Below are positions 1 through 64,000 of a stretch of DNA of 64,000 nt, one piece after another (within the stretch, counting starts at the first letter, position 1; the number at the start of each line of letters is the position of its first letter). The notes under the pieces were generated by a model. That model was not told the origin of the DNA. It was given only the letters and a program-made list of their open reading frames with translations, and made no database searches. This stretch comes from Candidatus Kuenenbacteria bacterium (GTDB taxonomy: Bacteria > Patescibacteriota > Patescibacteriia > UBA2196 > GWA2-42-15), in assembly GCA_012797775.1 (NCBI GenBank), contig JAAZOM010000029.1, positions 3,722-67,721 on the forward strand. Direction: 5' to 3'. The position numbers and the translations under genes were made by a program.

Positions 1-230
1 AACTAGAATATAATAGTTTGATAAAAAATTTTGGTAGTGAGTTTGATATTTTGCTTCAGGTTGATTTAAAAAAGATTGCGGAGAAAAATAATTTTGATAT
101 TGCCGAGGGGATAAGAAGAGTAAGAGTGGGCGAACTTTTTATCAAGCCGGGCTATGATGGGCAGTATGGAGAAATAAAAATTTTTGGTTCGGAGAAAGAA
201 AGAAAAAGACAAATGAATTTATTTGAGTGA
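1..230 (+). CDS. 3' end of an unidentified CDS, probably continuing from upstream of the window
   Basis: The frame is open from base 3 through the stop at 228-230. A hairpin plus T-run (244-276) follows. Confidence 0.35.
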   Translation, partial: LEYNSLIKNFGSEFDILLQVDLKKIAEKNNFDIAEGIRRVRVGELFIKPGYDGQYGEIKIFGSEKERKRQMNLFE

Positions 231-243
231 GGTTTTTTAAAAG

Positions 244-276
244 CCAAAAATTCCCTAACATTAGGGAATTTTTGGT
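244..276 (+). terminator. Rho-independent terminator
   Basis: Inverted repeat CCAAAAATTCCCTAA..TTAGGGAATTTTTGG followed by TTTTC. Confidence 0.6.
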
Positions 277-311
277 TTTCTAGAGAACCTCTAGAGGTAT
301 CTAAAATTAGA

Positions 312-386
312 CTATTTCCTCTTTTTGGTCTTTTTTGCCTTTTTCACTTTCTTAACTGTTTTTTTCACTTTCTTTTTAGCTGCCAT
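312..386 (-). CDS. 24-aa Lys-rich peptide (MAAKKKVKKTVKKVKKAKKTKKRK)
   Basis: ATG lies 6 nt after a strong SD (AGGGGGTGAT) on the minus strand. It falls below the ORF-track cutoff. Confidence 0.35.
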   Translation of the reverse strand: MAAKKKVKKTVKKVKKAKKTKKRK

Positions 387-760
387 TTTTATCACCCCCT
401 TTCTGGTAAGATGCTTTCCTCATGTTGAGCGTTGAAAAATTCAGTAGAAAATTTTTCAACAAACGACGAGCACGGGAAAGAAAATTACTTTATAAAATTT
501 ATAGAAATATTTTTCGCAAATTTTTTTTAAAATATTTTTATAAATTTTTAAAGAAAAAAGTTATCCACAAGTGAACTGATATATTAATTATAAAATTATT
601 TTAATAAAATGTAAATAGTGAAAATAAAGTTGGAGAAAATAAAATAGAAAATTATAGAAATAAAATTTTTAAAATAAAAAACATTAATTGTTGTGTTAAT
701 GTTTTTTAATAAGATAAAATAATTTTGGCTGACCGTGTGAGATACGAACTGTTTTAAAAC

Positions 761-785
761 CCTCCTGCTCGCAAAGCAGGCGCCC
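761..785 (-). pseudogene. Duplicate of the tRNA-Ala(TGC) anticodon arm (tRNA fragment)
   Basis: 23 of 24 nt identical to positions 891-914 of the adjacent tRNA-Ala, with no complete cloverleaf around it. Confidence 0.4.
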
Positions 786-865
786 CGTCTGCCATCGCCT
801 TGAACACTACCGGGCTCGAACCGTTTGAGAGTAATACCAGGCCCTCCGCCCTGCTTTCAAGAAAT

Positions 866-939
866 TGGACTGTGCGAGATTCGAACTCGCGACCTCCTGC
901 TTGCAAAGCAGGCGCTCTAACCAACTGAGCTAACAGCCC
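866..939 (-). tRNA. tRNA-Ala (anticodon TGC)
   Basis: Hand-folded cloverleaf GGGCTGT..(anticodon loop TTTGCAA)..GGTTCGAATCT..ACAGTCCA, with a G3:U70-style acceptor stem. Confidence 0.85.
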
Positions 940-947
940 AAAATATT

Positions 948-1205
948 TTAGTATGGTTGAGTAAAATTGCCACCCATGCGCCCAAAGATTGAGACTAAAA
1001 GAGATTCACCAATACCGCTGATAGCTAGTAAGGCGATTATAATAATAGTAATGCCGATTAGCTTCCACATGAGGCGCGTGCCCCCATAGGTTCCAAGATA
1101 GTGATCAGCCCACTCTGTGTGCCCAAAGTTGTCAACAATGCTATTGCTATATTTGACAATAAAAAATCCGGCGACGATGGCGAGGAAGCTAAAAAAATAC
1201 TTCAT
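948..1205 (-). CDS. Small hypothetical membrane protein
   Basis: 85-aa ORF with hydrophobic segments. Confidence 0.5.
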   Translation of the reverse strand: MKYFFSFLAIVAGFFIVKYSNSIVDNFGHTEWADHYLGTYGGTRLMWKLIGITIIIIALLAISGIGESLLVSIFGRMGGNFTQPY

Positions 1206-1229
1206 ACTTTTGTTTTTTTAAAATTATAC

Positions 1230-1306
1230 TGGTGGACGATGTAGGGTTCGAACCTACGACCTCCTCGGTGTAAACGAGGCGCTCTAACCAACTGAGCTAA
1301 TCGTCC
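1230..1306 (-). tRNA. tRNA-Val (anticodon TAC), CCA encoded
   Basis: Cloverleaf GGACGAT..loop TTTACAC..GGTTCGAACCC..ATCGTCCACCA. Confidence 0.85.
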
Positions 1307-1310
1307 TTGT

Positions 1311-1331
1311 TGGTACCGCTACGGGGGATCG
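1311..1331 (-). repeat. 21-bp direct repeat of the tRNA-Glu 3' end (att-like)
   Basis: TGGTACCGCTACGGGGGATCG is identical at 1311-1331 and 1480-1500. The copies flank a ~148-bp segment. Confidence 0.7.
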
Positions 1332-1479
1332 GGTCCGGGGCAGCGGCAAATCCTGCGCCAGCTCTGATTTGCCGTCGTCTCGCTCGCCAATTTCGGCGGG
1401 CTCACTTCTGCCCTTCGATTCCCTGAGAATCAAAAATGTTTTGCCTTAAATCAGAATAATCAAAATTTAAAATATTCGG

Positions 1480-1554
1480 TGGTACCGCTACGGGGGATCG
1501 AACCCCGATTTTCAGGATGAAAACCTGATGTCCTAACCATTAGACGATAGCGGC
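1480..1554 (-). tRNA. tRNA-Glu (anticodon TTC), CCA encoded
   Basis: Cloverleaf GCCGCTA..loop TTTTCAT..CGGGGTTCGATCCCCCG..TAGCGGTACCA. Confidence 0.85.
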
Positions 1555-1690
1555 GCAAAAAGGTAAAGGTAGATTGTATTTTTAAAAAATAACCCTTTTT
1601 TGGGGTGAATACAAAAATATGGTATCATTATCTGGACAATTTGGCAAGGTTGAGGTAATAATATCTTTGTTATTATAAAGGATAATAAAT

Positions 1691-2806
1691 ATGTTGATTT
1701 TGGGTATTGAAACATCTTGTGACGAAACAGCAGCAGCCGTTTTGGAAATAAAGAACGGCAGTTTTAGAATTTTGTCCAATTTGGTCTCTTCGTCGGTAGA
1801 ATTACAGGCACGGTATGGCGGTATTGTGCCAGAAGTGGCGGCCAGAAAACAGGTAGAATTTGTAATGCCGGTTTTAGAGCAGGTTAAAAAACTAGGAATT
1901 CCAAAAAATATTGATTATATTGCAGTAACAAGTGGTCCGGGGTTGATTACTTCACTTCGAGTGGGGGTGGAGGCGGCTAGAACATTGAGTTATATTTGGA
2001 AAAAACCCTTAATGCAGGTTAATCATTTGGAAGGACACATTTATTCAGCTTTGCTGAATAAAATTCAAAATTCAAAATTCAAAGTCCCTGCCTCGCCGGC
2101 AGGCGGGCAAAATAAACCACAAATCCAAAATAAAAATTTTCAAAGGTTGCCAAAGCTGGTATTCCCAGCGTTGGCGTTGGTGGTGTCTGGCGGGCACACG
2201 CAGTTGGTTTTGATGAGGAATTATTTAGATTACAAAATTATTGGGGAGACTCTGGACGATGCGGTGGGAGAGGCTTTTGATAAAGTGGCAAAAATTTTGG
2301 ATTTAGGTTATCCTGGCGGGCCGGTTATTGCAAAAATGGCCGAAGGGGGGGATAAAAGTAGTTTTGAATTGCCAAGGCCAATGATGAATAGCGGGGATTA
2401 TAATTTTTCTTTTGCAGGATTAAAGACGGCGGTTTTATATAAAACTTTAAATCATAAAAATGTTAAATCATTAAAACAAAAAAGAGATTTGTGTGCTAGT
2501 TTTCAGGAGGCCTGTGTAGATGTTCTCATCAATAAAACAATCAGGGCGGCAAAAGAATATAAAGTAAAGACAATATTGGTGGGTGGTGGTGTGGCGGCGA
2601 ATAAAGAATTAAGAGAAAGATTGGAGAGAGAGGCTGGCGAATTGAAGGGAGTAAAATTATTGATACCAGAAATAAAGTATACTGGTGATAATGCGGCGAT
2701 GATCGCTTTGGTAGGGTATTTTAGGACAATAAGAGCATTAAAGCGCAAAAGTATTAAAAAGGTAGACTGGGGGAAGGCAAAAGTGGATCCGAATATGGAG
2801 CTATAA
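1691..2806 (+). CDS. tsaD: tRNA N6-adenosine threonylcarbamoyltransferase TsaD (Kae1/YgjD family)
   Basis: N-terminus MLILGIETSCDETAAAVL plus conserved GPG and HLEGH motifs. It carries a ~30-aa low-complexity insertion (IQNSKFKVPASPAGGQNKPQIQNKNF) encoded by a repeat element. Confidence 0.9.
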   Translation: MLILGIETSCDETAAAVLEIKNGSFRILSNLVSSSVELQARYGGIVPEVAARKQVEFVMPVLEQVKKLGIPKNIDYIAVTSGPGLITSLRVGVEAARTLSYIWKKPLMQVNHLEGHIYSALLNKIQNSKFKVPASPAGGQNKPQIQNKNFQRLPKLVFPALALVVSGGHTQLVLMRNYLDYKIIGETLDDAVGEAFDKVAKILDLGYPGGPVIAKMAEGGDKSSFELPRPMMNSGDYNFSFAGLKTAVLYKTLNHKNVKSLKQKRDLCASFQEACVDVLINKTIRAAKEYKVKTILVGGGVAANKELRERLEREAGELKGVKLLIPEIKYTGDNAAMIALVGYFRTIRALKRKSIKKVDWGKAKVDPNMEL

Positions 2807-2861
2807 ATAAGAAGAATAATACCGTCGGTTATGTAACCGACGGTATTATTTTTTATAAAAG

Positions 2862-3425
2862 TTATATTTTATCGCGGAGTTTGAGATCGTAGATGATCGA
2901 TTCTATTTTCTTGAGATTGGTGCCGATGATTTCTAGTTTGGTCCGAGTGGAATTATTTCTAGTGATACTCAAAGGAATAATCAAATCATAGATTTTGGAG
3001 ACATAGTCGTGAATGGCTTTAACCTGTTTTTCGTTTTGATGGGCTAGCCGGACGAGTTCACCGGTCAGATCGGAGAGACCGCCGAGATAAGTGTCGGGCG
3101 TGACCTTGAGCGAGGTGGCAGTGGGCAGGGGTTTATTTTTTATATAATTGTAAAGTAGGACAGCCTCGACGTATTCTTCAAAACCGACATTGATGGCGGG
3201 GATGGCATAAAGATATGGATGGCGACCTAACTTTTTTTGAAGGACATCAAAGATTTTGTGCATTTCCGGTAAGTTTTTGACCACGGCCTCGGAATTATTT
3301 TTAATCAGAAAACTGATAGTTGATTTGGATAAAATTCGTAGCTTGTCGGAGAGATTCATGCAAGCGCTGCGTTCGCGGTTGTGCTCTTCGTAGAGCCTGT
3401 AGGGGATCTGGGGAAGTTTGGGCAT
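2862..3425 (-). CDS. Translin-family protein (putative)
   Basis: YLGGLSDLTGELVRLA resembles the translin/TRAX signature. Recognised by eye only. Confidence 0.4.
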   Translation of the reverse strand: MPKLPQIPYRLYEEHNRERSACMNLSDKLRILSKSTISFLIKNNSEAVVKNLPEMHKIFDVLQKKLGRHPYLYAIPAINVGFEEYVEAVLLYNYIKNKPLPTATSLKVTPDTYLGGLSDLTGELVRLAHQNEKQVKAIHDYVSKIYDLIIPLSITRNNSTRTKLEIIGTNLKKIESIIYDLKLRDKI

Positions 3426-3456
3426 AAAATAAATTAAAAAATAAAAGCAAGGATCC

Positions 3457-3533
3457 TGGTGGGCATGCTGGGATTTGAACCCAGGACCCCCACTTTATAA
3501 GAGTGGTGCTCTAACCAACTGAGCTACATGCCC
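3457..3533 (-). tRNA. tRNA with anticodon TAT (tRNA-Ile-UAU type), CCA encoded
   Basis: Cloverleaf GGGCATG..anticodon stem CCACT/AGTGG with loop CTTATAA..GGGTTCAAATCCCAG..CATGCCCACCA. Confidence 0.75.
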
Positions 3534-3597
3534 ATATAAATTAACCTAAAATTCAAAGCCTAAAGCTCAAAAGCAAAATAATAAAAAATATTTATTA

Positions 3598-3674
3598 TGG
3601 TGGGTCCGAGAGGAGTTGAACCTCTGACCTCTTGCGTGTCATGCAAGCGCTCTAACCAACTGAGCTACGAACCC
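3598..3674 (-). tRNA. tRNA-Val (anticodon GAC), CCA encoded
   Basis: Cloverleaf GGGTTCG..loop ATGACAC..GGTTCAACTCC..CGGACCCACCA. Confidence 0.85.
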
Positions 3675-3743
3675 AATTTATTTTATTGACAATTAAAACT
3701 AGAACTATGATTATTTAAATTATAGAGTATTATGGTTTTATTT

Positions 3744-4883
3744 TCAATGGATGGGCCGGATAAATTCCCTTAGTTGATTTATAACTGCTTGTTCCGCCAA
3801 AATCAGTCGGGTTTCTTTTAGTTGAAAACAGGCCCGATTTTTTGTACCAGTGCCCTGCCATGGACTGGCAAGATCAAGGGCGTTGTAGTTGGGTGAGGTA
3901 TAGATCTCTCCATTTATATTGCCAGTATTTGTTTCAAATAAAAGAACGGTAATTTTGATATGCGGGGAACGAGAGAGGAGTTCGTTTACTACGCCCTCTA
4001 GATCTTCAATAGAGCCACCGGATTTTTGAAAGTCAGTTTGGCTGACAAGAGACCAGGCCAGATTATAGTGGGTGTCTTGTTTGAGACGAGCCAAGATGCG
4101 GCCCCAGAGATTGAGGGTGGTGATGCTTTTGTTTTTATTGAGATTATTGATAATGTAGCTTTGATCTGCCCCGAGCTTCATAAGGTAAGAGGCATTGTGC
4201 AAACACTCCGGGGTAATAGCAGGGGTGCGGAAGTTTTCTGTTTTTAAAATAATACCGGAGAGTAGATTGGTAGCAATTTCTGAATTTATGTTTTCTGGTT
4301 GAGTGCTGTTTAAAAGATTGAAAAGCAACTCTGAGCAAGAAGAGGTGTTTAGGCTGATGTGGTTTATCTGCCCAAACCTTTCATTGGCGGGGTGATTGTC
4401 AATATTGATAATAGTAGTTTGGAAAAAAAATTCTGGCTCTTTAGAATAAAGACGCCCAAGAGATTCAAGGTCTTGGCAGCCGGCGGTAATAATTAAGTCA
4501 TATTTATAATTACTGGGTTCTATCGTAATAGATTCTTTTTTAATTTCACCAGACAGGGGGGTAATATAAATTTTTAATTGATTGTTTTTGAGGTTGTAAT
4601 TAAAATCTTTGACGGGATTTTTTTCGACATCTAGAGTTATGATTAGTTTTTTTAGTGGTTCATTGATTGTTTTAATGTTTTCTGAACCAAAGAGAAAAGA
4701 AAATTTATTTTTTAATTTTTCACTCACGACAATATCTGCTGGCTTGTTTATTTTTTGGAGAAACAATTTGAGCGCCAAGATAGAGGCGATGCCGTCGCCC
4801 GTATCGTTTTCGTTAGTAGTGAGTAGAATATGGTGTGAATTTTTGATTAATTCAGAAATTTGTTGGTTGAGGGTGAGAGACAT
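3744..4883 (-). CDS. DHH-family phosphoesterase (NrnA-like oligoribonuclease/pAp phosphatase)
   Basis: N-terminal DTGDGIASILAL motif and a DNH(P) motif, with a DHH/DHHA1-like architecture. Confidence 0.7.
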   Translation of the reverse strand: MSLTLNQQISELIKNSHHILLTTNENDTGDGIASILALKLFLQKINKPADIVVSEKLKNKFSFLFGSENIKTINEPLKKLIITLDVEKNPVKDFNYNLKNNQLKIYITPLSGEIKKESITIEPSNYKYDLIITAGCQDLESLGRLYSKEPEFFFQTTIINIDNHPANERFGQINHISLNTSSCSELLFNLLNSTQPENINSEIATNLLSGIILKTENFRTPAITPECLHNASYLMKLGADQSYIINNLNKNKSITTLNLWGRILARLKQDTHYNLAWSLVSQTDFQKSGGSIEDLEGVVNELLSRSPHIKITVLLFETNTGNINGEIYTSPNYNALDLASPWQGTGTKNRACFQLKETRLILAEQAVINQLREFIRPIH

Positions 4884-5025
4884 TGGAGGAGCAATAAATT
4901 AAAAAATATTAAGTTAATATATAGGAGCACCCGGGATGTGTCAAGGGCGTAAATTGGCAAAAGAGCCTCAAATAAGGAGAAAAGGCTTCTTTTTTATTTG
5001 ACTTTGCTTATTTTTTAACGTAAGA

Positions 5026-7035
5026 TTGAATAATATGAATGTGACAGAATTGGCGAGAAAATTAAAGATTACACCAAACAAGTTGAAGGAAATAATGCCG
5101 CAACTCGGTTTTGATATTGGGGCGAGGGCGATAAAGGTGGATCCCAAGATGGCGCAGGCAATAATAGAAAAAATGTCTGATCCAGCGGTGAGAGAGAAAT
5201 ATTTGAATGAGGGTGAGCCTATGACAAAGAGAGAGACAGCCCAAGAAGAAAAAAAACAAGAAGGGGAAGTCGGTATTATAAAAGTACCAGAGAAAATAGT
5301 GGTAAAAGAGCTAGCGAGAAGAATGAACATACCGGTGGCTAATCTAATTTTAGAATTGATGAAAAATGGAGTGATGGCACCACTGAATCAATATATTGAT
5401 TTTGAGACAGCGTCTATCATCGCTGAAGATATGGGTTTTGGGGTAGAAAAATCAGAGGAGAGTGATCTGGAAATAGATAATGAAGCGGAACAGAGGAAAC
5501 TTTTGGCGATAGATCAGGACAGTGCTAGCCCAAGGCCGCCGATAGTAGTGGTGATGGGCCATGTGGATCACGGTAAAACAAAATTGTTGGATGCTATTAG
5601 AAATACAAATATAATGGAAGGGGAGGCCGGTGGTATTACTCAACATATTGGAGCTTATCAGGTGGAAAGAGGGGGAAGACTCCTGACCTTTATTGACACT
5701 CCAGGACACGAGGCTTTTTCGGCAATGCGTTCAAGGGGGGCCAAGGTGGCTGATATTGCGATACTTCTAGTGGCGGCTGATGATGGGGTCCAGCCGCAAA
5801 CAATAGAGGCCTTGGCGCACATTAGAAAAGCCGAGCTACCATTTATTGTAGCAATAAACAAAATAGATAAACCCGGAGCCAACATAGAAAAAGTGAAGGG
5901 CGATTTGGCAAATATTGGTCTTGCACCAGAAGACTGGGGCGGAAAAACTATTTGCGTAGAAATATCGGCCAAGGAAAATATAAATATTTCTTTACTTTTA
6001 GAAAATTTATTTTTGGTGGCTGATTTAAATAAAGAAAAGATTGTAGCCAATATTTCCGTGGCGGCCGCCGGGACGATTATTGAATCACACATAGATAAGG
6101 GTGAGGGTCCAGTAGCGACTGTCTTGATCCAAAACGGGACGCTGATGGGGGGTGATTTGGTAAAGATCGGTAATGTGGTTGGCAAGATCAGAATAATGAA
6201 AAATTGGAAGGGAGAGCAAATAGAAAAAGCGACACCCTCAATGCCAGTAAGGATTTTGGGCTTAAAGGCGATACCCAGAGTGGGCGATATTTTGCAAGTA
6301 GTAGAGAATCAAAAAGAGTTGAAAAAATTGTCAAAGATAAAAATTAGCGAGCCGCAGAGGGTGGTCAGTAATACTTTTAACAGTCGGGATAAAAACAATG
6401 AGGAAGAAAATGAAAAGCCCAAAGTAAATATTATTCTCAAGTCAGATGTGTTGGGTTCGGTGGAGGCGATAATAGAGTCTTTACTAAAAATAGAAAAAGG
6501 GGGAGTCTCGGTCGCCGTGATAAAACAGGGCCTTGGTAATATAACCGAAAAGGATATAGAGCAGGCGGCGGCTCTTGGCGCGGAGGTGCTTGGGTTTAAT
6601 GTAAAAATTACACCGGAGGCTAAAAAGATGTCTACAGACAAAGGGGTTGAAGCGGTCGTGTCTGGGGTTATTTATGATCTACTTGATTTTGTAGAAAAAA
6701 AAGTAATTGACTTGGCCGGAGTAGAAATAATAGAAAAGGTGGTTGGTCGCTTGAAGGTAGTGGCAATATTTAGAACAGAAAAGAGAGAACAGATTATCGG
6801 AGGAAAAGTGGAGAGTGGACGGGCGGTTCCAGAGATACAAGCGAGGGTTTTCCGGAAAAATCAATTGGTAGGCGAAATTAAAATAAAAGAGGTTGAGGCC
6901 GGTCGGACGAAAGTAAAAGAGGTTTTGGAGGGAGAGGAATGCGGCATGAGAATAGAATCAAAGATAGAAATAGAAAAGAATGATGTTCTGGAATTATTTA
7001 CAAGAGAAGAGAAAAAGAGATATGGACAGTCATAA
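5026..7035 (+). CDS. infB: Translation initiation factor IF-2
   Basis: GHVDHGKTKLLD, DTPGHEAF and NKID G-domain motifs, with IF-2 domain order. Confidence 0.95.
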   Translation: MNNMNVTELARKLKITPNKLKEIMPQLGFDIGARAIKVDPKMAQAIIEKMSDPAVREKYLNEGEPMTKRETAQEEKKQEGEVGIIKVPEKIVVKELARRMNIPVANLILELMKNGVMAPLNQYIDFETASIIAEDMGFGVEKSEESDLEIDNEAEQRKLLAIDQDSASPRPPIVVVMGHVDHGKTKLLDAIRNTNIMEGEAGGITQHIGAYQVERGGRLLTFIDTPGHEAFSAMRSRGAKVADIAILLVAADDGVQPQTIEALAHIRKAELPFIVAINKIDKPGANIEKVKGDLANIGLAPEDWGGKTICVEISAKENINISLLLENLFLVADLNKEKIVANISVAAAGTIIESHIDKGEGPVATVLIQNGTLMGGDLVKIGNVVGKIRIMKNWKGEQIEKATPSMPVRILGLKAIPRVGDILQVVENQKELKKLSKIKISEPQRVVSNTFNSRDKNNEEENEKPKVNIILKSDVLGSVEAIIESLLKIEKGGVSVAVIKQGLGNITEKDIEQAAALGAEVLGFNVKITPEAKKMSTDKGVEAVVSGVIYDLLDFVEKKVIDLAGVEIIEKVVGRLKVVAIFRTEKREQIIGGKVESGRAVPEIQARVFRKNQLVGEIKIKEVEAGRTKVKEVLEGEECGMRIESKIEIEKNDVLELFTREEKKRYGQS

Positions 7036-7045
7036 GGGAGAAAGA

Positions 7046-7381
7046 ATGAACAATTTGATAAAAGAGGGCCTGGGGGAGATACTGCAGAATGAGGTGGAAA
7101 TTGGGGAGGGAATTTTTGTTAGTATAGGTTCGGCAGAGGTGACGCCGGATTTGTCGCTGGCCAAGATATGGATAAACGTTTGGCCTTTAGAAAAATCCAA
7201 TGAGGTATTAGAAATTTTAAAAAAGAACAATTTTAGATTGCGCCAAGAGCTGGCTGGTAAGATGGATTTGCGTCGGGTGCCAAGATTGTTTTTTCAGATA
7301 GATACGGAAGAAATAGAAGATGAGAAGCAGAGAAGGGTGGTGGATGATATTCTGGATAAAATAAGAAAAGAAGAAGGTTGA
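7046..7381 (+). CDS. rbfA: Ribosome-binding factor A
   Basis: Immediately downstream of infB. SD AGGGAG lies 7 nt upstream of ATG 7046. RbfA-like length and composition. Confidence 0.75.
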   Translation: MNNLIKEGLGEILQNEVEIGEGIFVSIGSAEVTPDLSLAKIWINVWPLEKSNEVLEILKKNNFRLRQELAGKMDLRRVPRLFFQIDTEEIEDEKQRRVVDDILDKIRKEEG

Positions 7382-7414
7382 CAGCTCTTTATCTGGCTGG
7401 TAGACTGGGATGAT

Positions 7415-8398
7415 ATGTTTAAAATAAATGAGGATAATAAAATAATTAGCCAGGCCACAATTTTGGCAGAAAAGATAGAGGGGGCTACGAATATTTTGAT
7501 TTTTACCCATAAGGATCCAGACACTGATGCGATTGGCTCCCTTATGGTGATGTCTCGTTTTTTGTCCAAGAGGGGGAAAAATCACCAGATTTTTTTATCA
7601 ATGCCTTTATTAGAAAGGTTTTTTTATTTAAAAGAGAGTGTCAGGATAATCGATGATAAGACAGAAATAAAAAGAGAAAATTTTGATCTGATTATTGGAT
7701 TGGATTGCTCAAATTTGGATTGGAGCGGCATTGAGGAAGTATTGGTCAGAAAGAAAGCAGAGGGTGTTTTTTTTGTAAATATAGATCATCATCCAAATAG
7801 TAATTTTGCTGATTTAAATATAGTAGACAAGGGAAAGGCATCAACTACTTTATTGCTTTATAATTTATTTGTTTTGTGGAAAGTAGAAATTGATGAAAGG
7901 ACGGCAACTCAAATTTTAGCTGGCTTAATAGCTGATACGAATTGTTTCACCAATACGGCTACTGGACCAGAGGCTTATTTCGCGGCGGCAGAGCTGTTGC
8001 GTCTGGGTGCACGCTATACTTATGTGGTGTCACAATTTCAAAGAAATGATCAGAGTAATTGGTTTGCCACTTGGTCAAAGATATTATCAAGATTGACAAA
8101 AAATGATAAAATTAATTTGGCTTATTCGGTGGTGTTACCAGAGGACGTTGAGGGCGGGGGCTCTGGGATATTGGATGGCGCAACCAATTTTTTGAGTAAT
8201 TTGTCGGGCATTAGGATGGCGATGATAATTAAGGAAAGCGCCAGTGGGGAAATAAAGGTAAGCATGAGGTCGCTTGATGGCAAGATAAATGTAGCAAAAT
8301 TGGCTCACGTGTTTGGCGGAGGGGGGCACGAGAAGGCGGCTGGGTTTTCGCTTCGGGGTAGAATAGAAAGGGAAAATAGATATTGGCAGATAGTATAA
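7415..8398 (+). CDS. DHH/DHHA1 phosphoesterase (second NrnA-like paralog)
   Basis: DPDTDAIGS, NIDHHPN (DHH) and GGGGH (DHHA1) motifs. Confidence 0.75.
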   Translation: MFKINEDNKIISQATILAEKIEGATNILIFTHKDPDTDAIGSLMVMSRFLSKRGKNHQIFLSMPLLERFFYLKESVRIIDDKTEIKRENFDLIIGLDCSNLDWSGIEEVLVRKKAEGVFFVNIDHHPNSNFADLNIVDKGKASTTLLLYNLFVLWKVEIDERTATQILAGLIADTNCFTNTATGPEAYFAAAELLRLGARYTYVVSQFQRNDQSNWFATWSKILSRLTKNDKINLAYSVVLPEDVEGGGSGILDGATNFLSNLSGIRMAMIIKESASGEIKVSMRSLDGKINVAKLAHVFGGGGHEKAAGFSLRGRIERENRYWQIV

Positions 8399-8428
8399 AG
8401 TAATTTTAAATTTTAAAATACTCAAATT

Positions 8429-9007
8429 ATGTTTTTGATACCAACAGTGATAGAAAAATCTCAAATGGGGGAAAGGGCTTATGATATCTATTCTCGTCTT
8501 TTGAAAGATAGGATAATTTTTTTGGGTGATATGATCAGCGATCCTTTGGCCAACACAGTCATCGCCCAGATGCTCCTTTTGGATTCGCAGAATAAGGAAA
8601 AAGACATAAAACTTTATATAAATTCCCCCGGGGGGTCGGTGACGGCAGGTTTGGCCATTTATGATACGATGCAATATATCAAATCTCCAGTGCAGACGAT
8701 CTGTATTGGCACAGCCGCCAGCATGGCAGCAGTGCTTTTGGCGGCAGGTGAAAAGGGGAAGAGGCTGTCTTTGCCCAACGCCGAGATAATGTTGCACCAG
8801 GTGATGGGCGGGGCAGAGGGGCAGGCGAGCGACGTAAAGATAAGGGCGGAACACATTTTAAAGATAAAAGACAAATTAAACAAATTAATAGCCAAGCATA
8901 CTGGGCAAGAGCTCAAAAAGATAGAAAGAGATACAGACAGGGATTATTTTATGAGTGCAGAAGAGGCTAAAGACTATGGAATTATAGATAAAATTATAAG
9001 CAACTGA
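8429..9007 (+). CDS. clpP: ATP-dependent Clp protease proteolytic subunit
   Basis: [27 protein letters not shown] (catalytic Ser), MLHQ (His). Confidence 0.95.
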
Positions 9008-9066
9008 TGGTCTTGCCAGTAGGTAAAAAAAATAGTAAGATAAGAATAAATTAATATAATAAAAAT

Positions 9067-9291
9067 ATGTCGACACCCACACAGAAACATACCAAGTCAA
9101 GAAAAAATATAAGAAGAGGAGCAATTCGCCTGAAAAAGATATCTTTGGCCAATTGTCCAAAATGTAAAAAACCCGTAAAACCACATACTGCCTGTGCTTT
9201 TTGTGGTAGTTATAAAGGTAAGGTGGTAAAAAAGGTGAGAGTGCCAAAATCCTTGCGTAAGTCCAAAAAACAGGAGAAGTCCAAAAAGTAA
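9067..9291 (+). CDS. rpmF: 50S ribosomal protein bL32 with C-terminal Lys-rich extension
   Basis: N-terminal KHTKSRKNIRRG and a CPKC..CAFCG zinc ribbon, typical of bL32. Confidence 0.8.
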   Translation: MSTPTQKHTKSRKNIRRGAIRLKKISLANCPKCKKPVKPHTACAFCGSYKGKVVKKVRVPKSLRKSKKQEKSKK

Positions 9292-9366
9292 CTAGTAACT
9301 AGCCCGCCTCGACTCGCATCGATGCGAGGCAGGTAACTGGTAATTTAAAATATTAAAAATAAAAAT

Positions 9367-9846
9367 ATGTCCAACCGTCATTTGGCGAGAACTGTGGCAA
9401 TGCAGATTTTATTTGAATGGGATTTTAATAATCGTTCACAAAAGCTGAATGAGGTTATTGATTATAACATGGCAGAGTTTGGAGTCGGGCTGGAGGAAGA
9501 TCGGGAATTTGTAGAAAAATTGGTGCGTGGGGTGGTGAAGAATATGGCAGAGATAGACAAGCTCATCGTACAATATGCGCCCGAGTGGCCAATAGAAAAA
9601 ATAACAATTATTGACAGGAGTGTTTTGCGTCTAGGTATTTATGAACTGACGTTTGGCAAAGAGGTGCCACCAAAGGTGGCCATAAATGAGTCAATAGAGG
9701 TGGCCAAAACATATGGTGGTGAATCTTCGGGGCGATTTGTAAATGGGGTTTTGGGATCTGTTTATCGCGATGTTCAGGGCGAGCAGGAGGGGATAATTAC
9801 ACCGGAGAGTTTTAAAAAACAAAATAATATAGTAACTAGTAACTAG
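9367..9846 (+). CDS. nusB: Transcription antitermination factor NusB
   Basis: RHLARTVAMQILFEW N-terminus, with NusB length. Confidence 0.85.
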   Translation: MSNRHLARTVAMQILFEWDFNNRSQKLNEVIDYNMAEFGVGLEEDREFVEKLVRGVVKNMAEIDKLIVQYAPEWPIEKITIIDRSVLRLGIYELTFGKEVPPKVAINESIEVAKTYGGESSGRFVNGVLGSVYRDVQGEQEGIITPESFKKQNNIVTSN

Positions 9847-9968
9847 GAATAGGTAATTTATTATAAATTAATAGGACCAGATAGAGGGCAGATAGACTAC
9901 AAATTTACAAATTATTTATTTGTGAGTTTGCAGTTGATTTGCGGATGTTTGGCCTTTGAAAAAATAAT

Positions 9969-10679
9969 ATGGAAAAAAGTGAGCAGATGAAAGATTTGGA
10001 AAAAAGATTGGGAGTAGAATTTAAAGATAAAAATTTGTTGAAAGAAGCATTGGTGCACCGTTCATATATCAACGAACACCCCAGTTTTGCCGTAAATCAT
10101 AATGAGAGATTGGAATTTTTGGGAGATGCGGTACTGGAGCTAATTGTGACGGAGTATTTGTTTAGAAATTATCCAAATCCGGAAGGAGAAATGACGAATT
10201 GGCGGGCAGCGCTTGTTAATGCCAAGATGCTCGCGGAAATCGGAGGATCTTTCGACCTGTATGCTTATCTTTATTTGTCGAGGGGGGAGTCAAAGGATAA
10301 TAATATTAAGGCAAAAAATTATATTATTGCCAATGCAGTAGAGGCGGTGATTGGGGCGATTTATATCGATCAGGGGTTTGAGGCAGCTAGGGTTTTTATT
10401 ACCAATAATATTTTAGCGCGTTTGAATTATGTTTTGGAACACAAGCTGTACATGGATGCCAAGTCACACTTTCAGGAGATAACACAGGAAAAAATGGGGA
10501 TTACGCCGAGCTACAAGGTGGTAGAAGAAAGCGGACCGGACCATAATAAAAAATTTGTCATCGGAGTATATTTGGGAGAGGAATTGATCGCTCGTGGCGA
10601 GGGTACGAGCAAGCAGGAAGCACAGATGGCCGCGGCGGAAAACGCGCTGATACAGTGGGAGAATGAGGGAAAGATATAG
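9969..10679 (+). CDS. rnc: Ribonuclease III
   Basis: ERLEFLGDAVLELIV catalytic signature and a C-terminal dsRBD. Confidence 0.95.
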   Translation: MEKSEQMKDLEKRLGVEFKDKNLLKEALVHRSYINEHPSFAVNHNERLEFLGDAVLELIVTEYLFRNYPNPEGEMTNWRAALVNAKMLAEIGGSFDLYAYLYLSRGESKDNNIKAKNYIIANAVEAVIGAIYIDQGFEAARVFITNNILARLNYVLEHKLYMDAKSHFQEITQEKMGITPSYKVVEESGPDHNKKFVIGVYLGEELIARGEGTSKQEAQMAAAENALIQWENEGKI

Positions 10680-10759
10680 ATTAATTTTTAATTTTATAAT
10701 TTTTAATTTTTAAACAATTTTCAATTTTATAATTTTTAAAATAAGAAAGAGTGCCATGA

Positions 10760-10830
10760 GGCGCTCTTTTTGGTTTATAAAAAATAAAAAACCTGCCAAG
10801 ACAATTTCGTCTGGCAGGTTTGCTCTGTGG
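10760..10830. terminator. Bidirectional terminator pair between rnc and the GC-rich island
   Basis: Hairpin AAGAGTGCC..GGCGCTCTT followed by T-run on the plus strand. Hairpin CCTGCCAG..CTGGCAGG followed by TTTTTTATTTTTT on the minus strand. Confidence 0.55.
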
Positions 10831-11236
10831 GGGTGCCCCGACACTTTTTTCTGCCGCGCTCGGCAGGTGCGATGCGGGATTATGCCACAAAGGCTTCACC
10901 AGGGTGTTACGCCGCGGAACCTTCCGTCATCAGGTTGAAGGTTTGGCCGCGAATTTTGGTGGTGAGCATAAGCTCCCTCCTTTTTACCAGTATCGGCCAC
11001 ATTGGACCAGGATCTTCCTCTGGTCACAGTTGACTGCTATTTCAGTTTAACCCCGGGTTGTTTTTTTGTCAAAACCTTGACTAATTTTGATAAAAGTGTT
11101 AGGGCAAAAATAGGTCTTTGTGACTTGCAAAAAACATAAAAAATTAAATAGGGGCCGTGCAAACCCCTAGGAGGAAACGCTTGCACAATAATTCACGTGG
11201 TACAGAGCAGTTCATTTCCAACTCTCGGGAGGGAGT

Positions 11237-11794
11237 ATGAAACAGCTCTTGCTTTTCTGCGCGTTTGCGCTTCTGCTGGCGGTCCTGGTGGCCGCATCGC
11301 CCCCGGTGATCCTCGGTGCGATGACCAGCGAATCCAACTTCGGCGCCATCGGCTCGATCGGAAACCCCTGCGAACAGGACAAAAATCTGCAAGGCGGCGC
11401 CGACAACAAATTCCCGGCCGGCGAATTCGCTGGCGCCAATGTCGCCAAGTTGACCTATGCCTATATGACCACCTCAGCCGCCCTGAACGGCGCCGCGACC
11501 GCGAATAAGAACTTTTCGCCGCGGCTGGCCGTCACCACCGACCTCGTGGCATCATCGAAAAACGCCCAGGTCGCTTTGAACGAAATGATCGAATCGATTC
11601 AGACCTCCGGCACGGTAGAGTCCGCCGGTATGGTCGAAAATTACAGCAGAGAATTCGCCGAGAACGGCCGGATCAGTTCGAATGTGGGTGGCGCCGATAA
11701 CAAATTCCAGCGCGCCGTCAGCACCAGCTCCACCCTGTCCGGGAAGAAGAGTGCCGTCGTGAACAAGACCGTGAACTGCGTCTACCGCGCCTAG
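11237..11794 (+). CDS. Secreted hypothetical protein with signal peptide, in a high-GC foreign island
   Basis: N-terminal hydrophobic signal MKQLLLFCAFALLLAVLVAAS. ~60% GC with GCC/GGC/CTG codon usage unlike the rest of the window. Internal repeat GGADNKF occurs twice. Strong terminator follows. Confidence 0.7.
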   Translation: MKQLLLFCAFALLLAVLVAASPPVILGAMTSESNFGAIGSIGNPCEQDKNLQGGADNKFPAGEFAGANVAKLTYAYMTTSAALNGAATANKNFSPRLAVTTDLVASSKNAQVALNEMIESIQTSGTVESAGMVENYSREFAENGRISSNVGGADNKFQRAVSTSSTLSGKKSAVVNKTVNCVYRA

Positions 11795-11845
11795 CCGAAT
11801 CTCGGCCAAGCCGGTAGTCTCCAAAAGAGACCCGTGAAGTCTCAC

Positions 11846-11880
11846 GAGGGGTGATGCTTGTCATCGCCCCTCTTTTTTAT
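11846..11880 (+). terminator. Rho-independent terminator
   Basis: GAGGGGTGATG..CATCGCCCCTC hairpin followed by TTTTTTATTTTT. Confidence 0.8.
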
Positions 11881-11882
11881 TT

Positions 11883-11916
11883 TTGACTTTGGGCAAAATT
11901 TATGCTATACTGATAT
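11883..11916 (+). promoter_or_regulatory. Sigma70-like promoter (TTGACT-17nt-TGcTATACT)
   Basis: -35 TTGACT, 17-nt spacer, extended -10 TGCTATACT. The core is identical at 18809-18841. Confidence 0.55.
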
Positions 11917-12212
11917 TAGATTAAGAACTATCAGGTGAGCAATGATAGTTTTTAATTTGGCAAAACAGAAGAGAAAACAAAAATTAACAACCAAGGAGCA
12001 GAAATATTTTTATAAGTTTTTGAAAAAATGATCGCAGGATCTGGGCGGTAGTAAAAAGTATAAAGGATATCGCCGCAAAAATATGAAGCCCAAACAATAA
12101 TTAGATTGTTAGTTTTAGAACAGAAAGAGAGAGCGGCCCAGAGGAGCACTTTGACAAATCGGGAAAGTAAAAACAAAAATCAAAAATCCCTAAGAAGGGA
12201 TTTTTTGTTTTT
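11917..12212 (+). ncRNA. Candidate sRNA or small-protein transcript (promoter to terminator, ~300 nt)
   Basis: Bounded by the promoter at 11883 and a hairpin+T-run terminator at 12183-12212 (ATCCCTTAGAAGGGAT TTTTTG). Contains only a 29-aa ORF. Confidence 0.3.
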
Positions 12213-12228
12213 AGAATAAATAATTCAA

Positions 12229-12558
12229 CTAAATTTTTTCTATGTCTAGACCATTTTCAACAAAGAACTGAGAATAATATCTTTCTGGACCATCTAGCTG
12301 CTCATTAAATTTAATAATAATTGAGTCATCTTGTCTTTCTACCATACCCTGAAATGCTTGGTCGCAATAATTTTGTGTTTCTATGTCACTTCTCTCCCCA
12401 CCAAATCCAAACTCTCCAATATCTGGCAAACTAAATAAAAATTCTTTTGAGAATCCTTGCTTTATTTTTGTCCAGTCGTCAAATTTTATAGATACTTGTT
12501 CATTTGGTTTAAAAAATTTTTGACGCATGTCTTGCTCGGTTCGTTCAGCGGCTGTCAT
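12229..12558 (-). CDS. Hypothetical protein
   Basis: 109-aa ORF with no recognisable motifs. Confidence 0.5.
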   Translation of the reverse strand: MTAAERTEQDMRQKFFKPNEQVSIKFDDWTKIKQGFSKEFLFSLPDIGEFGFGGERSDIETQNYCDQAFQGMVERQDDSIIIKFNEQLDGPERYYSQFFVENGLDIEKI

Positions 12559-12590
12559 ATTTTTATTAATTGATAATTATATAAATATTT

Positions 12591-12665
12591 TGGAGCGGGT
12601 AGGGGGAGTCGCACCCCCATCTTGTCCTTGGCAAGGACACATAATAGCTGCTATACGATACCCGC
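12591..12665 (-). tRNA. tRNA-Trp (anticodon CCA), CCA encoded
   Basis: Cloverleaf GCGGGTA..anticodon loop TGCCAAG..GGGGGTGCGACTCCCCC..TACCCGCTCCA. Confidence 0.85.
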
Positions 12666-12709
12666 ATATTTTTAGCTTATTGGTATATTAGCAAAAGTTT
12701 TTTGGGCTG

Positions 12710-12928
12710 TCAAAGTATTTCTATGATTTTTTGGCGAGAGGTTTCACCTTTAATTATGGCCAGCCGTGATTTGGGGATTTTGAGGCGAGTAGATAAAAGC
12801 TTGATGACTGCTTCGTTGGCTTTGCCTTTGTCTGGAGCGGCAGTGGTGTGAACCACAAAATGAGCGTCGTCGATTTGGGTGGCTTGGTTGAGTTTGGATT
12901 TGGGGGTTACTTTTACGTTTATAAGCAT
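12710..12928 (-). CDS. DUF167/YggU-family protein
   Basis: 72 aa. The AAPDKGKAN..IKG..SR.K pattern is typical of YggU. Confidence 0.6.
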   Translation of the reverse strand: MLINVKVTPKSKLNQATQIDDAHFVVHTTAAPDKGKANEAVIKLLSTRLKIPKSRLAIIKGETSRQKIIEIL

Positions 12929-12986
12929 ATAAATATTTTTAAGCTACTACAAATTTACAAATATTATACAAATATACAAATAGATT

Positions 12987-13772
12987 TTATTTGATTTTTT
13001 TTATTGTCTTGAGAAGTGTTGGGTGGATATTTTTATTACTAGCCAGAATGCCCTTGGATTGGATGGTCCAAGGTCGGCCGGTCATATCGGTGACAATACC
13101 GCCGGCTTCACGGACGAGAAGAGCTCCGGCGGCAACATCCCAAGGATTAACACCCGGGATAATAATGGCTTCGGTTTTGCCACGGGCGACCCAGGCGGTT
13201 TCTAGGGCGGCGGTACCGATTTGGCGCAAGTCCCTGGCCAGTGGTTTCAATTTTGAGTAAAGATGGATGGCTTGTTTGACGCTGGCTTCATTGTTGCCGT
13301 GGCAAAAAGTGAGAAAAGATTTTTTAATTTTATTTTCTTCGGAGCTGTAAATCTTTTTGCCGTTGAGGAAGGCGCCCTTGTTTTTTTCAGCCAGATATAA
13401 ATCTTTTAGAAAAGGGATATAGACTAGGGCCATAATTATCTCTTCTTTTTTCGCGAGGGCGATAGAAACCGAGAAGAGGGGATTGCCCATGGCAAAGTTG
13501 GTGGTGCCGTCGAGAGGATCAATGATCCAGAGATAATCAGATTGTTTTTTATTATCGCCAGCCTCTTCAGAAAGAATGCGGTGGCTAGGGAAGTTTTTCT
13601 TGATAGCGGAAAGAATAATACGCTCGGCGGCTAGATCAGCTGGGGTGATGATTTCGTGTTTGCTTTTTATTTTGACCAGCGAGCGGCTGATTTTATTGAA
13701 ATGTTTCATTAGCTCAGTACCGGCCTTTTGGGCGGCCAGAATGGCGATTTGTTTAGGAGAGGGATTTTTCAT
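12987..13772 (-). CDS. Inositol monophosphatase family protein (SuhB-like)
   Basis: WIIDPLDGTTNF and ILSEE motifs of the IMPase family. Confidence 0.85.
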   Translation of the reverse strand: MKNPSPKQIAILAAQKAGTELMKHFNKISRSLVKIKSKHEIITPADLAAERIILSAIKKNFPSHRILSEEAGDNKKQSDYLWIIDPLDGTTNFAMGNPLFSVSIALAKKEEIIMALVYIPFLKDLYLAEKNKGAFLNGKKIYSSEENKIKKSFLTFCHGNNEASVKQAIHLYSKLKPLARDLRQIGTAALETAWVARGKTEAIIIPGVNPWDVAAGALLVREAGGIVTDMTGRPWTIQSKGILASNKNIHPTLLKTIKKIK

Positions 13773-14329
13773 ATTTTTTCTAATTTATTTATGGCCTTTA
13801 AATATAAAGGTTTGATTATTTTTTTAACTTTTTGGTTAGTGATTCTGCTGAACATAAAGTCGAATTTGTCTTGAATTAATCTTTTACTGAAATCGGGAAA
13901 GCGATTTAGGAAGTGCTGAATGTTTTTTTCAAAAAAACTAGCAGAGTCTGCGTCTTTTAGAATATTTGATTCTTTATCTCCGCCGTATTCGTGATTTTCT
14001 ATCAGGTGTTTAACTTTGTTTATAATTTTTTGTTCGACATTATTTTGTTTTAAAAAATTTGCCATGATTTTTCCGCCGGTTGTTTGATGTTCGTGCATAT
14101 ATGATTTTCCCATAAAGCCATATTTTTTATCATGGACTTCGGTCGACTTTTTTCTGGCGGGTCGCTCGATATCATGCGAGTAAGCGGCTATTTGCAGAGC
14201 GACATCGGCATTGGGTTTAATTTTTTTAACCCATTTAAGTGTGGCGGCAAAGTGGGGGGATTTACCATTATTTATTTTGTCTACAAAATTAATAACTTTT
14301 TTCAGTAGTTGGTGTTCTTTTTCGGTCAT
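13769..14329 (-). CDS. HD-domain phosphohydrolase (putative)
   Basis: AAYSHDIER (HD) and downstream H/D residues (ENHEYGG, LKDADSAS). Confidence 0.5.
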   Translation of the reverse strand: MTEKEHQLLKKVINFVDKINNGKSPHFAATLKWVKKIKPNADVALQIAAYSHDIERPARKKSTEVHDKKYGFMGKSYMHEHQTTGGKIMANFLKQNNVEQKIINKVKHLIENHEYGGDKESNILKDADSASFFEKNIQHFLNRFPDFSKRLIQDKFDFMFSRITNQKVKKIIKPLYLKAINKLEKI

Positions 14330-14823
14330 ATTAATTCCAAAATTTTTAATTCTAGTTTATTAGTCTCAGTATTCCAGATAGCGAAAGTGGCTTTGGAAAA
14401 CATGCCGGCCAAAGTGCCAGGATTGGCAAGAGTGGTCCTGCCCACTTGCTCGATCCATGGCTTATGATTGTGGCCGTAGAAGACAAAGTCATATTTTTGG
14501 GTAGCGGCCAATTCTTTGGCGATGTCAGGATAATGAGTAAGGGCTATTTTTTTATTGTCAATTTTCAATTCAGCCAAGTCGCCATAGTGGGTGATATGCG
14601 TAAACTCTTTTACAACTTTTGGTTCGTTTTCCCGATCACAAACATTGCCAAAAACAACATGGATTTGGCTGTTAAATTTTTTTGCAATTTCTCTTAAGGT
14701 TGATGGTGCGCAAGTATCGCCACAAATAATTAATTGTTTGATGTGGTTTTCTTTGGCGAAGGCGAGAAATTTTTTCAGATTGGTGAGGTTGTCGTGAAGG
14801 TCGGAGATGATGGCGATGAACAT
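14326..14823 (-). CDS. Metallophosphoesterase (YfcE/MJ0936-like phosphodiesterase)
   Basis: ISDLHDN, GDTCAP, GNVCD and YGHNH motifs. The start was chosen at an internal Met (MFIAIISDLH). The ORF track extends to 14847. Confidence 0.8.
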   Translation of the reverse strand: MFIAIISDLHDNLTNLKKFLAFAKENHIKQLIICGDTCAPSTLREIAKKFNSQIHVVFGNVCDRENEPKVVKEFTHITHYGDLAELKIDNKKIALTHYPDIAKELAATQKYDFVFYGHNHKPWIEQVGRTTLANPGTLAGMFSKATFAIWNTETNKLELKILELI

Positions 14824-14872
14824 ATTAACATTTAAACATTTAAGCATTTAAACATATAAACATAAAACAAGT

Positions 14873-15724
14873 TTATTTTTTATCGCGGAAGGATTTGAGG
14901 AGGGCGATATCTTTTTTACGACGGGATTCAGTCGGAGTTTCAAGAATTAGATCAATATTAAGTTTTTTCTTTTGGAGATATTTAATCAGAGCGGAGAAGC
15001 CAGTAAGGCCGATTTGGCCAGAACCCAGGTCTTCATGGCGGTCAGCGTGCGAGCCGAGAGAGACTTTGGAATCATTGAGGTGGATGAGTTTTAATCTTTT
15101 CAAACCAATAGTTTTATCAAATTGGTTAAAAGTTTTTTGGATAGCTTGGGCGTCGCGGAGATCATAGCCGGAGGCAAAGGCATGGGCGGTGTCAAAGCAA
15201 ACCCCGAGTTTTTTTTGAATTATGAGTTTAGAATTATGAATTATGGAGGCCACCTCTTCAAGGGTGTCGCCGATGATGGCGCCAGAACCAGCAGACATTT
15301 CGATCAGAAATTGAGTGGCGCCTTTATAGTCAGTAAGAATTTTTTCCAGGCCGGTGACGACTTTTTTGAGTGATTCTTTTTCGCCCAGATCTTTGGCTGA
15401 ACCAAGGTGGGTCATGAGATATTTGACACCGAGCAGAGAGCCGCGTTCCAGTTCTTCCCGCAAAACAGAAATAGAGCCATGATAAATGCGATTATTGCTT
15501 GAAGCGAGATTGATAAAATAGGGGGCGTGAATATAAAAATTTGTAAACCCAAATTTTTGATTGGCGAGTTGGAATTTTTTTATATCTTCGGAGGTGATTT
15601 TTCTAGCCGGACCACCTTGGGGTGGACGCGAAAAGAATTGGTAGCATTCACAACCTTGATTCTTGGCGTTGGCTGGGGCATTTTCTAGGCCGCCAGCGGC
15701 AGAGATATGGGCGCCGATGAACAT
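14873..15724 (-). CDS. nfo: Endonuclease IV (AP endonuclease family 2)
   Basis: MFIGAHIS N-terminus and a TIM-barrel Nfo signature (HAPYFINL, ETP). Confidence 0.85.
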   Translation of the reverse strand: MFIGAHISAAGGLENAPANAKNQGCECYQFFSRPPQGGPARKITSEDIKKFQLANQKFGFTNFYIHAPYFINLASSNNRIYHGSISVLREELERGSLLGVKYLMTHLGSAKDLGEKESLKKVVTGLEKILTDYKGATQFLIEMSAGSGAIIGDTLEEVASIIHNSKLIIQKKLGVCFDTAHAFASGYDLRDAQAIQKTFNQFDKTIGLKRLKLIHLNDSKVSLGSHADRHEDLGSGQIGLTGFSALIKYLQKKKLNIDLILETPTESRRKKDIALLKSFRDKK

Positions 15725-15769
15725 AATAGTATTTAGTATTAAGTATTTAGTATAATAATTTTAACAGGA

Positions 15770-15803
15770 AAAGAGAGGAAAGTAAAAACCGCCTTTTGGG
15801 CGG
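15770..15803 (-). terminator. Terminator downstream of tig (bidirectional hairpin)
   Basis: AAAACCGCC TTTT GGGCGGTTTT hairpin with T/A runs on both strands. Confidence 0.6.
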
Positions 15804-15813
15804 TTTTAAAAAG

Positions 15814-17097
15814 TTATTTGACAATTTTTTCTTTTAGCCAGGCGATGACTTTTTGGCTGGTTAGGGATTGGGATAGGTAGTCGCGGTAGGCCGGAGAGTT
15901 TATTTGTTCTAGATTTTCTTGGTTGTCTTGATAAAGGCCTGTAATTTTTTGTATTTCCTCATCTATTTCTTTTTTGTCGGTGGTAATGTTTTCTTTTTGT
16001 GCAATGTCTCTAATAATCAAAATGCTTTTAACTCTTAGTTCTGCCCCGGGTCGCAGATCTTTTTCGAAGGCTTCCTCTGTTTTGTTCATGTTGGAGAGCC
16101 AGGTGTGGAGATCCAGCCCGCGCACAGCCAAATCATCTTCAAGCTCATGAGACATGAGGTGAATTTCGTTGGCGATGAGTTTTTCTGGGATTATTTCAAA
16201 GGAAGTTTTTTCAATAATATTTTTCAGAAGGTCGTTTTCCAGTTGGCGGTTAACTTCATTTTCTTTTTCATTTTGTAGGTTTTCTCGGATCTGTTTTTCG
16301 AGCTCCCCAAGGTTGTGAAAATGGCCTAGACTTTTTGCAAACTCGTCATTTAGTTCCGGGATTTCTAATTTGTAGACACCATTAATGGAGACGGAAAACT
16401 CGCACTCTTTGCCGGCGAAATGTTTTTGAAAATAATCTTTAGGAAAAGTAATATTAAATTTTTTATGATCACCGGCAGAAAGGCCAATAATTTGTTCTTC
16501 GAATCCGGGGACCATATGGTGTTCCCCCAGAAAGACAGAGGAATTTTTTTGGGTAGCATTTTCTTGGGGAACGCCGGCGACAGAAATTTGATAATCAAGT
16601 TTGACCAGATCGTTTTCGTTGGCTGGCCTGTTTTCCAGAATTTCAACAGCTCGTGATTTGGCTAGGCCGAGTAAAAGTTTTTTTATTTCATCGTCTTTAA
16701 TATTGATAGTTGGTCGGGAGATTTTGATGGTGGATAGGTCTGGCAGGGTGACTTTGGGTAGTATGGATATTTTGGCTTCGTAGATGAGAGAGTCACCGGG
16801 AGCCATTTTTTTGATAGTGATTTCTGGCGAGCCAACGGTTTCCAGCTTTTCCTCTGTGACAACCTTAACAAAAGTATGGGTGATTATTTCCGAGAGAGCT
16901 TCTTCTAGGATAGCGGCTTCGCCGAATTTTTGTTTGATAATATCATAGGGAGCAAGGCCGGGGCGAAAGCCGGAGACTTGGTTTTTTTCGGATATCTTTT
17001 TGGCGGCCGGAGCGAGGAACCCCTGGTACTCATCAGGAGATAATTCCAAGGTTATTTGGGTTTCGCCCCCGGGTAGGGTTTTTATGTCTTTTTGCAT
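15814..17097 (-). CDS. tig: Trigger factor
   Basis: N-terminal ribosome-binding region (GFRPG), central PPIase-like and C-terminal domains, 427 aa. Confidence 0.9.
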   Translation of the reverse strand: MQKDIKTLPGGETQITLELSPDEYQGFLAPAAKKISEKNQVSGFRPGLAPYDIIKQKFGEAAILEEALSEIITHTFVKVVTEEKLETVGSPEITIKKMAPGDSLIYEAKISILPKVTLPDLSTIKISRPTINIKDDEIKKLLLGLAKSRAVEILENRPANENDLVKLDYQISVAGVPQENATQKNSSVFLGEHHMVPGFEEQIIGLSAGDHKKFNITFPKDYFQKHFAGKECEFSVSINGVYKLEIPELNDEFAKSLGHFHNLGELEKQIRENLQNEKENEVNRQLENDLLKNIIEKTSFEIIPEKLIANEIHLMSHELEDDLAVRGLDLHTWLSNMNKTEEAFEKDLRPGAELRVKSILIIRDIAQKENITTDKKEIDEEIQKITGLYQDNQENLEQINSPAYRDYLSQSLTSQKVIAWLKEKIVK

Positions 17098-17214
17098 ATA
17101 AAACGATCAATTGATTAAATATAATATTAGCATTTATGGGATAATAGGCAAGGAGTATAAAGGGAATTGACCAGAGTTGTGTTTATTTGTTAATATCAAA
17201 ACAAGGACTTTTTT

Positions 17215-18657
17215 ATGAAACAACACTGGTTAAAAATTTATATTTTGATTGTGGGGTCTGCTATTTTTGTTTTAGTTGGTGTTCTTTGGTTTGGTATAAG
17301 CAACTACACAAGAGCTGGAAAGTTGTGGCAGTATGCGCCGCGGGAGACAGATTTTTTCGTAGAGATAAATTTGGCAGACAAAAATTTGGTTGATTTTTTA
17401 CAGCAAAATAGAACAGCAAAAGATATGTTGGAAAAATTTTTATTAGACAATGATTTACCTGCGGAATTGTGGAAATCCGAAAACGAATTGATTGAGGTGG
17501 GCATGTTTATTATTAAAGCAGATAAAGAGGGTGAAAAAAATAAGAGTGGTTGGATAATAAGAACAAGGGGAGACGCCGGGCAGCTTGGTGTTTATTTGGG
17601 GGGTTATTATTATACAACAGCAAAAGCAAACATAGCAGTTATTTCCAGAGAGAAAGAACCAATAAGGGAAATTGAGAATAAAAATTTTTTTAACAAGATG
17701 AGTAGAGATCAAGAGAAAAGGATGAAGGGGTCTTTGGCTGGTGGCTTTTGGGATTTAGATTTTTGGCCTGGCAATTTAGATGTCGCTTGGCCTTTGAAAA
17801 ATATCGTAAAGGCAAATTTTAAAATAACTAGAGAGGCGGTTTTCTGGCAGATAACAAAACGCGAAGAGTCTTTTGATTTGTTTTTAGAATGGCCAGCTGG
17901 AGTAGAAAAACAAAAGATAGAGGCGGTTAAGACCAACAAAGATGTTTATTTTATAGAGGGCGCTATGGTTTTAAATATTTGGGAGCTGGGTGATATATGG
18001 GAGAAGATAGCGGCCGGAAACATAGACCAGTATTTGGACAGAGCGGCAATAGAAGAATATTTAAATAATAAATATAAAATTCGCGTGGATAGATTGTATA
18101 CAATTTTTGAACAGCCATTCTTTTTGGTTGTACAGCCTACCCAAAAGAGCGACGGCCTTTATAAAAATTATCAGAGCGGAATAAACCATTATGTTTTAGA
18201 TGCCAGCGTGCCTAGTGGTCAAGACGGAGGAGTAATAATTAGTGAGCTGGAGTCTTTTATGAGAAACTATATGGCTTATAAGTTTCCCGAGAAGCGCTTA
18301 AAAGTTTTGCCAGACAAAACAAGCGGTTATGAAGTGGTGGCCAATTCCGATAAATTTTTATTGGCAACAGAAAAATATGGTGAGGGAGATTTGAGGTATA
18401 TCAGAAAGGATAATTTTGAGGCGGGTTATTATTTGAGTGATAAAAAATTGATGATCTTTGACTCCGTAGAATTGGCGAAGAGTGTTTTGGATAACAAAAA
18501 TAGAGAAGTGCCGTGGTTGGTTGATAGAAATAGCGAGTGTTTACTGGACCCAAATATTTTTGGTTGGCAGATAGCTGATTTTATAAGGGCGGTAGGAATG
18601 GATTTTGAGTGGGGGGTGGAGAGTTTTAATGTTCGAGCAACTCTATATAATAAATAG
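17215..18657 (+). CDS. Hypothetical membrane-anchored protein
   Basis: 480-aa ORF with an N-terminal TM helix. No recognisable catalytic motifs. Confidence 0.55.
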   Translation: MKQHWLKIYILIVGSAIFVLVGVLWFGISNYTRAGKLWQYAPRETDFFVEINLADKNLVDFLQQNRTAKDMLEKFLLDNDLPAELWKSENELIEVGMFIIKADKEGEKNKSGWIIRTRGDAGQLGVYLGGYYYTTAKANIAVISREKEPIREIENKNFFNKMSRDQEKRMKGSLAGGFWDLDFWPGNLDVAWPLKNIVKANFKITREAVFWQITKREESFDLFLEWPAGVEKQKIEAVKTNKDVYFIEGAMVLNIWELGDIWEKIAAGNIDQYLDRAAIEEYLNNKYKIRVDRLYTIFEQPFFLVVQPTQKSDGLYKNYQSGINHYVLDASVPSGQDGGVIISELESFMRNYMAYKFPEKRLKVLPDKTSGYEVVANSDKFLLATEKYGEGDLRYIRKDNFEAGYYLSDKKLMIFDSVELAKSVLDNKNREVPWLVDRNSECLLDPNIFGWQIADFIRAVGMDFEWGVESFNVRATLYNK

Positions 18658-18808
18658 GGGGCAAGAAGCTCCCGGTAGATTTGATGAGTGGTGGCGCTGT
18701 CTAAAATTATAGATGTTGGAGCCAAAAAGGTTTTAATCTTGTGGATAAGTGTTGTTAAAAAAACAAGTTAGGAAAAAATATTACAAAATTGTGGTTTTTT
18801 TGACTTTG

Positions 18809-18841
18809 ACCTCTTTTAAAAAATGTGCTATACTTATAGTG
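18809..18841 (+). promoter_or_regulatory. Sigma70-like promoter (TTGACC-17nt-TGcTATACT)
   Basis: Same TTGACTTTGAC..ATGTGCTATACT architecture as 11883-11916. Confidence 0.5.
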
Positions 18842-19241
18842 TAAGTGTTTTTTGGACTTTTATTCACAGTAGAGGATAATTGTCCCAAATGAAAACAAAA
18901 AGCAAAAATCAAAATTTGGTACAGTTATTCTTTACTGTTCGTAATAGGTTCCTGGAGGCGCGAGAACCTGTTTCTCAAAAAATATAAAACAAAAATAAAA
19001 AGGTAACTTTTTATCCCATAAAGATAGAGAGATTACCAGAAGAACGGTAGAGAATAAAAGCTTTTTGACAAATCGGCCCAAAAAGCACTTTGTCCCTAAT
19101 ACGGGAAAATCTTGGCCGCGCACCACCATCTGAATTTTTTTAAAAAAAGAATTTAGGTGCCGGTGCGCTCCAAGTCCCACTAGGGATTTGGAGGCGTGTG
19201 ACCTCATTAATCAATTTTAATTGGAGGCTCACCGCCTCCTT
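18842..19241 (+). ncRNA. Candidate ~400-nt noncoding transcript
   Basis: Lies between the promoter and the terminator GGAGGCTCACCGCCTCC TTTTTTG (19222-19246). Shares TTGACAAATCGG and AGCACTTT blocks with the 11.9-kb locus. No convincing ORF. Confidence 0.3.
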
Positions 19242-19285
19242 TTTTGTTACTTGAAAAAAGGCGTATAAAAGGTTACGATAAAGAT

Positions 19286-20836
19286 ATGAAAAAGGAAAAT
19301 CTCAAAAAGACAATTATGCAGTTGAAGGAGGAGGGCTTTTTTGATTGGCAAAAAGAGATAGAAAAAAATAAGGGCGAGGTTTTTTTGGTGGGCGGAGCAG
19401 TGAGAGATGCCCTGCTTGGGGACAAAGAAATAAAGGATTATGATTTTGTGGTGAGAGGAATAGAGATAGAGGAGCTTGGTAAAATTTTAAAGAGCTTGGG
19501 TAGGGTGGAACTCGTTGGTAAGAGTTTCGGTGTATACAAATTTGTACCGGCTGGTAAGAAAATGAAAATAGCTTTTGATATTGCATTGCCCCGAACAGAG
19601 ATTGCTCTGGCAACTGGTGGGTATAAAGATTTTAAAGTGAGGTATAATCACAAATTAAAAATAGAAGATGATTTGGGTCGTAGAGATTTTACAATTAATG
19701 CCTTGGCTTGGGATTTAAAGAAGGAAAAATTAATTGATGAGTTTGGAGGTTTGGAAGACTTAGAAAACAAATTGATCAGGACTGTGGGCAATGCTCAAGA
19801 GAGGTTTCGGGAAGATTATTCTAGGATGCTTCGAGGAGTGCGTTTTGCTTGTCAGCTGAATTTTCAAATAGAAAAAAGTACCAGGGTGGCTTTGCAGAAA
19901 TTGATAAAAAATATAAATGATGAGCGCGGCGGAGAAAGGGTGGTGCCGTATGAAATTTTGGGCGAGGAGATTTTGAAAGCTTTTGTTTATAATCCCATGG
20001 AGGCTTTTGATCTGATGGATAAATCTGGAGCGATGAGAGAGACAATGCCAGAGCTTTTAAAAATGAAAGGGTGTCCACAGCCAAGGAATTGGCATAGTGA
20101 GGGCGATGTCTGGACGCACACAAGATTGTGTTTGAAAAATTTAAATAGCGAGGCTTTTCGGGAAAGATTTGGAGACCCAATTATTTTTGATGATAAAATC
20201 AAAAACCAAAACTCAGAATTCAAAAGCAAGGTTAGATTATTAAATGCGGAATTAGTGATGGCCGTTTTGTGGCATGACGTGGGAAAGCCGGTAACAATTA
20301 TGACACCAGAAAAAAATGGCTCTGATAGAATTCGTTTTAATAATCATGATGAGTTGGGCGCCAAGATGGCAGAAGAGATTTTTAGAAAAATGAAATTTTC
20401 AGCCGCACCGGATTTTGATTTTGAGCCAGAGCGAGCTGCTTGGCTGATAAGAAAGCATCATTTATTTGATAAAAAAAGGATAAAAGAAATGAAGGCGGCA
20501 ACAATTGAAAAGTATTTTTTTTGTGAGAGATATAGTGGCGAGGATTTATTAAAACTCGGTTTTATTGATGGGCTGAGCTCAATACCGGAGGACGAGGAAG
20601 AACAGTTGGCGAGTTTTAATTTGATGATTGGCAGAATAGAGGGGTTAAAGAAGTTGGGTAAGGATAGAAAATTGCCAAAGCCATTACTTGATGGCAACGA
20701 GATAATGAAGATTTTGAAGATAAGGCCGGGCAAGAAAGTGGGTAAGATTTTGGAAGGGTTGAGAGAAAAACAGTTGGCGGGGAAGATAAAAAATAGAAAA
20801 GAGGCGGAGAAAGAGATCGGGAAGGTGGGGAAGTAG
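19286..20836 (+). CDS. cca: CCA-adding enzyme / tRNA nucleotidyltransferase with C-terminal HD domain
   Basis: GGAVRDALLG, RRDFTINA and HD-domain WHDVGKP motifs. Start placed at ATG 19286. The ORF track begins at TTG 19244. Confidence 0.8.
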   Translation: MKKENLKKTIMQLKEEGFFDWQKEIEKNKGEVFLVGGAVRDALLGDKEIKDYDFVVRGIEIEELGKILKSLGRVELVGKSFGVYKFVPAGKKMKIAFDIALPRTEIALATGGYKDFKVRYNHKLKIEDDLGRRDFTINALAWDLKKEKLIDEFGGLEDLENKLIRTVGNAQERFREDYSRMLRGVRFACQLNFQIEKSTRVALQKLIKNINDERGGERVVPYEILGEEILKAFVYNPMEAFDLMDKSGAMRETMPELLKMKGCPQPRNWHSEGDVWTHTRLCLKNLNSEAFRERFGDPIIFDDKIKNQNSEFKSKVRLLNAELVMAVLWHDVGKPVTIMTPEKNGSDRIRFNNHDELGAKMAEEIFRKMKFSAAPDFDFEPERAAWLIRKHHLFDKKRIKEMKAATIEKYFFCERYSGEDLLKLGFIDGLSSIPEDEEEQLASFNLMIGRIEGLKKLGKDRKLPKPLLDGNEIMKILKIRPGKKVGKILEGLREKQLAGKIKNRKEAEKEIGKVGK

Positions 20837-20910
20837 GGAGGTAGGTAAGTCGGGTAAACTGTAGTGTTTCATTGTTATGTTGTTGAATTATTAAATTGTT
20901 AAGTTATTAT

Positions 20911-21852
20911 ATGACAAAATTTTTAGTCGAATTAGGAGATGGGGGCAAAAGATTGGACCAATTTTTACAAGGAAAGCTGGGGGAGCTGTCGCGTTCACAG
21001 ATACAGAAAATGATTAAGGCCGGAGAAATAACCGTTGACGGAAAAGAGGTGGCAGTACATTATTTTTTAAAACCGGGGAATGAAATTAAAGTCAAAAGTC
21101 AATCCGCCAGCCGGCGGACAAAAGTCAATCCGCCAGCCGGCGGGCAAAAGTCAAAATTGGCGGGAATAAAAGTTATAAAAGAGGATAAGGATTATATTGT
21201 AGTAAATAAGCCAGCGGGGATGGTGGTGCACCCAGATACTATATACAAAGATAACGCTTTGGTTGATTGGCTAGTAAAGAAATATCCAGAGGTAAAAAAA
21301 GTGGGTGACGATCAAAAGCGACCGGGGATAGTACATCGTTTGGACAAAGATGTTTCTGGTCTTATGGTGGTAGCACGGACGCAAAAAATGTTTGATTATT
21401 TAAAAAAACAATTTCAAGATAGAAAAGTGGAGAAAGAATATCTGGCCTTGGTTCATGGTGTGGTAGTAAAAGATGAGGGCCTGATTGATAGGCCGATTGG
21501 CAGGACAGTTGGTGGGGTGATGGGTGTGGGATCAAAAAATAAAAAAAGTCGAGAAGCGGGAACACAGTATAGGGTGGTGGAAAGATTTAAAAATTTTACT
21601 TTATTAAAAATAAAGATTTTTACTGGGCGGACACACCAAATCAGGGCGCACATGAAATCGATTGGGCACGGCTTGATTGGCGACAATCTTTATGTGACGC
21701 GTGATATAAAAAGGAAAAAGAAACAAGAGGATTTGGGGCGAGTGTGGTTGTATGCTTGTCGGCTGGGTTTTAAAGATCTGGATGAGAAATGGCAGGAGTT
21801 TGAGGTGGCAATGCCAGAAGAATTAAAGTTGTTTTTGGGGAAGATAAAATAA
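20911..21852 (+). CDS. RluA-family 23S rRNA pseudouridine synthase (RluD-like) with S4 domain
   Basis: S4-like N-terminus and HRLDKDVSGLMVVART catalytic motif. Contains an in-frame tandem 26-bp repeat insertion (21093-21154). Confidence 0.85.
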   Translation: MTKFLVELGDGGKRLDQFLQGKLGELSRSQIQKMIKAGEITVDGKEVAVHYFLKPGNEIKVKSQSASRRTKVNPPAGGQKSKLAGIKVIKEDKDYIVVNKPAGMVVHPDTIYKDNALVDWLVKKYPEVKKVGDDQKRPGIVHRLDKDVSGLMVVARTQKMFDYLKKQFQDRKVEKEYLALVHGVVVKDEGLIDRPIGRTVGGVMGVGSKNKKSREAGTQYRVVERFKNFTLLKIKIFTGRTHQIRAHMKSIGHGLIGDNLYVTRDIKRKKKQEDLGRVWLYACRLGFKDLDEKWQEFEVAMPEELKLFLGKIK

Positions 21853-21886
21853 ATCAAGTAACTAGCAATTAGTAATTTTTGGGTTT

Positions 21887-22456
21887 ATGAAAACAAAAGG
21901 GAAAATATTTATAATTTTTGGAGTATCTGGTTCGGGCCAAGACGCGGTTATCAAGGGTTTATTTAAAAAAGGACTAAGGGCAATCCGAATGATAACTACA
22001 GTGACAAGGGGCAAGCGGCCGGGTGAGAGAAATGGCCGACCCTATTATTTTATTTCTGAAGGGCGATTTAGGGAGATGATTAAAAAAAATAAATTTATAG
22101 AATGGGATGAGCACTACGGTGCTTATTATGGGTGTACTTATAATGAACTGGAGCGAGTAAAGAAAACCGGCAAGATAATTTTATGGAAAACGGAAATGAG
22201 GGGGGCCCTAGCCATTAAGAGAAAATTCCCAAATGTGATAGTAATTATGATAAAGCCGCCATCAATAAAAGTAGCCCTAGAGAGATTAAAGAAGAGGGGT
22301 GATGGTGGTCAAGTGGTGGGTAGAAGGTTGGTGGAGATAAAGAGCTATATGCGGGCGGCTAAGAATAAAAAATTTGATTTTGTGGTGACCAATAAAGAGG
22401 GCGGGTTGGACGAGACCGTAGAAAGGGTAAAAAAAATTATAGAAAAAAATATCTAA
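21887..22456 (+). CDS. gmk: Guanylate kinase (divergent)
   Basis: P-loop GVSGSGQ and TTRGKRPGERNGRPYYFIS pattern. Confidence 0.65.
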   Translation: MKTKGKIFIIFGVSGSGQDAVIKGLFKKGLRAIRMITTVTRGKRPGERNGRPYYFISEGRFREMIKKNKFIEWDEHYGAYYGCTYNELERVKKTGKIILWKTEMRGALAIKRKFPNVIVIMIKPPSIKVALERLKKRGDGGQVVGRRLVEIKSYMRAAKNKKFDFVVTNKEGGLDETVERVKKIIEKNI

Positions 22457-22461
22457 TAATT

Positions 22462-22492
22462 ATATTTAAAAACACCTTGATGAGCAGGTGTT
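22462..22492 (+). terminator. Rho-independent terminator after gmk
   Basis: AACACCTTGATGAGCAGGTGTT hairpin followed by TTTAAATTT. Confidence 0.55.
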
Positions 22493-22540
22493 TTTAAATT
22501 TATATTTTTTTGTTATAATAAAGAATATTAAGATTGATTT

Positions 22541-24268
22541 ATGAAAAAACAAATTGCCATAAAGATTGGTGGTGAGGCGGGGCAAGGAATTAAGGTTTCC
22601 GGCTTGATTTTGGGGCGGGCGTTTTTTGGTGCCGGGGCCTATATTTTTGGTTATAGCGAATACCCGTCACTTATTCGCGGCGGGCATAATACTTATCAAC
22701 TGAATATTTCAGAACAGCCAATATGCTCAGCGACAAAGAAGGTAGACGTGCTTTTGGCCCTAGACAAAAAGACAGCAGAGTTGCACCAGAGCGAGATAAA
22801 AGAAGGAGGTTTTGTAATTTTTGATGGATTGAATTTGGATAGTAAAAGTTGGGTTGGTATAAATTTGATAGATTTACCTTTGGCAAAATTGGCAGAAGAA
22901 AATGGCGGAGTGATTATGCGCAACACCGTGGCTCTCGGAGCCCTGGCTGGCGTGGTTGACTTTGATATTAAAGCGATAGAATCAGAGATAGAAAAAAATT
23001 TTAAAAATAAAGGGGAAGGCGTGGTGGGTGCTAATAAAAAGGCCGCACGGGCAGGGTATGATTATTTGGCAAATAATTATAAAAACAAAAAAGTAATCAA
23101 TGGCTGGTCTTTCGAGAAGAGAAAAAATGAAGGGAATTTATTGACTGGTAATGAGGCAATAGCCATGGGCATGCTCCAGGCCGGTTGTGATTTTTATACT
23201 GCTTATCCAATGACGCCAGCGACATCTATTTTACATATTTTAATAGATAAACAAAAAACTGAAAAGATTGTAGTTCATCAGGCCGAGGATGAGATATCGG
23301 CGATCGGAGTAGCCATTGGAGCCTCTTTGGCCGGGGCCAGGGCGGCAACGGGAACATCGGGCGGCGGCTTTTCTTTGATGACGGAAAGTCTGGGGCTCTC
23401 AGCAATAACAGAGACACCAATAGTGGTAATAAATTCACAAAGGCCAGCGCCAGCGACTGGCTTGCCGACCTGGACAGAGCAGGGGGATTTGAATTTTGTT
23501 TTAAATGCTTCGCATGGGGAATTCCCAAGAGTGGTCTTGGCGCCGGGCGATGCTGAAGAATCATTTTACGCTATTCAGGAAGCTTTTAATTTGGCGGAGA
23601 AATGGCAGTTGCCAGTAATAGTTTTGTTGGATAAATTATTATCAGAATCTGATTTTACCTTGGATAGTTTGGATAAGGATAAAATAAAGATAAAAAGAGA
23701 GGGTTTATTGAGTGAGGATGATTTGCAAAGAATAGAGAAATATAAAAGATATGAGATAACCCCCAACGGGGTTTCAAATAGGGCTTTGCCGGGGCAGGCG
23801 GGGGGTGTGCATCTGTCTAATTCTGACGAACATGATGAATATGGTTTTTCCAGTGAAGAAGCAGAGGATAGAAAAAGAATGATGGACAAAAGATTTGCCA
23901 AGGTAAAAGTATTGGGGGGTGAGATGCAAGAGCCAGTATTGTATGGCAAGGAAGAGGCCGATCTGACTGTTGTTGGCTGGGGAGCGGTAAAGGGAGTCGT
24001 TTTGGATGCGTTAAAAAATGTCGATGAGAGTAAAAAGATCAATTTTTTACACTTAAAGACATTGTGGCCATTCCCAGAAAGAAGAGTGAGAGCGGTTTTG
24101 GAAAAAAGCAAAAACATTTTGTTGATAGAAAATAATAAAACAGGGCAATTGGGTGATTTGATAAAAAAGGAGACAGGAGTGCAGATAAAAAATAGGTTTT
24201 TGAAATATGATGGCAGGCCATTTTTTAGGGAAGAAGTGGTCGATAAGATTAATGAATTAACGCATTAA
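22541..24268 (+). CDS. korA: 2-oxoacid:ferredoxin oxidoreductase alpha subunit
   Basis: IKIGGEAGQGI N-terminus and the PFOR alpha/gamma domain pattern. Confidence 0.85.
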   Translation: MKKQIAIKIGGEAGQGIKVSGLILGRAFFGAGAYIFGYSEYPSLIRGGHNTYQLNISEQPICSATKKVDVLLALDKKTAELHQSEIKEGGFVIFDGLNLDSKSWVGINLIDLPLAKLAEENGGVIMRNTVALGALAGVVDFDIKAIESEIEKNFKNKGEGVVGANKKAARAGYDYLANNYKNKKVINGWSFEKRKNEGNLLTGNEAIAMGMLQAGCDFYTAYPMTPATSILHILIDKQKTEKIVVHQAEDEISAIGVAIGASLAGARAATGTSGGGFSLMTESLGLSAITETPIVVINSQRPAPATGLPTWTEQGDLNFVLNASHGEFPRVVLAPGDAEESFYAIQEAFNLAEKWQLPVIVLLDKLLSESDFTLDSLDKDKIKIKREGLLSEDDLQRIEKYKRYEITPNGVSNRALPGQAGGVHLSNSDEHDEYGFSSEEAEDRKRMMDKRFAKVKVLGGEMQEPVLYGKEEADLTVVGWGAVKGVVLDALKNVDESKKINFLHLKTLWPFPERRVRAVLEKSKNILLIENNKTGQLGDLIKKETGVQIKNRFLKYDGRPFFREEVVDKINELTH

Positions 24269-24282
24269 TAAATTAAATAATT

Positions 24283-25095
24283 ATGCAGCAAGGACAGGAA
24301 AAATTTAATACAAAGGTAATGCCAACTTGGTGTCCGGGGTGTGGTAATTTTGGCATTTGGGCCGCTTTAAAAAAAGCTTTATTGGACTTGGGGCTGGAAC
24401 CACATCAGGTTTTGATGACTTATGATATTGGTTGCTTTGGTAACGGGGCAAATTTTTTCAAGACTTATGGTTTTCATTCACTCCATGGTAGAGCGTTGCC
24501 ACCGGCAGTGGGGGCCAAAATTTTTAATAGAAAATTGACAGTCATGGCCCTGGCCGGTGACGGCGGGGCATATGGAGAAGGATTGCAACATTTTATACAT
24601 GCGGCTAGGTATAATGTTGACGTGACCTTTTTGGTAGCCAATAACCAAAGATTTAGCCTGACAACTGGCCAGGCATCACCGACAACAAAAAAAGGAATAA
24701 TAACCAAGACAACTCCTTGGGGGGAAATAAAGACACCGTTGAATCCCTTGGCTTTGGCAATTGAAAGCGGGGCAGGTTTGGTGGCTAGGGGTTTTGCTGG
24801 AGATATAGTACATCTGACTGAAATAATAAAGGTGGCAATAGAGCACAAGGGTTTTTCTCACGTGGATATTTTGCAGCCGTGCGTATCTTTCAACCCAGAG
24901 CAGAGTTATGAGTGGTATAGGGGTGTGATTTATAAATTGGAAGAGCACAAATATATACCTGATGATAAAAGAAGGGCACTGGAGAAGGCGTGGGAGTTTG
25001 AGGAGAGTGGCAAAATGCCCACAGGCATTTTTTATAAGGAAGAAAAGGAGAGCTACGAGGAAGGGCTGCAAAAAGTAAAGAACAAAGAAGAATAA
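24283..25095 (+). CDS. korB: 2-oxoacid:ferredoxin oxidoreductase beta subunit (TPP-binding)
   Basis: WCPGCGNFGI and GDGG TPP-binding motifs. Confidence 0.85.
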   Translation: MQQGQEKFNTKVMPTWCPGCGNFGIWAALKKALLDLGLEPHQVLMTYDIGCFGNGANFFKTYGFHSLHGRALPPAVGAKIFNRKLTVMALAGDGGAYGEGLQHFIHAARYNVDVTFLVANNQRFSLTTGQASPTTKKGIITKTTPWGEIKTPLNPLALAIESGAGLVARGFAGDIVHLTEIIKVAIEHKGFSHVDILQPCVSFNPEQSYEWYRGVIYKLEEHKYIPDDKRRALEKAWEFEESGKMPTGIFYKEEKESYEEGLQKVKNKEE

Positions 25096-25102
25096 AAAAG
25101 AA

Positions 25103-25135
25103 AATCAAAAAATCCCGATAAGATCGGGATTTTTT
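25103..25135 (+). terminator. Rho-independent terminator after korB
   Basis: AAAAATCCCGAT AA GATCGGGATTTTTTG. Confidence 0.75.
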
Positions 25136-25138
25136 GAA

Positions 25139-25223
25139 TGGTGCCCAGGGCGGGAATCGAACCCGCATGACCGAAGCCGCAGGATTTTAAGTCCTGTGCG
25201 TCTACCAGTTCCGCCACCTGGGC
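25139..25223 (-). tRNA. tRNA-Leu (anticodon TAA), CCA encoded
   Basis: Cloverleaf with long variable arm. Anticodon loop CTTAAAA. Confidence 0.85.
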
Positions 25224-25224
25224 G

Positions 25225-25299
<75 letters not shown>

Positions 25300-25400
25300 G
25301 TAAATTAATTTTAAATTTTCAATCCCCAAACAATTTTAATTAATAAATTATTAAAGCTATAAAAGTATCCTAACAGAAACAGTTTGGTTGGTAAAGATAT

Positions 25401-25482
25401 TGCTGGAGGGGAGACTCGAACTCCCAAGCCTTGCGGCACATGCTCCTAAGGCATGCGCGTATACCAATTCCGCCACTCCAGC
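25401..25482 (-). tRNA. tRNA-Leu (anticodon TAG)
   Basis: Cloverleaf GCTGGAG..loop CTTAGGA..long variable arm..GGGAGTTCGAGTCTCCC..CTCCAGCA. Confidence 0.8.
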
Positions 25483-25603
25483 CAATTTTATGTGGGCTGA
25501 ATTTATCTTAGCTTATGGAGGGAATAATTTCAAGATTTTGATTTTGGCGATAGTCTTTTTGATGATATAATAAAGGCCAAGGGAGGAATATCCTATAAAG
25601 GCT

Positions 25604-28453
25604 ATGGCAAAAATGTTGAATCAAAAAATAAATTATTGGTTGGTTTTGGCGCTTGTTTTTTTGAGCGTTTTTTTGTTTATAAAAATAGCCGGGGCAGTAG
25701 CACCGGGGGAGGTGGTTATTAATGAAATAGCTTGGATGGGTACAGCTAGCTCTTCGGCTGACGAGTGGATCGAAATTTATAATAAAAGTGCTTCGGCGGT
25801 GGATTTGACTGGCTGGCAAATGAAGGCCAAAGACGGGACGCCAAGCATAGATTTGGCGGGGCAGATAGAGCCGGGTGGATATTTTTTATTAGAAAGGACC
25901 GATGATAATAGCGCGCCAGGAGTAGCGGCTGACCAGATATATAGTGGGGATTTGAGTAATAGTGGGGAAGAATTGCGACTCTTAGACAGTAACCAGGTCG
26001 TAATTGACGAAGTATTGGCTGGTAGTGGTTGGTCGGCCGGGGATAATACTACAAAGTTGACTATGGAGAGAAAGATAGATTTGAGCTGGGGGAACAGTTT
26101 GATGGCCGGTGGAACTCCCAAGGCACTAAACGGCAGTCCTGGGGATCAGCAAGATAAAGAAGAACCAACAACATATTCAACAGATTCGGTGATTAATGAG
26201 CTGATGCCCAATCCGAGTGAGAGTGACGACTATGAGTGGATAGAATTATATAATAATGGAGCCACAGTAGTGGATTTAGCCAATTGGCAGATAGCTGATA
26301 ATAGCAAGGTATTTATAATTAATGCGACTGGTACTTTTACAACGATTATAGAAGCACGGGGTTTTTTGGTGATCCCCAAGGTGGTTTCAGGAATTAGCCT
26401 GAATAATACTGGGGGCGAGGGCGTGACCCTGAAAAATCCTGATGGCGTGATGGTCAGCCAGACGAGCTATAGCGAGAGCGCTCTTGATGATTATGTTTGG
26501 GCGAGAGAGGAGGGAGGCGACTATAAATGGAGTACAACGGCAACCGAGGGGCAGAAAAATATTATTACTGCGCCAGTGGAAAATATAGGAGGGAGTAGCG
26601 GTGGCGGTGGTAGTGGTGGCACAAGTCAGACCGAGGAAAAGAAAAGTGCGGGCTCTAGTTTTAAGGATAAAATAATAATTACAGAAATAATGCCCAACCC
26701 TTTTGGTATTGATGGGGGCAAAAATGAGTGGATTGAAATTTATAATACCTCGACGGAACCGGTGATATTGGATGATTGGAAAATAAAAGATAATTTTAGT
26801 TTTTATATTTTTAAAAACAAAAGGGTGGAGCCAAAGAATTTTTTGGTTTTAGGAAGAGAGGAGACTGGGTTGGTTTTGAATAATGAGGGCGGAGAAGCAC
26901 TCGAGCTAATAGATAAAAATGGGGGTTTGGTGGCCAAGGCGAGCTATAAAGTAAAGGCGCCAGAAGGCTTGAGTTTCGGCTGGTGCGGTCGGAGCTTTGA
27001 ATGGCTGGACACTCCGACAGAAGGAGCAGAAAATAAATGCCCAGTAGAAAATGATAAGCCGGCGGCATACTTTGAAGTAAATAAATATCAGGTCGTTTTG
27101 GGTGAAATGATAATGATGGACGCAGAGGAAAGCTATGATACTGATGGGAAAATAATAAAATATATTTGGGAGTTTTCCGACGAAGTGATGGCGAGCCAAG
27201 AAAAGAATAAGATTTTTGAAACCAATGCGCCGATTATTGGAATCAGGTTTTTAAAAACAGGGATTAATAAAGTCACTTTGAAGGTGGTGGATGATTTGGG
27301 CGGAGAGGATATTTTTAAACAAGAGATAGAAGTACAGCCAGATAAAAACAAGCCAGATTATGAAAATATTTTTATTAATGAGCTTATGCCCAACCCCAAA
27401 GGGCTTGATAGCGGTAATGAATGGATAGAATTGTATAATAACGGCAGCGGGGAGGTGGACTTGATTGGGTGTAGTTTGGCGATGAATAAAGGTAAAACAT
27501 ACAAGATAACAAATTTAGTTTTACCGGCCAAGGGTTATGCTGTTTTGAGTGACAAGATAACAAAGATAGTCTTGTTGAACAGTGAAGGCGATTTAAAATT
27601 GATTGATCCAGAAGGAAAGACAATAAGGGAAATAAATTATAGTAAAGTATTAGAGGGTTGGAGCTACGCGCGGGATGAAGAAAAAGGTAATAGCTGGGAA
27701 TGGACCAACAAACCGACGCTGAAAGAAAAAAATATTATTGCTGGGCAAGTAGTGGGGAGTAAGGCGGTTCGCACTAGTAGCGCGGGTGATGGGCAGGCAA
27801 TAAGAATTGTAGGTAAGGTAATAGTTGAGCCGGGGCTTTTGGGAAAAAATATATTTTATATACAGGAAGAAGGCGGTAGAGGAGCGCAGATTTATTCTTA
27901 TTATAAAGATTTTCCAAATTTGGCAATGGGTGATAAGGTAGAGGTAGTGGGGGTAGTTGGTGATTATCAGGGAGAGAGGAGAATAAAGACAAAAAGCAGG
28001 AACGATATTAAAGTTTTGAGCAATGGAGAAATGGTGGCCCCGACAGAGGTGCAAGTTGAGGATGTGGGGGAGGATAATGAGGGAGCCATGGTAAAAATAA
28101 CAGGCCAATTAACAGAGATAAAAGGTGCTAGTTGGTGGTTGGACGATGGGACGGGTGAGTTGAAGGTTTATCTCAAGCAAAATGCCAATATTAATAAGGG
28201 GCAGATAGAAGTGGGGGATACCCTGGAAGTCAGTGGTGTTGTTTCTCAATATCAGGATGAATATCGTTTACTGCCTCGTTACCCGGAAGACATAAAGGTG
28301 GTTGGCAAGGTGTTGGGGGCAGAGACCGAGGGTGATAAAACAGAAAAAGAGAATAGTGATATTTTAAAATATTTATTAGCGGTGGCAGTGGCAGTGATAT
28401 TGGTTTTAATAACTTATATAAAAAAAAACAGTGGTAGTAAGAAAAATTTTTAA
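25604..28453 (+). CDS. Large surface protein with four lamin-tail-domain (LTD) repeats and a C-terminal OB-fold region, TM-anchored at both ends
   Basis: Four repeats of the pattern (V/I)INE(I/L)(M/A)..(D/N)EWIE(I/L)YN. C-terminal part resembles OB-fold nucleic-acid-binding domains. Signal/TM at N- and C-termini. Confidence 0.7.
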   Translation: MAKMLNQKINYWLVLALVFLSVFLFIKIAGAVAPGEVVINEIAWMGTASSSADEWIEIYNKSASAVDLTGWQMKAKDGTPSIDLAGQIEPGGYFLLERTDDNSAPGVAADQIYSGDLSNSGEELRLLDSNQVVIDEVLAGSGWSAGDNTTKLTMERKIDLSWGNSLMAGGTPKALNGSPGDQQDKEEPTTYSTDSVINELMPNPSESDDYEWIELYNNGATVVDLANWQIADNSKVFIINATGTFTTIIEARGFLVIPKVVSGISLNNTGGEGVTLKNPDGVMVSQTSYSESALDDYVWAREEGGDYKWSTTATEGQKNIITAPVENIGGSSGGGGSGGTSQTEEKKSAGSSFKDKIIITEIMPNPFGIDGGKNEWIEIYNTSTEPVILDDWKIKDNFSFYIFKNKRVEPKNFLVLGREETGLVLNNEGGEALELIDKNGGLVAKASYKVKAPEGLSFGWCGRSFEWLDTPTEGAENKCPVENDKPAAYFEVNKYQVVLGEMIMMDAEESYDTDGKIIKYIWEFSDEVMASQEKNKIFETNAPIIGIRFLKTGINKVTLKVVDDLGGEDIFKQEIEVQPDKNKPDYENIFINELMPNPKGLDSGNEWIELYNNGSGEVDLIGCSLAMNKGKTYKITNLVLPAKGYAVLSDKITKIVLLNSEGDLKLIDPEGKTIREINYSKVLEGWSYARDEEKGNSWEWTNKPTLKEKNIIAGQVVGSKAVRTSSAGDGQAIRIVGKVIVEPGLLGKNIFYIQEEGGRGAQIYSYYKDFPNLAMGDKVEVVGVVGDYQGERRIKTKSRNDIKVLSNGEMVAPTEVQVEDVGEDNEGAMVKITGQLTEIKGASWWLDDGTGELKVYLKQNANINKGQIEVGDTLEVSGVVSQYQDEYRLLPRYPEDIKVVGKVLGAETEGDKTEKENSDILKYLLAVAVAVILVLITYIKKNSGSKKNF

Positions 28454-28470
28454 TAACTCATTTATATATT

Positions 28471-29403
28471 ATGATTAAAAAAAATAGGTTAATTTGGTCA
28501 GAAGTTAGAGAAGATAAAATTCATGATCGATTTGTGATTATCGCGCCAGGGAGAAGCAAGCGGCCACATAGCGGGAAGAAGCAAAAAGATACTTGCGTAT
28601 TTTGTTCTAAAGAAGTTCAATTTAAAGTGCTGGCGCTTTATCAGGTGGGTAAGGGTAAGGATTGGTTGGTAAAAGTGATAAAAAATATTTATCCGGTGGT
28701 TGATGTGGGCAATCCCAAGGCCTATGGTTATCACGAAGTGGTAATAGAAACTAGGGAGCACAAAAAAGAAATGGGCGATTTGCCGATAGACCACTTGATT
28801 GCGATTATGGAGGCCTATATTGCCAGGACAAAAGAATTGGCCAAAGACAAAAAGATAAAATATATTTTGATTTTCAAAAATCAGGGCGGTAGCGCTGGGG
28901 CGTCTTTGGCGCATGCACATTCACAAATTTTTGCTTCCAGTTTTGTACCGCCGCATATTATTGATAAACTGACCAAGGCACAGGAATATAGGATTGAGCA
29001 TGGGAATTGTTATTATTGTGATTTATTAAAAAAAGAAGAAAAGGGCCCAAGATTTATTATGAGTGATGAGTATGCCCTGGCTTTTACACCTTATGCCTCT
29101 ATTTATGCTTATGAAGCGTGGATTATGCCCAAAAAACACGTAGATAATATTACTGTTTTGGATAGAGATGAGATAGCTTCAATGGCTGTGATGATTAAGC
29201 AACTAACAGAAAAATTGAATAAAGAGGGGATTCCTTATAATATGTTTTTGCACCAATCGATCACAGACAAAGATGAACATTTTTATATTCGTATTTGCCC
29301 TAGGCGCGATATCTGGGCCGGACTAGAGACAGGGTCGAGGCTGATTGTCAATCCAGTCAGTCCAGAAGAAGCGGCCAAGTTTTATAGAAAAAGGCATAAA
29401 TAA
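28471..29403 (+). CDS. GalT-family nucleotidyltransferase (HIT-like, galactose-1-phosphate uridylyltransferase family)
   Basis: CVFCS zinc-knuckle-like motif and HAHSQ (HxHxQ) active-site motif. Confidence 0.55.
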   Translation: MIKKNRLIWSEVREDKIHDRFVIIAPGRSKRPHSGKKQKDTCVFCSKEVQFKVLALYQVGKGKDWLVKVIKNIYPVVDVGNPKAYGYHEVVIETREHKKEMGDLPIDHLIAIMEAYIARTKELAKDKKIKYILIFKNQGGSAGASLAHAHSQIFASSFVPPHIIDKLTKAQEYRIEHGNCYYCDLLKKEEKGPRFIMSDEYALAFTPYASIYAYEAWIMPKKHVDNITVLDRDEIASMAVMIKQLTEKLNKEGIPYNMFLHQSITDKDEHFYIRICPRRDIWAGLETGSRLIVNPVSPEEAAKFYRKRHK

Positions 29404-29410
29404 AGTCAAT

Positions 29411-29980
29411 ATGAAGCAAAAATGGTTGAGGTTAATAAGAACAACAATATTATTTTGTTTGGCGGTGGTGATACTCGTGCCGGTTTTGGCCAAAGAAATT
29501 GACGAAAAGAAATATAAGACCGAAGATTACACTGAAATAATAAATGTTTTGCCGTTGAGTGAAGATTTTTCTTGGACGGAAAATTTACCAGAAAACGAGG
29601 AGAGGGAAAAGGTAAAAAGAATTGAGATAGATTTGTCAGAACAGAAAATGCGTTTATTGGAAAATGATAAAATAATAAGAGAGATGTCGGTTTCTAGTGG
29701 CAAGCCAGGGATGGAGACGCCAGTGGGGCAATTTCAGATACATAATAAAAATCCAAGGTCGTGGTCTAGTTATGGCTTGTGGATGCCCTATTGGATGTTA
29801 ATAGAGCCGAGGCGTGGAATTGGTATTCATGAGTTGCCGGAATGGCCAAATGGTTATAAAGAAGGAGAGAATCATCTTGGCACACCAGTATCGCATGGAT
29901 GTATTCGTCTAGGGGTGGGAGATGCAAAGTTTGTGTATGACTGGGCGGAGATAGGGACGCCGGTGGAGATAATTTATTAA
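29411..29980 (+). CDS. L,D-transpeptidase (YkuD domain)
   Basis: HGCIRL catalytic motif and an N-terminal TM. Start chosen at internal Met (MKQKWLRLI). Confidence 0.8.
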   Translation: MKQKWLRLIRTTILFCLAVVILVPVLAKEIDEKKYKTEDYTEIINVLPLSEDFSWTENLPENEEREKVKRIEIDLSEQKMRLLENDKIIREMSVSSGKPGMETPVGQFQIHNKNPRSWSSYGLWMPYWMLIEPRRGIGIHELPEWPNGYKEGENHLGTPVSHGCIRLGVGDAKFVYDWAEIGTPVEIIY

Positions 29981-30011
29981 TTTTCAATTTACAATTTTCA
30001 ATAAATTTTCA

Positions 30012-30668
30012 ATGACACAATTTTTAAACATAAAAAATAAGAAAGTGGTGGGAGTTGCTGTTGAGGTGTTAAATTCTGGTGGTGTTTTGGTATTTCCGAC
30101 AGAGACGGCTTATGGGCTGGCGGCGGACGCTGGGAGCAAAAAGGCGATTGAAAAGATTTATAAAATTAAAGGCAGGATGGCTAGTAAGTTTTTGCCATTA
30201 ATTGTAGGAAGCTTGAAGCAGATGCAGGAATTTTTTGAATTGGGCGAAAAAGAATTAGAGTTGGCAAAGAAGCATAAGGGGTTGACAATTATATTGAAAA
30301 TCAAAAATCCCCGGCCTCGACAAGCGAAGCGGGGCGGGCAAAAATCAAAAATAAGGAAGATTTATTTATTAAAAGGGCAGAATGATTGTGCGGTGAGAAT
30401 TTCTAAATATAAATTGGCGAGAGAGCTGGCCCTAAAATTGGGTCGGCCAATCACAGCCACCAGCGCCAATGTAAGTGGTGGAGAGAATTGTTATGGCTTA
30501 GAAGAAGTCACCGGCCAATTAAAAAATATAAAAACTCAGCCAGACTTGATTATTGATGGGGGTAGATTAAAAAAAAGAAAACCCTCAACTATTGTGAGGG
30601 TTGAGGGCGGAAAGGTGGAAGTGGTGAGACGGGGGGAGATAAAAATAAACTCAAAAGTTAAAACTTAA
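30012..30668 (+). CDS. tsaC: L-threonylcarbamoyladenylate synthase TsaC/YrdC (Sua5/YciO/YrdC family)
   Basis: VFPTETAYGLAADA motif. Contains an in-frame repeat-element insertion (30296-30355). Confidence 0.8.
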   Translation: MTQFLNIKNKKVVGVAVEVLNSGGVLVFPTETAYGLAADAGSKKAIEKIYKIKGRMASKFLPLIVGSLKQMQEFFELGEKELELAKKHKGLTIILKIKNPRPRQAKRGGQKSKIRKIYLLKGQNDCAVRISKYKLARELALKLGRPITATSANVSGGENCYGLEEVTGQLKNIKTQPDLIIDGGRLKKRKPSTIVRVEGGKVEVVRRGEIKINSKVKT

Positions 30669-30687
30669 AAGTCAAAACCAAGGAAGA

Positions 30688-31743
30688 TTATTTATTAAAA
30701 TGGAAATAGACTGTGTCGCCGTCTTGCATGATATAGTCTTTGCCTTCGAGATGCATGAGTCCTTTTTCTTTGACTTTGGCTTCGGAGCCACAGGTGAGGA
30801 GATCTTGCCAATTGATGATTTCGGCGCGGATGAAGCCAGCTTCAAAATCGGTGTGAATCTCACCGGCAGCTTGGGGCGCCTTAGTCCCTTTTTTAATGGG
30901 CCAAGCATGGGCTTCTTTGGGGCCGGCGGTAAAGAAGGTGATCAGATCTAAGAGTTTATAACTGGCAGTGATTAGTTGCTCCAGGCCAGTTTGGGGCAAG
31001 CCAAGTTCGGCTAAATATTTTTTGGCCTCAGCGTCATCTAATTCAGCCAGCTCGGATTCTAGTTTGGCGCAGATGGGGATGGAATTTGGGATAGAGGGAG
31101 TAAAATTTTTGAGATGGTCTTCATCAATATTTTCAATATATAATTCGGGTTTGAGAGTGAGAAGACTGAAATTTTTTATTAGCTTTAAATCGTCAGAAGA
31201 AAATTCCGAGATATCTGGTTTCTGGCCTTGGTCCAGAAAAGTTTTTATATGAGTTAGTATTTGTTCCGTTTTGATAGCCTCTTTGTCGCCGGCCTTGGTT
31301 TTTTCTTTGAGGCGATGGAGGGCATTTTCAACAGCAGTTAGATCAGCCATAGCCAGTTCTGTAGCAATGGTGGATAGATCTTCAGCTGGATCGACACGGC
31401 CTTCGACATGAATGATATTGCTATCTTCAAAATTTCTAATAACATGAGCAATAGCATCGACCTCTCTAATATGAGAGAGAAATTTATTGCCGAGTCCTTG
31501 GCCTTGGTGGGCGTCTTTGACTAGGCCGGCAATATCCACAAACTCAATTGTGGCTGGGACGAATTTTTCCGAATTGAATAGTTCATTTAGGGCATCAAGT
31601 CTTTTGTCAGGAACAGCAACCACACCAACGTTGGGATCGATGGTACAAAAAGGGTAATTGGCGGCGTCAACTTGTTTTTTGGTCAAGGCTTTAAAAAGAG
31701 TTGATTTGCCAACATTGGGGAGACCCACTATGCCTATTTGCAT
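30688..31743 (-). CDS. ychF: Ribosome-binding ATPase YchF
   Basis: GIVGLPNVGKSTLF P-loop, an Obg-like G domain and a C-terminal TGS-like tail. Confidence 0.9.
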   Translation of the reverse strand: MQIGIVGLPNVGKSTLFKALTKKQVDAANYPFCTIDPNVGVVAVPDKRLDALNELFNSEKFVPATIEFVDIAGLVKDAHQGQGLGNKFLSHIREVDAIAHVIRNFEDSNIIHVEGRVDPAEDLSTIATELAMADLTAVENALHRLKEKTKAGDKEAIKTEQILTHIKTFLDQGQKPDISEFSSDDLKLIKNFSLLTLKPELYIENIDEDHLKNFTPSIPNSIPICAKLESELAELDDAEAKKYLAELGLPQTGLEQLITASYKLLDLITFFTAGPKEAHAWPIKKGTKAPQAAGEIHTDFEAGFIRAEIINWQDLLTCGSEAKVKEKGLMHLEGKDYIMQDGDTVYFHFNK

Positions 31744-31872
31744 AAATCTACAAATTTACGAATTAGTTACAAATTTACAAATAATAAAATGGTGTATTGA
31801 TTGATTTCAGATTATCATCTATACTATAGTAAATCAAGTTAATTAAGTAAAATTTAAGAAATTTATAGGGTT

Positions 31873-32328
31873 ATGAAAATTGTAGTAGATACCAATATTT
31901 TGATGGATGCTTGGAGTGATAATTTTAGCTATGCTCGGAAAATTGTTGATGCGGTGATCCGGGGAGATATTGCGGCCGTGGCTTCACATAAAATTTGGAG
32001 GGAATACCAGTTGATTTTGGACAGGCTGGTGAATGATGAAGAACACTATAATTTGGCCAATAGTTTTTTTGCTGCAGTGGAGATGGTCGAGGTACGAAGG
32101 CGAGTAAACGTGGTTAAGTATGATCGGGATGATAATAAGTTTTTTGCCTGTGCAGAAGAAGCAGGAGCAGAATATATTGTGTCCAATGATATGCACTTAA
32201 TTGAAGTGGGAGAATATAAAGGAATTCGAGCGATGAAGCCAAAAGATTTTTGGTTGGGATATGAGGCAGGGGGTAAAGATGACGGTGCGGATTGGAAGAA
32301 TTGGATGAAGGGGATATTGGGAAAGTAG
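31873..32328 (+). CDS. PIN-domain protein (VapC-like nuclease fold), apparently orphan
   Basis: KIVVDTNIL start plus acidic residues spaced as in PIN domains (D..E..SND). No adjacent antitoxin-like ORF. Confidence 0.5.
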   Translation: MKIVVDTNILMDAWSDNFSYARKIVDAVIRGDIAAVASHKIWREYQLILDRLVNDEEHYNLANSFFAAVEMVEVRRRVNVVKYDRDDNKFFACAEEAGAEYIVSNDMHLIEVGEYKGIRAMKPKDFWLGYEAGGKDDGADWKNWMKGILGK

Positions 32329-32415
32329 GGAAGTAGGGTAAAATTAAAAAATCAAAATGTAAAATCATGGTAATTAAAATAACTCCGCCGAGGCGGAGTT
32401 ATTTTAATTGTTTTT

Positions 32416-34185
32416 TTATTTCAATTCGCCAATGGCTTGGAGACGGAGAAGATCAGTGTAGATACCATTTTTGTTTTTTAATAATTCTTCATGGGAGCCA
32501 GCCTCGGCGATGCGGCCATCTTTGACTACAAATATTTTGTCGGCATTGATAACAGTGGAAAGGCGGTGGGCAATAATAACCATGGTTTGTTTTCTGGATA
32601 TTTTTTCAATTGATTTTTGGATTAATTTTTCTGAATGAGTATCTAAATTACTAGTAGCCTCATCAAAGATAAGAATTTTGGGATTGGAGAGAATTGCCCT
32701 AGCAATGCCAACCCTTTGTTTTTGTCCGCCAGAGAGTTTTATGCCTCTTTCTCCCACCAGCGTGTCATAACCATTTTCGAGAGAATTAATAAAATCGATG
32801 TTGGCAATTTTGGCAGCCTCTTCTATTTCTGTCTGAGTGGCCTCTGGTCGGCCATAGGCAATATTTTCTCGAAGAGAGGTATTAAATATTTCCACATCTT
32901 GAGGTACGATAGCCAACTGTGAACGGTAATTATAGATATCGTAGTCTTTGATGTTTTGTCCGTCGATTAATATTTTTCCGGTAGTGACATCATAGTGGCG
33001 ATAAACCAGCTTGACAATGGTGGACTTTCCTCCGCCAGAGGGCCCGACCAAGGCCACTGTTTCACCGGGACTGATTTTTAGATTTATATTTTCTAAAGCT
33101 CTAAAGCGACTTTCTTTATGATAGGCGAAAGAGACGTTATCAAAAATTATTTCTCCTTTTATGGTTATATTTTGGGCGTTTTGTTTGTTTGTTAAAGAAG
33201 ATTTTTCTGATAAGAGGCTGGTGATGCGTTCGACGCCAGTAGAATTTTCAATCAGGCGGTCGTAGGTGCGGGAGAGGCGGAAAAGTGCGTGGTAGGCGGT
33301 TTCGGAAAGAGTGATAAAGAAAACTAGACTGCCGACGGTAATGGTTTTTTGCCAGGCAAAATAAGCACTCAAAAGTATAACACTCACGCGGCCCAAATCA
33401 ACAACGATGCTACGCAAAAGGTTGTAATTTAAAACGACTGGCCACTCGGTGTTTTCCATGATAGCTATTTTGTTTCGGATATCTTGGTATTTTTTGGTTT
33501 CGTTTTTTTCCTGGACAAATGACTGGACAGTATAGATATTGATTATTGATTGGCCGAGAATGCCGGCAGCGTTTTCATATTCTTCGTGTCGGCGGGTGCG
33601 TAGAGGGTTGGTGATTTTATTCATTTTAAGGGTGATAACAATAAAAATCGGCACGAAGGCGATAAAGACCAAAGAGACCTGCCAGCTAAAATAAAGCATG
33701 GAGAAAAAAGTAAAAAGTATTTGGGTGATAGTGGGGAAAAATTCCCAGGAGGCATTGGCCAGGAGTTCAGTTAGGCGGTCAATCCCGCGTTGAACTTTCA
33801 TGATTTTGTTGCCGGTGTTTTCACGTTCGTGATAGCCGAGTGAAAGGGAAACTAATTTTTTTTGGAGATCGATCGGCAAGCTGTATTCAATAAGGATGAG
33901 GAAATCAAAGATTTTTTTGTCCTTAAAATAATGAATTAGGGTGACAAAAACGTCGGTGGCGAGCATCAAACAAACAAAGGAAATAAGTTTTAAAAATTCA
34001 ATATCTTTTTGGCCGGTCAGAAGGTCAATGATCAGCTTCATGAAATAGGGATTAATGAGTTTGAGTAATTCAAAAATACTGATCATGGTGAAGAGCCAGA
34101 TCATTTTTTTCTGGAATGGCTGAAGGATAGACCAAAGTTTTTGCCAAAATTCTTTGGTGATGACGTTTTTATTTTTAATATCCAT
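32416..34185 (-). CDS. ABC transporter permease/ATPase fusion (MsbA-like exporter)
   Basis: Six-TM N-terminal region. Walker A GPSGGGKST, signature LSGGQKQR and Walker B ILIFDEATS. Confidence 0.9.
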   Translation of the reverse strand: MDIKNKNVITKEFWQKLWSILQPFQKKMIWLFTMISIFELLKLINPYFMKLIIDLLTGQKDIEFLKLISFVCLMLATDVFVTLIHYFKDKKIFDFLILIEYSLPIDLQKKLVSLSLGYHERENTGNKIMKVQRGIDRLTELLANASWEFFPTITQILFTFFSMLYFSWQVSLVFIAFVPIFIVITLKMNKITNPLRTRRHEEYENAAGILGQSIINIYTVQSFVQEKNETKKYQDIRNKIAIMENTEWPVVLNYNLLRSIVVDLGRVSVILLSAYFAWQKTITVGSLVFFITLSETAYHALFRLSRTYDRLIENSTGVERITSLLSEKSSLTNKQNAQNITIKGEIIFDNVSFAYHKESRFRALENINLKISPGETVALVGPSGGGKSTIVKLVYRHYDVTTGKILIDGQNIKDYDIYNYRSQLAIVPQDVEIFNTSLRENIAYGRPEATQTEIEEAAKIANIDFINSLENGYDTLVGERGIKLSGGQKQRVGIARAILSNPKILIFDEATSNLDTHSEKLIQKSIEKISRKQTMVIIAHRLSTVINADKIFVVKDGRIAEAGSHEELLKNKNGIYTDLLRLQAIGELK

Positions 34186-34186
34186 A

Positions 34187-35017
34187 TTATTTGGAAAATT
34201 TTAGAGTGTTTTTGAGTAAGATGGCGACCGTGATGGGGCCGACGCCGCCGGGCACAGGAGTAATGGCAGAACAGATATTTTTTACATTGAAATCAACATC
34301 ACCGACGGTTTTGTTTTGCAGTTTATTGATGCCAATATCAATGACGATGGCGCCGGGTTTGATATATTTTTTGGTGATAAATCGTGGTTGGCCGATGGCG
34401 ACAATTAATAAATCTGCTTTTCGGGTTTTAGCGGCTAGGTTTTTGGTAGTGTGATCATAGGCAGCAACCTGGCGGCATTTATTTTTTAGATGATAGTAAA
34501 TAGGTAGGCCAGCGATTTGGCTTTTGCCAATGACGGCGGTTGATTTGTTTTTTAAATTTATTTTGAGTGAATCTAAAATAGCGGCAACAGCGCCGGCAGT
34601 GGCGGGCAGGACAGACGTTTTTTGGCCAGCGGCTAATGTTTTTAGATTTTTAGGATGAATACCGTCGGCGTCTTTGGTCGGGTTAATGGCAGAAATAATT
34701 TTGTCAGTATCAAGTTTTTTGGGCAGTGGCAGTTGGACTAAAATAGCGGAAATAGAAGCGTCTTGGTTGAGTTTTTGGATTAGTTCTAAAATTTTTGGTT
34801 GGCTGGTTGAGGCAGGGAAGAGATATTTTTTAAATTTTATACCAACATCTCTAGCACGTTTTTCTTTGAGAGAGACATAGAGATGGGAGGCAGGATTTTT
34901 GCCGATCAAAATTACGGCCAAACAAGGCTTCTGTTTTTGAGGGAGCTTGGAAATTTGTTTTTTGAGCCGTGATAAAAGAGTAGCGGCTATTTTTTGGCCA
35001 TTAATGATTTTCGTCAT
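34187..35017 (-). CDS. folD: Bifunctional methylenetetrahydrofolate dehydrogenase/cyclohydrolase
   Basis: MTKIINGQKIA start, YVSLKEKRARDVGI and PVPGGVGPITVAILL motifs. The ORF track extends further 5' to 35113. Confidence 0.9.
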   Translation of the reverse strand: MTKIINGQKIAATLLSRLKKQISKLPQKQKPCLAVILIGKNPASHLYVSLKEKRARDVGIKFKKYLFPASTSQPKILELIQKLNQDASISAILVQLPLPKKLDTDKIISAINPTKDADGIHPKNLKTLAAGQKTSVLPATAGAVAAILDSLKINLKNKSTAVIGKSQIAGLPIYYHLKNKCRQVAAYDHTTKNLAAKTRKADLLIVAIGQPRFITKKYIKPGAIVIDIGINKLQNKTVGDVDFNVKNICSAITPVPGGVGPITVAILLKNTLKFSK

Positions 35018-35230
35018 AGGATTGATTATAGCCAATTTTTGCGAAAAAATCAAGGAAAGAAGCAGTAAGCGAGGTAGGCGAGATAAGTGAGTTAAGTAAA
35101 TCAAGAAAGACAATAGTTATAGGGGGCTTGACTTTTTTGAGGGGGGGGGTAGAATGAGGGGAAAATAAAAGTACCAAACAAACCATATTTACAAAATTAG
35201 TTGTTGGTCTTTAAAAGTAGGAGGTGAGCT

Positions 35231-35797
35231 ATGTTTTTTCTGTGGCTAGCTGTAGCGTTCGTCGTGTCTGGGCTTCTCTCTTTTTGGCGTTTTAAACTAT
35301 TAGAAAAAAGAGAATACTATGATCGTAATTATGAAGAGCCCACATGGGAGACGTCAGGGATTATATTTTTTGTTGTTGCGGCTTTTTTGGTTGTATTGGG
35401 TTTGTTTATCAGCCTTATTTCCAATTCCAACCAAAGAGGCGATTTTGAGGATTTGCATATGCTTAAAGAGACCCAGGTAATATATCAGGAAAAAGCCGAG
35501 GCTCTAACCCAGCAGTTCGCCAAGTATTTGGCAGAACAATATCCAGATCAAGAGCGCTTCATTTTTGACAAAATCGATCCGGATAAGGTGGCTTTGTATC
35601 TGGTCAAATATCCGGAGATTAAATCGTCCGAGACCCTGATGGCATTAGTGGTGGAGATAGGCAAGTTGCAGGCTCAGGTTTACGATCAAAGGATTAAGCG
35701 CGCTCAAATTAAAAGAGACATCAGGTTTCGGCTGGTGAATCCTTGGCGGTTGAATTTTTTAATTAGTGAACCGCCCGCTGAACTGATGGGCGATTAA
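35231..35797 (+). CDS. Hypothetical membrane protein
   Basis: Two TM helices. No recognisable motifs. Confidence 0.5.
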   Translation: MFFLWLAVAFVVSGLLSFWRFKLLEKREYYDRNYEEPTWETSGIIFFVVAAFLVVLGLFISLISNSNQRGDFEDLHMLKETQVIYQEKAEALTQQFAKYLAEQYPDQERFIFDKIDPDKVALYLVKYPEIKSSETLMALVVEIGKLQAQVYDQRIKRAQIKRDIRFRLVNPWRLNFLISEPPAELMGD

Positions 35798-35811
35798 ATA
35801 AAGTGTTGGCG

Positions 35812-35850
35812 TGTGGACGGAGATCAGAAGTTTGGTCTCCGTTTTTTTTA
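35812..35850 (+). terminator. Rho-independent terminator
   Basis: CGGAGATCAGAAGTTTGGTCTCCG hairpin followed by TTTTTTTTATTTTTT. Confidence 0.7.
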
Positions 35851-35980
35851 TTTTTTAAAACAGGCGTCAGACCATAGGTTGAGTTCCGCATAATTAAAAG
35901 ACGGCATTAGAATGTCGTCTTTATAAGTTAGTTGGGATTAATCATCGGGCTCCAAGTTAAACTTGGAGCCAACGTGCAGA

Positions 35981-37246
35981 TTAAATTCCCGGTACTGGGA
36001 ATTGCGAGCACGTGGCTTCGACTTCGGATTTTATTTCATTAAGTTTGGAGTCGTTGGTGTGGTTTTGGAGTGCGGCGATAATCCAGTGGGCGATTTTTTG
36101 CATTTCGGTTTCTTTCATCCCTCGGGTGGTAGCGGCGGGCGTGCCAAGGCGAATACCGGAGGGGCGGAGTGGGGGATTGGGATCATCAGGAATAATTTGC
36201 TTATTAACAGTGATAGAAATTTTGTCCAGAGTTTTTTCGGCCGAGGTGCCGTCTAGATTAAAACTTTCAACAGTATTAATAACCAGCATATGATTATCAG
36301 TGCCATTAGTGATGAGTTTTATGTTGTTGTCCAAAAAGATCTGGGCTAGAGTTTTGGCGTTAATTAAAATTTGTTTCGCGTATTCTTTAAATTCTGGTTG
36401 GAGTGCTTTGCCGAGAGCTACGGCGATGGCGGCAATGGTGTGCATGTGCGGGCCGCCCTGAAGACCGGGAAAAACAGATTTGTCAATTTGTTTGGCGTAT
36501 TTTTCTTTGCAGAGGATCAGGCCAGCACGCGGGCCACGGAGGGATTTGTGGGTGGTGGTAGTCATAATATCAAAACCAAAATCTAGAGGGTTTTTCATGA
36601 CATCGCCGGCAATGAGCCCACCGATGTGCGACGTGTCTGCCATAGTAAGGGCACCAACCTCATCGGCAATTTTTTTAAATGCCGCATAATCTAGATCGCG
36701 AGGGTAGGAAGTATAACCGCAGAGAATAATTTTGGGCTTGGCTTCTAGGGCGACACGACGGAGCTCTTCAAAGTCAATGCGACCATTTTCTTCGGGGATG
36801 GTTTTGTAGCGAATAAAATTAAAAATTTGGCCCATGTGAGAAACTGGAGCGCCATGAGTCAGGTGACCGCCGTGAGAAAGGTCCATACCAAGAATCGTGT
36901 CACCGGGTTGGCAAAAAGTCAGATAAACTGCCTGATTCATGGGTGAGCCGGAAAGTGCCTGGACATTGGCATGTTCGGCGCGAAAGAGTTTTTTGGCGCG
37001 CTCGATAGCTAGCGTTTCTACGACATCGGTAAATTTTTGTCCGCCATAATAGCGTCGGCCAGGATACCCTTCCGAATATTTATTGGTGAGAATTGAGCCA
37101 TTAGCGGCAAAGACCTCCGGCCAAGTATAGTTTTCCGAAGGGATAAGCTCGATGCCTTTTTGTTCACGTTTTTCTTCACCAAGGATGGCGGCGTAAATTT
37201 CGGGGTCATTATTTTTTAATTGTTCAAGATTGGCAGAAGTATTCAT
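35981..37246 (-). CDS. glyA: Serine hydroxymethyltransferase
   Basis: TTTHKSLRGPR PLP-lysine region and SHMT-wide conservation. Confidence 0.95.
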   Translation of the reverse strand: MNTSANLEQLKNNDPEIYAAILGEEKREQKGIELIPSENYTWPEVFAANGSILTNKYSEGYPGRRYYGGQKFTDVVETLAIERAKKLFRAEHANVQALSGSPMNQAVYLTFCQPGDTILGMDLSHGGHLTHGAPVSHMGQIFNFIRYKTIPEENGRIDFEELRRVALEAKPKIILCGYTSYPRDLDYAAFKKIADEVGALTMADTSHIGGLIAGDVMKNPLDFGFDIMTTTTHKSLRGPRAGLILCKEKYAKQIDKSVFPGLQGGPHMHTIAAIAVALGKALQPEFKEYAKQILINAKTLAQIFLDNNIKLITNGTDNHMLVINTVESFNLDGTSAEKTLDKISITVNKQIIPDDPNPPLRPSGIRLGTPAATTRGMKETEMQKIAHWIIAALQNHTNDSKLNEIKSEVEATCSQFPVPGI

Positions 37247-37247
37247 G

Positions 37248-37652
37248 TTATTTTTTTATAAAACAATTAAAGTCTGGTAGCTGGAGGAAATTTATTTTAA
37301 AAAGTAAGAAGATAATCAGAGTATAGAGCGTGGCAATTATAAAATGTTTGAAAAATCTTTTTTTTGAATGTTCGTGTTCTTTGCCAAGTGCCTTTATGGC
37401 ACCGTAATGAACAAGCATTAGCCCAACCACGTTTGTTAGCCAGTAACCGAAAATCATAGCGGGTAGAAATATTTTTTGTGAGATCAGACCAAAGGGCAAA
37501 GAAAAGAAATAAGCAATAGGGATATTGAGGATAAGATCATTCCACCAGGAAAAAGGAGAAAGGAGATAACCGATAAGCACTAAAATACCGCCATGAATTT
37601 TTTGGGGTGGTTTTTTAATTATTAATTCAGGATTTTCTTTTTGGTTTTCCAC
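37248..37652 (-). CDS. Small hypothetical membrane protein
   Basis: 134 aa with three or four TM helices. Confidence 0.5.
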   Translation of the reverse strand: MENQKENPELIIKKPPQKIHGGILVLIGYLLSPFSWWNDLILNIPIAYFFSLPFGLISQKIFLPAMIFGYWLTNVVGLMLVHYGAIKALGKEHEHSKKRFFKHFIIATLYTLIIFLLFKINFLQLPDFNCFIKK

Positions 37653-38136
37653 CGGCGTAAATTTTTTGATATGCCTTGATGGTTGGCTTGATATTTGGAG
37701 AACAATTTTTGGGAAGATTATTTATATCAAACCATTGTATAGCTAGAATGTCTTTTCCCTGTTTGGGGCGTTCTTTTGTTGCCGCTAAGTAATGAATAAG
37801 GATAATCAGTTCAGGTTGTTTTTGGCCAGTTTCTGGTTTTTCTTGCCAGAGGGCCATTACAGGCAGGTCACCGATTATTTTTATTTTAACTCCGATTTCT
37901 TCTTTGGCTTCACGGATGGCATTTTCTTTTAGATCCCAACCTTTGAGCAGTTTGCCGCCGCAAAATTTCCATTTGAGTTTTTTGAGGGGCTTGTCGCCAT
38001 GTTTCACAAGTAGTGTTTGTAGTTTACCTTCTTTTTTTTGAATAATAACCGGGCCAGAGGCAATCATGGTTTTGAAGATGCCAATTTTTCCAGTTTTTGT
38101 TGCGTTTATATTTTTTGGGGTTTTAAGTTTATTCAT
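37627..38136 (-). CDS. NUDIX hydrolase
   Basis: Nudix box GGKLLKGWDLKENAIREAKEEIGV. Confidence 0.8.
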   Translation of the reverse strand: MNKLKTPKNINATKTGKIGIFKTMIASGPVIIQKKEGKLQTLLVKHGDKPLKKLKWKFCGGKLLKGWDLKENAIREAKEEIGVKIKIIGDLPVMALWQEKPETGQKQPELIILIHYLAATKERPKQGKDILAIQWFDINNLPKNCSPNIKPTIKAYQKIYAGGKPKRKS

Positions 38137-38154
38137 ATGGTTATAGTAGCAGAT

Positions 38155-39777
38155 TTACAAACTTTTTACCATGTAGGTATTTTCTAGTTTATAGCCCAGT
38201 TTTTTATAATAACCGCGGACGCCGATGCCGGAGATAATCGAGAGTTTTTGATAATGATTTTGGTGCGTGATTTTTTCGGCTTGGGTGAGGAGTTTTTTGC
38301 CAAGGCCAGTATGCTGAACGGCACCTTTTTGATTAAGGGGGACCATTTCGCCATAAGTGTGGAGCTCGCGAAGGAGGGCGGTAGGTTGGTAGGGAGGTAG
38401 GTTGGTAGGGAGGTAGGTTGGTAAGAAGAGGCGGCAGAAGGCATAGAGAATTTTTTGGTCCGGCGATTCATAGCTCAAAAAATATTCGGTGCCGTTGGAT
38501 ACTGGATAGGTTCTAATAAATAATTTAGGATTTAGGACTTTGGATTTATTTGGAAATTGGAAATTGGAAATTGGAAATTGATTTTGGTGCCCGGCTTCAC
38601 GGCAACGGATACATTGGCAAGTGAGATTTTGTTTAGTCATGGAAAATTTTATTTCCTGGCGGAGGTTGGTGATTTTGTTGCCAGCAATAATGGATTCTTC
38701 CGGAATGTCTCTGATAATTCTAATCAGGCGTACCCAGGGTGGAGTGATGGTTTTTATTTTAATAATTAAATTGGTCAGGGCTTTGTCTGAATAGGCATGC
38801 CATTTACCTTTTTGCCACCATTGATAGAGAAGAGAATTTCGGGCGACAACGCAGGGATAAATTTTAATTTGGTCAGGCTGAAAGTGCGGGTCGGAATAAA
38901 TACGCTTGAACATCGTTAAGTCTTTGGCTGGGGTAGAGCCGGGTAGATTAAGCATCAGATGGTAAGTAATTTTAAAACCAAATTGACGGAGTAGGGCAGT
39001 AGCTTTGATAGTTTGAGCAACGAGGTGGCCGCGTTTGTTGAGTTTGAGAATTTGATCATCAAGATGCTGGACGCCGATTTCCACGCGCGTACAACCAAGG
39101 AGACGCATAGTTTGTAATTCTTTTTCATTGATATAGTCGGGCCGAGTTTCTAGGGTAAGACCAATGATACGATTGGTGGCAGATTCGTTTTTTTTCTGCT
39201 CGTGCAAGAGTTGTTTTTGCAGGAGTTGGGTATTTAACGCTTTGTTAGCTTTTTTATTTTTGGGAAAGTCATTGGCGGCACGAAAACATTCTTTAATAAA
39301 CCAGAATTGATATTTTTTTGGATAATAGGACCAGGTGCCACCGAGGACAATTAATTCTAATTTATCAGTAGCGTGCCCGTTGTTTTGGAGAGCGCGGAGG
39401 CGCATCTGGACTTGTTTATAAGGATCAAATTTGCAAAGCACGGCGCGCATAACGGCTGGTTCATTTTTGAGATAGCTGACGGGCATTTTTTTCTGATGTG
39501 GACAATAGGCACAGGTGCCGGGGCAGGGATGGGGCTTGGCCAAAACGGTGACGGCGGCAATACCAGAAAGAGTGCGGACTTTGCGCTTGCGTAAAAATTT
39601 TAAAAGATGTGAATGGGGCTCATGTGTCTTTTTTAATTCTAGTAAAAGTTCAGAGTTGGTCGGCGGTTCAGCCATTTTAAATTTTTTGGCAAAGAGACGT
39701 TTGGCCACGGATAATTCTTCCTCGGCTTGAGGAGGATTTTTTTGGAGATATTTGATTAGCTCAGAAGAGATGGACAT
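38155..39777 (-). CDS. Elp3-like radical SAM + GNAT acetyltransferase (tRNA wobble-uridine modification family)
   Basis: Radical-SAM cysteine cluster CPGTCAYCP and a C-terminal GNAT motif (HTGLGKKLL). Carries two in-frame short tandem repeat insertions (38381-38428, 38553-38582). Confidence 0.7.
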   Translation of the reverse strand: MSISSELIKYLQKNPPQAEEELSVAKRLFAKKFKMAEPPTNSELLLELKKTHEPHSHLLKFLRKRKVRTLSGIAAVTVLAKPHPCPGTCAYCPHQKKMPVSYLKNEPAVMRAVLCKFDPYKQVQMRLRALQNNGHATDKLELIVLGGTWSYYPKKYQFWFIKECFRAANDFPKNKKANKALNTQLLQKQLLHEQKKNESATNRIIGLTLETRPDYINEKELQTMRLLGCTRVEIGVQHLDDQILKLNKRGHLVAQTIKATALLRQFGFKITYHLMLNLPGSTPAKDLTMFKRIYSDPHFQPDQIKIYPCVVARNSLLYQWWQKGKWHAYSDKALTNLIIKIKTITPPWVRLIRIIRDIPEESIIAGNKITNLRQEIKFSMTKQNLTCQCIRCREAGHQNQFPISNFQFPNKSKVLNPKLFIRTYPVSNGTEYFLSYESPDQKILYAFCRLFLPTYLPTNLPPYQPTALLRELHTYGEMVPLNQKGAVQHTGLGKKLLTQAEKITHQNHYQKLSIISGIGVRGYYKKLGYKLENTYMVKSL

Positions 39778-39914
39778 AGTGAGGTTATTATATAAGTAGG
39801 GGGGAGATAGTCAAGGAATCTACGAATATACAAATCAGTTATGAATATACGAATAAATACCATAATTCATAATACATTATTCATAATTCATTTTTTGTGT
39901 TAGATTGAGGATAT

Positions 39915-40727
39915 ATGAATAATGAACAAGCAAAAAGAATAATGGAAATTAGCAAAAAGACCTACGAGATGATTGCGGCGGATTTTTCAGCGACGAGAAA
40001 TAGGGTGTGGCCCGAGATGGAGATATTGGTCAAAAAGTATGTAAAGCCGGGGATGAAGGTGTTGGATTTGGGGTGTGGGAATGGGAGACTTTTGGAGGTT
40101 TTACCGGAGGTGGAATATTGGGGAGTGGACGTGTCAGAAGGATTGGTGGGAGAGGCAGAAGATAAACTCAAAACTCAAAACTCAAAACTCAAAACAGTTT
40201 TTAGGGTGTTGGATATGTTGGAGCTGGAAAAACTGGGAGAGAAAAATTTTGATGTGGTATTTATGTTTGCGAGTTTGAACCATATTGCGGGAGAAGAAAA
40301 TAGATTGAAAGTTTTGGAAGAGATAAAAAAAATATTAAAGCCGGGCGGAGTGGTGGTGATGACGAATTGGAATATGTGGCAGGTGGGGGCGGGGAAGAAC
40401 ATGTGGAGATATAAATTACAATTTTCAAGATACAAGATACAAGATACAAATAAATCCCAAATTTCAAATTCCAAATCCAAAATAAATCCCAAATTTCAAA
40501 TTCCAAAATTTGGTTTAGGATTTAGGGATGCGATGACGAGATGGCAGAGTGGAGACAAAAAAAGGGTCGGGGAGCTTTATTACCGAGCGTTTAATTTGGT
40601 GGAGTTGAGAAAATTGATGCGGGAGGCGGAGTTTGAGGTGGTGGAGAATTATTATTCTTTGGATGGGAAGAGGGCGTGTTGGTGGAATGGAAGGAATATT
40701 GTGAGTGTGGGAAAATTTAATGGATAA
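39915..40727 (+). CDS. Class I SAM-dependent methyltransferase
   Basis: VLDLGCGNGRL motif I. Contains in-frame heptamer repeat insertions. Confidence 0.75.
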   Translation: MNNEQAKRIMEISKKTYEMIAADFSATRNRVWPEMEILVKKYVKPGMKVLDLGCGNGRLLEVLPEVEYWGVDVSEGLVGEAEDKLKTQNSKLKTVFRVLDMLELEKLGEKNFDVVFMFASLNHIAGEENRLKVLEEIKKILKPGGVVVMTNWNMWQVGAGKNMWRYKLQFSRYKIQDTNKSQISNSKSKINPKFQIPKFGLGFRDAMTRWQSGDKKRVGELYYRAFNLVELRKLMREAEFEVVENYYSLDGKRACWWNGRNIVSVGKFNG

Positions 40728-40756
40728 TTGTTGGTTTAAATGATAGAATATATTAT

Positions 40757-43615
40757 ATGAAAAAGGAAAAAATAGCTATAATTGATGCCAATGCAATAGT
40801 CCATCGGGCGTTTCATGCCCTGCCGCCTTTGATGACCAAGGACGGGGTTCTGGTCAATGCGGTCTATGGTTTTGCCAATATTTTATTGAAAGTTTTGAAA
40901 GACATAAAGCCGGAATATGTGGCGGTGTGTTTTGACGTATCGAAAGAAACTTTTCGCTTGGAAATGTATAAAGAGTATAAGGCGCAAAGGGAAAAGCAGC
41001 CTGATGAATTGTATAGCCAAATTGATTTGGTGAAAGAGATGATTGGGGCGTTTAATATGTCGATTTTTGCCGTAAAGGGGTTTGAAGCCGATGATTTGAT
41101 AGGGACTATTGTAAAAAAAATCCAAAATTTTAATGTCAAACAAAATCCAAAATCCAAAATCCAAAAAGGGAACGAAATTGAGAGTGTGGTTGTGACGGGG
41201 GATATGGATACTTTGCAGCTGATAGGTGATAATACCAAAGTTTACACTCTAAAAAAAGGCATTGCAGATACAATTATTTATGATGAGACGGCGGTCAGAG
41301 CGCGGTATGGATTTGGCCCGGAGGCAATGGTTGATTACAAGGCGCTTAGAGGCGATCCGTCGGATAATATACCGGGAGTGAAAGGTATAGGGGAGAAGAC
41401 GGCAACGGAATTGATAAAAGAATTTGGGACGCTGGAAAAAGTGTATGAGTATGTTGAACAAACCCAAAATCCAAAATCCAAATTTCTAATCAAATCCAAA
41501 ATCCAAAATCAAAAAGATTTAAAAATAAAAGGAGCGGTATTAGAGAAATTGATGGAGCATAAAAAAGAAGCGTTTTTGTCCAAGGAGTTGGCGACGATTA
41601 AGACAGATGTGCCAATGAAATTTGACTTGGAAGGGTGCCGAGTGAGACCATTTGACGCACCAAAAATTGTAGAATTATTTCAGGCGTGGAATTTTAAATC
41701 ATTGATCGCCCGAATTCCCGCAGCGGAAAAAGAGCTGACAAGGGGGCAGGGGAGTTTGTTTGCTAAAAGAGAGGAGACTAGAGAAGAAAGAAAGGTTGAT
41801 TTTGAAATAGGAAAAGGATATATATTGGTTGATAGCCAAGAGAAAGTAGAAAGGTTTTTGGTGGAACTCGGAAAACAAAAAATATTTGCCATTGATACAG
41901 AGACAAATGGGCTGGATCCGTTTCAGGCTGATTTGATTGGAATTAGTTTTAGTTTTGAAGAGGGGAAAGGGTATTACCTGCCTGTCGGAAGAAATTTTCA
42001 ATTTTCAATTTTCAATTTTCAATTATTATTAAATAAATTAAAACAGATTTTGGCGGATGGGGGTATTAAGAAGGTGGGGCATAATATTAAATTTGATATG
42101 GAGACTTTGGCTGGGGCGGGATTGGAACTGAAAGGAGTGGAATTTGATACCATGGTGGCGTCTTATCTTTTGAACCCGGGGACAAGACAGCACAATCTTG
42201 ATGCGGTGGTATTCACTGAATTTGGTTATGAGATGACACCGATAGAGAGTCTGATAGGTAAGGGGAAAGACCAGATTACAATGGATAAAGTAGAATTAAA
42301 CAGGGTGGCGGATTATGCGATTGAGGATGCTGACTATACTTGGCGGTTGTATAAAAGATTGGACAAACAATTGATAAAAAACAAATTGCGAGAATTGATG
42401 GATAAAATTGAGACGCCATTAATTTCAGTTTTGGCTGAAATTGAGAAAAATGGGGTTTTGGTTGATGTAAAATTTCTTGGCAAGATGAGTCGTGAAGCAG
42501 GGGAAAGAATAAAAGAATTGGAGAAAAAGATTTATAAAATGGCAGGGCGGGAATTTAATGTGCGTTCGCCAATACAACTTAAAGAGGTTTTGTTTGATGA
42601 GATGGGGATTTCAAGGTTGGGGTTGGCAAAAACCAAAACGGGAACCTCAACAGCCGCAGCAGAGCTGGACAAACTGCAGGGCGTTCATCCGATTATTGAT
42701 TTGATTTTGGAGCATCGGGAATTGTCAAAATTGAAGAGCACCTATACAGATGCTTTGCCGGAGTTGATAAACCCAAAGACCGGCCGGATCCATGCTTCAT
42801 TTAATCAGACAGTAACAGCGACCGGGAGGCTGTCATCTTCAGAGCCAAACTTACAAAATATTCCTATCAGAACAGAATTGGGCAAAAAAATTAGGCAGGC
42901 ATTTGTGGCACCCAAGGGTTTTAAGATAGTAACGATAGATTATTCGCAGATAGAGCTCAGGATTGCGGCTTCAATGTCGGGTGATAAGAAAATGTTGCAA
43001 GCTTTTAAAAATAGTGAGGATATCCATCGGCGAACGGCGGCAGAGGTTTTTGGTGTAAAACCAGAAGCGGTGACACCAGAAATGAGGCGCAAGGCCAAAG
43101 AAGTAAACTTTGGGGTTTTGTATGGGCTGGGGGCTAGGGGCTTGGCGCAGAGAACCGGGACGAGTTATGAAGAGGCAATGCTTTTTATTGAAAAATATTT
43201 TGAGATATTTGGTGATTTGAAAAATTATTTGGAGGAAACCATTGAGCAGGCACATGAAAATGAATATGTGGAGACGCTTTTTGGCCGGAAACGTTATTTG
43301 CCAGAGATCAATGCTGAACACCAACAGCTAAGGGCGGCAGCAGAGAGAATGGCGGTCAATCAACCAATCCAAGGTACGGCGGCTGACCTGATGAAGCTGG
43401 CGATGATAAAAATAGATGAGATGCTTAAAAAAGATAAGCTTGGGGAGATAAAAATGGTTTTGCAGGTGCATGATGAGTTGGTATTCGAAGCTCCAGACAA
43501 TATGGCAGAGGTGATTGGCAAAAAAATGAAAGAAACGATGGAAAGTGTTTATAAATTTAAGTGTCCAATAGTGGCAGAGATGTCTATTGGTAATAATTGG
43601 GGAGAATGTAAATAA
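40757..43615 (+). CDS. polA: DNA polymerase I
   Basis: 5'-3' exonuclease N-terminus, 3'-5' exonuclease-like middle, pol A motifs (DYSQIELR, QVHDELVFE). Three in-frame repeat insertions. Confidence 0.95.
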   Translation: MKKEKIAIIDANAIVHRAFHALPPLMTKDGVLVNAVYGFANILLKVLKDIKPEYVAVCFDVSKETFRLEMYKEYKAQREKQPDELYSQIDLVKEMIGAFNMSIFAVKGFEADDLIGTIVKKIQNFNVKQNPKSKIQKGNEIESVVVTGDMDTLQLIGDNTKVYTLKKGIADTIIYDETAVRARYGFGPEAMVDYKALRGDPSDNIPGVKGIGEKTATELIKEFGTLEKVYEYVEQTQNPKSKFLIKSKIQNQKDLKIKGAVLEKLMEHKKEAFLSKELATIKTDVPMKFDLEGCRVRPFDAPKIVELFQAWNFKSLIARIPAAEKELTRGQGSLFAKREETREERKVDFEIGKGYILVDSQEKVERFLVELGKQKIFAIDTETNGLDPFQADLIGISFSFEEGKGYYLPVGRNFQFSIFNFQLLLNKLKQILADGGIKKVGHNIKFDMETLAGAGLELKGVEFDTMVASYLLNPGTRQHNLDAVVFTEFGYEMTPIESLIGKGKDQITMDKVELNRVADYAIEDADYTWRLYKRLDKQLIKNKLRELMDKIETPLISVLAEIEKNGVLVDVKFLGKMSREAGERIKELEKKIYKMAGREFNVRSPIQLKEVLFDEMGISRLGLAKTKTGTSTAAAELDKLQGVHPIIDLILEHRELSKLKSTYTDALPELINPKTGRIHASFNQTVTATGRLSSSEPNLQNIPIRTELGKKIRQAFVAPKGFKIVTIDYSQIELRIAASMSGDKKMLQAFKNSEDIHRRTAAEVFGVKPEAVTPEMRRKAKEVNFGVLYGLGARGLAQRTGTSYEEAMLFIEKYFEIFGDLKNYLEETIEQAHENEYVETLFGRKRYLPEINAEHQQLRAAAERMAVNQPIQGTAADLMKLAMIKIDEMLKKDKLGEIKMVLQVHDELVFEAPDNMAEVIGKKMKETMESVYKFKCPIVAEMSIGNNWGECK

Positions 43616-43809
43616 AATGTAAAATTTAAAACTCAAATTTAAATTTATATATGGTATTTGCATAGTTTTTTGAAAAATGCCATAATTACTATATAAATCT
43701 AATTTTTCCAGATATTTTGGCTGTAGGCCAGAGCGATCTGGAAGATAGATCTATGGCCCTTTTATCTCGCCAAAGGCGGGGTAAAGTTATAAACTAAATG
43801 TAGAAAAAT

Positions 43810-44091
43810 ATGGCCAAAATGACGAAATCAGCCTTGTTACAAGCTTTGGCAGACAAGACTGGTATGACCAAAAAAGACGTTGCTTCTTTTTTGGAAAAAA
43901 TGGTCGAATTAGCTTATTCTGAAGTAAAGAAGAATGGCGAATTCGTAGTGCCTGGTATGGGTAAAATGGTAAAGGTTATGCGCAAAGCTAGAGAGGGTAG
44001 AAACCCGGCAACTGGCGAGACTATCAAGATCCCGGCCAAAACAGTAGTAAAATTTAGAGTAGCCAAGGCCGCAAAAGAAGCAGTATTATAA
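43810..44091 (+). CDS. hup: DNA-binding protein HU
   Basis: 93 aa with KKDVASFLE..GMGKM..RNPATGE..IPAK HU signature. Confidence 0.9.
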   Translation: MAKMTKSALLQALADKTGMTKKDVASFLEKMVELAYSEVKKNGEFVVPGMGKMVKVMRKAREGRNPATGETIKIPAKTVVKFRVAKAAKEAVL

Positions 44092-44106
44092 GAAAAAGAA
44101 TTTATA

Positions 44107-44140
44107 AGAACAAAAAATCCTTCCGCATACACGGAGGGAT
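44107..44140 (+). terminator. Rho-independent terminator after hup
   Basis: TCCTTCCGCATACACGGAGGGA hairpin followed by TTTTTTAG. Confidence 0.7.
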
Positions 44141-44210
44141 TTTTTAGCCCCTAATTTTTATAGTGTGCTTTTAAGTCCGCGGCTATTGGTGGTTTTTAAA
44201 TTATGATCAA

Positions 44211-45257
44211 TTATTCATTAAACACAGAGCCATCAATCGCGTATTTTTTGGCAATTTCCTTGGTGATTAGTTTTTCCTTGATAAGTTGTTGTAGGTATTG
44301 GTCCATACTGATCATGCCATCGTCTGAGGAGGTTTGGATAACGGTTTTTATCTGGGCAATTTTGTTTTCTCTGATGAGGTTGGCGACAGCTGGGGTGTTG
44401 ATCATGATTTCTCTGGCCACGACGCGGCTTTGTCCGTCTGGAGCGGGGAGGAGTTGTTGGGCGATAACACCAATAAGACACATAGACAACTGCATACGTA
44501 TCTGATCTTGCTGGTGAGGTGGGAAGATGTCAATAATTCTGTCTATTGTTTGAGAGGCATTGGGTGTGTGGAGGGTGGTCAAAACAAGGTGCCCGGTTTC
44601 TGCTAGGGTGATAGTAGACGAGATTGTTTCTAGGTCGCGCATTTCGCCAACCATAATGACGTTGGGGTCTTGTCTTAATACATGTTTTAGGGCTTCGGGG
44701 AAAGAAACAAAATCAAAACCATATTGGCGCTGGCGGATAATGCTTTTTTGCGGCTGAAAGACGAATTCAATCGGATCTTCCATGGTTATGATATTGGCAG
44801 CACGGGAGTTATTTATATAGTTGATAATGGCGGCGAGTGAGGTGGACTTACCGCAGCCGGTTGGGCCAGTAAGAATAATCAGGCCTTGATTGAGCTCGGC
44901 TAGCCGATAGACAATTTGGGGCATATTAGTTGATTCCATGGTTGGCGGTTCGGTGTTGATAATGCGGGCGACCAGTCCGGGATTACCTTTTTCAAAATGA
45001 AGATTGACACGAAAACGTTCTCCGGAGCTAAGTTCATGGGAGACATCCATTTCTCGAGTATTGATAAAATCTTCTTTTTGTTTGGGCGTTAGGATGGTAT
45101 ATATTAATTCTTCAACTTTCTTTTTGTTGATAATACCAAAATCATCAAGACGATAAAGAACACCATTGATTCTGATAATTGGTGGTTCATTGACGACGAG
45201 GTGGACGTCAGAGGCGCCTTTGTCGACGCCGATTTTAAAGATTTGATCCAAGAGCAT
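44211..45257 (-). CDS. pilT: Type IV pilus retraction ATPase PilT (twitching motility)
   Basis: Walker A LTGPTGCGKSTSLAAII. Asp box, His box and PilT-family length. Confidence 0.9.
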   Translation of the reverse strand: MLLDQIFKIGVDKGASDVHLVVNEPPIIRINGVLYRLDDFGIINKKKVEELIYTILTPKQKEDFINTREMDVSHELSSGERFRVNLHFEKGNPGLVARIINTEPPTMESTNMPQIVYRLAELNQGLIILTGPTGCGKSTSLAAIINYINNSRAANIITMEDPIEFVFQPQKSIIRQRQYGFDFVSFPEALKHVLRQDPNVIMVGEMRDLETISSTITLAETGHLVLTTLHTPNASQTIDRIIDIFPPHQQDQIRMQLSMCLIGVIAQQLLPAPDGQSRVVAREIMINTPAVANLIRENKIAQIKTVIQTSSDDGMISMDQYLQQLIKEKLITKEIAKKYAIDGSVFNE

Positions 45258-45419
45258 AGTAGTTGGTTAATTTTTATATGGTTATTATACCACAATTGTC
45301 TCACTGGTGGTAATTTTTTGGGTGTAATTTTTTTTGACTTTTGGCGGCGTTTATGGTTAGATTGTTTAAATACTAGAAAACAAAAATTGACATATCAATA
45401 TAAGGTTTGGGAGGACAAG

Positions 45420-47708
45420 ATGAATCAAGAACTATGTTATCAGAAAGTGGTTTTGGTGGCTAAGGGCGAAAATTTTTTTAGCCAGCAATTCCATGAACGT
45501 GAAGTGCCGTTCACTCTAGCTGATGAGAATGGTCTGGAAAGTTTAGATTTCGAGCCTGACTTGATTCTTGCAGTAAATCAGGGATTGAGGCGAGCAGAGG
45601 CATTTAAGGCAAAGTTTGCCTCGGCGACGGTAGTGGTCTGTCAAGGCGGCGCAAAGCACTTCTCTCCACTTTTGACAGTGGTTTGGGGGCAGGGTGTGAA
45701 TGAACACGATTACCACCATTTTGCCAGCTGGGATGCTTTTTTCAGCCTGCTTAGTACACCATTCTTGAAGCAGGAGAAAATATTGCAACAAGTCGATGAC
45801 GGTGTTTTTAACATCGATAGCGACTTGGCAAAAAAGACGGTGCCCCTAATGGATGGCGACGAAACCATGAGCAAGAGAACCCATGGTTTTAACAGCATGT
45901 ATTATACGGGGGAGAGATATTTAGGCTGGTATCTTGATTGGTTGGCAGAAGTAGAAAAAAAAAGGTTTCCGTGCCACTTCACCATGCGAACTGACGGCTC
46001 GGCTGGTAAAAAAAAGGTCTCCATAGTCTCGGTAAGATATTTCCCCGAAGTCCATGTCCACAAAGGGGTGGGAGTATTTAATTTGGAAGATTGGGCCATG
46101 TTTAGGGACAGTGACGGCAGAAAGTATCCGGCTTCGGTGGTGGGGGTAGATACAGGTGATCGCCAGATTATTACTTTTAAATTTGGCGTTCCATTGACTC
46201 GAAAAAAAGTATCAAGACTTACATGCTTTCAAAAAATAGTTAATAAGGCGATGCACAATAGGTATCTAGAGATGGTTCATAATTTGGAGGTGAATGAAGG
46301 AACATTGCCATTGAGAGTCTTGGCTGGCTCGGCGAATAATTCAGCGACCAAGTTTCCGGATGAAGTAAAAATTGATCCGAGAGGCCGCAAAATTTTGTGT
46401 GATCAGTGGCAATGTGAAGCTCTAGCGGCGACGATGAGCAATCAGCCAGTCACCTGCATAGAGGGTATTGGCGGATCTGGCAAGACAACACTCCAAGCTA
46501 TGGCGGCTAAAAATTTTTATCAACAGGGCAAGATTATCTTTTTGGTTTCTCATAGCAATAAAGGCTTGGATGTTTTACTCAATGAGGTTGTGCTTAATTT
46601 GGGTAAAGAACAATATCCATTTATCTTTCGTCTAGGAAATGGTAGACAAATGATAGAGAAAGTCAATCTACCATTTCACCGCCTAAATAGATTTGAAGCT
46701 GGAAAAGCCAGTGAATTGGAGCTGGCTGAAATTCAGAAAGCGATTAATAGTGGGAAGGGAGTTATTATCGCTTGTACTTTAAATGGTCTCATAGTTGATG
46801 AGACTATTAAAAAGATGCTGGAGGCTGGAATTTATCCAGATGTATCTTTTCTGGATGAGGCTAGCCGTGGCCATGTCTATGAAGTAGTTTTTCTTTATAG
46901 CATAACTAGGGAAAAAGTGATAAATACCCTCGACCGGCAGCAGCTTTCGAATATTCCTTTGTCAAGAGAAGCGCGCTCGGAGCTGCAGGAAAGCGGCTCA
47001 AGATTTGAAGAGATTGACGATTTTGACGCCGGGCTTTTAAAAACTTTTCTCAAAAAGGGTTTGTTGACCAGTATTTTTTTGAGGATTTGCCGACGATCAC
47101 TACCCAAAATTATTGAGGTGTTTAATGTTTTTTATGGTGGGCAGGTGATCCCTGGACGCTTTGAAGATGGCAATCAGGGGCAAGTAATTGTCTATGATTT
47201 CTGTAAGGCGCAGGATAGATGGGATGAGCCGAGCGGCAACTCTCTCATCAATAGGCGTGAGGCAAAGCTACTCGCGCAAGTTTTCAAACGCTATTGGAAA
47301 CAATCACCGGATCCTGATTTGGTTGGCATTATCACTTTTTATCAGGGGCAAGTTCGGGAAGTAAGAAAGAAACTCCGAGCGCCATTGATTTTTGCCCTTA
47401 GAGTTGAGCAAGAAGAATTTGATGCCAATATACCGGAGATTGTAAACACGGTGGATGCCTTTCAGGGCTCTCAGCGGCGGAGAATTTTGCTCTCCATGGT
47501 TAACTCGAATATGCTTTTTAACATAGGATTTAATCACCACGAAGAGAGGGTCGTGGTGGCTCTGACAAGAGCCCAGGATTGTTTGGTTATTTTTGTAAAT
47601 TCAGATACATATTTACAAAGTGATCAGGCATCCTCCAATACCAAGGGGGCTATCCAAAAGGCGATCGAAATTGCTAAGATGGATGGCGTGTATTTCTTGG
47701 TGAAATAA
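45420..47708 (+). CDS. Upf1/Dna2-like SF1B helicase with ~390-aa uncharacterised N-terminal domain (horizontally acquired, candidate defence gene)
   Basis: Q-motif LCDQWQCEALA, Walker A GIGGSGKTT, Walker B SFLDEAS, VDAFQGSQ and VALTRAQDCLVI motifs. GC and codon usage are higher than in neighbouring genes. SD GGGAGG precedes ATG 45420. Confidence 0.7.
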   Translation: MNQELCYQKVVLVAKGENFFSQQFHEREVPFTLADENGLESLDFEPDLILAVNQGLRRAEAFKAKFASATVVVCQGGAKHFSPLLTVVWGQGVNEHDYHHFASWDAFFSLLSTPFLKQEKILQQVDDGVFNIDSDLAKKTVPLMDGDETMSKRTHGFNSMYYTGERYLGWYLDWLAEVEKKRFPCHFTMRTDGSAGKKKVSIVSVRYFPEVHVHKGVGVFNLEDWAMFRDSDGRKYPASVVGVDTGDRQIITFKFGVPLTRKKVSRLTCFQKIVNKAMHNRYLEMVHNLEVNEGTLPLRVLAGSANNSATKFPDEVKIDPRGRKILCDQWQCEALAATMSNQPVTCIEGIGGSGKTTLQAMAAKNFYQQGKIIFLVSHSNKGLDVLLNEVVLNLGKEQYPFIFRLGNGRQMIEKVNLPFHRLNRFEAGKASELELAEIQKAINSGKGVIIACTLNGLIVDETIKKMLEAGIYPDVSFLDEASRGHVYEVVFLYSITREKVINTLDRQQLSNIPLSREARSELQESGSRFEEIDDFDAGLLKTFLKKGLLTSIFLRICRRSLPKIIEVFNVFYGGQVIPGRFEDGNQGQVIVYDFCKAQDRWDEPSGNSLINRREAKLLAQVFKRYWKQSPDPDLVGIITFYQGQVREVRKKLRAPLIFALRVEQEEFDANIPEIVNTVDAFQGSQRRRILLSMVNSNMLFNIGFNHHEERVVVALTRAQDCLVIFVNSDTYLQSDQASSNTKGAIQKAIEIAKMDGVYFLVK

Positions 47709-47737
47709 TAAAAAAGGCAAAAAAAGAACGGCGATCT

Positions 47738-47772
47738 GCAAAATGCACAGAACGCCGTTTTTATTTGGGCGA
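47738..47772 (+). terminator. Rho-independent terminator after the helicase gene
   Basis: GAACGGCG..CGCCGTT hairpin followed by TTTATTT. Confidence 0.55.
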
Positions 47773-47804
47773 GATGCCACCGCATTGGGCATGAATCCTT
47801 TTGC

Positions 47805-48020
47805 TCAATATAATTGTTGATGGTATTGAGACAGACACCTCGCCTGGAGTGCCAAGCCCAAAATGATGTGGGCGGCTTTCCATGTCCTCGACCTCATCTT
47901 TTTTTTGGGCATTCGGGTGGCCGGCTCGCAGTGAGCAGCCACCCATTGAGGTACAGTTGGGCACAAAAACCTAACTGCCACCTGGGCACTCCAATTTAGG
48001 AGTTGCGATACGAAGAACAT
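47805..48020 (-). CDS. Possible 71-aa protein in a GC-rich spacer
   Basis: Strong SD AAAGGAGGA lies 5 nt before the ATG. ~55% GC. It competes with a possible ncRNA interpretation. Confidence 0.25.
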   Translation of the reverse strand: MFFVSQLLNWSAQVAVRFLCPTVPQWVAAHCEPATRMPKKKMRSRTWKAAHIILGLALQARCLSQYHQQLY

Positions 48021-48141
48021 ATCCGTCCTCCTTTGTTGGAATGTTCAGTTTTTACTCTAACAAAAGAGAAAAATAAGTCAAGAGTTTATTTAAAAACAAA
48101 AACATCAATCTGATAGATTGATGTTTTTGAAAAAAGATACT

Positions 48142-48153
48142 CGGGGGTGACTA
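48142..48153. repeat. Direct repeat of the tRNA-His 3' end plus flank (CGGGGGTGACTA), second copy at 48295-48306
   Basis: 12-bp identical copies ~150 bp apart bracketing a GC-rich segment. Confidence 0.5.
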
Positions 48154-48296
48154 CTCGCCTCGCTGGACCCGCCTAGACTCGTTAGGCGAGGCTGGCGCAA
48201 GTCGAAGCGGGCTGGGATTTGTCCCGAGATAAACTCGGGATAAAAACCCAGACTAGCGGGACCATCCCCCACCAAAATTTGGAGGAAGGGTGTCCG

Positions 48297-48372
48297 GGGG
48301 TGACTAGAGGGAATTGAACCCTCGCTAGCGGGACCACAACCCGCTGTTCTACCATTAAACTATAGTCACCCC
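48297..48372 (-). tRNA. tRNA-His (anticodon GTG) with encoded G-1
   Basis: G-1 + GGGTGAC acceptor, anticodon loop TTGTGGT, T arm GAGGGTTCAATTCCCTC. No CCA. Confidence 0.85.
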
Positions 48373-48409
48373 CCAACATCCTTGTCTGCTTGGGGGTTTT
48401 GGTGGGGGA

Positions 48410-48438
48410 CTGTTCTACTACTAAACTATAGTCACCCC
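48410..48438 (-). pseudogene. Partial duplicate of the tRNA-His 5' half (acceptor + D arm)
   Basis: GGGGTGACTATAGTTTAGTAGTAGAACAG mirrors the tRNA-His 5' half but lacks anticodon and T arms. Confidence 0.5.
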
Positions 48439-48458
48439 TAAATATCTTTTTGTTGAGC

Positions 48459-48533
48459 TGGTACCCCCGAGAGGAATCGAACCCCTATAACCAGCTTAGA
48501 AGGCTGGTGTTCTATCCATTGAACTACGGGGGC
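48459..48533 (-). tRNA. tRNA-Arg (anticodon TCT), CCA encoded
   Basis: Cloverleaf GCCCCCG..loop CTTCTAA..GGGGTTCGATTCCTCT..CGGGGGTACCA. Confidence 0.85.
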
Positions 48534-48952
48534 ATAAAATAATTAAAAAACTTTCAGTCTTAATTTCCGAATAATAATTAATTTTTATAATTTTTAAAGA
48601 AAATTTGCGGAATTGGGGACACTGGGGTAAAAAATTAGCTTTTGGGCTAGAAAACAATAAAAAAGCTAAAGTTGAAGCTTACTTAGATAAACATACACTA
48701 AAATGCTTTTTTTTTCAAGTTTTGGCCAAATATTTGACAGAACTTGTGGTTGGTGATATTGTAAAGGAAGACAATATTTTATTTATCCACACCTGCCTTT
48801 AGGATGATATTACCCAAAATATTAATGATTTTAAGGCAGTTTATCAAATCAAATAAAAATATCCTTTAATACACAAATTTCGGCCGGCTGCAAGGTGGTT
48901 GCCGAGTTATTTTTTTGTGTACATTTTTGTTATTCGTAAACTATTTTAAAAA

Positions 48953-51900
48953 ATGTCTAATACGAACAGGAAAAATGAGAGATTTTATTTCGGGCGCAAA
49001 CATGATGTTCATGATTTGCCTGATTTAATAGAGAGCCAAAAGAATTCTTATAAGTGGTTTGTAGATGAGGGGTTAAGAGAATTGTTTGAAGAGATCAATC
49101 CAATAAGAGATTATATTGGGAGAGATTTGGAATTATATTTTTCCGATTATTTTTTGGATGAACCAAGGTTTGACGAAGTGGTGGCTCGTAAGAGAAATAC
49201 AACCTATGAAGCGGCACTTCGTGTAAAGACAAAACTGGTGAATAAAAGAACTGGTGAAGTAAAGGAACAGGAGGTTTATTTGGCTGATTTTCCTTTGATG
49301 ACCGACAGGGGAACCTTTATCATTAACGGGATTGAAAGGGTGATAGTTTCTCAACTTATAAGATCGGCGGGAGTATTTTTTACTTCAGAATATATAATGG
49401 GTAAGAGATATTATGGAGCAAAAATTATTCCAAATAGGGGAGCTTGGTTGGAAATAGAGACAGGAGCCAATGGGGTGATCACGGTGAAGATAGATAGAAA
49501 AAGAAAAGTGCCGATAACTTCACTTATGCGGGCTTTTGGTTATACAACCGATGAGGAGATAAAGGAAATCTTTAGGGATGTCGACATATTGCCTGATTTT
49601 AAATATATAAATATCACCTTGGAAAAGGATCCAGCTAAAACAGAAGCTGATGGCTTGAGAGAAGTTTATAAAAGAATAAGACCGGGAGATTTGGCAACAA
49701 CCGACAACGCTAGGACCTTGATACATTCAATGTTTTTTAATTTTGATAGATATGATTTTGGCAAGGTGGGACGTTATAAGCTCAACCAGCGTTTTGGGGA
49801 AAATTCACCTTTGGATAGAGAAAACAGGGTTTTTAAGAAGAGCGATTTGGAAAATATTTTAAAAGAAATAATTAAACTTAATATCAGCCAAAGAGAGGCA
49901 GACGATATAGACCATCTTGGTAATAGAAGGATCAGGGCGGTGGGCGAATTGATACAAAATAGATTTCGTTTGGGGATGGCCAGAATGGAGAGAGCAATAG
50001 TGGACAAGATGAGCACGGTGGACATAGCTAGCGTTAATCCAGCACAGCTTATTAATGCCAGACCAATTATGGGAGCAGTGAAGGAGTTTTTTATGTCTTC
50101 ACAGCTTTCCCAATTCATGGATCAGACAAATCTTTTGGCTGAGTTGGAACATAAGCGCAGAATTTCTGCCATGGGCCCGGGGGGGCTTTCGCGCGAGAGA
50201 GCAGGCTTTGAAGTGAGAGATGTACATCGTACTCATTATGGCAGGATTTGTCCAATTGCTACGCCAGAGGGTCCAAATATCGGGCTAGTCGGCCATTTGT
50301 CTTCTTATGCCCGGGTGAATAATTATGGTTTTATAGAAACACCCTATAGAAAAGTAATAAAAAGCGAGAGCAATAAACCAAGGGTGACAAAGGAAATAGT
50401 TTATTTGGATGCTTTTGCTGAGGAAAAATCAACAACTACGGCAGCAACGACTCCGATTGATGATCAGGGTAATTTTTTACAAGAAAAAGCAGCTATTAGA
50501 AAAGAGGGCGAGCCAGTTTTGGGATCAGTAGAAGAGATTGATTATATGGATGTGGCGCCAAATCAGATAGTTTCAGTGGGGACATCTTTGATACCATTTT
50601 TGGAGCATGATGACGCCGTGAGGGCCCTTATGGGTACAAACATGCAAAGACAGGCAGTGCCAGTAATAAAGCCAGGGGCTCCGCTCGTGGCAACAGGCAT
50701 TGAGAGATCAGCGGCGATTGGTTCGGGGCAGGTTTTGGCGGCAGAAAATGATGGCACGGTTTTGAATGTTCAAGCGGACAAAATAGAAATTTTGGAAGAA
50801 GATGGCAACATAAGAACTCATAATTTGGTAAAATTTGTTAGATCCAATGCTTCAACGTGTTTAAATCAGCGAGTAATAATAGAAAAAGGAGACAAGGTGA
50901 AGAAGGGGGATGTTTTGGCTGATAGTGCTGCTTGCGATCAAGGGGAGTTGGCTTTGGGACAAAATTTATTGGTGGCTTTTATGCCTTGGGAAGGCGGTAA
51001 TTATGAAGATGCTATATTACTTTCCGAAAAATTGGTTCACAACGACAAGTATACTTCTATTCATATTGAGGATTATATTATTGATGTACGCGAGACAAAG
51101 TTGGGGCCAGAGGTCGTGACTAGAGACATACCAAATATTGGAGAAGAAAAACTCAAAAATCTGGATGAAGACGGCGTGGTAAGAATTGGAGCTGAAGTTT
51201 CCTCAGGTGATATCTTGGTGGGGAAAATAACACCAAAAGGAGAAACAGAGTTGACGGCTGAAGAGAGATTGCTTCGGGCAATTTTTGGTGAAAAGGCCAA
51301 AGAAGTTAGAGATACCTCTTTATATTTGGAGCATGGTGAACACGGAAAAGTTGTGGATATAAAATTATTTACTAGAGCAGCGGGTGATAAGTTGCCAGCT
51401 GGGGTAATAAAACAGATCCAAGTTTCCGTGGCTCATATGAGAAAAATACAAGTGGGGGACAAGATGGCTGGGCGTCATGGCAATAAGGGTGTAGTCTCAA
51501 GAATCGTGGCGGTAGAAGATATGCCCAGACTACCAGATGGTACGCCAGTAGATATTATTTTGAATCCTTTGGGCGTGGCATCGAGAATGAACTTGGGGCA
51601 AATATTGGAAACCCATTTGGGGCTGGTAGCTCACGATAGAGGGTTGAAGGTGGTGACGCCGCCCTTGGACGGAGTGCCAGAAGAAACAATAAAAAAAGAA
51701 CTTGAGGAACTTGGTTATTCAAAGACAGGCAAGATGGTTTTGATTGATGGCAGAACTGGTGAGCCATTTAAAAATCCTAGTACGGTTGGTTATATCTATA
51801 TGTTAAAGTTGGTGCATATGGTGGAGGATAAAATCCACCAGAGGTCAATTGGTCCATATTCTTTGGTAACACAACAACCACTTGGCGGTAAGGCTCAATT

Positions 51901-52246
51901 CGGCGGGCAGAGATTTGGGGAAATGGAGGTCTGGGCGCTTGAGGCTTATGGTGCGGCTTATACATTGCAGGAAATTTTGACCATAAAATCAGATGATGTG
52001 CCGGGCAGGTCAAAAGCCTATGAATCGATAATCAAGGGTGAGGCAATTAGCAAGCTAAATATCCCAGAATCTTTTAATGTTTTGATAAGAGAGCTCAAGG
52101 GGCTATGCCTGGATGTGGAACTAATGAAAGAGGGCGGGGTGGTGAACAAAGATGGAGAGTTTAAGATAGTGGACGGCATGACAAAGAAAGAGATAAAGGA
52201 AAAAGCTACAGAAGAGGCAGCAGGAGAAGATGGAGAGGAATCCTAA
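48953..52246 (+). CDS. rpoB: DNA-directed RNA polymerase subunit beta
   Basis: 1097 aa with conserved beta-subunit blocks (e.g. [18 protein letters not shown]). Confidence 0.97.
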
Positions 52247-52266
52247 TTATATATAAATAATGATTT

Positions 52267-55200
52267 ATGTTTAATGAATTCCAACAACCAGTATTAGATT
52301 TTGATAGCATTCGTCTCAAAGTGGCCTCACCTGAGGCAATACACAAGTGGTCACATGGGGAGGTTTTAAAGCCGGAGACTATTAATTACCGCACACAGAA
52401 GCCAGAAAAAGATGGTTTATTTTGCGAGCGCATTTTTGGCCCGACTAAAGATTGGGAGTGTTATTGTGGCAAGTATAAAAGAATACGCTATAAGGGAATC
52501 GTGTGTGATAAGTGCGGAGTGGAGGTGACCAGGTCGATAGTTCGAAGAGAGAGGATGGGGCATATTGATCTCGTAGTGCCAGTCTCACATATCTGGTTTT
52601 TGCGCGGCATTCCTTCAAAATTGGGATTGGTTTTGGATATTTCCCCACAGGCATTGGAGAGAGTGATATATTTTGCTGATTATATCATTTTAAAAGTTGA
52701 CGAAGAGTTGAAACAACAAACAGTAGAACAGATACAAGATGAATATAAATCTAGGAAGAAACAGATAGAGGGTGATTTTAATAATAGAATAAAGCAAGCC
52801 GGTGGCAGTGATCCAGCCAAAAAAGAGGCCCTGATTAATCAACTTAACAATGCCAAAAAAGAGGCATTGGATGAGCTAGCTGCGGCTTTGGACAAAGCTA
52901 AAAAAGAATTGTCAGAATTAAAACCATTAAAAATTATTTCCGAGAGTTCTTATCAGGATTTATCATTAAAATATGGACATGTTTTTGATGCAGGTATTGG
53001 AGCAGAAGCAGTTCATCGTATACTTCAGGATTTGAATTTGCAGGCGACAATAGATCAGATAGAGGCAGAAATGAAAAAAACTACTGGTGGGGCAAAAAAG
53101 AAGATGGCCAAAAGATTGAAATTGTTTAATGCCTTGATAAAAAATCAGATAAAGCCTGAATGGATGATTATCACAAGTTTGCCGGTAATCCCGCCGGATC
53201 TGCGGCCGATGGTCCAGCTCGACGGGGGGAGATTTGCGGCTAGTGATTTGAACGATTTGTATCGTCGGGTGATAAATCGCAATAACCGTTTGAAAAAATT
53301 GATAGAGCTGGAAGCCCCAGAGGTTATTTGTCGTAACGAAAAAAGAATGCTTCAGGAGGCAGTGGACGCCCTGATTGATAATTCGGCCAGGCATGGCAAG
53401 ACGGTGACTGCGTCAACCGGACAAAAAAGAATGCTTAAATCTTTGGCGGATATTTTGAAAGGCAAGCAGGGTCGTTTTCGTCAGAATTTGCTCGGTAAAA
53501 GAGTAGACTATTCGGGCAGAAGCGTAATAGTAGTCGGACCATATTTAAAAATAAATGAATGTGGTTTGCCAAAGAGAATGGCTTTGGAATTGTTCAAGCC
53601 GTTTATTATTGCGGAGCTCATAAAGAAGGAGTATGTACATAATGTTAGAAGTGCCAATAGATTTATAGAATCTGACAGAAGTGAAGTTTGGGATATTTTG
53701 GAAAAGATAACCAAAAAGGCGCATGTACTTTTGAATCGTGCGCCAACGCTGCATCGTTTGGGTATTCAAGCTTTTAAACCGATATTAATAGAAGGTAAGG
53801 CGGTACAGCTCCATCCTTTGGTTTGTCCACCTTTCAATGCAGATTTTGACGGAGACCAGATGGCAGTGCATGTGCCTTTGACCGAAGAGGCAAAACAAGA
53901 AGCGGCTGAGATAATTTTATCTAGTAAAAATATTTTGAAACCAGCAACTGGTGATCCTTCAATCACGCCATCGCAGGATTTTGTATTGGGTTGTTATATT
54001 TTGACCAGTATAAAAGAGAAAGAAGGTGAAAAGACAAAAATCTTTTCTAGCGAAACAGAAGCCACACAGGCTTATGAAGCCAACGTGATCGGGCTTCAAG
54101 ATAAGATAAAAGTGCGTTTGAAAAAAGAAGGATTGGTGGAGACAAGCATCGGCCGTCTTATTTTTAATAGAATCGTGCCAGAGAGTATGGGTTTTGTGAA
54201 TAAACAAATGGATAAGGGCGCCCTAAAAAATTTAGTTAGAAATGTACTAGAGAGTGATGGCACAGAGAGTGCAGTGGAATTTTTGGATAGCATAAAAGAT
54301 CTTTCTATAAAATATGTGACTTTGTCAGGGATTTCTTGGGGTATGGATGATTTGCCTGATTTGCCTGAGAAGCACGCCATTTTTGAGGAAGCGGAAAAAG
54401 AAGTAGAGGAAGTAGAAAATCAATATAATCTTGGTTTTCTCACCAACGATGAACGGCACGTGAAGATCGTAGAAATTTGGGCTGGAGTAAAAGATAAGGT
54501 GGCTGATTTGTGTAAAGAAAAGCTGGACAAGGGCGGATCGGTATTTGCGATGATGAATTCTGGTGCCAGAGGATCATGGGGGCAGACGACTCAGATGATG
54601 GGCATGAGAGGACTTATGGCCAATCCGAGTGGCGATACGATTGAGTTACCAGTGAAAGCATCGTTGAAAGAGGGAATGCAAGTGCTTGAATATTTCATTA
54701 CAACTCATGGTGCTAGAAAGGGACTTTCAGATACGGCTTTGCGTACCGCTAATGCAGGATATTTGACTAGAAGATTAATAGATGTGGCTCAGGATGTAAT
54801 TATTTCTGAGGAAGATTGTGGTGATGAAGAGGGTGTCGCGATAACTAAAAAAGAATCACAGGCGATGAACGAGACGGTGGTGAAAAGAATAAAAGGCAGA
54901 GTGCTCTCAGAGGATATCCTAGATGCCAAGGGAAAAGTAGTGGCCAAGGCAGGCGAAGTTGTTGATGAGGATTTGGCCAAAAAAATAGAGGCTTTGGATC
55001 CAGAGGAAATAAAAATTAGATCGGTTTTGTCATGTAAATCAAAGAGAGGAGCTTGTGCCAAATGTTATGGCTGGGATCTTGGCTATAATCATCTGGTTAG
55101 AAATGGTGTAGCTGTTGGTATTATTGCCGCTCAGAGTATTGGTGAGCCGGGTACCCAGTTGACCATGAGAACTTTTCATACTGGTGGTGTGGCCGGAAGC

Positions 55201-56166
55201 GGGGATATCACCCAAGGTTTGCCAAGGGTAGAAGAGATTTTCGAGGCCCGGCCGGTAAAGAAGCCGGCAATTATTGCGCCGGTGTCTGGCACGGTAGAGA
55301 TAGTTAATAATGAGATCACTAGGGAAAAATTGATTAAGATTGCTGGTGTAGAGACAGAAGAAGAGAAGTTTTTTGTGCAAGGTAAAAACCAGGAAAAGGT
55401 AGCAGTTAAAAATAATGCCAAGGTAAAAAAGGGAGATATTTTAGTGGAGGGGCAGAAAAAAATCAGAGCGCCATTTGACGGCAAGGTGGTGATAGAAGAA
55501 GAAAACGAGAGCCGGACAATACTCAAGGTGGTCAAAGAAGAAGAAGTGGTCAAAGAGATGGAGATAGGTCGTGGAGTGACGATACTCGTCAATAATGGAG
55601 ATTGGGTAGAAAAGGGAGATCAGCTGACCAGTGGCTCGATAGATCTTTTTGAGCTTTATAAACTCAAAGGCCAGAGGGCAGTAGAAAATTATGTGATTAA
55701 AGAAATACAATATGTTTATTCTTCACAGGGTCAGCCGCTTAATGATAAACATATTGAAGTTATTGTGAAAAAGATGTTCTCCAAGGTTTTGATTGAAGAC
55801 GCAGGCGATACACTGTTTTCACCCGGAGAAGTTATAGAGAAAGTCGACTTGGATGAGGAAAATGAAAAGATGGATAAGGAGAAAAAACAAAAGGCCATTG
55901 CCAATACAATACTACTTGGTATTACTAAATCATCTTTAGCTACACAGTCATTTTTGTCAGCGGCTTCTTTCCAGGAAACAACAAGAGTCCTTATTGACGC
56001 GGCTATTACCGGAAAGGTTGATCATTTGAGAGGGCTTAAAGAGAATGTGATTATAGGCAAGCTCATACCCTGTGGTAGCGGCTATGATAAAGAGGCATAT
56101 CTGCCGAAAAGAGAAGTGGAAGTAGAGGAAAGCGAGGAGGCGGTAGGGCTGGCAGAGGAAGCTTAG
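52267..56166 (+). CDS. rpoC: DNA-directed RNA polymerase subunit beta'
   Basis: 1299 aa with a zinc ribbon ([14 protein letters not shown]) and the [12 protein letters not shown] catalytic motif. Confidence 0.97.
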
Positions 56167-56180
56167 GAAATATTTAAAAC

Positions 56181-56220
56181 ATCCCTAGTGAGAACTGGGG
56201 ATGTTTTATTTTTGTAATTT
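56181..56220 (+). terminator. Rho-independent terminator after rpoC
   Basis: ACATCCCTAGTGAGAACTGGGGATGT hairpin followed by TTTATTTTTG. Confidence 0.7.
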
Positions 56221-56253
56221 TTTAACAAGGGGCTTTGCTTTAGGTGGGCTAAA

Positions 56254-56706
56254 TTAAGCTTTGTTTTTTAGTAGCTTGATGGCTTCCAAAGAAAGTGCTT
56301 TTGTATTTTTGGGGGCGCCCCCAAGAGTTTTTATTTCCTTGGCAGTAAACCATTTTAGGTTGGTGGTCTCTCCATTTTGCGGATTAATTTTATTAGATTT
56401 AGCTGAAGCATAATAGATAAAGTCTATATGTTGGTGGAATTGATTGATATTTTCCAGCAAGATGTGCATGGGGCGAAATAATTGCTTGGCATCTCCCATT
56501 TTTATTTGTTTATCAGGATTATACATTGTTATTTCTAGGCCAGATTCTTCTTTTATTTCGCGCAAGGCGGCTTCCTGCGGCAATTCATCGCGGTCGATAT
56601 GGCCTCCAACAGGAATCCAAATACCGAGCTTTTTGTGCAAATGTAAAAGCACTTTATTTTTGTGTACTATTATGGTTGTAGCGGTAAAGTGTCTTGTTAT
56701 TTCCAT
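56254..56706 (-). CDS. NUDIX hydrolase
   Basis: Nudix box GGHIDRDELPQEAALREIKEESGL. Confidence 0.8.
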   Translation of the reverse strand: MEITRHFTATTIIVHKNKVLLHLHKKLGIWIPVGGHIDRDELPQEAALREIKEESGLEITMYNPDKQIKMGDAKQLFRPMHILLENINQFHQHIDFIYYASAKSNKINPQNGETTNLKWFTAKEIKTLGGAPKNTKALSLEAIKLLKNKA

Positions 56707-56734
56707 ATGGAAAATAGCGAAGCGAGTGATGTCC

Positions 56735-56955
56735 GCATAACGTACGCGTGTATGTGATGTCCGCCGTTAGGCGGATATGGGCGAAGGTTCACCGATAGGG
56801 GAACCGTAGCCACATACACGCTGTTATATGATGTACGCTTTTTCTTTTAACCCAATAGGGTCGTTTTTCTGTTATAGATCAAATTGATTTTTCATTTGGC
56901 GGGGGCGCAAGAGGGAAAATCAAAAAGGGTGAATTGCGCCCCCCGCCAACACAAT
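56735..56955 (-). ncRNA. Structured noncoding leader element, copy 1 (upstream of the NUDIX gene)
   Basis: An 11-bp outer stem GCGTGTATGTG/CACATACACGC encloses two hairpins. Conserved single-stranded TGATGT, ATATGGG.G.AGG and GTTATATGATGT blocks. A second hairpin has the conserved loop GAGGGAAAAT.AAAGGGTGAA. It is homologous to 59372-59660 with compensatory stem changes. Confidence 0.45.
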
Positions 56956-56963
56956 CGTATTAA

Positions 56964-58457
56964 TTATAGTGCTCCACCTAGTCGTATATACCCGTCGTAA
57001 GGGGCCGGTGCTTTTTCTCCTGTGATACCTTGGTCAAGGTCGAAACCAATTGATCTATCGGCAAGTCCCTCATCTTTTCCTATTGCGGAAAATAATACTG
57101 AATTTGCGCTGGTGTCTGGCACTTTTTCTTCCCGACGAAAAAAAGATAATTCTGCGTCTGAATCGCACTCACGATCTAAATTTATGGATGACGCTCTAAT
57201 ATCCGTTTCGTCAAGTAGGTCAGCAACATTTTGTCTGCCTTCCATGCTGTCGCGCGCAACATGTGCGTTGCCTAAAATCGCTAACATTTTTCCGCCACCT
57301 TCAACAACTTCGCGAATTTTTTGCATCATGAAGATATCTCGTTGTTTTTCCAGTTCCGCCTCTTTTGCCTTTAAAGTCTCCATTGTCACGCCATTGCGTC
57401 CAAGTGATTCCATACCCCGATCAAGTTCCTGGTTTGTGCCATAAGTCGCATTTGCGTCTATACAAGATGGACGCAAGCCAGACTGGCGTATTGCTTCTAA
57501 CAAACGGTAATTTTTGTCCAAATGGTTTTTGAATAAAAAGTTTTTTTTAAACATTTTTTGTTGTTCAAAAGCGAACATTTCATCAGTTACGCCCTCTCGT
57601 TTGATAGCACGGTATTGTCCTCCTTCATCTCGTTGAAAATCAAATAATGGTTGATTTTTAGGGTCAACACCAGCAGTAAGCTGTTCTCGAAATAATTGGT
57701 GATATTCATCTACTCGCTCGTAGTCGGTCGGGTCGTCTGCGTCGTCAAATTTGCCGGTAGTCATATAATGATCAACTGCCTCTTGATAATACGCTGGTAT
57801 TTCTAAACCTATATGCGTTGTGCCAGCGGCCTTGGCTTGTTCAAGAAATCTTGCTGTTGCTCTTTTTTCAACAGTTTCGTGGGTGTGTATTTCGCCAAGT
57901 AAAACAACATCGTTGCCACGTATTTTATCCGATAAGTATTCGCCCGCATTTTTTGCTCGCTCTCTCACTTGACCCATATCTACTTGTGATTCTAATCTGC
58001 TACGTTCTTTTGAACCTATCCCTAGCTGTTTTTCGCCAACGTAAAATCCAGTAAAAAATTTATTCTTCTCTTTTGGTTTATTTCTCCCTCTCTCAAATAA
58101 ACCTCCTGTTAAAAAATTAGCGACGGACAAAAATCGCTCCTTCATTCGACCAAGAGATAAGTCCAGCCGGCGTAATTTATCCGCTGTTTCTTTTTGAATT
58201 TCGGCAAATTGCGCATTTAGTTCGGGCGGAAATTCGGCACTTGTTTGTTCCTTGCTTTGCAAAGCTGAGAGTGTATCATGTCCGGCTTTCAGCCCTGCGT
58301 CTGTTTCTGTATCAATTTCTCTCTGGATTTTAGAAATATCCGGCAGGCGTTCACGCTCCGGAGTTTCTGGCGGTTTTTCCGCGGTCGCTTCCCGCTGGGC
58401 TAATTTTTCAATTTCCGGATTGGTCATACTGATTGATTTGTTTTTTAACATGCTCAA
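56964..58457 (-). CDS. Hypothetical protein with C-terminal Tiki/TraB/ChaN-superfamily-like domain (two GxxH motifs)
   Basis: VVLLGEIHTHE and AILGNAHVA resemble the paired GxxH motifs of ChaN/TraB/Tiki. N-terminal coiled-coil region. Higher GC than surrounding genes. Confidence 0.4.
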   Translation of the reverse strand: MSMLKNKSISMTNPEIEKLAQREATAEKPPETPERERLPDISKIQREIDTETDAGLKAGHDTLSALQSKEQTSAEFPPELNAQFAEIQKETADKLRRLDLSLGRMKERFLSVANFLTGGLFERGRNKPKEKNKFFTGFYVGEKQLGIGSKERSRLESQVDMGQVRERAKNAGEYLSDKIRGNDVVLLGEIHTHETVEKRATARFLEQAKAAGTTHIGLEIPAYYQEAVDHYMTTGKFDDADDPTDYERVDEYHQLFREQLTAGVDPKNQPLFDFQRDEGGQYRAIKREGVTDEMFAFEQQKMFKKNFLFKNHLDKNYRLLEAIRQSGLRPSCIDANATYGTNQELDRGMESLGRNGVTMETLKAKEAELEKQRDIFMMQKIREVVEGGGKMLAILGNAHVARDSMEGRQNVADLLDETDIRASSINLDRECDSDAELSFFRREEKVPDTSANSVLFSAIGKDEGLADRSIGFDLDQGITGEKAPAPYDGYIRLGGAL

Positions 58458-58584
58458 TTTTCAGCGCGTCAATTTTTGCTTGTGCTTCTTTTACGATTTT
58501 ATTTTTTTCATGCGCAATATCTTGCACACTAGCCTGGTAGTGAGAGAGCAATTTCATGAGCAATTTTGTGATGTTTGTATTCAT
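58408..58584 (-). CDS. Possible 58-aa coupled small ORF
   Basis: Its ATG overlaps the stop of the upstream gene (ATGA), and its 3' end overlaps the annotated start of the downstream gene. Confidence 0.3.
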   Translation of the reverse strand: MNTNITKLLMKLLSHYQASVQDIAHEKNKIVKEAQAKIDALKIEHVKKQINQYDQSGN

Positions 58585-59183
58585 ACGGCTTTTTGTTTTG
58601 AACGTTCTTGTGAGTAGATAAATACTAGTTTTGAATTGCCTTTTTCAGCTTTGATACCAATATCACCAATTTGATTTACATCATATCCAAAATTTTGAAG
58701 ATGTGGCTGTAATTTTTCCGCCTCACCTTTGGGAATGAGCAAGTGCAAACCCTCGCGCGGAATTGATGGATCATTAATTGTTTCAGTGTCAACAAACAAA
58801 ATGATATTTTGTTTTTGTTCCAATAATTCTACCAGCTTACCGACATCTTTTGCCTCAAGACCGCTGGCCTCAATCGTTCGTTTAGCCAAATCGCCGACTT
58901 CTGTGATATCTTTTCCTTTCATTGCCGATAGTGTATTTTCTTCGGCTTGTTCAATCGCGGCTCTTTCAGTGTCTAGCACCGAACTCCTGTCAAAAGAACG
59001 GATGCCGACCTGTTCGCCGTATGCTGTGTTGGCGACAAGTTTTTCTTGGCCAGGTAATCCCACGTAGTATGTTTCAATCGCGTGCGGTTTTTGAGGTTTG
59101 TCTTTTGTTTCTGGAGCGGGTTGTTTAAGTCTGGATTCTTTTGCGATTTGTTCTTGATTGATTTCTCGTGATCTGTTAGGCAT
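58581..59183 (-). CDS. Hypothetical protein (200 aa), part of the foreign cassette
   Basis: ORF with elevated GC and no recognisable motifs. Confidence 0.5.
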   Translation of the reverse strand: MPNRSREINQEQIAKESRLKQPAPETKDKPQKPHAIETYYVGLPGQEKLVANTAYGEQVGIRSFDRSSVLDTERAAIEQAEENTLSAMKGKDITEVGDLAKRTIEASGLEAKDVGKLVELLEQKQNIILFVDTETINDPSIPREGLHLLIPKGEAEKLQPHLQNFGYDVNQIGDIGIKAEKGNSKLVFIYSQERSKQKAV

Positions 59184-59371
59184 ATGTTTTAAAAATATAT
59201 ATTAAATTGTATTCGCTTGCGAGGGATGGAGCAAGCGAATACACCTTGTTTTTCCCTCATAAAATAATTCGTTTCCGCAGCGATAGCGGAGGAAACACCA
59301 TATTAAATGAAAAATCAATTTGATCGTTATAGAAAAACGGGCGACTGCAGGAGCCAAAAGAAAAAGCGTAT

Positions 59372-59660
59372 TTCATACAACGTTTCGGCATATCTGATGT
59401 TTGCCGTAGCGTAGCGGAGGCAAATATGGGTGGAGGCTTTTGTATAAAAGCCGTAACCAGATATGCCGTGTTATGTGATGTGCATGTTTTACTTTAATCC
59501 CGATAGCAATCGGGCTTGCTCTAAAAAAGAATTTTAATTTTGTTTTTTTGTTTTGGATTTTGGGCAGAGGGGTTAGGGGTGAATGCCCAAAATCCAAAAC
59601 TCCTTATTTTGTTTGAGGGAGGGGCAAGAGGGGAAATAAAGGGGTGAATTGCCCCAACCG
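59372..59660 (-). ncRNA. Structured noncoding leader element, copy 2 (upstream of the cassette)
   Basis: Same architecture as 56735-56955, with outer stem CGGCATATCTG/CAGATATGCCG (compensatory). Includes an extra inverted repeat TTTTGGATTTTGGGCA..TGCCCAAAATCCAAAA. Confidence 0.45.
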
Positions 59661-59668
59661 AAAACGCT

Positions 59669-60715
59669 CTATTTCTTTTTTGTATAATATTTATCAAATT
59701 TTTTCACAATATTCGGGCTATAAAAATCTTTTCTGGAACTTTTTGTATTATCAGGATCAAGATAGCGTGTTCTGCTCAAATTTTTGTCTTTCATTAATTC
59801 TTTACGAAGTTTGTGAAATTTACCGTTCGTCTTAAAATCACCAAATCGTTTATTTAATTCTTTTACTAAACCGCGATAATCAAGCGGATATTTTTTCTTT
59901 AAAATTTCTTCCTCTTCAAGCCTCATGGCTGGCGCATTTGGATCATCTGTTATTTGAACGCCTAAACCGTTTTTACTTTTTCCTGCAACTATTGAAACTG
60001 GTTTGACATCTCCAATAAGTCTTAATACTGGCTTTCCTTTTTCTTGAAAATTACCCTGATTTATAAATTTTAATTTTGGAATCAGTTTTTTATCTATGAC
60101 AAGCGTTCCACCTTTCCCAGTTATTTCTCCGCCGATAGTATCCATAATTGCCGCGTTTGTTGGACCAATTTTTGATATTTTTTCAAAATGCTCCAGCCAG
60201 CCTTTTCTTTCCTCTTCTTTAACAAAATCAAACATCGCTATTATTTCCGGATATTTTATCCTTTCACTTCTTGCATTGTAGCGATAATAAATATCTGCCT
60301 CTTTTAATTCGCCATCATTTTTTAGACACACAATCGGTTTTGTCTTTGCTTGTTGCGTATACAATAATCCAATTTTTTTGGTATTTACGGTTATTTCAAA
60401 TTTTTCAAAAATTATTTCTGGGGCAAAGACACTGTTTAGGTACGCGGTAATTTTAGCTTCGTCCACCTCTTCAAAATTATTGCTTTGAAGTCCAACAAGA
60501 TCACGCGGTTTATCTTTTATCCCGAAAACAATATATCCGCCCTTATTGTTTGCAAAAGCAACCATGCTTTTTGCGTATTTGTCTTTTGAATTCCAGTTGA
60601 AAGATTCTTTAAATTCAAGCCACCCACTTTCACGCGAGATTATTCTATCTGCGATTGTTTCGTGGAACAAAAAAATCTTGTTGTATTCATCGTTATTTTT
60701 AAAATCATTGCTCAT
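59669..60715 (-). CDS. AlbA_2 (Schlafen-like) domain protein
   Basis: ESGWLEFKESF and VAFANNKGGYIVFGIKDK match the AlbA_2/divergent-AAA DNA-binding domain signature. Its start is 2 nt after the res stop. Confidence 0.6.
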   Translation of the reverse strand: MSNDFKNNDEYNKIFLFHETIADRIISRESGWLEFKESFNWNSKDKYAKSMVAFANNKGGYIVFGIKDKPRDLVGLQSNNFEEVDEAKITAYLNSVFAPEIIFEKFEITVNTKKIGLLYTQQAKTKPIVCLKNDGELKEADIYYRYNARSERIKYPEIIAMFDFVKEEERKGWLEHFEKISKIGPTNAAIMDTIGGEITGKGGTLVIDKKLIPKLKFINQGNFQEKGKPVLRLIGDVKPVSIVAGKSKNGLGVQITDDPNAPAMRLEEEEILKKKYPLDYRGLVKELNKRFGDFKTNGKFHKLRKELMKDKNLSRTRYLDPDNTKSSRKDFYSPNIVKKFDKYYTKKK

Positions 60716-60717
60716 AT

Positions 60718-63006
60718 TTATTTTAGATCAAAAACTTCCCACCCTTTCATTGATGAATCAAAAGAATACTTTGCGTTGCGGTTAATTTTCCAGCCATTCG
60801 GGCCGTCTTGGACGGCTATACCGCCGTCAAAATCTTTTCTGCCTTTCAGCCACGCTTGCAAGGCCTCCGCTTTATATTTTGTATCGTTACTCTCGGCGGT
60901 AATACCAGCTTTTGTATCAATAATTATAACGCCCTTTTTAGTCTTAATGATCCAGTCAGGATAAAATAGTTTTTCTTTGTTCTCATCGGGGTTATAGTAG
61001 GAAATTGAAAAATGCTCACTTCCATTGTCGCCGTTTTTATGCCACCAAATTACGCTTTTATTTTGAGGCGATTCGAGAAACTTGATAAAGTTTTTCTCAT
61101 TATCGTTTCCGCCGAAAAGCCCTGCTTGAGTTTTTTCAAACCAAAAAGGTTCCATTGCTGATTTTTTGACCGCCAATTCCTCGTATTGATCGGTAAAAAA
61201 TAATGCTTCGCGCGGTATTTCAATATGCTCCACGCGCTTCGCGCGTGCCGCTTTTTTATTTACTTCTTGCTCACGGACAGGGCGATATGCTAAAAGTGCA
61301 TCACCGATTACTGGCGCGAGTGCGCCAGCTTCACCAACTAAATCGTTCACAATAACTTTGTAAACGTCCGCGCGTGAAAGTTTTAACTTCTCCATTAGAT
61401 AAATATTGAGTGCGGTTTTGAGCTTGCCCCATGAACGTTCTGGCGCAAATTTACGGTTTTCGTCGGTTTGTTTGGCGACAATTTTGAAACACAATAGATT
61501 ATATAATCGTTCAAGATCATGGCGAGACATTTCTTCATCATAACTCCCGCCTTCTTCAAAAAGCTCCTTTGTAAAATTGTCATAATCGTCAATTTCCACA
61601 CCGACAATTAAGCCGTTTGTAACCTTGGGCTTTAGGTTTAGCTTTTTTGTATCCAGTTTTTTATCCGCTACTTGCTTGAAAGTATTTTGGAATGAATCAC
61701 CCAAGTCGTTATAGTCCGCACGTGTCATAAAGACGGATTCCAGTTTGATCGGTTCAACATTTTTCTTGCGATAACTGCCGTTGATTGCGGGACGGTTTTC
61801 GGTTTTGGATTTTGCGTATTCCGCCAAAACTTCGTTGCGCTTATAGTTAGTGTAAAGATAACCAAGATTAAGTTCGGGGTTGGCAAAGTGGGTGCCAAAT
61901 GGCATACGTAAAATACGCCCGACGGTCTGTATTGCAAAAGTCGGATTCTTTATCTCGCGGAACATCACCAACACGCTCGCGCGCGGACAATCCCAGCCAG
62001 TCGCGACGGCTTGTTTGAACAAGAGAAACGAAACAGGCGAGTTGTGTTTTTCTAAATCTTCCAAATTTTCTTTTTCCTTGGAGAGCCAAACGGCAATTTC
62101 ATCGTTTTTTACACCTTTGCGTTTTAGATACTCCAATACAATCGTCTGTTTAGTTGTGTCACTCGTTTCTTTGCTTGCTTGATCGTCATTTGGAAGTTGA
62201 ATTAAAACAAGTGGATTAACTTCAACGCCGATCTTTTTGTACAAATCAATCAATTCTTTCCGTTTGGAATACGCTAATTCCAAAAGCATTTCGTCTTGGT
62301 CAAGTTTTTTGACGGCTTTCTGTTTTAAATCTTCTTCTGTCTGAAAAACAATTTTTTCTTTGATTAACCCTGCTTCAACGACATCACTTCGCTTTGCTTC
62401 AACATATCCCGCAGTTTCGGCGCGAGTAGGAATATATTTCGGCGTAGCCGACACGCGAAGCGTGATTTTTGGTTTGATAAGTCCATCCACCACTTCCATA
62501 GCAAGATCGGTGTCGCTTCCGATATGTTCCTCATCAATAATTACAACAATTTTGCGTCCTGCGTCGTGGGTTTCGTTGATAAAATTATCAAAAGTCAACC
62601 CTTGCTCATTTTCACGGCGTAATTTACGACTATCCTTGCTTTTGCCTTTTATTTTCTGCCAGTTTATAAAAAAGACATCATTTTGATGAAGTTTCTCGCG
62701 CGAAAGGTCGTTTAAGTCAATTAAATCAAGCTCACTTGCTCCGCCATAATAATCAAAAAGTTTCTTTTTGCTCTGTTCGTAAGAATCCTCGCTGAAAGAA
62801 AACCACACAAAAGCTACATCATTGCCCTGAAATCGGGGATCGCTGACAATATCGCGCAAAAATTGTGCCAACATTATCGTTTTACCGCTTCCAGTCGGCG
62901 ATTTAAAAACAAGCGGTATATTTTGATTTGGCAATTTCCACAAATTCAAAAACTGATCTTTGAGTTGTGATATTGCTGTTTCTTGAAATGGTTTTAAAGC
63001 AAACAT
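60718..63006 (-). CDS. res: Type III restriction enzyme Res subunit (helicase-like)
   Basis: Walker A SPTGSGKT and DEAH-like IIDEEH, with SF2 helicase motifs. 762 aa. Confidence 0.85.
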   Translation of the reverse strand: MFALKPFQETAISQLKDQFLNLWKLPNQNIPLVFKSPTGSGKTIMLAQFLRDIVSDPRFQGNDVAFVWFSFSEDSYEQSKKKLFDYYGGASELDLIDLNDLSREKLHQNDVFFINWQKIKGKSKDSRKLRRENEQGLTFDNFINETHDAGRKIVVIIDEEHIGSDTDLAMEVVDGLIKPKITLRVSATPKYIPTRAETAGYVEAKRSDVVEAGLIKEKIVFQTEEDLKQKAVKKLDQDEMLLELAYSKRKELIDLYKKIGVEVNPLVLIQLPNDDQASKETSDTTKQTIVLEYLKRKGVKNDEIAVWLSKEKENLEDLEKHNSPVSFLLFKQAVATGWDCPRASVLVMFREIKNPTFAIQTVGRILRMPFGTHFANPELNLGYLYTNYKRNEVLAEYAKSKTENRPAINGSYRKKNVEPIKLESVFMTRADYNDLGDSFQNTFKQVADKKLDTKKLNLKPKVTNGLIVGVEIDDYDNFTKELFEEGGSYDEEMSRHDLERLYNLLCFKIVAKQTDENRKFAPERSWGKLKTALNIYLMEKLKLSRADVYKVIVNDLVGEAGALAPVIGDALLAYRPVREQEVNKKAARAKRVEHIEIPREALFFTDQYEELAVKKSAMEPFWFEKTQAGLFGGNDNEKNFIKFLESPQNKSVIWWHKNGDNGSEHFSISYYNPDENKEKLFYPDWIIKTKKGVIIIDTKAGITAESNDTKYKAEALQAWLKGRKDFDGGIAVQDGPNGWKINRNAKYSFDSSMKGWEVFDLK

Positions 63007-63008
63007 AA

Positions 63009-64000
63009 TTATATCCTGTTAATTTCTTTGTAAACTTCAATAATCGGCTCTGGAATATCTTCGACTCTGATATTCGCGGACGAATACTCGCCTTTGTATT
63101 CGTTTTTACCCCAGCTGAAAATATATAAAGCCGTCGGTAAATTTTTCTTTTCCAATTTGGCTATTAACTCGCCGAGCTTTGTCTTGTCTTCCTTAAAATA
63201 AATTGCGGTTAATTTTCCATTACCTTCAAAAATTTGCCACCAATCATTTTTCTCAATTTCATTGAGCGTATCTTCTCGCACCCCGATCATTTCGCCTGCT
63301 TCGTAGGTTATGCGGATTTTCGCTTCGTCCGGCACTTTGTGGATTTGCTCAATGTCCACGAGGTCGGTTTGGTAATAAAAAAGATTACTTGGAATACCAG
63401 CGACTCTCTCATTTTTTTTGTTCTTGTAGCCGTTAATAACTGCCTTAATACGCGGATAGCAAACTGATTCAGCAATTCCGCCGTTTCCACCGTTGTTGTT
63501 TTCGTTGTTGGTGCAAAGAATAAATTTACGATTGCCACCGTCAATCTTGTTCATTTCTAAAACAGCGTGTCCAGTTGTCCCAGATCCAGCGAAAAAATCC
63601 AAAACATTTGCATTTGGACGCGATCCTACAACGGCAAAGAGACAATCGTAAACAGTATAGAGTGACTTAGGAAAGTCAAAATCACACTTTGGTAATATCT
63701 CACGCAAAAGTTTTGTTCCGTATTCACTTGCGTCGTATTTTTTGTCAGTCCAAACAGTTTTATAAGTGCCGTAATCTTTCGCAATCATTATTTGAACAAT
63801 GCCACCGCGTGATTCTTTAATTTGGAGGATGTCTTTTATTTCTTCAACGCTTTGTCGTGCGTATCGCCATTTTCGCTCGACACCTTTTTCGTCAATCGGC
63901 CAAATATAAATACTACCGTCTTTTTGTTTTTCGTTTGCCGATTTTGGATGAAATTCGTTTGACGCAACATCACCAAAACCAATAATCTTTCCACCTTTTA
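63009..64000 (-). CDS. mod: Type III N6-adenine DNA methyltransferase Mod subunit (5' end outside window)
   Basis: DFFAGSGTTGHA (FxGxG motif I) in the C-terminal part. The frame stays open to the window edge. Confidence 0.8.
   Translation of the reverse strand, partial: KGGKIIGFGDVASNEFHPKSANEKQKDGSIYIWPIDEKGVERKWRYARQSVEEIKDILQIKESRGGIVQIMIAKDYGTYKTVWTDKKYDASEYGTKLLREILPKCDFDFPKSLYTVYDCLFAVVGSRPNANVLDFFAGSGTTGHAVLEMNKIDGGNRKFILCTNNENNNGGNGGIAESVCYPRIKAVINGYKNKKNERVAGIPSNLFYYQTDLVDIEQIHKVPDEAKIRITYEAGEMIGVREDTLNEIEKNDWWQIFEGNGKLTAIYFKEDKTKLGELIAKLEKKNLPTALYIFSWGKNEYKGEYSSANIRVEDIPEPIIEVYKEINRI

Follow-up and report, generated by a model that had tools for sequence, protein, structure and literature searches.

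IS200/IS605 elements, which are moved by HUH Y1 transposases, insert seamlessly as single strands in a hairpin-dependent manner that leaves no target duplication. They require a TnpA, either encoded by the element or supplied in trans, together with a conserved target of 4-5 nt immediately on its 5' side, and their insertion has a strand bias relative to replication. MITEs are roughly 50-500 bp long, carry terminal inverted repeats that match those of a parent IS and have target duplications. REPs reach high copy numbers within one genome, lie mostly outside genes and vary from species to species, and RPEs are repeats of ~100-150 bp, present in Rickettsia only, whose translation in a single frame gives a conserved peptide. 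To our knowledge, REPs, RPEs and the GC clusters of mitochondria are each confined to a narrow host group.

MITEs are also non-autonomous and multi-copy, and sometimes form in-frame fusions (PMC10969869). RPEs, as summarized in the same work, are palindromic selfish repeats that lie in frame in unrelated housekeeping genes, where the extra peptide is tolerated at permissive sites (PMC10969869). REPs are non-autonomous, GC-rich hairpins of 20-40 bp that are mobilized by RAYT tyrosine transposases without target duplication; some are intragenic, some families span several species, and dimers and nesting occur (PMC3733652, PMC2817692). One end of a REP bears an unpaired GTAG or CGTC tag (PMC3733652). 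The mitochondrial GC clusters of yeast and other fungi are short GC-rich palindromes in an AT-rich genome that are mobile, horizontally transferred, given to merging and nesting, and occasionally found in a protein gene such as var1; they are organellar and have a putative AG/TAG target duplication (PMC4478555).

Here, we describe GC-rich hairpins, found in a 64-kb stretch of a Kuenenbacteria (candidate phyla radiation, CPR) genome (the window) and dispersed well beyond it, that resemble each of these systems in part. Like RPEs, they lie in frame within genes at permissive loops, but the units are 15-36 nt long, use six frames and, in the case of a 21-mer, occur in many phyla, so that neither the size of RPEs nor their single frame is matched. 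The 21-, 30- and 31-nt units have the size and fold of REPs, whereas a 15-nt unit in rluD is below the usual REP size; GTAG, CTAC, CGTC and GACG are missing from all four, and the 21-mer, unlike REPs, is identical across phyla, often lies in coding sequence and has no conserved flank. As with GC clusters, the palindromes are dispersed in an AT-rich genome and merge and nest (L113, L123, L134, L143), but they are bacterial and chromosomal, and show a link to 7-nt arrays and no duplication. They share seamless, duplication-free insertion of a hairpin-bearing unit with IS200/IS605, but have neither a conserved 5' target (126 copies among the matches listed) nor a TnpA within 2 kb or in the window ORFs checked. 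MITEs, finally, are likewise non-autonomous and multi-copy, but the units here are far smaller, consist of a single whole-unit hairpin and have no duplication and no evident parent IS.

Hairpin copies in the window

The window holds five hairpin copies at four sites in 64 kb, and three of the four sites are intragenic, in housekeeping genes. The copies, their flanking arrays and the carrier genes, which were assigned by homology as tsaD, an RluA-family gene (rluD) and tsaC, are as follows.

1691..2806, plus strand: tsaD ORF, with V1 in the loop that separates HLEGHIYSALL from FPALALVVSGGHT
2058..2086, plus strand: upstream 7-nt array, CAAAATT three times and then CAAAGTC; the target array, outside the element
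2087..2107, plus strand: V1, the 21-nt GC hairpin unit CCTGCCTCGCCGGCAGGCGGG in tsaD, supported by exact 22-mer dispersal, phase test, empty sites and fold
2108..2146, plus strand: downstream degenerate heptads (CAAAATA AACCACA AATCCAA AATAAAA ATTTTCA...), the remainder of the low-complexity loop
9284..9302, plus strand: AGTAACT heptads that flank V3 on one side, with the array resuming in phase at 9334-9343
9303..9333, minus strand: V3, a 31-nt intergenic hairpin (minus strand CCTGCCTCGCATCGATGCGAGTCGAGGCGGG), 12 nt past the rpmF stop codon
20911..21852, plus strand: rluD ORF (RluA-family pseudouridine synthase), with hairpins in the linker that joins the S4 domain to the catalytic domain
21093..21154, plus strand: tandem duplication of a 26-nt unit, CAAAAGTCAAT and hairpin, present in 2.4 copies inside a CAAAAGT array
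21104..21118, plus strand: V5 copy 1, the 15-nt hairpin CCGCCAGCCGGCGGA in rluD, reading SASRR
21130..21144, plus strand: V5 copy 2, the 15-nt hairpin CCGCCAGCCGGCGGG in rluD, reading PPAGG
30012..30668, plus strand: tsaC ORF, with the insertion in a hypervariable loop
30296..30308, plus strand: left portion of the CAAAAAT/AAAAATC target array in tsaC; the array is uninterrupted in orthologue L124
30309..30338, plus strand: V4, the 30-nt GC hairpin unit CCCCGGCCTCGACAAGCGAAGCGGGGCGGG in tsaC, reading PRPRQAKRGG, an exact 30-nt insertion relative to L124
30339..30352, plus strand: right portion of the CAAAAAT target array in tsaC, by comparison with L124

All of the sequences that a first-pass annotation had described in tsaD, rluD and tsaC were found where it placed them, and its three sites were right, but it had missed the fourth copy, which is intergenic and in reverse orientation (9303-9333). 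The string GGCGGGCAAAA occurs exactly three times in the window, against 0.09 expected, a count reached in 0 of 100 shuffles; each occurrence lies inside tsaD, rluD or tsaC, where it closes a GC hairpin on the 3' side within a 7-nt tandem array. Units measure 21 nt in tsaD, 30 nt in tsaC, 15 nt twice in tandem in rluD and 31 nt in the intergenic spacer, with a GC content of ~80-93% versus 40% for the window. By DNA folding, the hairpin segments reach -8.5 to -13.5 kcal/mol (z-scores -1.6 to -3.8), and the 21-, 30- and 31-nt units by themselves reach -8.5 to -10.7 kcal/mol.

The units have a common frame, CC(Y)GCC(TCG) at the 5' end and GGCGGG at the 3' end. The proposal that the three genes carry one related element holds to the extent of this shared CC(Y)GCC...GGCGGG frame; beyond it, they harbor different members of a family and not one element. 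The rluD 15-mer is placed in the family by resemblance only, because no copy of it was found in the 120 genome loci compared. V1 reads PASPAGG in tsaD and is followed by an invariant C at 2108, with which it makes up a 22-mer. In an AlphaFold2 model of TsaD, the sole segment with pLDDT <50, residues 126-141, is the insert.

CAAAA heptads and a CAAAA tail had been taken for parts of the element. We find instead that these are pre-existing 7-nt target arrays around real units of 21, 30 and 15 nt, and that the heptad is specific to each site (CAAAATT, CAAAAGT, CAAAAAT, AGTAACT). Perfect period-7 arrays number 12 in the window versus 0.55 expected, and other periods are near expectation; 7-nt tandem arrays are a striking trait of the window and of the CPR-like contigs examined. 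Nor is the frame the same in every case, as had been thought: rluD copy 1, read as SASRRT, differs from copy 2, read as PPAGGQ, because the 26-nt repeat unit shifts the frame. The in-gene unit lengths (21, 30 and 15 nt) are all divisible by three and the 21-mer is free of stops in every frame. In-gene units that are divisible by three and lack stop codons are thus read through as an extra loop, and they are probably translated into short, disordered loop peptides.

Empty sites and dispersal

Comparison with empty sites delimits the insertions. Relative to L124, whose array runs uninterrupted as AAAAATC three times and then AAAAATA, the window tsaC has exactly 30 nt inserted and no target duplication. 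Likewise, L152 has exactly 21 nt more than L153 without a target duplication, which would show here because neighboring units differ in sequence, and in L113 the 21-mer is nested in another hairpin, again with no target duplication. Thus, none of the three comparisons shows one. Deleting exactly 30 nt restores 7-nt periodicity at 112-114 of 126 positions (at most 73 for other lengths), and deleting exactly 21 nt restores it at 51 of 70 (at most 29 for other lengths). Each copy is therefore a discrete, sharp-edged unit, inserted precisely without target-site duplication, and within 7-nt arrays the hairpin falls exactly between repeat units. The sites that tolerate it are spacers between genes, the loop portions of other palindromes and, most prominently, the 7-nt arrays that occupy surface loops in CPR proteins.

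Among 120 orthologues each of TsaD, TsaC and RluD, the insertion loops are hypervariable and the hairpin is absent from most. L126, a strain of 98% nucleotide identity, lacks the rluD hairpins, and its entire loop is absent or replaced. A tsaD-type hairpin lies at the matching loop of a TsaD with 52% identity (L003), and intermediate orthologues lack it. The tsaD insert itself is the same in the NCBI contig and in the Logan assemblies of ERR7570001 and ERR7570003, all three made independently.

The exact V1 22-mer is present at no fewer than 120 genome loci, with 126 copies among the matches listed. Its hosts include CPR, Bacteroidota, Omnitrophota, Acidobacteriota, Planctomycetota, Proteobacteria and others, in genomes labeled as at least ten phyla, and its sources are isolates (among the Bacteroidota, Namhaeicola and Salinimicrobium), short-read assemblies and, judged by contig names, long-read assemblies. 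Some MAGs have at least six matches. The flanks are unrelated: among the 126 copies in the matches listed, positions -8 to +8 are unconserved, and the strongest upstream signal (-8 to -1) is a T at -2 in 42%. No 14-mer is widespread among the at least 120 loci beyond those overlapping the 22-mer. The 21-mer is identical in many phyla and lies inside essential genes as readily as between genes.

Translated copies of the 21-mer read PASPAGG (28), PPAGEAG (12), ARLPARQ (8), LPRRQAG (7), PACRRGR (4) and CLAGRRA (2). The constant orientation and frame reported earlier were therefore an effect of small sample size, as all six frames are seen across genomes, with a bias to the mildest peptides. We infer that purifying selection leaves chiefly these mildest frames, such as PASPAGG.

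The 26-nt core of the tsaC type was found at 25 metagenome loci; the genes that carry it differ, each of the three forward frames is used, and ~22 of the 25 copies are in phase inside differing heptad arrays. When the 120 genome loci were searched with fuzzy patterns of the tsaC, rluD and intergenic variants, the only match was the intergenic copy of the sister strain (L001), in which V3 is kept. Nested or tandem composites of hairpins occur in L113, L123, L134 and L143. Relative to the A-rich strand of the array, the 30-mer is coupled in orientation (20 vs 4) and the 21-mer is split 5 vs 4, a comparison confounded by coding-strand selection. As the tsaD and tsaC hairpins recur exactly at many unrelated loci, the earlier proposal of a discrete, dispersed, hairpin-forming insertion, neither microsatellite nor inherited linker, is borne out. 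That annotation had named the finding that would overturn it, namely no further copies together with orthologues sharing the segment; we see the reverse, exact copies in unrelated loci and orthologues without hairpins.

Origin of the hairpins

On balance, we think it probable that the hairpins are dispersed, non-autonomous, GC-rich palindromic insertion elements of 15-36 nt. They would have no host function and would spread selfishly within genomes and, in the case of the 21-mer, across phyla. Tentatively, a folded, single-stranded hairpin might enter at replication forks or slipped-strand structures, mobilized in trans in the manner of REP/RAYT or of IS200/IS605 ‘peel-and-paste’; the main alternative route would be copying between arrays by template switching. 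Non-autonomy is supported by the neighboring genes: when ORFs within 2 kb of the 120 loci were clustered, no family occurred in more than five loci, Pfam detected no transposase-like domain in ten window ORFs, and no RAYT was seen among the window ORFs checked or in the 2 kb around the 120 loci. Against the insertion-element reading, no trans-acting enzyme was found, REP-type GTAG or CGTC tags are missing, and there is no conserved 5' target motif of the kind that IS200/IS605-type insertion predicts. IMG/VR contained no match to the 22-mer (2.9 million viral contigs), to the tsaC core or to the intergenic variant, and blastn against PLSDB plasmids and INPHARED phages gave noise-level partial matches and no clear full-length one among the matches listed, so no vector for transfer between phyla is evident. 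Moreover, we know of no REP or MITE family with a letter-perfect sequence across phyla like that of the 21-mer, and the tight tie to 7-nt arrays might point to a different, shared mechanism.

A bolder version of the insertion-element reading is possible, if doubtful: the 21-mer CCTGCCTCGCCGGCAGGCGGG and its relatives may form a class of ‘nano’ mobile element not described before, which consists of a hairpin of 15-36 nt and nothing more, lacks a transposase of its own and is inserted seamlessly by machinery that most bacteria possess. For example, a nuclease-resistant hairpin oligonucleotide could be ligated or strand-transferred at nicks or slipped-strand loops during replication, and that process may be linked to how the 7-nt arrays that fill CPR protein loops are generated throughout the genome. 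Insertion by machinery of most bacteria would explain a letter-for-letter 21-mer in at least ten phyla.

Recombinational spread would need no enzyme. When replication stalls, a hairpin would be copied from one dispersed 7-nt array into another, through template switching or through gene conversion over short homology, with the arrays serving as microhomology. We consider this unlikely, yet several observations fit it: most tsaC-type copies (~22 of 25) and 11 of 35 CPR copies of the 21-mer, the latter among the matches listed, lie within arrays, copies are in phase and without duplication, a CCCT sub-variant of the 30-mer is found in the CAAAAAT arrays of three unrelated genes (L135, L136/L151 and L137), one array in L143 holds two different hairpins, and the rluD loop is replaced wholly between strains at 98% nucleotide identity. 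However, 60% of the 21-mer copies among the matches listed have no flanking repeat, the 21-mer occupies unique contexts in many phyla and nests in the loops of other palindromes, and the same hairpin is found beside widely differing heptads, which leaves little homology for such copying to use.

If the element were instead a transposon that duplicates 7 bp of target, heptad arrays could be footprints accumulated by excision. The excess confined to period 7 (12 vs 0.55), hairpins placed exactly between units with an identical heptad on either side, and the 8-nt arrays in some other hosts (L018, L052) would all follow. Yet no extra unit is present in any of the three empty-site comparisons, most 21-mer copies outside CPR, among the matches listed, lack direct-repeat flanks, and an insertion of 30+7 or 21+7 nt would disrupt the reading frame, all of which makes this origin very improbable.

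We give even less weight to a functional RNA or DNA signal under selection, whether for ribosome pausing, mRNA stability, termination or protein binding. The hairpins are stable, the 21-mer is strongly conserved in sequence, and the intergenic copy, 12 nt past the rpmF stop codon, is kept in the sister strain. Position, by contrast, is not conserved among orthologues, most of which lack the hairpin, and copies occur in all frames, both orientations, unrelated genes and spacers. Rfam scans at gathering and E-value thresholds returned only tRNAs and noise, with nothing at the elements. V3 was also considered as a canonical terminator and rejected, because no T-run follows it; a terminator scan was negative.

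That the hairpins stem from faulty assembly or sequencing, or are removed from the transcript by ‘byp’-like translational bypass or intron-like excision, is scarcely credible. Nothing direct speaks for it, beyond the precedent of bypassed inserts that arose from GC clusters in some yeast mitochondria (cited in PMC4478555). The tsaD insert recurs in three independent assemblies, matches come from isolates and from short-read and apparent long-read assemblies, and the in-gene copies checked are divisible by three, with the 21-mer stop-free in every frame; the bias in 21-mer frames argues that inserts are read as protein, which makes bypass needless. Least probable of all, an ordinary, vertically inherited linker with chance look-alikes in lineage-specific low-complexity segments could account for the hairpin at the same loop of the L003 TsaD (52% identity), but it is ruled out by dispersed exact copies, with identical DNA at 120 or more unrelated loci and the excess of GGCGGGCAAAA (three exact vs 0.09 expected), as well as by intermediate orthologues without the hairpin and by the empty sites.

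A full-text literature search covering the DNA strings, their six peptide translations and the topics of CPR, heptanucleotides and palindromic insertion found no description of these sequences. If the identity of the 21-mer across phyla and its presence inside essential genes hold up, it would rank with the smallest dispersed insertion units known from bacteria and would imply either a very widespread mobilizing activity or an unrecognized route of DNA exchange between phyla. The hairpins would also explain odd recurrent peptides in metagenome-predicted proteins (PASPAGG, LPRRQAG, PRPRQAKRGGQ and others) and the hypervariable loops of CPR proteins, could be used as strain-level presence/absence markers and, through their in-phase link to 7-nt arrays, would offer a concrete handle on how the arrays form. 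At one locus, L103, a tRNA insertion was rejected, as ARAGORN predicts no tRNA there; the hairpin adjoins a sequence that resembles the 3' half of a tRNA and flanks a GIY-YIG-like ORF.

Hairpin copies in the window

The window, at 40% GC, contains all three segments that a first-pass annotation had described as a GC-rich hairpin element in tsaD, rluD and tsaC; its copy list was right for these genes and overlooked a fourth, intergenic copy.

Hairpins in the window
2087-2107: tsaD-type hairpin CCTGCCTCGCCGGCAGGCGGG, in the tsaD ORF (1691-2806)
9303-9333: fourth hairpin, intergenic, opposite orientation, minus-strand sequence CCTGCCTCGCATCGATGCGAGTCGAGGCGGG
21104-21118: rluD hairpin copy 1 CCGCCAGCCGGCGGA, in the RluA-family gene rluD (20911-21852)
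21130-21144: rluD hairpin copy 2 CCGCCAGCCGGCGGG, in the same gene
30309-30338: tsaC-type hairpin CCCCGGCCTCGACAAGCGAAGCGGGGCGGG, in the tsaC ORF (30012-30668)

A string common to the tsaD, rluD and tsaC segments, GGCGGGCAAAA, is present three times where 0.09 would be expected, a count not attained in any of 100 shuffles. By DNA folding every segment forms a hairpin (-8.5 to -13.5 kcal/mol), and Rfam gave no match at the hairpins at either threshold. The intergenic copy, flanked by AGTAACT heptads, has the rpmF stop codon 12 nt before it; a canonical terminator was considered here and rejected. A tandem repeat with a 26-nt unit, in 2.4 copies, encloses both rluD hairpins. As this repeat unit shifts the frame, the two copies read SASRRT and PPAGGQ, and copy 1 breaks the rule, proposed earlier, that the frame is the same in every case.

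Precise insertion between heptads

Each hairpin has an identical 7-mer on both sides, and this 7-mer is specific to the site (CAAAATT, CAAAAGT, CAAAAAT or AGTAACT). The hairpins are discrete units and the heptads are their target; the CAAAA tail previously assigned to the element is the first bases of the next heptad and lies outside it. Related sites lacking a hairpin give the exact length of the insertion. A tsaC orthologue with 76% protein identity (L124) has the unbroken array AAAAATC AAAAATC AAAAATC AAAAATA, whereas the window reads GAAAATC AAAAATC (30 nt) AAAAATC AAAAATA, with exactly 30 nt inserted between units and no unit added. Two other TsaC orthologues, L152 and L153, differ by exactly 21 nt, CCTGCCTACCGGCGAGGCAGA, at a heptad boundary; there is no duplication at this insertion, and one would show, as the flanking units are unlike in sequence. 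At a third locus, L113, the 21-mer splits the loop of a different common hairpin (gtcattcccgcgaaag^cgggaatcc), again as 21 nt without duplication. We also asked which length, when removed, restores the 7-nt periodicity of the array. For 18 non-redundant array-embedded tsaC-type copies, removing 30 nt restored it at 112-114 of 126 junction positions and other lengths at no more than 73; for 10 array-embedded tsaD-type copies, removing 21 nt gave 51 of 70 positions and other lengths no more than 29. Together with the empty sites, these values give units of 21 nt and 30 nt, alongside 15 nt in rluD; each length is divisible by three. The units are thus inserted precisely and no duplication results.

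The hairpins of TsaD, TsaC and RluD fall in a loop whose length varies greatly among 120 homologues of each protein (the stretch containing it spans 33-75, 31-69 and up to 85 residues, respectively). In CPR orthologues this loop is heptad-derived low-complexity sequence (NNFQFSIFNFQ, KNQKSKIKNQ and similar), with occasional hairpin-type peptides. The 30-mer is missing from the closest TsaC relatives (71-80% identity). A sister strain (L001/L126), 98% identical in nucleotides over ~20 kb, shares the tsaD and intergenic hairpins, and has an rluD loop wholly unlike the window's and free of hairpins. Between window 21103-21190 and L126 10193-10261, ~75-100 nt of the rluD linker are unrelated, including the stretch right of the hairpins, which suggests that recombination replaced the allele here or that turnover is very fast. 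A TsaD of only 52% identity (L003) carries the same 21-mer (one G-to-A) at this loop, embedded in the same AAAATTC array; intermediate orthologues lack the 21-mer. Such a distribution is consistent with a permissive site that has gained and lost hairpins more than once, and inconsistent with an inherited linker.

Spread across genomes and reading frames

We searched GTDB (one genome per species) for exact matches to the tsaD 22-mer, position 20 being R, and at least 120 genome stretches matched.

Host groups of 22-mer loci among the matches listed, assigned by record title
CPR: 34
Bacteroidota and relatives: 29, including the isolates Namhaeicola litoreus and Salinimicrobium nanhaiense
Omnitrophota: 16
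Acidobacteriota: 12
Proteobacteria: 8
Planctomycetota: 5
Unclassified 'bacterium' records: 7
Elusimicrobiota, Eremiobacterota, Armatimonadota, Nitrospirae, Bdellovibrionales, Melainabacteria, Myxococcota and one Bathyarchaeota MAG: singletons or pairs

Chance could explain the match in a 70%-GC Sorangium genome, and some host labels are possibly MAG binning errors, but the cross-phylum spread is real, because isolates and megabase contigs carry the 22-mer. The 26-nt core of the tsaC unit matched 25 loci in JGI metagenomes, each of 34-44% GC, and ~22 of these lie inside 7-nt arrays of many unlike heptads (CAAATCT, GAAAATT, CCGAAAT, CAGAATT, CAAAAAT, CTCAACT, CAAAACT, CAAATTT, CCAATTT and CAAAGAC). 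Two of the four hairpin types are therefore dispersed, and the hairpins favour 7-nt arrays and sit in phase there, at least in CPR. The family also nests and merges, as seen in a CAAAAGT array holding a 21-mer variant and a 30-mer with one unit between (L143), a run of tandem 21-mers, two of them with 15 nt inserted in the loop (L123), and a 42-nt composite (L134). The central idea of the first-pass annotation, a discrete and probably mobile hairpin element, is supported.

Among the matches listed, 126 copies of the 22-mer had full flanks, and ~61 of these lie inside ORFs 150 codons long or longer. None of the six frames of the 22-mer contains a stop codon, and all six are used.

Frames of 22-mer copies inside these ORFs, among the matches listed
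PASPAGG: 28
PPAGEAG: 12
ARLPARQ: 8
LPRRQAG: 7
PACRRGR: 4
CLAGRRA: 2

The bias is toward Pro/Ala/Gly/Ser-rich, least disruptive peptides, as expected of frame-blind insertion followed by selection against worse readings. Constant orientation and frame, once taken as a property of the element, reflect a small sample and selection. All three forward frames of the 30-mer are likewise used (PRPRQAKRGGQ, PGLDKRSGAG and PASTSEAGRA). In an AlphaFold2 model of the window's TsaD, confident as a whole (mean pLDDT 88.9), the sole segment below 50 is the insert, residues 126-141, placed between helix 112-122 and strand 160-165; disordered loops tolerate the units.

Other short GC-rich hairpin strings (gtcattcccgcgaaagcgggaatcc, gtcattgcgag...gcaatc, cccctcc..ggagggg) recur across several genomes and labelled phyla (L113; L005, L053, L071, L085, L087 and L097; L056; L119). 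The 21-mer is at times nested in their loops, and so may be one of several such families. At another 22-mer locus (L103, 4010-4470), a small GIY-YIG-like ORF lies between two direct copies of a tRNA-3'-half-like sequence, each followed by a 21-mer hairpin; ARAGORN called no tRNA there.

Possible routes, relatives and local context

We infer that the hairpins are non-autonomous selfish elements whose spread runs both within genomes and from lineage to lineage. We found no linked gene: none recurred as a neighbour across the 120 loci listed for the 22-mer, and the window ORFs checked contain no transposase domain. The 22-mer and two variants had no match in 2.9 million viral contigs, and plasmids and cultured phages gave only noise-level partial matches among those listed.

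By analogy, seamless hairpin insertion most resembles single-strand HUH transposition (IS200/IS605, REP/RAYT), which might be the route. However, the 22-mer copies listed show no base conservation from -8 to +8, hence no conserved 5' target, and the GTAG/CGTC tags (PMC3733652) are absent. Template-switch copying between arrays, equally a guess, would account for the in-phase position and the missing duplication but leaves over many copies in unique contexts; ~20% of 22-mer copies have direct-repeat flanks of at least 6 nt (5.5% in the control), ~20% inverted flanks that nest the unit in a larger palindrome (5% in the control), and 60% neither. An attractive reading of the heptad arrays as 7-bp footprints of the element, encouraged by 12 perfect period-7 tandem repeats in the window against 0.55 expected (for periods 4-6 and 8-12 the numbers are close to those expected), is contradicted by each of the three empty sites.

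The hairpins work like three known classes, yet miss a defining feature of each. Rickettsia palindromic elements are also in-frame selfish palindromes, but ~150 bp long and restricted to a single genus (PMC10969869); REPs are similarly small hairpins (20-40 bp), some of them intragenic, but they carry tags and mostly keep to one lineage (PMC3733652); yeast mitochondrial GC clusters are GC palindromes in an AT-rich genome that likewise merge, and that move and cross species by a mechanism not known (PMC4478555). The letter-for-letter match of the 21-mer in different phyla, like the source of the heptad arrays, is not accounted for by these readings. The full text of ~8 million papers and preprints gave nothing for the DNA strings or the six peptide readings, and keyword searches found no description of these hairpins. 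The chance that a phylum-spanning hairpin with no transposase gene found nearby is something categorically new is substantial, though below even.

The window's 7-nt repeats (2060-2083, 38550-38580, 40164-40195, 40426-40449, 41141-41166, 41464-41510, 41993-42024 and others) lie mostly inside ORFs (radical SAM, methyltransferase, PolA) and translate to low-complexity loops such as KLKTQNSKLKT, QNPKSKIQ and NFQFSIFNFQ. A 16-nt tandem repeat, AGGGAGGTAGGTTGGT (38375-38423, 3.1 copies), lies in a minus-strand radical-SAM ORF and is translated LPTYLPTNLPPYQPT. The array (AGTAACT)n, with stop codons in three frames, is found at the ends of two genes, the sites being separated by 540 nt: at 9287-9302 it comes after the rpmF stop codon and bears the hairpin, and at 9830-9846 it encodes the last nusB residues and the stop codon. 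Three further intergenic hairpins (56901-56943, 59550-59600 and 59621-59655), the middle one with a stem of inverted CAAAATC heptads, have a common loop motif, ..GCAAGAGGG.. A-rich ..GGGTGAAT(T)GC.., and no Rfam match; they could be an undescribed small RNA or protein-binding motif. A defence-like cluster follows on the minus strand (59669-63788: Schlafen/AlbA_2 protein, ResIII-type helicase, N6/N4 DNA methylase). Adjoining tsaD, also on the minus strand (2862-3425), is an ORF annotated in the sister strain as Pfam Translin family (PF01997), a family that is less typical of bacteria than it is of eukaryotes and archaea.

What the first reader, a model, noticed from the sequence alone, without database searches (positions are those of the whole stretch)
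10800..11880. High-GC (~60%) island encoding a secreted protein inside a ~38% GC genome
A ~1.1-kb segment between rnc and the next gene has markedly different base composition and GC-rich codon usage. It is bracketed by terminators on both sides (10760-10830 bidirectional; 11846-11880). It encodes a 185-aa protein with a classic signal peptide and an internal duplicated GGADNKF motif. This is most simply explained by recent horizontal acquisition or an assembly chimera.
Basis: seen in the sequence. Interest (0 to 1): 0.7.

Follow-up and report, generated by a model that had tools for sequence, protein, structure and literature searches.

The report
GC-rich variable exported-protein gene cassette
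A small self-contained gene for an exported orphan protein, written in strikingly GC-rich codons, sits in a variable slot next to the RNase III gene of a Kuenenbacteria (CPR) genome; it is real, not an assembly error, and old rather than newly acquired, but its function is unknown.

Summary
ORF 11237-11794 has GC 0.59 and GC3 0.78, against 0.405 +/- 0.054 for 46 other ORFs (z about 7), and it is the only such stretch in 64 kb. The product has a signal peptide and two GGADNKF copies.

Contigs from other sequencing runs reproduce both junctions exactly, so it is not a chimera. Related species carry homologous GC-rich cassettes in the same rnc-adjacent slot (same promoter, 5'UTR hairpin and signal peptide). 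Their housekeeping synonymous sites are saturated, so it is not a recent import. One close relative has the slot empty.

Within the window's species two alleles exist. Flanks are 99.6% identical, while the module is 81% identical in blocks ranging from 44% to 99%. All ORF indels are in frame, and dN/dS is about 0.9.

The family has five sequences among 15 billion proteins and no detectable relatives, fold or domain.

The left part (10792-11072) is a separate minus-strand unit with a 20-codon ORF.

Best reading: a clade-restricted, recombining accessory cassette for a fast-evolving exported protein. Its GC-rich synonymous composition is somehow maintained, and that is unexplained.

The parts
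10748..10767 (+). Intrinsic terminator hairpin of rnc. This is the left boundary of the variable module, not part of it.
   Evidence: AGAGTGCC-ATGA-GGCGCTCT followed by TTTTTGG. An equivalent hairpin follows rnc in L007, L088 and L089. Divergence from the L001 allele starts at about 10770.
10778..10818 (-). Terminator of the minus-strand unit: hairpin 10792-10818 followed, on the minus strand, by a U-run.
   Evidence: CCTGCC..GGCAGG stem, then TTTTTTATTTTTT on the minus strand. Kept in L001 at 95.7% identity together with the 3' region.
10819..10906 (-). Conserved, GC-rich (0.56) 3' region of the minus-strand transcript.
   Evidence: About 96% identical between the two alleles, while the 5' half is scrambled. 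Predicted nested stem-loops; the whole 261-nt RNA has z = -2.95 against shuffles, but the opposite strand gives a similar z = -2.97. No Rfam match.
10907..10969 (-). Small ORF of 20 codons, MLTTKIRGQTFNLMTEGSAA (putative).
   Evidence: GGAGG at 10980-10976 lies 6 nt before the ATG. The L001 allele keeps GGAGG + 6 nt + ATG and a 21-codon ORF, MMYSPIARGQTFNKSSEGFAA, with the RGQTFN and EGxAA-stop motifs conserved, although the DNA is only 68% identical. Seen only in this species. Translation is inferred.
11044..11072 (-). Sigma-70-like promoter of the minus-strand unit.
   Evidence: TTGACA-17-TAAACT, 10 of 12 matches. The L001 allele has TTGACA-17-TAAAAT despite a different spacer sequence (read from the alignment).
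11077..11105 (+). Promoter of the cassette gene: -35 TTGACT, 17-nt spacer, extended -10 TGTTAGGGC (inferred).
   Evidence: TTGACTAATTTTG is invariant in the window, L001, L007 and L088. All four have TGn before a TAnnGY hexamer at the same spacing. The region 11057-11198 is 99.3% identical between alleles. The consensus scan did not call it because the -10 is weak.
11151..11174 (+). 5'UTR hairpin (GGGGCCGTGCAAACCCC) followed by AGGAGG.
   Evidence: The equivalent hairpin + A(G)GAGG is present in the L007 and L088 5'UTRs, which are about 150 nt longer. Its role is unknown.
11227..11235 (+). Shine-Dalgarno region GGGAGGGAG of the 185-aa ORF.
   Evidence: Read from the sequence. GGAGG-type sites also precede the ATG in L001, L007 and L088.
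11237..11794 (+). Cassette gene: 185-aa exported orphan protein (NCBI NMC51922.1, GYA54_04360), GC3 0.78.
   Evidence: All 8 indels against the L001 allele are multiples of 3. GC3 > GC1 > GC2. The ORF, SD and signal peptide are kept in four alleles. The mRNA is no more structured than shuffles, z = -0.30. No Pfam, NCBIfam, PHROG, PADLOC or PDB match.
11237..11320 (+). Signal peptide (residues 1-28): MKQ, hydrophobic core, SPP, then ..LGA|M as the probable signal-peptidase I site.
   Evidence: Kyte-Doolittle maximum 3.23 at residues 4-18. The pattern 'hydrophobic core-SPP-4 residues-A-M' is conserved in P0002, P0003 and P0004. There is no lipobox Cys. The cleavage site is inferred from the -3/-1 rule; no SignalP tool was available.
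11393..11413 (+). GGADNKF motif, copy 1.
   Evidence: Identical in the L001 allele.
11687..11707 (+). GGADNKF motif, copy 2.
   Evidence: It differs from copy 1 by two synonymous changes (GGC/GGT, GAC/GAT), so it is conserved at the protein level. It lies in the 97.9%-identical block 11603-11743.
11846..11872 (+). Intrinsic terminator of the cassette gene; right end of the module.
   Evidence: 11-bp stem with 7 GC pairs, then TTTTTTATTT. Identity to the L001/L002 allele returns to 99.6% from 11881.

Best explanation
Window 10770-11880 is a native, clade-restricted accessory module of a Candidatus Kuenenbacteria genome. It occupies a variable slot between the rnc terminator and a conserved downstream small-RNA-like unit.

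Its core is an autonomous transcription unit: own promoter, 5'UTR with a hairpin, SD, ORF and terminator. It encodes a small protein exported through the Sec pathway. The signal peptide is conserved, and the mature part (about 110-157 aa, rich in Ala/Ser/Asn/Gly/Thr) evolves so fast that it is unalignable between species whose RNase III is 92% identical.

The cassette was present in the common ancestor of the window, L088 and L007 lineages, and was deleted in L087/L089. Within the window's species at least two old alleles segregate. They are mosaics, produced by recombination that uses the conserved promoter/UTR, motif blocks and terminators as homology. In this species the module also contains a divergently transcribed minus-strand unit with a 20-codon ORF and a conserved structured 3' region.

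Inferred function: the mature protein acts outside the cell, at the cell surface or in interaction with a host, competitor or phage, under diversifying or frequency-dependent selection.

The GC-rich synonymous codon usage is a long-standing property of the ORF that something maintains. It is not a residue of recent transfer.

Shown: reality of the sequence, synteny, homology of the regulatory and signal regions, presence/absence, mosaic divergence, coding frame, orphan status. Inferred: export, extracellular role, mode of selection, cause of the GC bias.
For: Not an artefact: L004 matches 10692-11955 (both junctions) and L005 matches 10692-11834 at 100%, from other runs.

Synteny and homology: clpP-L32-nusB-rnc-[slot] in L001, L007, L088 and L090. 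Shared promoter TTGACTAATTTTG, UTR hairpin + AGGAGG, SD/ATG. Signal peptides: P0003/P0004 are 49% identical over 45 aa (E 1e-9); P0001/P0003 give E 3e-4. This order follows the RNase III tree.

Age: rnc pS 0.72-0.77 between the window and L007/L088.

Empty site: L087/L089 have 166 nt between rnc and the anchor. Against L007 (RNase III 99.2% identical) the indel is about 927 nt.

Mosaic alleles: flanks 12 mismatches in 2,949 nt; module 204 mismatches + 47 gap columns in 1,077 nt; blocks from 44% to 99% identity.

Coding: 8 of 8 indels in frame. The motif copies differ only synonymously.

Selection: dS 0.172, dN 0.155, ratio 0.90 (bootstrap 0.56-1.52). Differences by codon position are 26/25/22. 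Clustering p = 0.0002. Flanking genes have pS about 0.01 and pN 0.

No hypermutation: L090 and L007 differ by 4 nt in 3,005, two of them in the ORF. P0004 is identical on 14 contigs.

GC bias: GC3 0.66-0.78 in all occupants against an expected 0.43-0.46. It is confined to the ORF, and the promoter/UTR have GC 0.32-0.43.
Against: Only five sequences and four alleles are known, so selection tests are weak. The dN/dS interval includes 1, which is compatible with neutral drift of much of the mature protein.

There are no expression or proteomic data. Export is inferred from sequence rules only. AlphaFold gave no usable model, pLDDT 34.6.

Homology between the window cassette and the L007/L088 cassettes rests on about 25-45 residues plus regulatory DNA. 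P0001 against P0004 alone is not significant, E 0.30.

A cassette resident since the common ancestor should have lost a GC3 excess by amelioration. I can name no tested force that keeps it. That leaves room for repeated re-import into the same slot.

The minus-strand unit is seen in one species only, and its ORF is supported by two alleles.
Confidence: 0.6

Rival explanations
1. Recent horizontal acquisition of a gene from a GC-rich (about 60% GC) donor into this genome.
For: Codon usage is like that of a roughly 60%-GC genome: GC3 0.78, CAI-like 0.65 against host 0.75 +/- 0.03. GC skew is about 0 against +0.3 for the neighbours. The segment is accessory, being absent in L087/L089.
Against: Homologous GC-rich cassettes lie in the same slot in lineages separated by saturated synonymous divergence. 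The promoter and 5'UTR are host-like and shared. No donor or relative was found in 5.8e9 clusters, 1.84e9 representatives, GTDB, phages, plasmids or viral contigs. There are no mobility genes or flanking repeats in the window.
Confidence: 0.08
2. Recurrent site-specific re-import. The cassette is a small mobile or exchangeable unit drawn repeatedly from an unsampled GC-rich reservoir (for example the host organism of the episymbiont, or an element) into the rnc-adjacent slot, perhaps via the flanking REP-like palindromes.
For: GC3 stays high despite the expected amelioration. The indel unit in L007 is bounded by CCTCACCC..CCCTCTCC..GGAGAGGG elements, which also occur in L006, L086 and L088. 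Some blocks are only 44-49% identical between alleles, which amounts to non-homologous replacement.
Against: No reservoir sequence exists in any collection searched. The window module lacks REP-like flanks. Cassette similarity follows the species tree. No recombinase was seen in the slot or beside it (ORF lists); the other window ORFs were not scanned.
Confidence: 0.12
3. Not a functional protein gene. The ORF is open by chance in stop-poor GC-rich DNA, and the segment is a structured RNA or a decaying remnant.
For: dN/dS is about 0.9, with an interval that includes 1. There are no homologs or domains, and AlphaFold pLDDT is 34.6. Long antisense ORFs also occur.
Against: 8 of 8 indels are multiples of 3; the chance of that is about 1.5e-4 if indel lengths were random with respect to frame. 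SD, ATG and signal peptide are conserved in four alleles. Blocks of 47 codons have 3 differences, next to blocks at 49% identity. The motif copies differ only synonymously. RNA fold z = -0.30 and there is no Rfam hit.
Confidence: 0.07
4. Secreted bacteriocin- or pheromone-like factor with allele-specific partner. This is a more specific version of the best explanation's extracellular role. The conserved leader with a variable mature part, together with the co-varying small peptide gene, would form a strain-specificity (pherotype or toxin-immunity-like) pair.
For: Near-identical flanks with sharply divergent alleles resemble pherotype loci. Both the ORF and the divergent small-ORF unit vary between the same two strains. 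There is a conserved Sec leader on a variable mature region. P0002 has a weak similarity to the CTB bacteriocin family (E 0.13, 12.5 bits against a cut-off of 32), which is not significant.
Against: No processing, transport, sensor or immunity genes are adjacent. The small peptide is hydrophilic and is absent in L007 and L088. No family match passes threshold. No pairing signal exists between the two RNAs.
Confidence: 0.12
5. Assembly chimera.
For: There is an abrupt compositional change at both ends.
Against: L004 gives a 100% identical contig across both junctions, and L005 across the left junction, from two other runs. The same context with a second allele appears in three more runs, and the same slot architecture appears in other species.
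Confidence: 0.01
6. Targeted hypermutation of the diversity-generating-retroelement type.
For: CPR genomes are known to carry DGRs (my own knowledge), and the locus is hypervariable between two strains.
Against: There is no template-like repeat of any island sequence in 64 kb. Substitutions are not adenine-specific and include many indels. Alleles are stable across samples, and L090 against L007 shows only 2 nt differences in the ORF.
Confidence: 0.02

Closest known systems
Compositionally atypical genomic islets (horizontally acquired accessory genes)
   Same: The GC, GC3 and GC skew are atypical. The gene is accessory, with presence/absence between close relatives, and it is an orphan.
   Different: The GC excess is confined to the ORF, while the promoter and UTR are host-like. 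A homologous occupant sits in the same slot across species with saturated dS. There is no donor, no mobility gene and no flanking direct repeat in the window.
Allelic hypervariable ('pherotype'-type or surface-antigen-type) loci such as agr, comQXP or variable surface-protein genes (from my own knowledge)
   Same: Near-identical flanks (99.6%) surround sharply divergent, mosaic alleles. Conserved segments serve as recombination anchors. Both dS and dN are elevated.
   Different: No processing enzyme, sensor or transporter genes are present. There is no homology to any such family. Only two alleles are known in the species.
Sec-dependent small secreted bacteriocins (for example the lactococcin 972 or enterocin P type; from my own knowledge)
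   Same: A small protein with a classical signal peptide, encoded in an autonomous unit, and strain-variable.
   Different: No sequence match: Pfam and NCBIfam give nothing above cut-off. There are no adjacent immunity or ABC genes. The mature part is long and of low complexity.
Diversity-generating retroelement target genes in CPR bacteria
   Same: The same bacterial radiation, and a variable exported or surface protein.
   Different: There is no template repeat, no adenine-specific pattern, indels are present, and alleles are stable.
GC-rich subtelomeric gene content in an otherwise AT-rich Cryptosporidium canis genome (PMC10438818; title and abstract only), and the recombination-GC3 association in bacteria (Lassalle et al. 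2015, PMC4450053)
   Same: Locally elevated GC or GC3 in an AT-rich genome, at a recombining and fast-evolving locus.
   Different: One comparison is a eukaryotic chromosome-end phenomenon. The bacterial gBGC effects reported are differences between gene classes, not a 0.35 jump in GC3 for one gene. Nothing here tests a fixation bias.
Integron or REP-flanked gene cassettes
   Same: A discrete module of about 0.9-1.1 kb. In L007, L088 and L086 it is bounded by GC-rich palindromic repeat elements.
   Different: It has its own promoter and terminator. No integrase or attC-like site was identified. The window copy lacks the repeats.

Membership tests
Sec-exported protein (signal peptidase I type) | Short basic n-region, a hydrophobic core of 10-15 residues, a polar c-region with small residues at -3/-1, and no further membrane segment. 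| tested here: met
   MKQ, then the core at residues 4-18 (Kyte-Doolittle 3.23), then SPPVILGA|M. The next-best hydrophobic window scores 0.77. The pattern is conserved in four alleles. Only rule-based assessment was possible; no SignalP tool was available.
Bacterial lipoprotein | Lipobox L-[AS]-[GA]-C at the end of the signal peptide. | tested here: not met
   There is no Cys after the hydrophobic core. Cys8 lies inside the core and is absent in P0002.
Recently acquired genomic island | Atypical composition. | tested here: met
   GC3 z = 7.1.
Recently acquired genomic island | Absence from the orthologous site of related lineages, with a recognisable donor or mobility signature (integrase, tRNA target, direct repeats). 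| tested here: not met
   Homologous occupants are present in L001, L007, L088 and L090. Only L087/L089 are empty, and they are nested within occupied lineages. There is no repeat pair in the window. No donor was found. No integrase-sized ORF lies in the slot. The nearest tRNA (Gly, 12591-12665) is not adjacent.
Diversity-generating retroelement target | A template/variable repeat pair with adenine-specific differences. | tested here: not met
   There is no second copy in 64 kb. The substitution spectrum is spread over all classes and indels occur.
Diversity-generating retroelement target | A reverse transcriptase gene nearby. | not tested
   The window's other ORFs were not scanned against Pfam. 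The rest of the genome is not available.
Any Rfam RNA family | A covariance-model score at or above the gathering threshold. | tested here: not met
   Only tRNAs pass in the window. The best permissive hits in 10650-12250 are far below threshold.
CTB-family bacteriocin (NF038167) | HMM score at or above the curated cut-off of 32 bits. | tested here: not met
   P0002 scores 12.5 bits, E 0.13. P0001 has no hit.
Pherotype-type signalling locus | Linked processing, export and receptor genes that co-vary with the signal. | tested here: not met
   The slot contains only the cassette gene and, in one species, the small-ORF unit. The neighbours are rnc and a conserved RNA-like unit, and they are invariant.
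Integron gene cassette | A promoterless ORF with attC, next to an integrase and attI. | tested here: not met
   The cassette has its own conserved promoter and terminator. No integrase-sized ORF lies in the slot or immediately beside it. attC was not formally modelled.

The most novel reading that the evidence does not exclude
The GC-rich synonymous composition is actively maintained in a fast-evolving exported-protein cassette of an AT-rich CPR genome. The force could be selection for GC-ending codons or GC-biased repair or conversion at a recombination hot spot. It has acted across a whole genus despite complete synonymous turnover of the surrounding genes. Unrelated Patescibacteria (L034, L077) also carry GC3 0.78-0.85 orphan ORFs with export signals. 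This may therefore be a recurrent compositional class of exported orphan genes in CPR bacteria rather than a one-off.
Probability: 0.25. Interest if true: 0.6.

Novelty: new variant of a known kind. Interest (0 to 1): 0.4.

Why it matters
CPR/Patescibacteria are thought to live attached to other cells. Their exported orphan proteins are prime candidates for the molecules that mediate that contact, yet almost none are characterised.

This locus gives a cleanly delimited, independently transcribed example. It has natural alleles, a natural deletion, and conserved regulatory and signal parts, which makes it easy to follow in metagenomes.

It is also a useful caution for island-calling. A GC3 deviation of 7 standard deviations here does not mark a recent transfer.

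If the GC bias proves to be actively maintained, the locus would be an unusually sharp bacterial test case for GC-biased conversion against codon selection.

Tried and rejected
1. Structured RNA gene in the GC-rich DNA. Rfam found nothing at gathering or permissive thresholds. The ORF mRNA fold has z = -0.30.

2. DGR or template-driven mutagenesis. There is no repeat copy, the spectrum is not A-specific, and alleles are stable.

3. Remote homology. I tried a word-indexed search (twice, the second time with a 4-allele profile), exhaustive HMMER on 1.84e9 representatives, Pfam, NCBIfam, PHROGs, PADLOC and PDB sequences. All were negative.

4. Structure prediction. pLDDT was 34.6, so I ran no fold search.

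5. Donor or mobile origin. GTDB species genomes, INPHARED phages, PLSDB plasmids and IMG/VR gave nothing.

6. The minus-strand RNA as an antisense regulator of the ORF mRNA. Duplex energies are no better than shuffles (z = -0.4 and -0.15) and there is no allele specificity. The method was crude: whole-length duplexfold.

7. Amino-acid composition as the cause of the high GC. It explains only 0.405 to 0.47.

8. Translational optimisation. The likely highly expressed genes in the window, L32 and the two long ORFs at 48953-56166 (their identity was not checked), have GC3 0.36-0.39.

9. My first protein-level alignment misplaced in-frame indels and overstated divergence. It is replaced by the codon-aware alignment.

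10. A plus-strand ORF in 10820-11050. Indels against L001 there are 1, 1, 2, 2 and 5 nt, so it is not coding on that strand.
Full report
**1. The observation**

The window is an AT-rich genome, GC about 0.40 in nearly every 1-kb bin. The deposited identical protein names it as Candidatus Kuenenbacteria (NMC51922.1, GYA54_04360).

GC rises to 0.58-0.60 over 11200-11900 and to about 0.50 over 10800-11100. ORF 11237-11794 has GC 0.59 and GC1/2/3 = 0.53/0.47/0.78. The 46 other ORFs of the window have GC 0.405 +/- 0.029 and GC3 0.405 +/- 0.054, so z = 6.6 and 7.1. No other 558-nt stretch exceeds 0.50.

With the host's codon usage the same protein would have GC 0.47 and GC3 0.43. Most of the excess is therefore synonymous.

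The signal peptide, the two GGADNKF copies and the bracketing hairpins are as described. It is two GC-rich blocks separated by an AT-rich region (GC 0.32-0.43) that holds divergent promoters and the 5'UTR.

**2. Anatomy**

The left block belongs to a minus-strand unit:
- a sigma-70-like promoter at 11072-11044;
- GGAGG at 10980-10976, 6 nt before an ATG;
- a 20-codon ORF at 10969-10907;
- a conserved GC-rich 3' region;
- a hairpin at 10792-10818 followed by a U-run.

The right block is a plus-strand unit:
- a conserved -35 (TTGACT at 11077) with an extended -10;
- a 5'UTR hairpin followed by AGGAGG (11151-11174);
- an SD at 11227-11235;
- the 185-aa ORF;
- a strong terminator at 11846-11872.

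No Rfam family matches either block. The ORF mRNA is no more structured than shuffled controls, z = -0.30.

**3. Not a chimera**

Logan contigs from two other sequencing runs match the window at 100%. L004 covers 10692-11955 and so crosses both junctions. L005 covers 10692-11834, crossing the left junction and ending inside the 3'UTR.

Three further runs (L001-L003) carry the same gene order, clpP-L32-nusB-rnc-[module]-109-aa gene, with a different allele of the module.

**4. Two mosaic alleles in one species**

Against the L001/L002 allele, the flanks differ at 12 of 2,949 positions (99.6% identity). The module 10770-11880 differs at 204 of 1,077 aligned positions plus 47 gap columns (81.1%).

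Divergence is blocky. The shared promoter/UTR segment 11057-11198 is 99.3% identical and codons 123-169 are 97.9% identical. Codons 104-122 are 49% identical and the minus-unit 5' region is 44% identical.

All eight ORF indels are multiples of three.

A codon-aware alignment gives dS 0.172, dN 0.155 and dN/dS 0.90 (bootstrap 0.56-1.52). Differences are even over codon positions (26/25/22) and significantly clustered, p = 0.0002. L32, nusB and rnc each have one synonymous and no non-synonymous change.

Synonymous divergence is thus also about 17-fold above the flanks. The segment has a different genealogy from its surroundings; it is not simply a positively selected protein.

It is also not hypermutating:
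- L090 and L007 differ at 4 of 3,005 positions, two of them in the ORF.
- P0004 is identical on 14 contigs.
- There is no template-like repeat in the window, and the substitution spectrum is not adenine-specific.

**5. The slot in other species**

I scanned GTDB species genomes with the window's RNase III. I scanned metagenomes with a 22-mer from the conserved unit just downstream of the module. These retrieved the orthologous region in several related lineages.

- L007 has a 1,097-nt slot with a 136-aa ORF.
- L088 has a 1,146-nt slot with a 152-aa ORF, GC3 0.70.
- L087 and L089 have only 166 nt between rnc and the anchor.

The occupants share with the window:
- the promoter TTGACTAATTTTG;
- a UTR hairpin followed by AGGAGG;
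- the SD/ATG;
- a signal peptide of the form 'hydrophobic core-SPP-xxxx-A-M'.

P0003 and P0004 are 49% identical over their first 45 residues (E 1e-9). P0001 against P0003 gives E 3e-4 over 23 residues. P0001 against P0004 is not significant. This order follows the RNase III tree (window,(L006,(L088,(L007,L089/L087)))).

Beyond the signal region the proteins are unalignable, even between L007 and L088, whose RNase III is 91.9% identical.

L007 (occupied) and L089 (empty) have 99.2% identical RNase III. Their difference is an indel of about 927 nt, bounded in L007 by CCTCACCC..CCCTCTCC..GGAGAGGG palindromic elements. Parsimony on the tree favours one deletion over three insertions.

**6. Age against composition**

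Synonymous sites of rnc are saturated between the window and L007/L088, pS 0.72-0.77. A GC3 excess inherited from their common ancestor should therefore have decayed.

Yet GC3 is 0.66-0.78 in every occupant, against an expected 0.43-0.46. The excess starts at the start codon and ends near the terminator.

'Recent acquisition from a GC-rich donor' is thus not the simplest reading. No donor was found in any of these searches:
- 5.8 billion protein clusters, searched twice, the second time with a four-allele profile;
- an exhaustive HMMER pass over 1.84 billion representatives;
- tblastn-confirmed scans of GTDB genomes and IMG/VR;
- phage and plasmid records at blastn sensitivity.

The whole family is five sequences among about 15 billion.

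What keeps GC3 high is unexplained. The candidates are selection on GC-ending codons, GC-biased conversion at a recombination hot spot, or repeated re-import from an unsampled pool. An association between recombination and GC3 is documented in bacteria (PMC4450053). By my recollection those effects are only a few percentage points, far smaller than seen here.

**7. What the protein is**

No Pfam, NCBIfam, PHROG, PADLOC or PDB-sequence match passes any threshold. AlphaFold gave pLDDT 34.6, so I attempted no fold search.

From the sequence:
- It has a classical Sec signal, with the probable cleavage site LGA|M, and no lipobox.
- There is no second hydrophobic segment.
- The mature part is rich in Ala/Ser/Asn/Gly/Thr and nearly charge-balanced.
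- Each allele type has its own internal repeats: GGADNKF in the window, PDLSPP in L007, SPPV..N in L088.

The two GGADNKF copies differ only by synonymous changes and are invariant between alleles. This argues that the protein is functional.

I therefore commit to this reading: an exported, extracellularly acting protein under diversifying or frequency-dependent selection, in a recombining accessory cassette. The specific activity is unknown. A bacteriocin- or pheromone-like role with the small peptide as partner is possible, but no linked gene supports it.

**8. The minus-strand unit**

It is present only in the window's species. Between the two alleles the promoter hexamers and spacing are preserved. 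So are the SD with its 6-nt spacing and an ORF of 20/21 codons with the conserved RGQTFN and EGxAA-stop motifs. This holds although the DNA is 44-68% identical there. The 3' 115 nt are 96% identical.

I found no complementarity to the ORF mRNA beyond shuffled controls. Its role is open.

**9. Verdict**

The finding is real and more structured than described: a clade-restricted, variable, exported-protein cassette. The chimera idea is refuted and the recent-transfer idea is not supported.

In kind it is a strain-variable accessory orphan gene, which is ordinary. Three features are unusual:
- the sharp, ORF-confined and apparently long-maintained GC3 excess;
- the clean natural series of alleles and a deletion;
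- two other GC3-rich orphan ORFs with export signals in unrelated Patescibacteria loci.

Interest is moderate.

Noticed in passing
window 11883-12205 (+); also L007 2530-2815, L088 2863-3140, L089 3615-3900, L086 (minus strand) about 3070-3361: A conserved small-RNA-like unit forms the right edge of the slot in every species. It has a near-consensus promoter (TTGACT-17-TATACT with TG), an invariant 50-nt 5' region containing a 17-bp hairpin (AGATTAAGAACTATCA..TGATAGTTTTTAATTTG), and a conserved terminator at 12182-12205. The ORF starting MIVFNLA varies from 11 to 36 codons and indels are not in triplets, so it is probably non-coding. There is no Rfam match. RNAalifold finds 59 pairs, 4 of them with compensatory changes. 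The window copy has an extra 50 nt.
   Followed up: partly
L034 1396-2775 (+); L077 3127-3939 (-); L077 6404-7135 (-): Among only six GC outliers in 783 kb of Patescibacteria rnc neighbourhoods, two more are orphan ORFs with export signals. L034 has a 459-aa ORF, GC3 0.78, with a lipobox-like LLVLVACFNFLAGC. L077 has a 270-aa ORF, GC3 0.85, starting MKRNGLKFLFMGLLLPAIMA. Neither has a Pfam domain. This may be a recurrent class of GC-rich exported orphan genes in CPR genomes.
   Followed up: partly
L007 1598-1660 and 2477-2529; L088 about 2818-2870; L006 5713-5745; L086 3390-3560 (minus strand): GC-rich palindromic repeat elements (CTCACCC..CCCTCTCC..loop..GGAGAGGG) flank the cassette in relatives and occur in tandem in L086. 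The window module has none; a loose pattern search (2 mismatches allowed) gave only three hits elsewhere in the window, which I did not inspect. They may promote the insertion/deletion of the module.
   Followed up: partly
L006 (ends 175 nt after rnc) and L086 (ends 366 nt upstream of the anchor): Two metagenome contigs from other lineages break inside or at the edge of this slot. That is what one expects if the slot is heterogeneous within those populations.
   Followed up: no
window 3457-3533 (-): ARAGORN calls a tRNA-Ile with anticodon TAT (UAU). To my knowledge most bacteria read AUA with a lysidine-modified CAU tRNA, so a genomic UAU tRNA-Ile is uncommon.
   Followed up: no
window about 56000-57500: GC skew is positive (about +0.1 to +0.48) across 1-56 kb whatever the gene orientation. 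It turns mostly negative after about 57 kb, where the long run of minus-strand genes begins. The cumulative-skew maximum suggests a replication terminus-like switch point.
   Followed up: no
window 10680-10745, and for example 40159-40510 and 41117-41515: Intergenic spacers are built from short periodic A/T-rich repeats (AATTTTTA / CAAAATCC-type units with a period of about 8 nt). The rnc-terminator spacer has GC 0.16.
   Followed up: no
L007 1527-1585 and L089 3553-3611: An element of about 55 nt (GGGYGGAGGTTRCYAGGTGTCTTCC..AGCTAGGAGYCAA) lies between the rnc terminator and the slot. It is conserved in both the occupied and the empty versions, and it is absent from the window. Its function is unknown.
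   Followed up: no
window 11192-11200; L088 and L007 just upstream of the cassette SD: A CACGTG-centred palindrome (CTCACGTGAG in L088, CTCATGTGAG in L007, TTCACGTGG in the window) lies shortly before the SD of the cassette gene in all species. It could be an operator or an RNA element.
   Followed up: no

Follow-up and report, generated by a model that had tools for sequence, protein, structure and literature searches.

Background

Among bacterial RNAs, large ones with numerous conserved helices are a rarity, and new biochemistry has come out of them repeatedly. OLE, raiA, ROOL and GOLLD are the first systems to compare with the loci described here. Three others also invite comparison: the Pseudomonas Hfq/Crc sponge CrcZ/CrcY, with its A-rich AANAANAA motifs; 6S RNA (SsrS); and the T-box and attenuator leaders.

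The CPR/Patescibacteria hold a large share of bacterial diversity and are almost entirely uncultured. To our knowledge, essentially no lineage-specific ncRNAs have been described for them, and in the literature on Kuenenbacteria no such RNA was found.

The DNA analysed here, called the window below, is a stretch of 64,000 nucleotides (64 kb) from Candidatus Kuenenbacteria. It holds two intergenic loci, which are probably independent ncRNA genes of a Candidatus Kuenenbacteria subclade; locus 2 would be a structured trans RNA and locus 1 an sRNA. Both are new RNA families, of a kind that is already familiar, and locus 2 belongs to no family catalogued in Rfam. Assemblies tend to break at these loci, and MAG annotation leaves them as empty intergenic gaps. 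The transcript ends given here are placed by promoter and terminator consensus only:

11918-12212, + strand: predicted locus 1 sRNA transcript, ~295 nt, with its putative start 7 nt past the -10 and its end at the terminator U tract
18839-19245, + strand: predicted locus 2 RNA transcript, ~405 nt (375-516 nt in relatives)

Like OLE, raiA, ROOL and GOLLD, locus 2 is several hundred nt long, has many covarying helices, long-range ones included, and is a highly conserved, lineage-restricted, stand-alone gene. It matches none of them in sequence or structure, however. It is also smaller than GOLLD, ROOL and OLE, is so far confined to one CPR subclade, and has a conserved DnaA box upstream.

With CrcZ/CrcY, locus 2 shares the format of a stand-alone RNA of ~400 nt that has its own terminator and its own, presumably regulated, promoter. 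It also has an invariant (AAN)5 tract, AACAAAAAUAAAAAG, at 18988-19002, plus looser A-rich stretches. This is one invariant A-rich tract where CrcZ has six, and the rest of locus 2 is mostly conserved helices. The only Rfam alignments at the (AAN)5 tract are weak ones to CrcZ, which at 12.7-13.3 bits, where the gathering threshold is 95, amount to noise.

As with 6S RNA, locus 2 has the look of a highly structured, sequence-conserved trans RNA that is predicted to be strongly expressed, and the DnaA box makes a link to growth or replication state plausible. Unlike in 6S RNA, the ends of locus 2 are not paired with each other, its one rod measures 94 nt and has small internal loops, and there is no Rfam 6S match. 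Like a T-box or attenuator leader, finally, locus 2 lies directly upstream of a gene (cca), ends in a terminator and has mutually exclusive pairings. The difference is that cca has a leaderless promoter of its own, that the T-box motif is missing, and that a terminator-like hairpin persists in either fold.

Promoters, terminators and shared blocks

The initial annotation described the two loci as driven by a common promoter core, and this is borne out. TTGAC-N15-TGCTATACT has only two perfect matches in the 64-kb window, one at each locus; the shorter TGCTATAMT likewise has two sites in the window, both of them these promoters. In a -35/-10 scan, each promoter has a 17-nt spacer, TATACT and an upstream TG.

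11883-11911, + strand: locus 1 promoter, -35 TTGACT, 17-nt spacer, extended -10 TGCTATACT
18806-18834, + strand: locus 2 promoter, -35 TTGACC, 17-nt spacer, extended -10 TGCTATACT

The locus 1 promoter is kept in four relatives (L007, L011, L018 and L071) and the locus 2 promoter in all homologues. The intrinsic terminators that had been proposed are also present: for locus 1 a stem (12182-12205) and a T run that ends at 12212, for locus 2 a stem (19223-19239) and then TTTTTT. Transcription of each locus would thus be driven by a near-consensus extended -10 promoter of the sigma-70 type and would end at the intrinsic terminator.

The claim of shared internal blocks stands in part. TTGACAAATCGG and AGCACTTT do occur in both loci. 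Exact copies of TTGACAAATCGG lie at 12151-12162 and 19065-19076 and nowhere else; at one mismatch there are 3 matches versus 0.52 expected, a count reached by 1/100 shuffles. Among locus 2 homologues this 12-mer is invariant, in the loop of hairpin H4. The copy in locus 1 sits within a hypervariable middle segment, and the 12-mer is missing from the locus 1 orthologues L007 and L011, so it is not a common functional core of both RNAs.

The A-rich tract of both RNAs was also considered as a common protein-binding site. This idea is weakened by the locus 1 A tract being the exact complement of the T tract after the terminator; the motif is found once in the window. RNAduplex on locus 1 with locus 2 returned meaningless whole-length pairings only.

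Locus 2: gene and conservation

Homologues of locus 2 were gathered from the contigs of cca protein homologues, and by scanning metagenome DNA for an invariant 18-mer. The scan gave 41 matches, of which 27 are chance ones without the other motifs. The result is 13 distinct sequences in ~6 clades of a single lineage. Trigger factor as a query was of no use: in genome contigs it found only distant relatives (at most 42% identity), unsuited to RNA comparison, and in metagenome contigs it found no match.

In every case the RNA lies between a gene for a 480-aa hypothetical protein and cca, and this order, with tig ahead of the 480-aa gene, is conserved. The cca protein of the window is 100% identical to one that NCBI lists for Candidatus Kuenenbacteria. 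Around the two loci, the genes examined encode RNase III, trigger factor, the cca product, a pseudouridine synthase, an inositol monophosphatase and three hypothetical proteins. Neither locus holds tandem repeats, and a CRISPR or TIGR-type guide array was rejected for that reason. Nucleotide identity in locus 2 is 89-90%, versus 74-78% in the flanking CDS. Conservation spans the -10 box through to the terminator; the upstream spacer is unconserved.

The locus 2 gene is single-copy and chromosomal, and its covariance model has one match in the window. Searches of a phage collection, a plasmid collection and viral contigs gave no match to either locus, and an origin in phage, plasmid or virus was rejected on that ground. 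With nhmmer and the core covariance model, no remote homologue turned up in L001-L005, L020, L064 or L065, and the family is missing at the same position in related Kuenenbacteria-like contigs.

Locus 2: structure

The minimum free energy of locus 2 is -147.5 kcal/mol, versus -85.3 +/- 5.2 for shuffles (z = -12). Comparative alignment was positive for covariation. Over the 13 aligned sequences, 102 pairs are 94.2% canonical, versus 43-51% when the 3' partners are slid along. Between 21 and 23 pairs have changed on both sides; for 21, shuffles give 10.3 +/- 2.1 and 0/500 reach the observed number, a control that can be inflated by kinship since the 13 related sequences come from one lineage. 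Independently, RNAalifold on 6 sequences reports 21 compensatory pairs. The many invariant G-U pairs fix the RNA strand as +.

The structure has several domains:

18876-18928, + strand: helix H1, 14 bp, A-rich apical loop; 95.8% of cells paired
18929-19053, + strand: three-way-junction core, in which PLR1 encloses H2, an A-rich linker and H3
18929-18940 with 19042-19053, + strand: PLR1 long-range helix, UCUUUACUGUUC with GAACGGUAGAGA; 100% of cells paired in 13 sequences
18946-18969, + strand: H2, 4 pairs changed on both sides
18986-19003, + strand: invariant A-rich linker AAAACAAAAAUAAAAAGG, inside the three-way junction
19002-19037, + strand: H3, 3 pairs changed on both sides
19060-19086, + strand: hairpin H4, stem GCUUUUUG/CAAAAAGC, 11-nt loop ACAAAUCGGCC, containing TTGACAAATCGG
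19093-19186, + strand: 3' rod, UCCCUA/UAGGGA, GGGA/UCCC, CUUGG/CCAAG, GCGCACC/GGUGCGC, then a 3x3 internal loop and a 13-14-bp apical helix
19191-19245, + strand: 3' terminal module, four co-varying strands GGAGGCG, CCUC, GGAGGC and CGCCUCC, then the U tract

In distant clades, additional hairpins are inserted in the H1 loop. PLR1 is invariant on both strands and hence has no double-sided covariation; it does show U-A/U-G exchanges. Its invariant strand has an alternative partner in the 5' arm at 18866-18875. The H4 loop core UCGGCCC is invariant in 13/13 sequences.

The 3' rod is a composite long hairpin of 94 nt, in which both sides of 7 pairs have changed. Its CUUNG/CNAAG step covaries at the middle position as G-C, C-G and U-A, and a competing local hairpin at 19169-19192 covaries too. 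The 3' terminal module can be drawn as two tandem hairpins or as one long hairpin of ~20 bp. It has the same fold in 13/13 sequences, with compensatory sequences that are specific to each clade. Locus 2 has two regions with competing pairings that the data do not separate.

Hairpin-rich DNA need not be functional. Both loci could be spacers or relics of mobile elements, conserved only through recent common ancestry, and the long near-perfect inverted repeats and the assembly breaks at these loci would fit that. This is extremely improbable: conservation of the RNA body exceeds that of the adjoining coding DNA and far exceeds that of the spacer next to it, and compensatory changes preserve the helices. 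The loci are moreover single-copy and syntenic, missing from the phage, plasmid and viral collections, and retain promoter and terminator in every clade.

Coding potential

No convincing ORF had been reported in either locus, with small proteins named as the alternative. Short ORFs do exist on both strands, of 29 and 35 aa on + and 74 and 91 aa on -, but the relatives conserve none of them. That one or both loci encode small proteins (29 aa at 11942-12031, 32-35 aa at 18880-18987, or the 74/91 aa on the minus strand) is therefore very improbable.

The locus 1 ORF has AGGUGA just upstream, and in L011, as read from the alignment, it runs on for 35 aa. It is not kept, however: in L007 the 29-aa ORF is cut short by a stop 11 codons in, and L018 has it in another frame and at another length. 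For locus 2, no ORF is common to all homologues on either strand, and L011, L037 and L060 are without a minus-strand ORF of at least 30 aa. The minus-strand ORFs have no match in Pfam, and substitutions obey the rules of base pairing, not those of codons.

The DnaA box and the cca promoter

Upstream of locus 2 lies a DnaA box, and downstream of it a second promoter:

18740-18748, + strand: TGTGGATAA, a perfect DnaA box (reverse complement TTATCCACA); the predicted locus 2 start is ~95 nt downstream
19251-19288, + strand: cca's own promoter, outside the RNA, TTGAAA-17-TACGAT, 6 nt before the ATG at 19286

The box is found 93-107 nt upstream in 12/12 homologues checked, in a spacer that is otherwise unconserved. 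This fixed upstream position suggests that locus 2 transcription may be tuned by DnaA, or by another factor that reads the 9-mer. A replication origin at this place was rejected, as the box is a lone one and GC skew does not change at 18-19 kb.

The cca geometry of -35, 17-nt spacer, -10, 6 nt and ATG recurs in 9/10 sequences compared; the tenth, L043, has no start codon in the stretch read. A promoter 6 nt before the ATG implies a leaderless mRNA, and with that promoter conserved, the locus 2 RNA is not the cca leader.

The opposite reading is that locus 2 acts in cis, as a 5' leader or attenuator of cca, with the competing 3' pairings as terminator and antiterminator. In every homologue the RNA indeed precedes cca by 30-55 nt, and its 3' part does have mutually exclusive, co-varying pairings. 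But the whole neighbourhood is syntenic, so adjacency to cca carries little weight. Given a leaderless cca mRNA, a read-through transcript would bury an AUG that has no Shine-Dalgarno sequence. Both folds of the 3' module keep a stable hairpin right before the U tract, and locus 1, which shares the promoter of locus 2, is followed by a convergent gene or a tRNA. The T-box motif AGGGUGGnACCGCG was not found at up to 2 mismatches, nor is there an Rfam match to a T-box or known riboswitch. Together with the promoter in 9/10 sequences, this makes the leader improbable.

The initial annotation had mentioned neither the long-range helices, the DnaA box and the leaderless cca promoter, nor the spurious ORFs on the minus strand.

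Locus 1

The predicted locus 1 RNA folds with a z-score of -3.5. Its orthologues are 84% identical across the first 133 nt, and in other clades the family measures 165-470 nt. What the five clades have in common is the promoter, 5' hairpin and 3' module; the middle is hypervariable. On the sequences compared, locus 1 evolves faster than locus 2.

11918-11958, + strand: 5' hairpin, 16-bp stem AGAUUAAGAACUAUCA / UGAUAGUUUUUAAUUU, loop GGUGAGCAA
12148-12168, + strand: small hairpin, ACUUU/AAAGU, loop GACAAAUCGGG, containing TTGACAAATCGG; in the window lineage only
12168-12212, + strand: 3' module, A tract UAAAAACAAAAAUCAAAAA, terminator hairpin AUCCC/GGGAU, U tract

The five clades share the 5' stem GAACUAUCA/UGAUAGUU but not its loop, which varies in length and sequence. 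The inverted repeat, with CTATCA/TGATAG half-sites, was also considered as a tetO-like DNA operator. This was rejected, since the spacing is 9 nt versus 6 nt and L071 has U-G for U-A, which is how an RNA stem behaves.

The small hairpin was not found in the L007 and L011 orthologues. The 3' module is kept in L007, L011, L018 and L071; it is symmetric and can therefore terminate in both directions. The downstream neighbour is a convergent gene or a tRNA. Changes in the helices across the five clades are one-sided only.

Locus 2 thus has a promoter, a terminator, conservation above that of its flanks, no conserved ORF, and compensatory pairs, which are the generic marks of a stand-alone ncRNA. 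Locus 1 has the promoter, the terminator, a hairpin and again no conserved ORF. The proposal of lineage-specific, stand-alone ncRNA genes has held up: promoter, terminator and RNA body are conserved and the ORFs are not, with covariation at locus 2.

Housekeeping RNAs

It had been suggested that the loci might be divergent versions of the expected housekeeping RNAs, namely RNase P RNA, tmRNA, SRP RNA or 6S RNA. The sizes of about 300 and 400 nt fit, as do the strong promoters and high sequence conservation, and none of the four RNAs was detected elsewhere in the 64-kb window. The window is only ~6% of a genome of ~1 Mb, however, so that not finding them here means little.

The searches went against this suggestion, with no Rfam match, no tmRNA from ARAGORN and the signature motifs missing. 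Rfam models for RNase P, tmRNA, SRP and 6S gave no match at E<=10 in the loci or in the divergent homologues L015 and L018; for RNase P there is also no match at gathering score anywhere in the window. Relaxing the Rfam filters on four stretches yielded only noise (Phe_leader and rimP on the terminator, plus miRNA, snoRNA and weak CrcZ matches). ARAGORN found no tmRNA in the window.

The motif searches covered the 13 homologues plus locus 1. RNase P CR-I, GAGGAAAGUCC, was not found at up to 2 mismatches, and CR-V, ACAGAAnnnGGCUUA, only at 2 mismatches and in one clade. The AAGUCCC that is present belongs to a covarying helix, either the local one or the rod. A tmRNA T-loop was not found at up to 2 mismatches, and the 3' end is an intrinsic terminator. 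For SRP domain IV, GGAAGCAGCC and AGGTCnGG were not found at up to 1 mismatch.

The fold of locus 2 lacks a P4-type pseudoknot core, an end-paired tRNA-like domain and a rod opened by a large central bubble. Absence of the family from related Kuenenbacteria-like contigs is also unexpected for an essential RNA. We give a highly divergent housekeeping RNA almost no credence.

Mode of action

Locus 2 would be a multi-domain RNA, made of H1, a three-way junction with an invariant long-range helix, a hairpin with the UCGGCCC loop, a 94-nt rod and a double-hairpin terminator. Nearly all of it is under stronger purifying selection than the neighbouring proteins, which suggests a stable structured RNA that acts in trans, by binding a protein or as an RNP, and not as an antisense regulator with a short seed. 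Our best guess is that it may be a trans-acting, protein-binding structured RNA, where the conservation pattern is the only evidence for protein binding. It possibly toggles between two folds. Locus 1 is most likely a conventional trans-acting sRNA, whose variable body would carry a lineage-specific function.

A rather unlikely alternative is that both RNAs, and locus 1 especially, work by base pairing through short seeds, such as the H4 loop UCGGCCC and the invariant strand UUAUUCUUUACUGUUCGU. It agrees with the conclusion on the genes; only the mode of action differs. The stand-alone unit from promoter to terminator fits, as do the invariant segments exposed in loops, and a hypervariable body with conserved ends, as in locus 1, is seen in many sRNAs. 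But in locus 2 nearly all 400 nt are conserved, and not a seed alone. Complements of the conserved loops in the 64-kb window are the loci themselves plus matches at chance level, and cca, perhaps with other genes, is leaderless and so offers little 5' UTR as a target. Searching 746 kb from incomplete genomes by tblastn for Hfq, CsrA, KhpA and DnaA gave no match.

A more ambitious reading is possible, if speculative. Locus 2 could be the founder of a new class of large, CPR-specific RNAs with a complex fold, on a par with OLE, raiA and ROOL. It would work as a two-state RNP or switch coupled to DnaA, in a biochemical and not an antisense role, with locus 1 as a co-occurring companion. The invariant strand UUAUUCUUUACUGUUC (18925-18940) would then pair with either of two near-identical partners, 18866-18880 or 19042-19057. 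Similarly, the CNAAG strand at 19170-19174 would pair upstream or downstream, and the DnaA box would couple synthesis of the RNA to the state of replication or growth.

Significance

Alignments and a covariance model make it possible to annotate both genes in MAGs. Locus 2 is a well-delimited case, with a testable secondary structure and clean boundaries thanks to the leaderless promoter downstream. Its DnaA box suggests that replication status and RNA regulation may be linked in a symbiont with a reduced genome.

Gene neighbourhood and signals

Contigs of relatives, labelled here with L-numbers, share a gene order with the window: NusB, RNase III, a small hypothetical gene, a gap, further genes, trigger factor, a hypothetical gene of ~480 aa, a gap of 600-700 nt, cca, pseudouridine synthase and guanylate kinase. 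The two gaps are the positions of loci 1 and 2. Pfam identifies the next gene after locus 2, at 19286-20836, as a CCA-adding enzyme. An NCBI protein annotated Candidatus Kuenenbacteria matches its product with 100% identity, and many homologues, at 55-78% identity, are present in CPR metagenomes.

Each gap carries the signals of a stand-alone gene, found by sequence reading (promoters) and consensus scan (promoters and terminators).

11883-11888 and 11906-11911, plus strand: locus 1 promoter, TTGACT and TATACT, with a 17-nt spacer ending in TGC
12182-12205, plus strand: locus 1 terminator hairpin, then Ts to 12212
18806-18811 and 18829-18834, plus strand: locus 2 promoter, TTGACC and TATACT, with a 17-nt spacer ending in TGC
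19223-19239, plus strand: locus 2 terminator hairpin, then TTTTTT

These agree with the promoters and terminators described in the initial annotation. Within the 64-kb window, TTGAC-N15-TGCTATACT is matched perfectly only twice, once at each locus, and TGCTATAMT is confined to these two promoters. The annotation had also proposed common internal blocks. The 12-mer TTGACAAATCGG does occur in both loci, at 12151 and 19065 and nowhere else in the window; in locus 1 it lies within the variable middle of the RNA, and orthologues there are without it.

Neither locus was thought to contain a convincing ORF, and the relatives bear this out. Homologues of locus 2 have no ORF in common on either strand: L011, L037 and L060 lack the window's 91-aa minus-strand ORF, and a 32-aa plus-strand ORF has lost its ATG in L007. 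The 29-aa ORF of locus 1 starts within a hairpin; in L007 only 11 codons of it are left, and in L018 it is different.

Several public assemblies break in or beside the two loci. L006 begins at position 360 of the locus-2 RNA, and L066 and L067 end ~200 nt past rnc. The long hairpins are probably responsible, and such breaks may be why these genes are absent from many MAGs.

Locus 2: conservation

Locus 2 (~18839-19245, plus strand) is a predicted conserved, structured RNA gene of ~405 nt. In a four-clade alignment, its gap is ~90% identical from the -10 box through the terminator, and the region before the promoter is not conserved. L015 and L018, which are more distant (63% identity in cca), keep the locus too, with inserted hairpins. 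Scanning metagenomes for the invariant 18-mer TTATTCTTTACTGTTCGT gave 41 loci, 14 of which also have the other conserved blocks at the correct spacing. Removal of duplicates left 13 distinct homologues from about six clades, 375-516 nt in length.

Nucleotide identity to the window sequence at and around locus 2
RNA, aligned positions: close clades 89-90%; distant clades 79-82%
Flanking coding DNA: close clades 71-78%; distant clades 72-74%
Upstream spacer, full length: close clades 52-62%; distant clades 51-58%

Locus 2: fold and covariation

The fold of the window RNA has a free energy of -147.5 kcal/mol, against -85.3 +/- 5.2 for shuffles, which gives a z-score of -12. RNAalifold on six sequences predicts 113 pairs, 21 with compensatory changes. 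A curated structure, built on the 13-sequence alignment, has 102 pairs that are 94.2% canonical; sliding the 3' partners by 1-3 columns as a control drops this to 43-51%. Comparative alignment for covariation had been proposed as a check, and it gives 21 pairs with both sides changed, against 10.3 +/- 2.1 in column shuffles (0/500). The parts of the structure are as follows.

18876-18889 with 18915-18928, plus strand: H1
18929-18940 with 19042-19053, plus strand: PLR1, a long-range helix, 100% of cells paired, exchanges only U-A/U-G
18946-18969, plus strand: H2, four compensatory pairs
19002-19037, plus strand: H3, three compensatory pairs
19060-19086, plus strand: H4, with an 11-nt loop ACAAAUCGGCC whose core is invariant
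19093-19186, plus strand: 3' rod, seven compensatory pairs
19191-19245, plus strand: 3' module, four co-varying strands

There is also an invariant A-rich linker, AAAACAAAAAUAAAAAGG. In the rod, the element CUUNG/CNAAG has G-C, C-G or U-A depending on clade. The 3' module in every clade forms either a long hairpin ahead of the U tract or, alternatively, two tandem hairpins. Many G-U pairs are invariant; read on the opposite strand they would be A-C mismatches, which identifies the plus strand as the RNA strand.

Pairing is ambiguous in two regions, where alternatives compete. Strand 18925-18940, which is invariant, alternatively pairs with a 5' arm, 18866-18880, which is a near direct repeat of its downstream partner; MFE folding selects this pairing for the window sequence, and other clades keep it less well (91%). 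Strand 19169-19179 can pair locally with 19183-19192, and this hairpin likewise has compensatory changes. The data fit either way, and these are possibly real alternative states.

The rod has an internal CCACCA at 19123-19128, in and beside its 3x3 internal loop; distant clades have CCGCCA there. Unstable tRNAs receive CCACCA from CCA-adding enzymes. Its presence in an RNA adjoining cca is probably coincidence.

Locus 2: boundaries and possible control

Given its position, locus 2 could be read as a leader of cca. The stretch from its terminator to the cca ATG is 30-55 nt, and in nine of the ten sequences printed it holds a -35 box, a 17-nt spacer, a -10 box, exactly 6 nt and then ATG. These are the window (TTGAAA-17-TACGAT, 19251-19279, plus strand, by consensus scan, with the ATG at 19286-19288), L007, L011, L014, L015, L018, L027, L050 and L054; in L043 no start codon was seen in the stretch read. 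No Shine-Dalgarno sequence precedes the ATG. The geometry implies a putative promoter for a leaderless cca mRNA; translation of leaderless mRNAs may, on this evidence, be widespread in the lineage. With such a promoter past the locus-2 terminator, cca would be independent of read-through and locus 2 a separate unit. A read-through transcript would also make the cca AUG internal, with no Shine-Dalgarno sequence to serve it.

All 12 homologues with upstream DNA have a perfect DnaA box, TGTGGATAA, at 93-107 nt ahead of the approximate start of locus 2; no other block of that spacer is conserved. Most simply, it is read as a candidate transcription-factor site, for DnaA or another reader of the 9-mer. 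The window has only three perfect boxes (TTATCCACA), at 561-569, 18740-18748 and 48783-48791. The first is in AT-rich DNA, upstream of a lysine-rich ORF of 24 codons on the minus strand (~312-386); the last is between tRNA-Arg and a 1097-aa ORF at 48953 that is probably rpoB. Possibly the motif labels a few highly expressed genes as a small regulon.

An oriC at the locus-2 box is ruled out because GC skew keeps its sign near 18-19 kb. The skew is very strong, +0.2 to +0.48, across 0-57 kb and negative beyond ~58 kb, and most long ORFs lie along the G-rich strand. The polarity of the sign change near 58000 suggests converging forks, i.e. a terminus, rather than an origin.

Locus 1

Locus 1 (~11918-12212, plus strand) is a predicted smaller, fast-evolving sRNA gene. 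In the L007, L011, L018 and L071 lineages, orthologues sit at the syntenic position behind the small hypothetical gene, with the promoter kept as TTGACT-17-TGCTAnAnT. The 5' hairpin keeps its stem GAACUAUCA/UGAUAGUU, with a U-A to U-G change in L071, and its loop differs in size and sequence. Also kept is the 3' module, in which an AUCCC/GGGAU hairpin stands between an A tract and a U tract. The A tract is exactly complementary to the T tract after the terminator, as expected of a symmetric terminator, and in the window this end faces a convergent 109-aa ORF.

The middle is very variable, and RNA length ranges from ~165 nt (L018) through 245-260 (L007, L011) and 295 (window) to ~470 (L071). 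Compared with L007 and L011, the window has a ~50-nt insertion (12018-12067) inside the loop of helix AUAUUUUU/AAAAAUAU, which adds small hairpins. The fold z-score is a modest -3.5, and changes supporting the helices are all one-sided.

A tRNA-Gly(GCC) always adjoins locus 1, in an orientation that varies by lineage.

Window: 12591-12665, minus strand
L007: 2532-2606, plus strand
L011: 3339-3413, minus strand
L018: 4097-4171, plus strand
L043: 139-213, minus strand

In L018 it has two similar ~35-nt repeats, one on each side. Together these hint at local inversion or rearrangement.

Comparison with known RNAs

The initial annotation left a choice between lineage-specific RNAs and divergent RNase P, tmRNA, SRP or 6S RNAs, with Rfam as the check. 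At gathering score, Rfam finds 11 tRNAs in the window and nothing else, and ARAGORN finds no tmRNA. A relaxed Rfam search of both loci and two divergent locus-2 homologues gave only noise. A motif search found no signatures of RNase P (CR-I, CR-V), tmRNA (T-loop), SRP (domain IV) or T-box. The locus-2 fold has no paired termini and, unlike RNase P RNA and 6S RNA respectively, no P4-type core and no central bubble. All of this speaks against the divergent housekeeping RNAs. There are no tandem arrays at the loci, and no similarity to phage records, plasmid records or viral contigs.

A core covariance model finds one copy of locus 2 in the window, at 183.7 bits. Neither it nor nhmmer finds a match in the more distant relatives L020, L064 and L065 or in other CPR contigs; the family is thus confined to a Kuenenbacteria subclade, in line with the lineage-specific alternative.

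In L065, a more distant relative (cca 55% identical), the region 4900-5825, minus strand, is beside cca but on the opposite strand and has the promoter core of the two loci as TTGACA-N14-TGCTATACT. Behind this core come ~900 nt rich in hairpins, where no genes are called, with an A-rich tract. This stretch has no similarity to locus 2 by sequence or covariance model, and may be another unannotated large RNA.

Possible function

Locus 2 is conserved over nearly the whole molecule, in sequence and pairing, and is multi-domain with a junction and several invariant loops and linkers. Such a pattern is typical of RNAs with a defined three-dimensional shape and protein binding, and untypical of short-seed antisense regulators. 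Tentatively, the RNA would act in trans, as a protein-binding or RNP component, with its synthesis tuned through the upstream DnaA box. A tblastn search of 746 kb with Hfq, CsrA and KhpA gave no partner protein, and a search of the window for complements of the conserved loops gave no target. For locus 1, conserved ends with a hypervariable body between them are consistent with a conventional trans-acting sRNA.

Neither the Rfam 15 families nor the literature searched describe these two RNAs. They are new as families, and familiar in kind as stand-alone bacterial ncRNA genes. Locus 2 is unusual in its size and degree of structure, and its possible conformational switch is the most interesting point.
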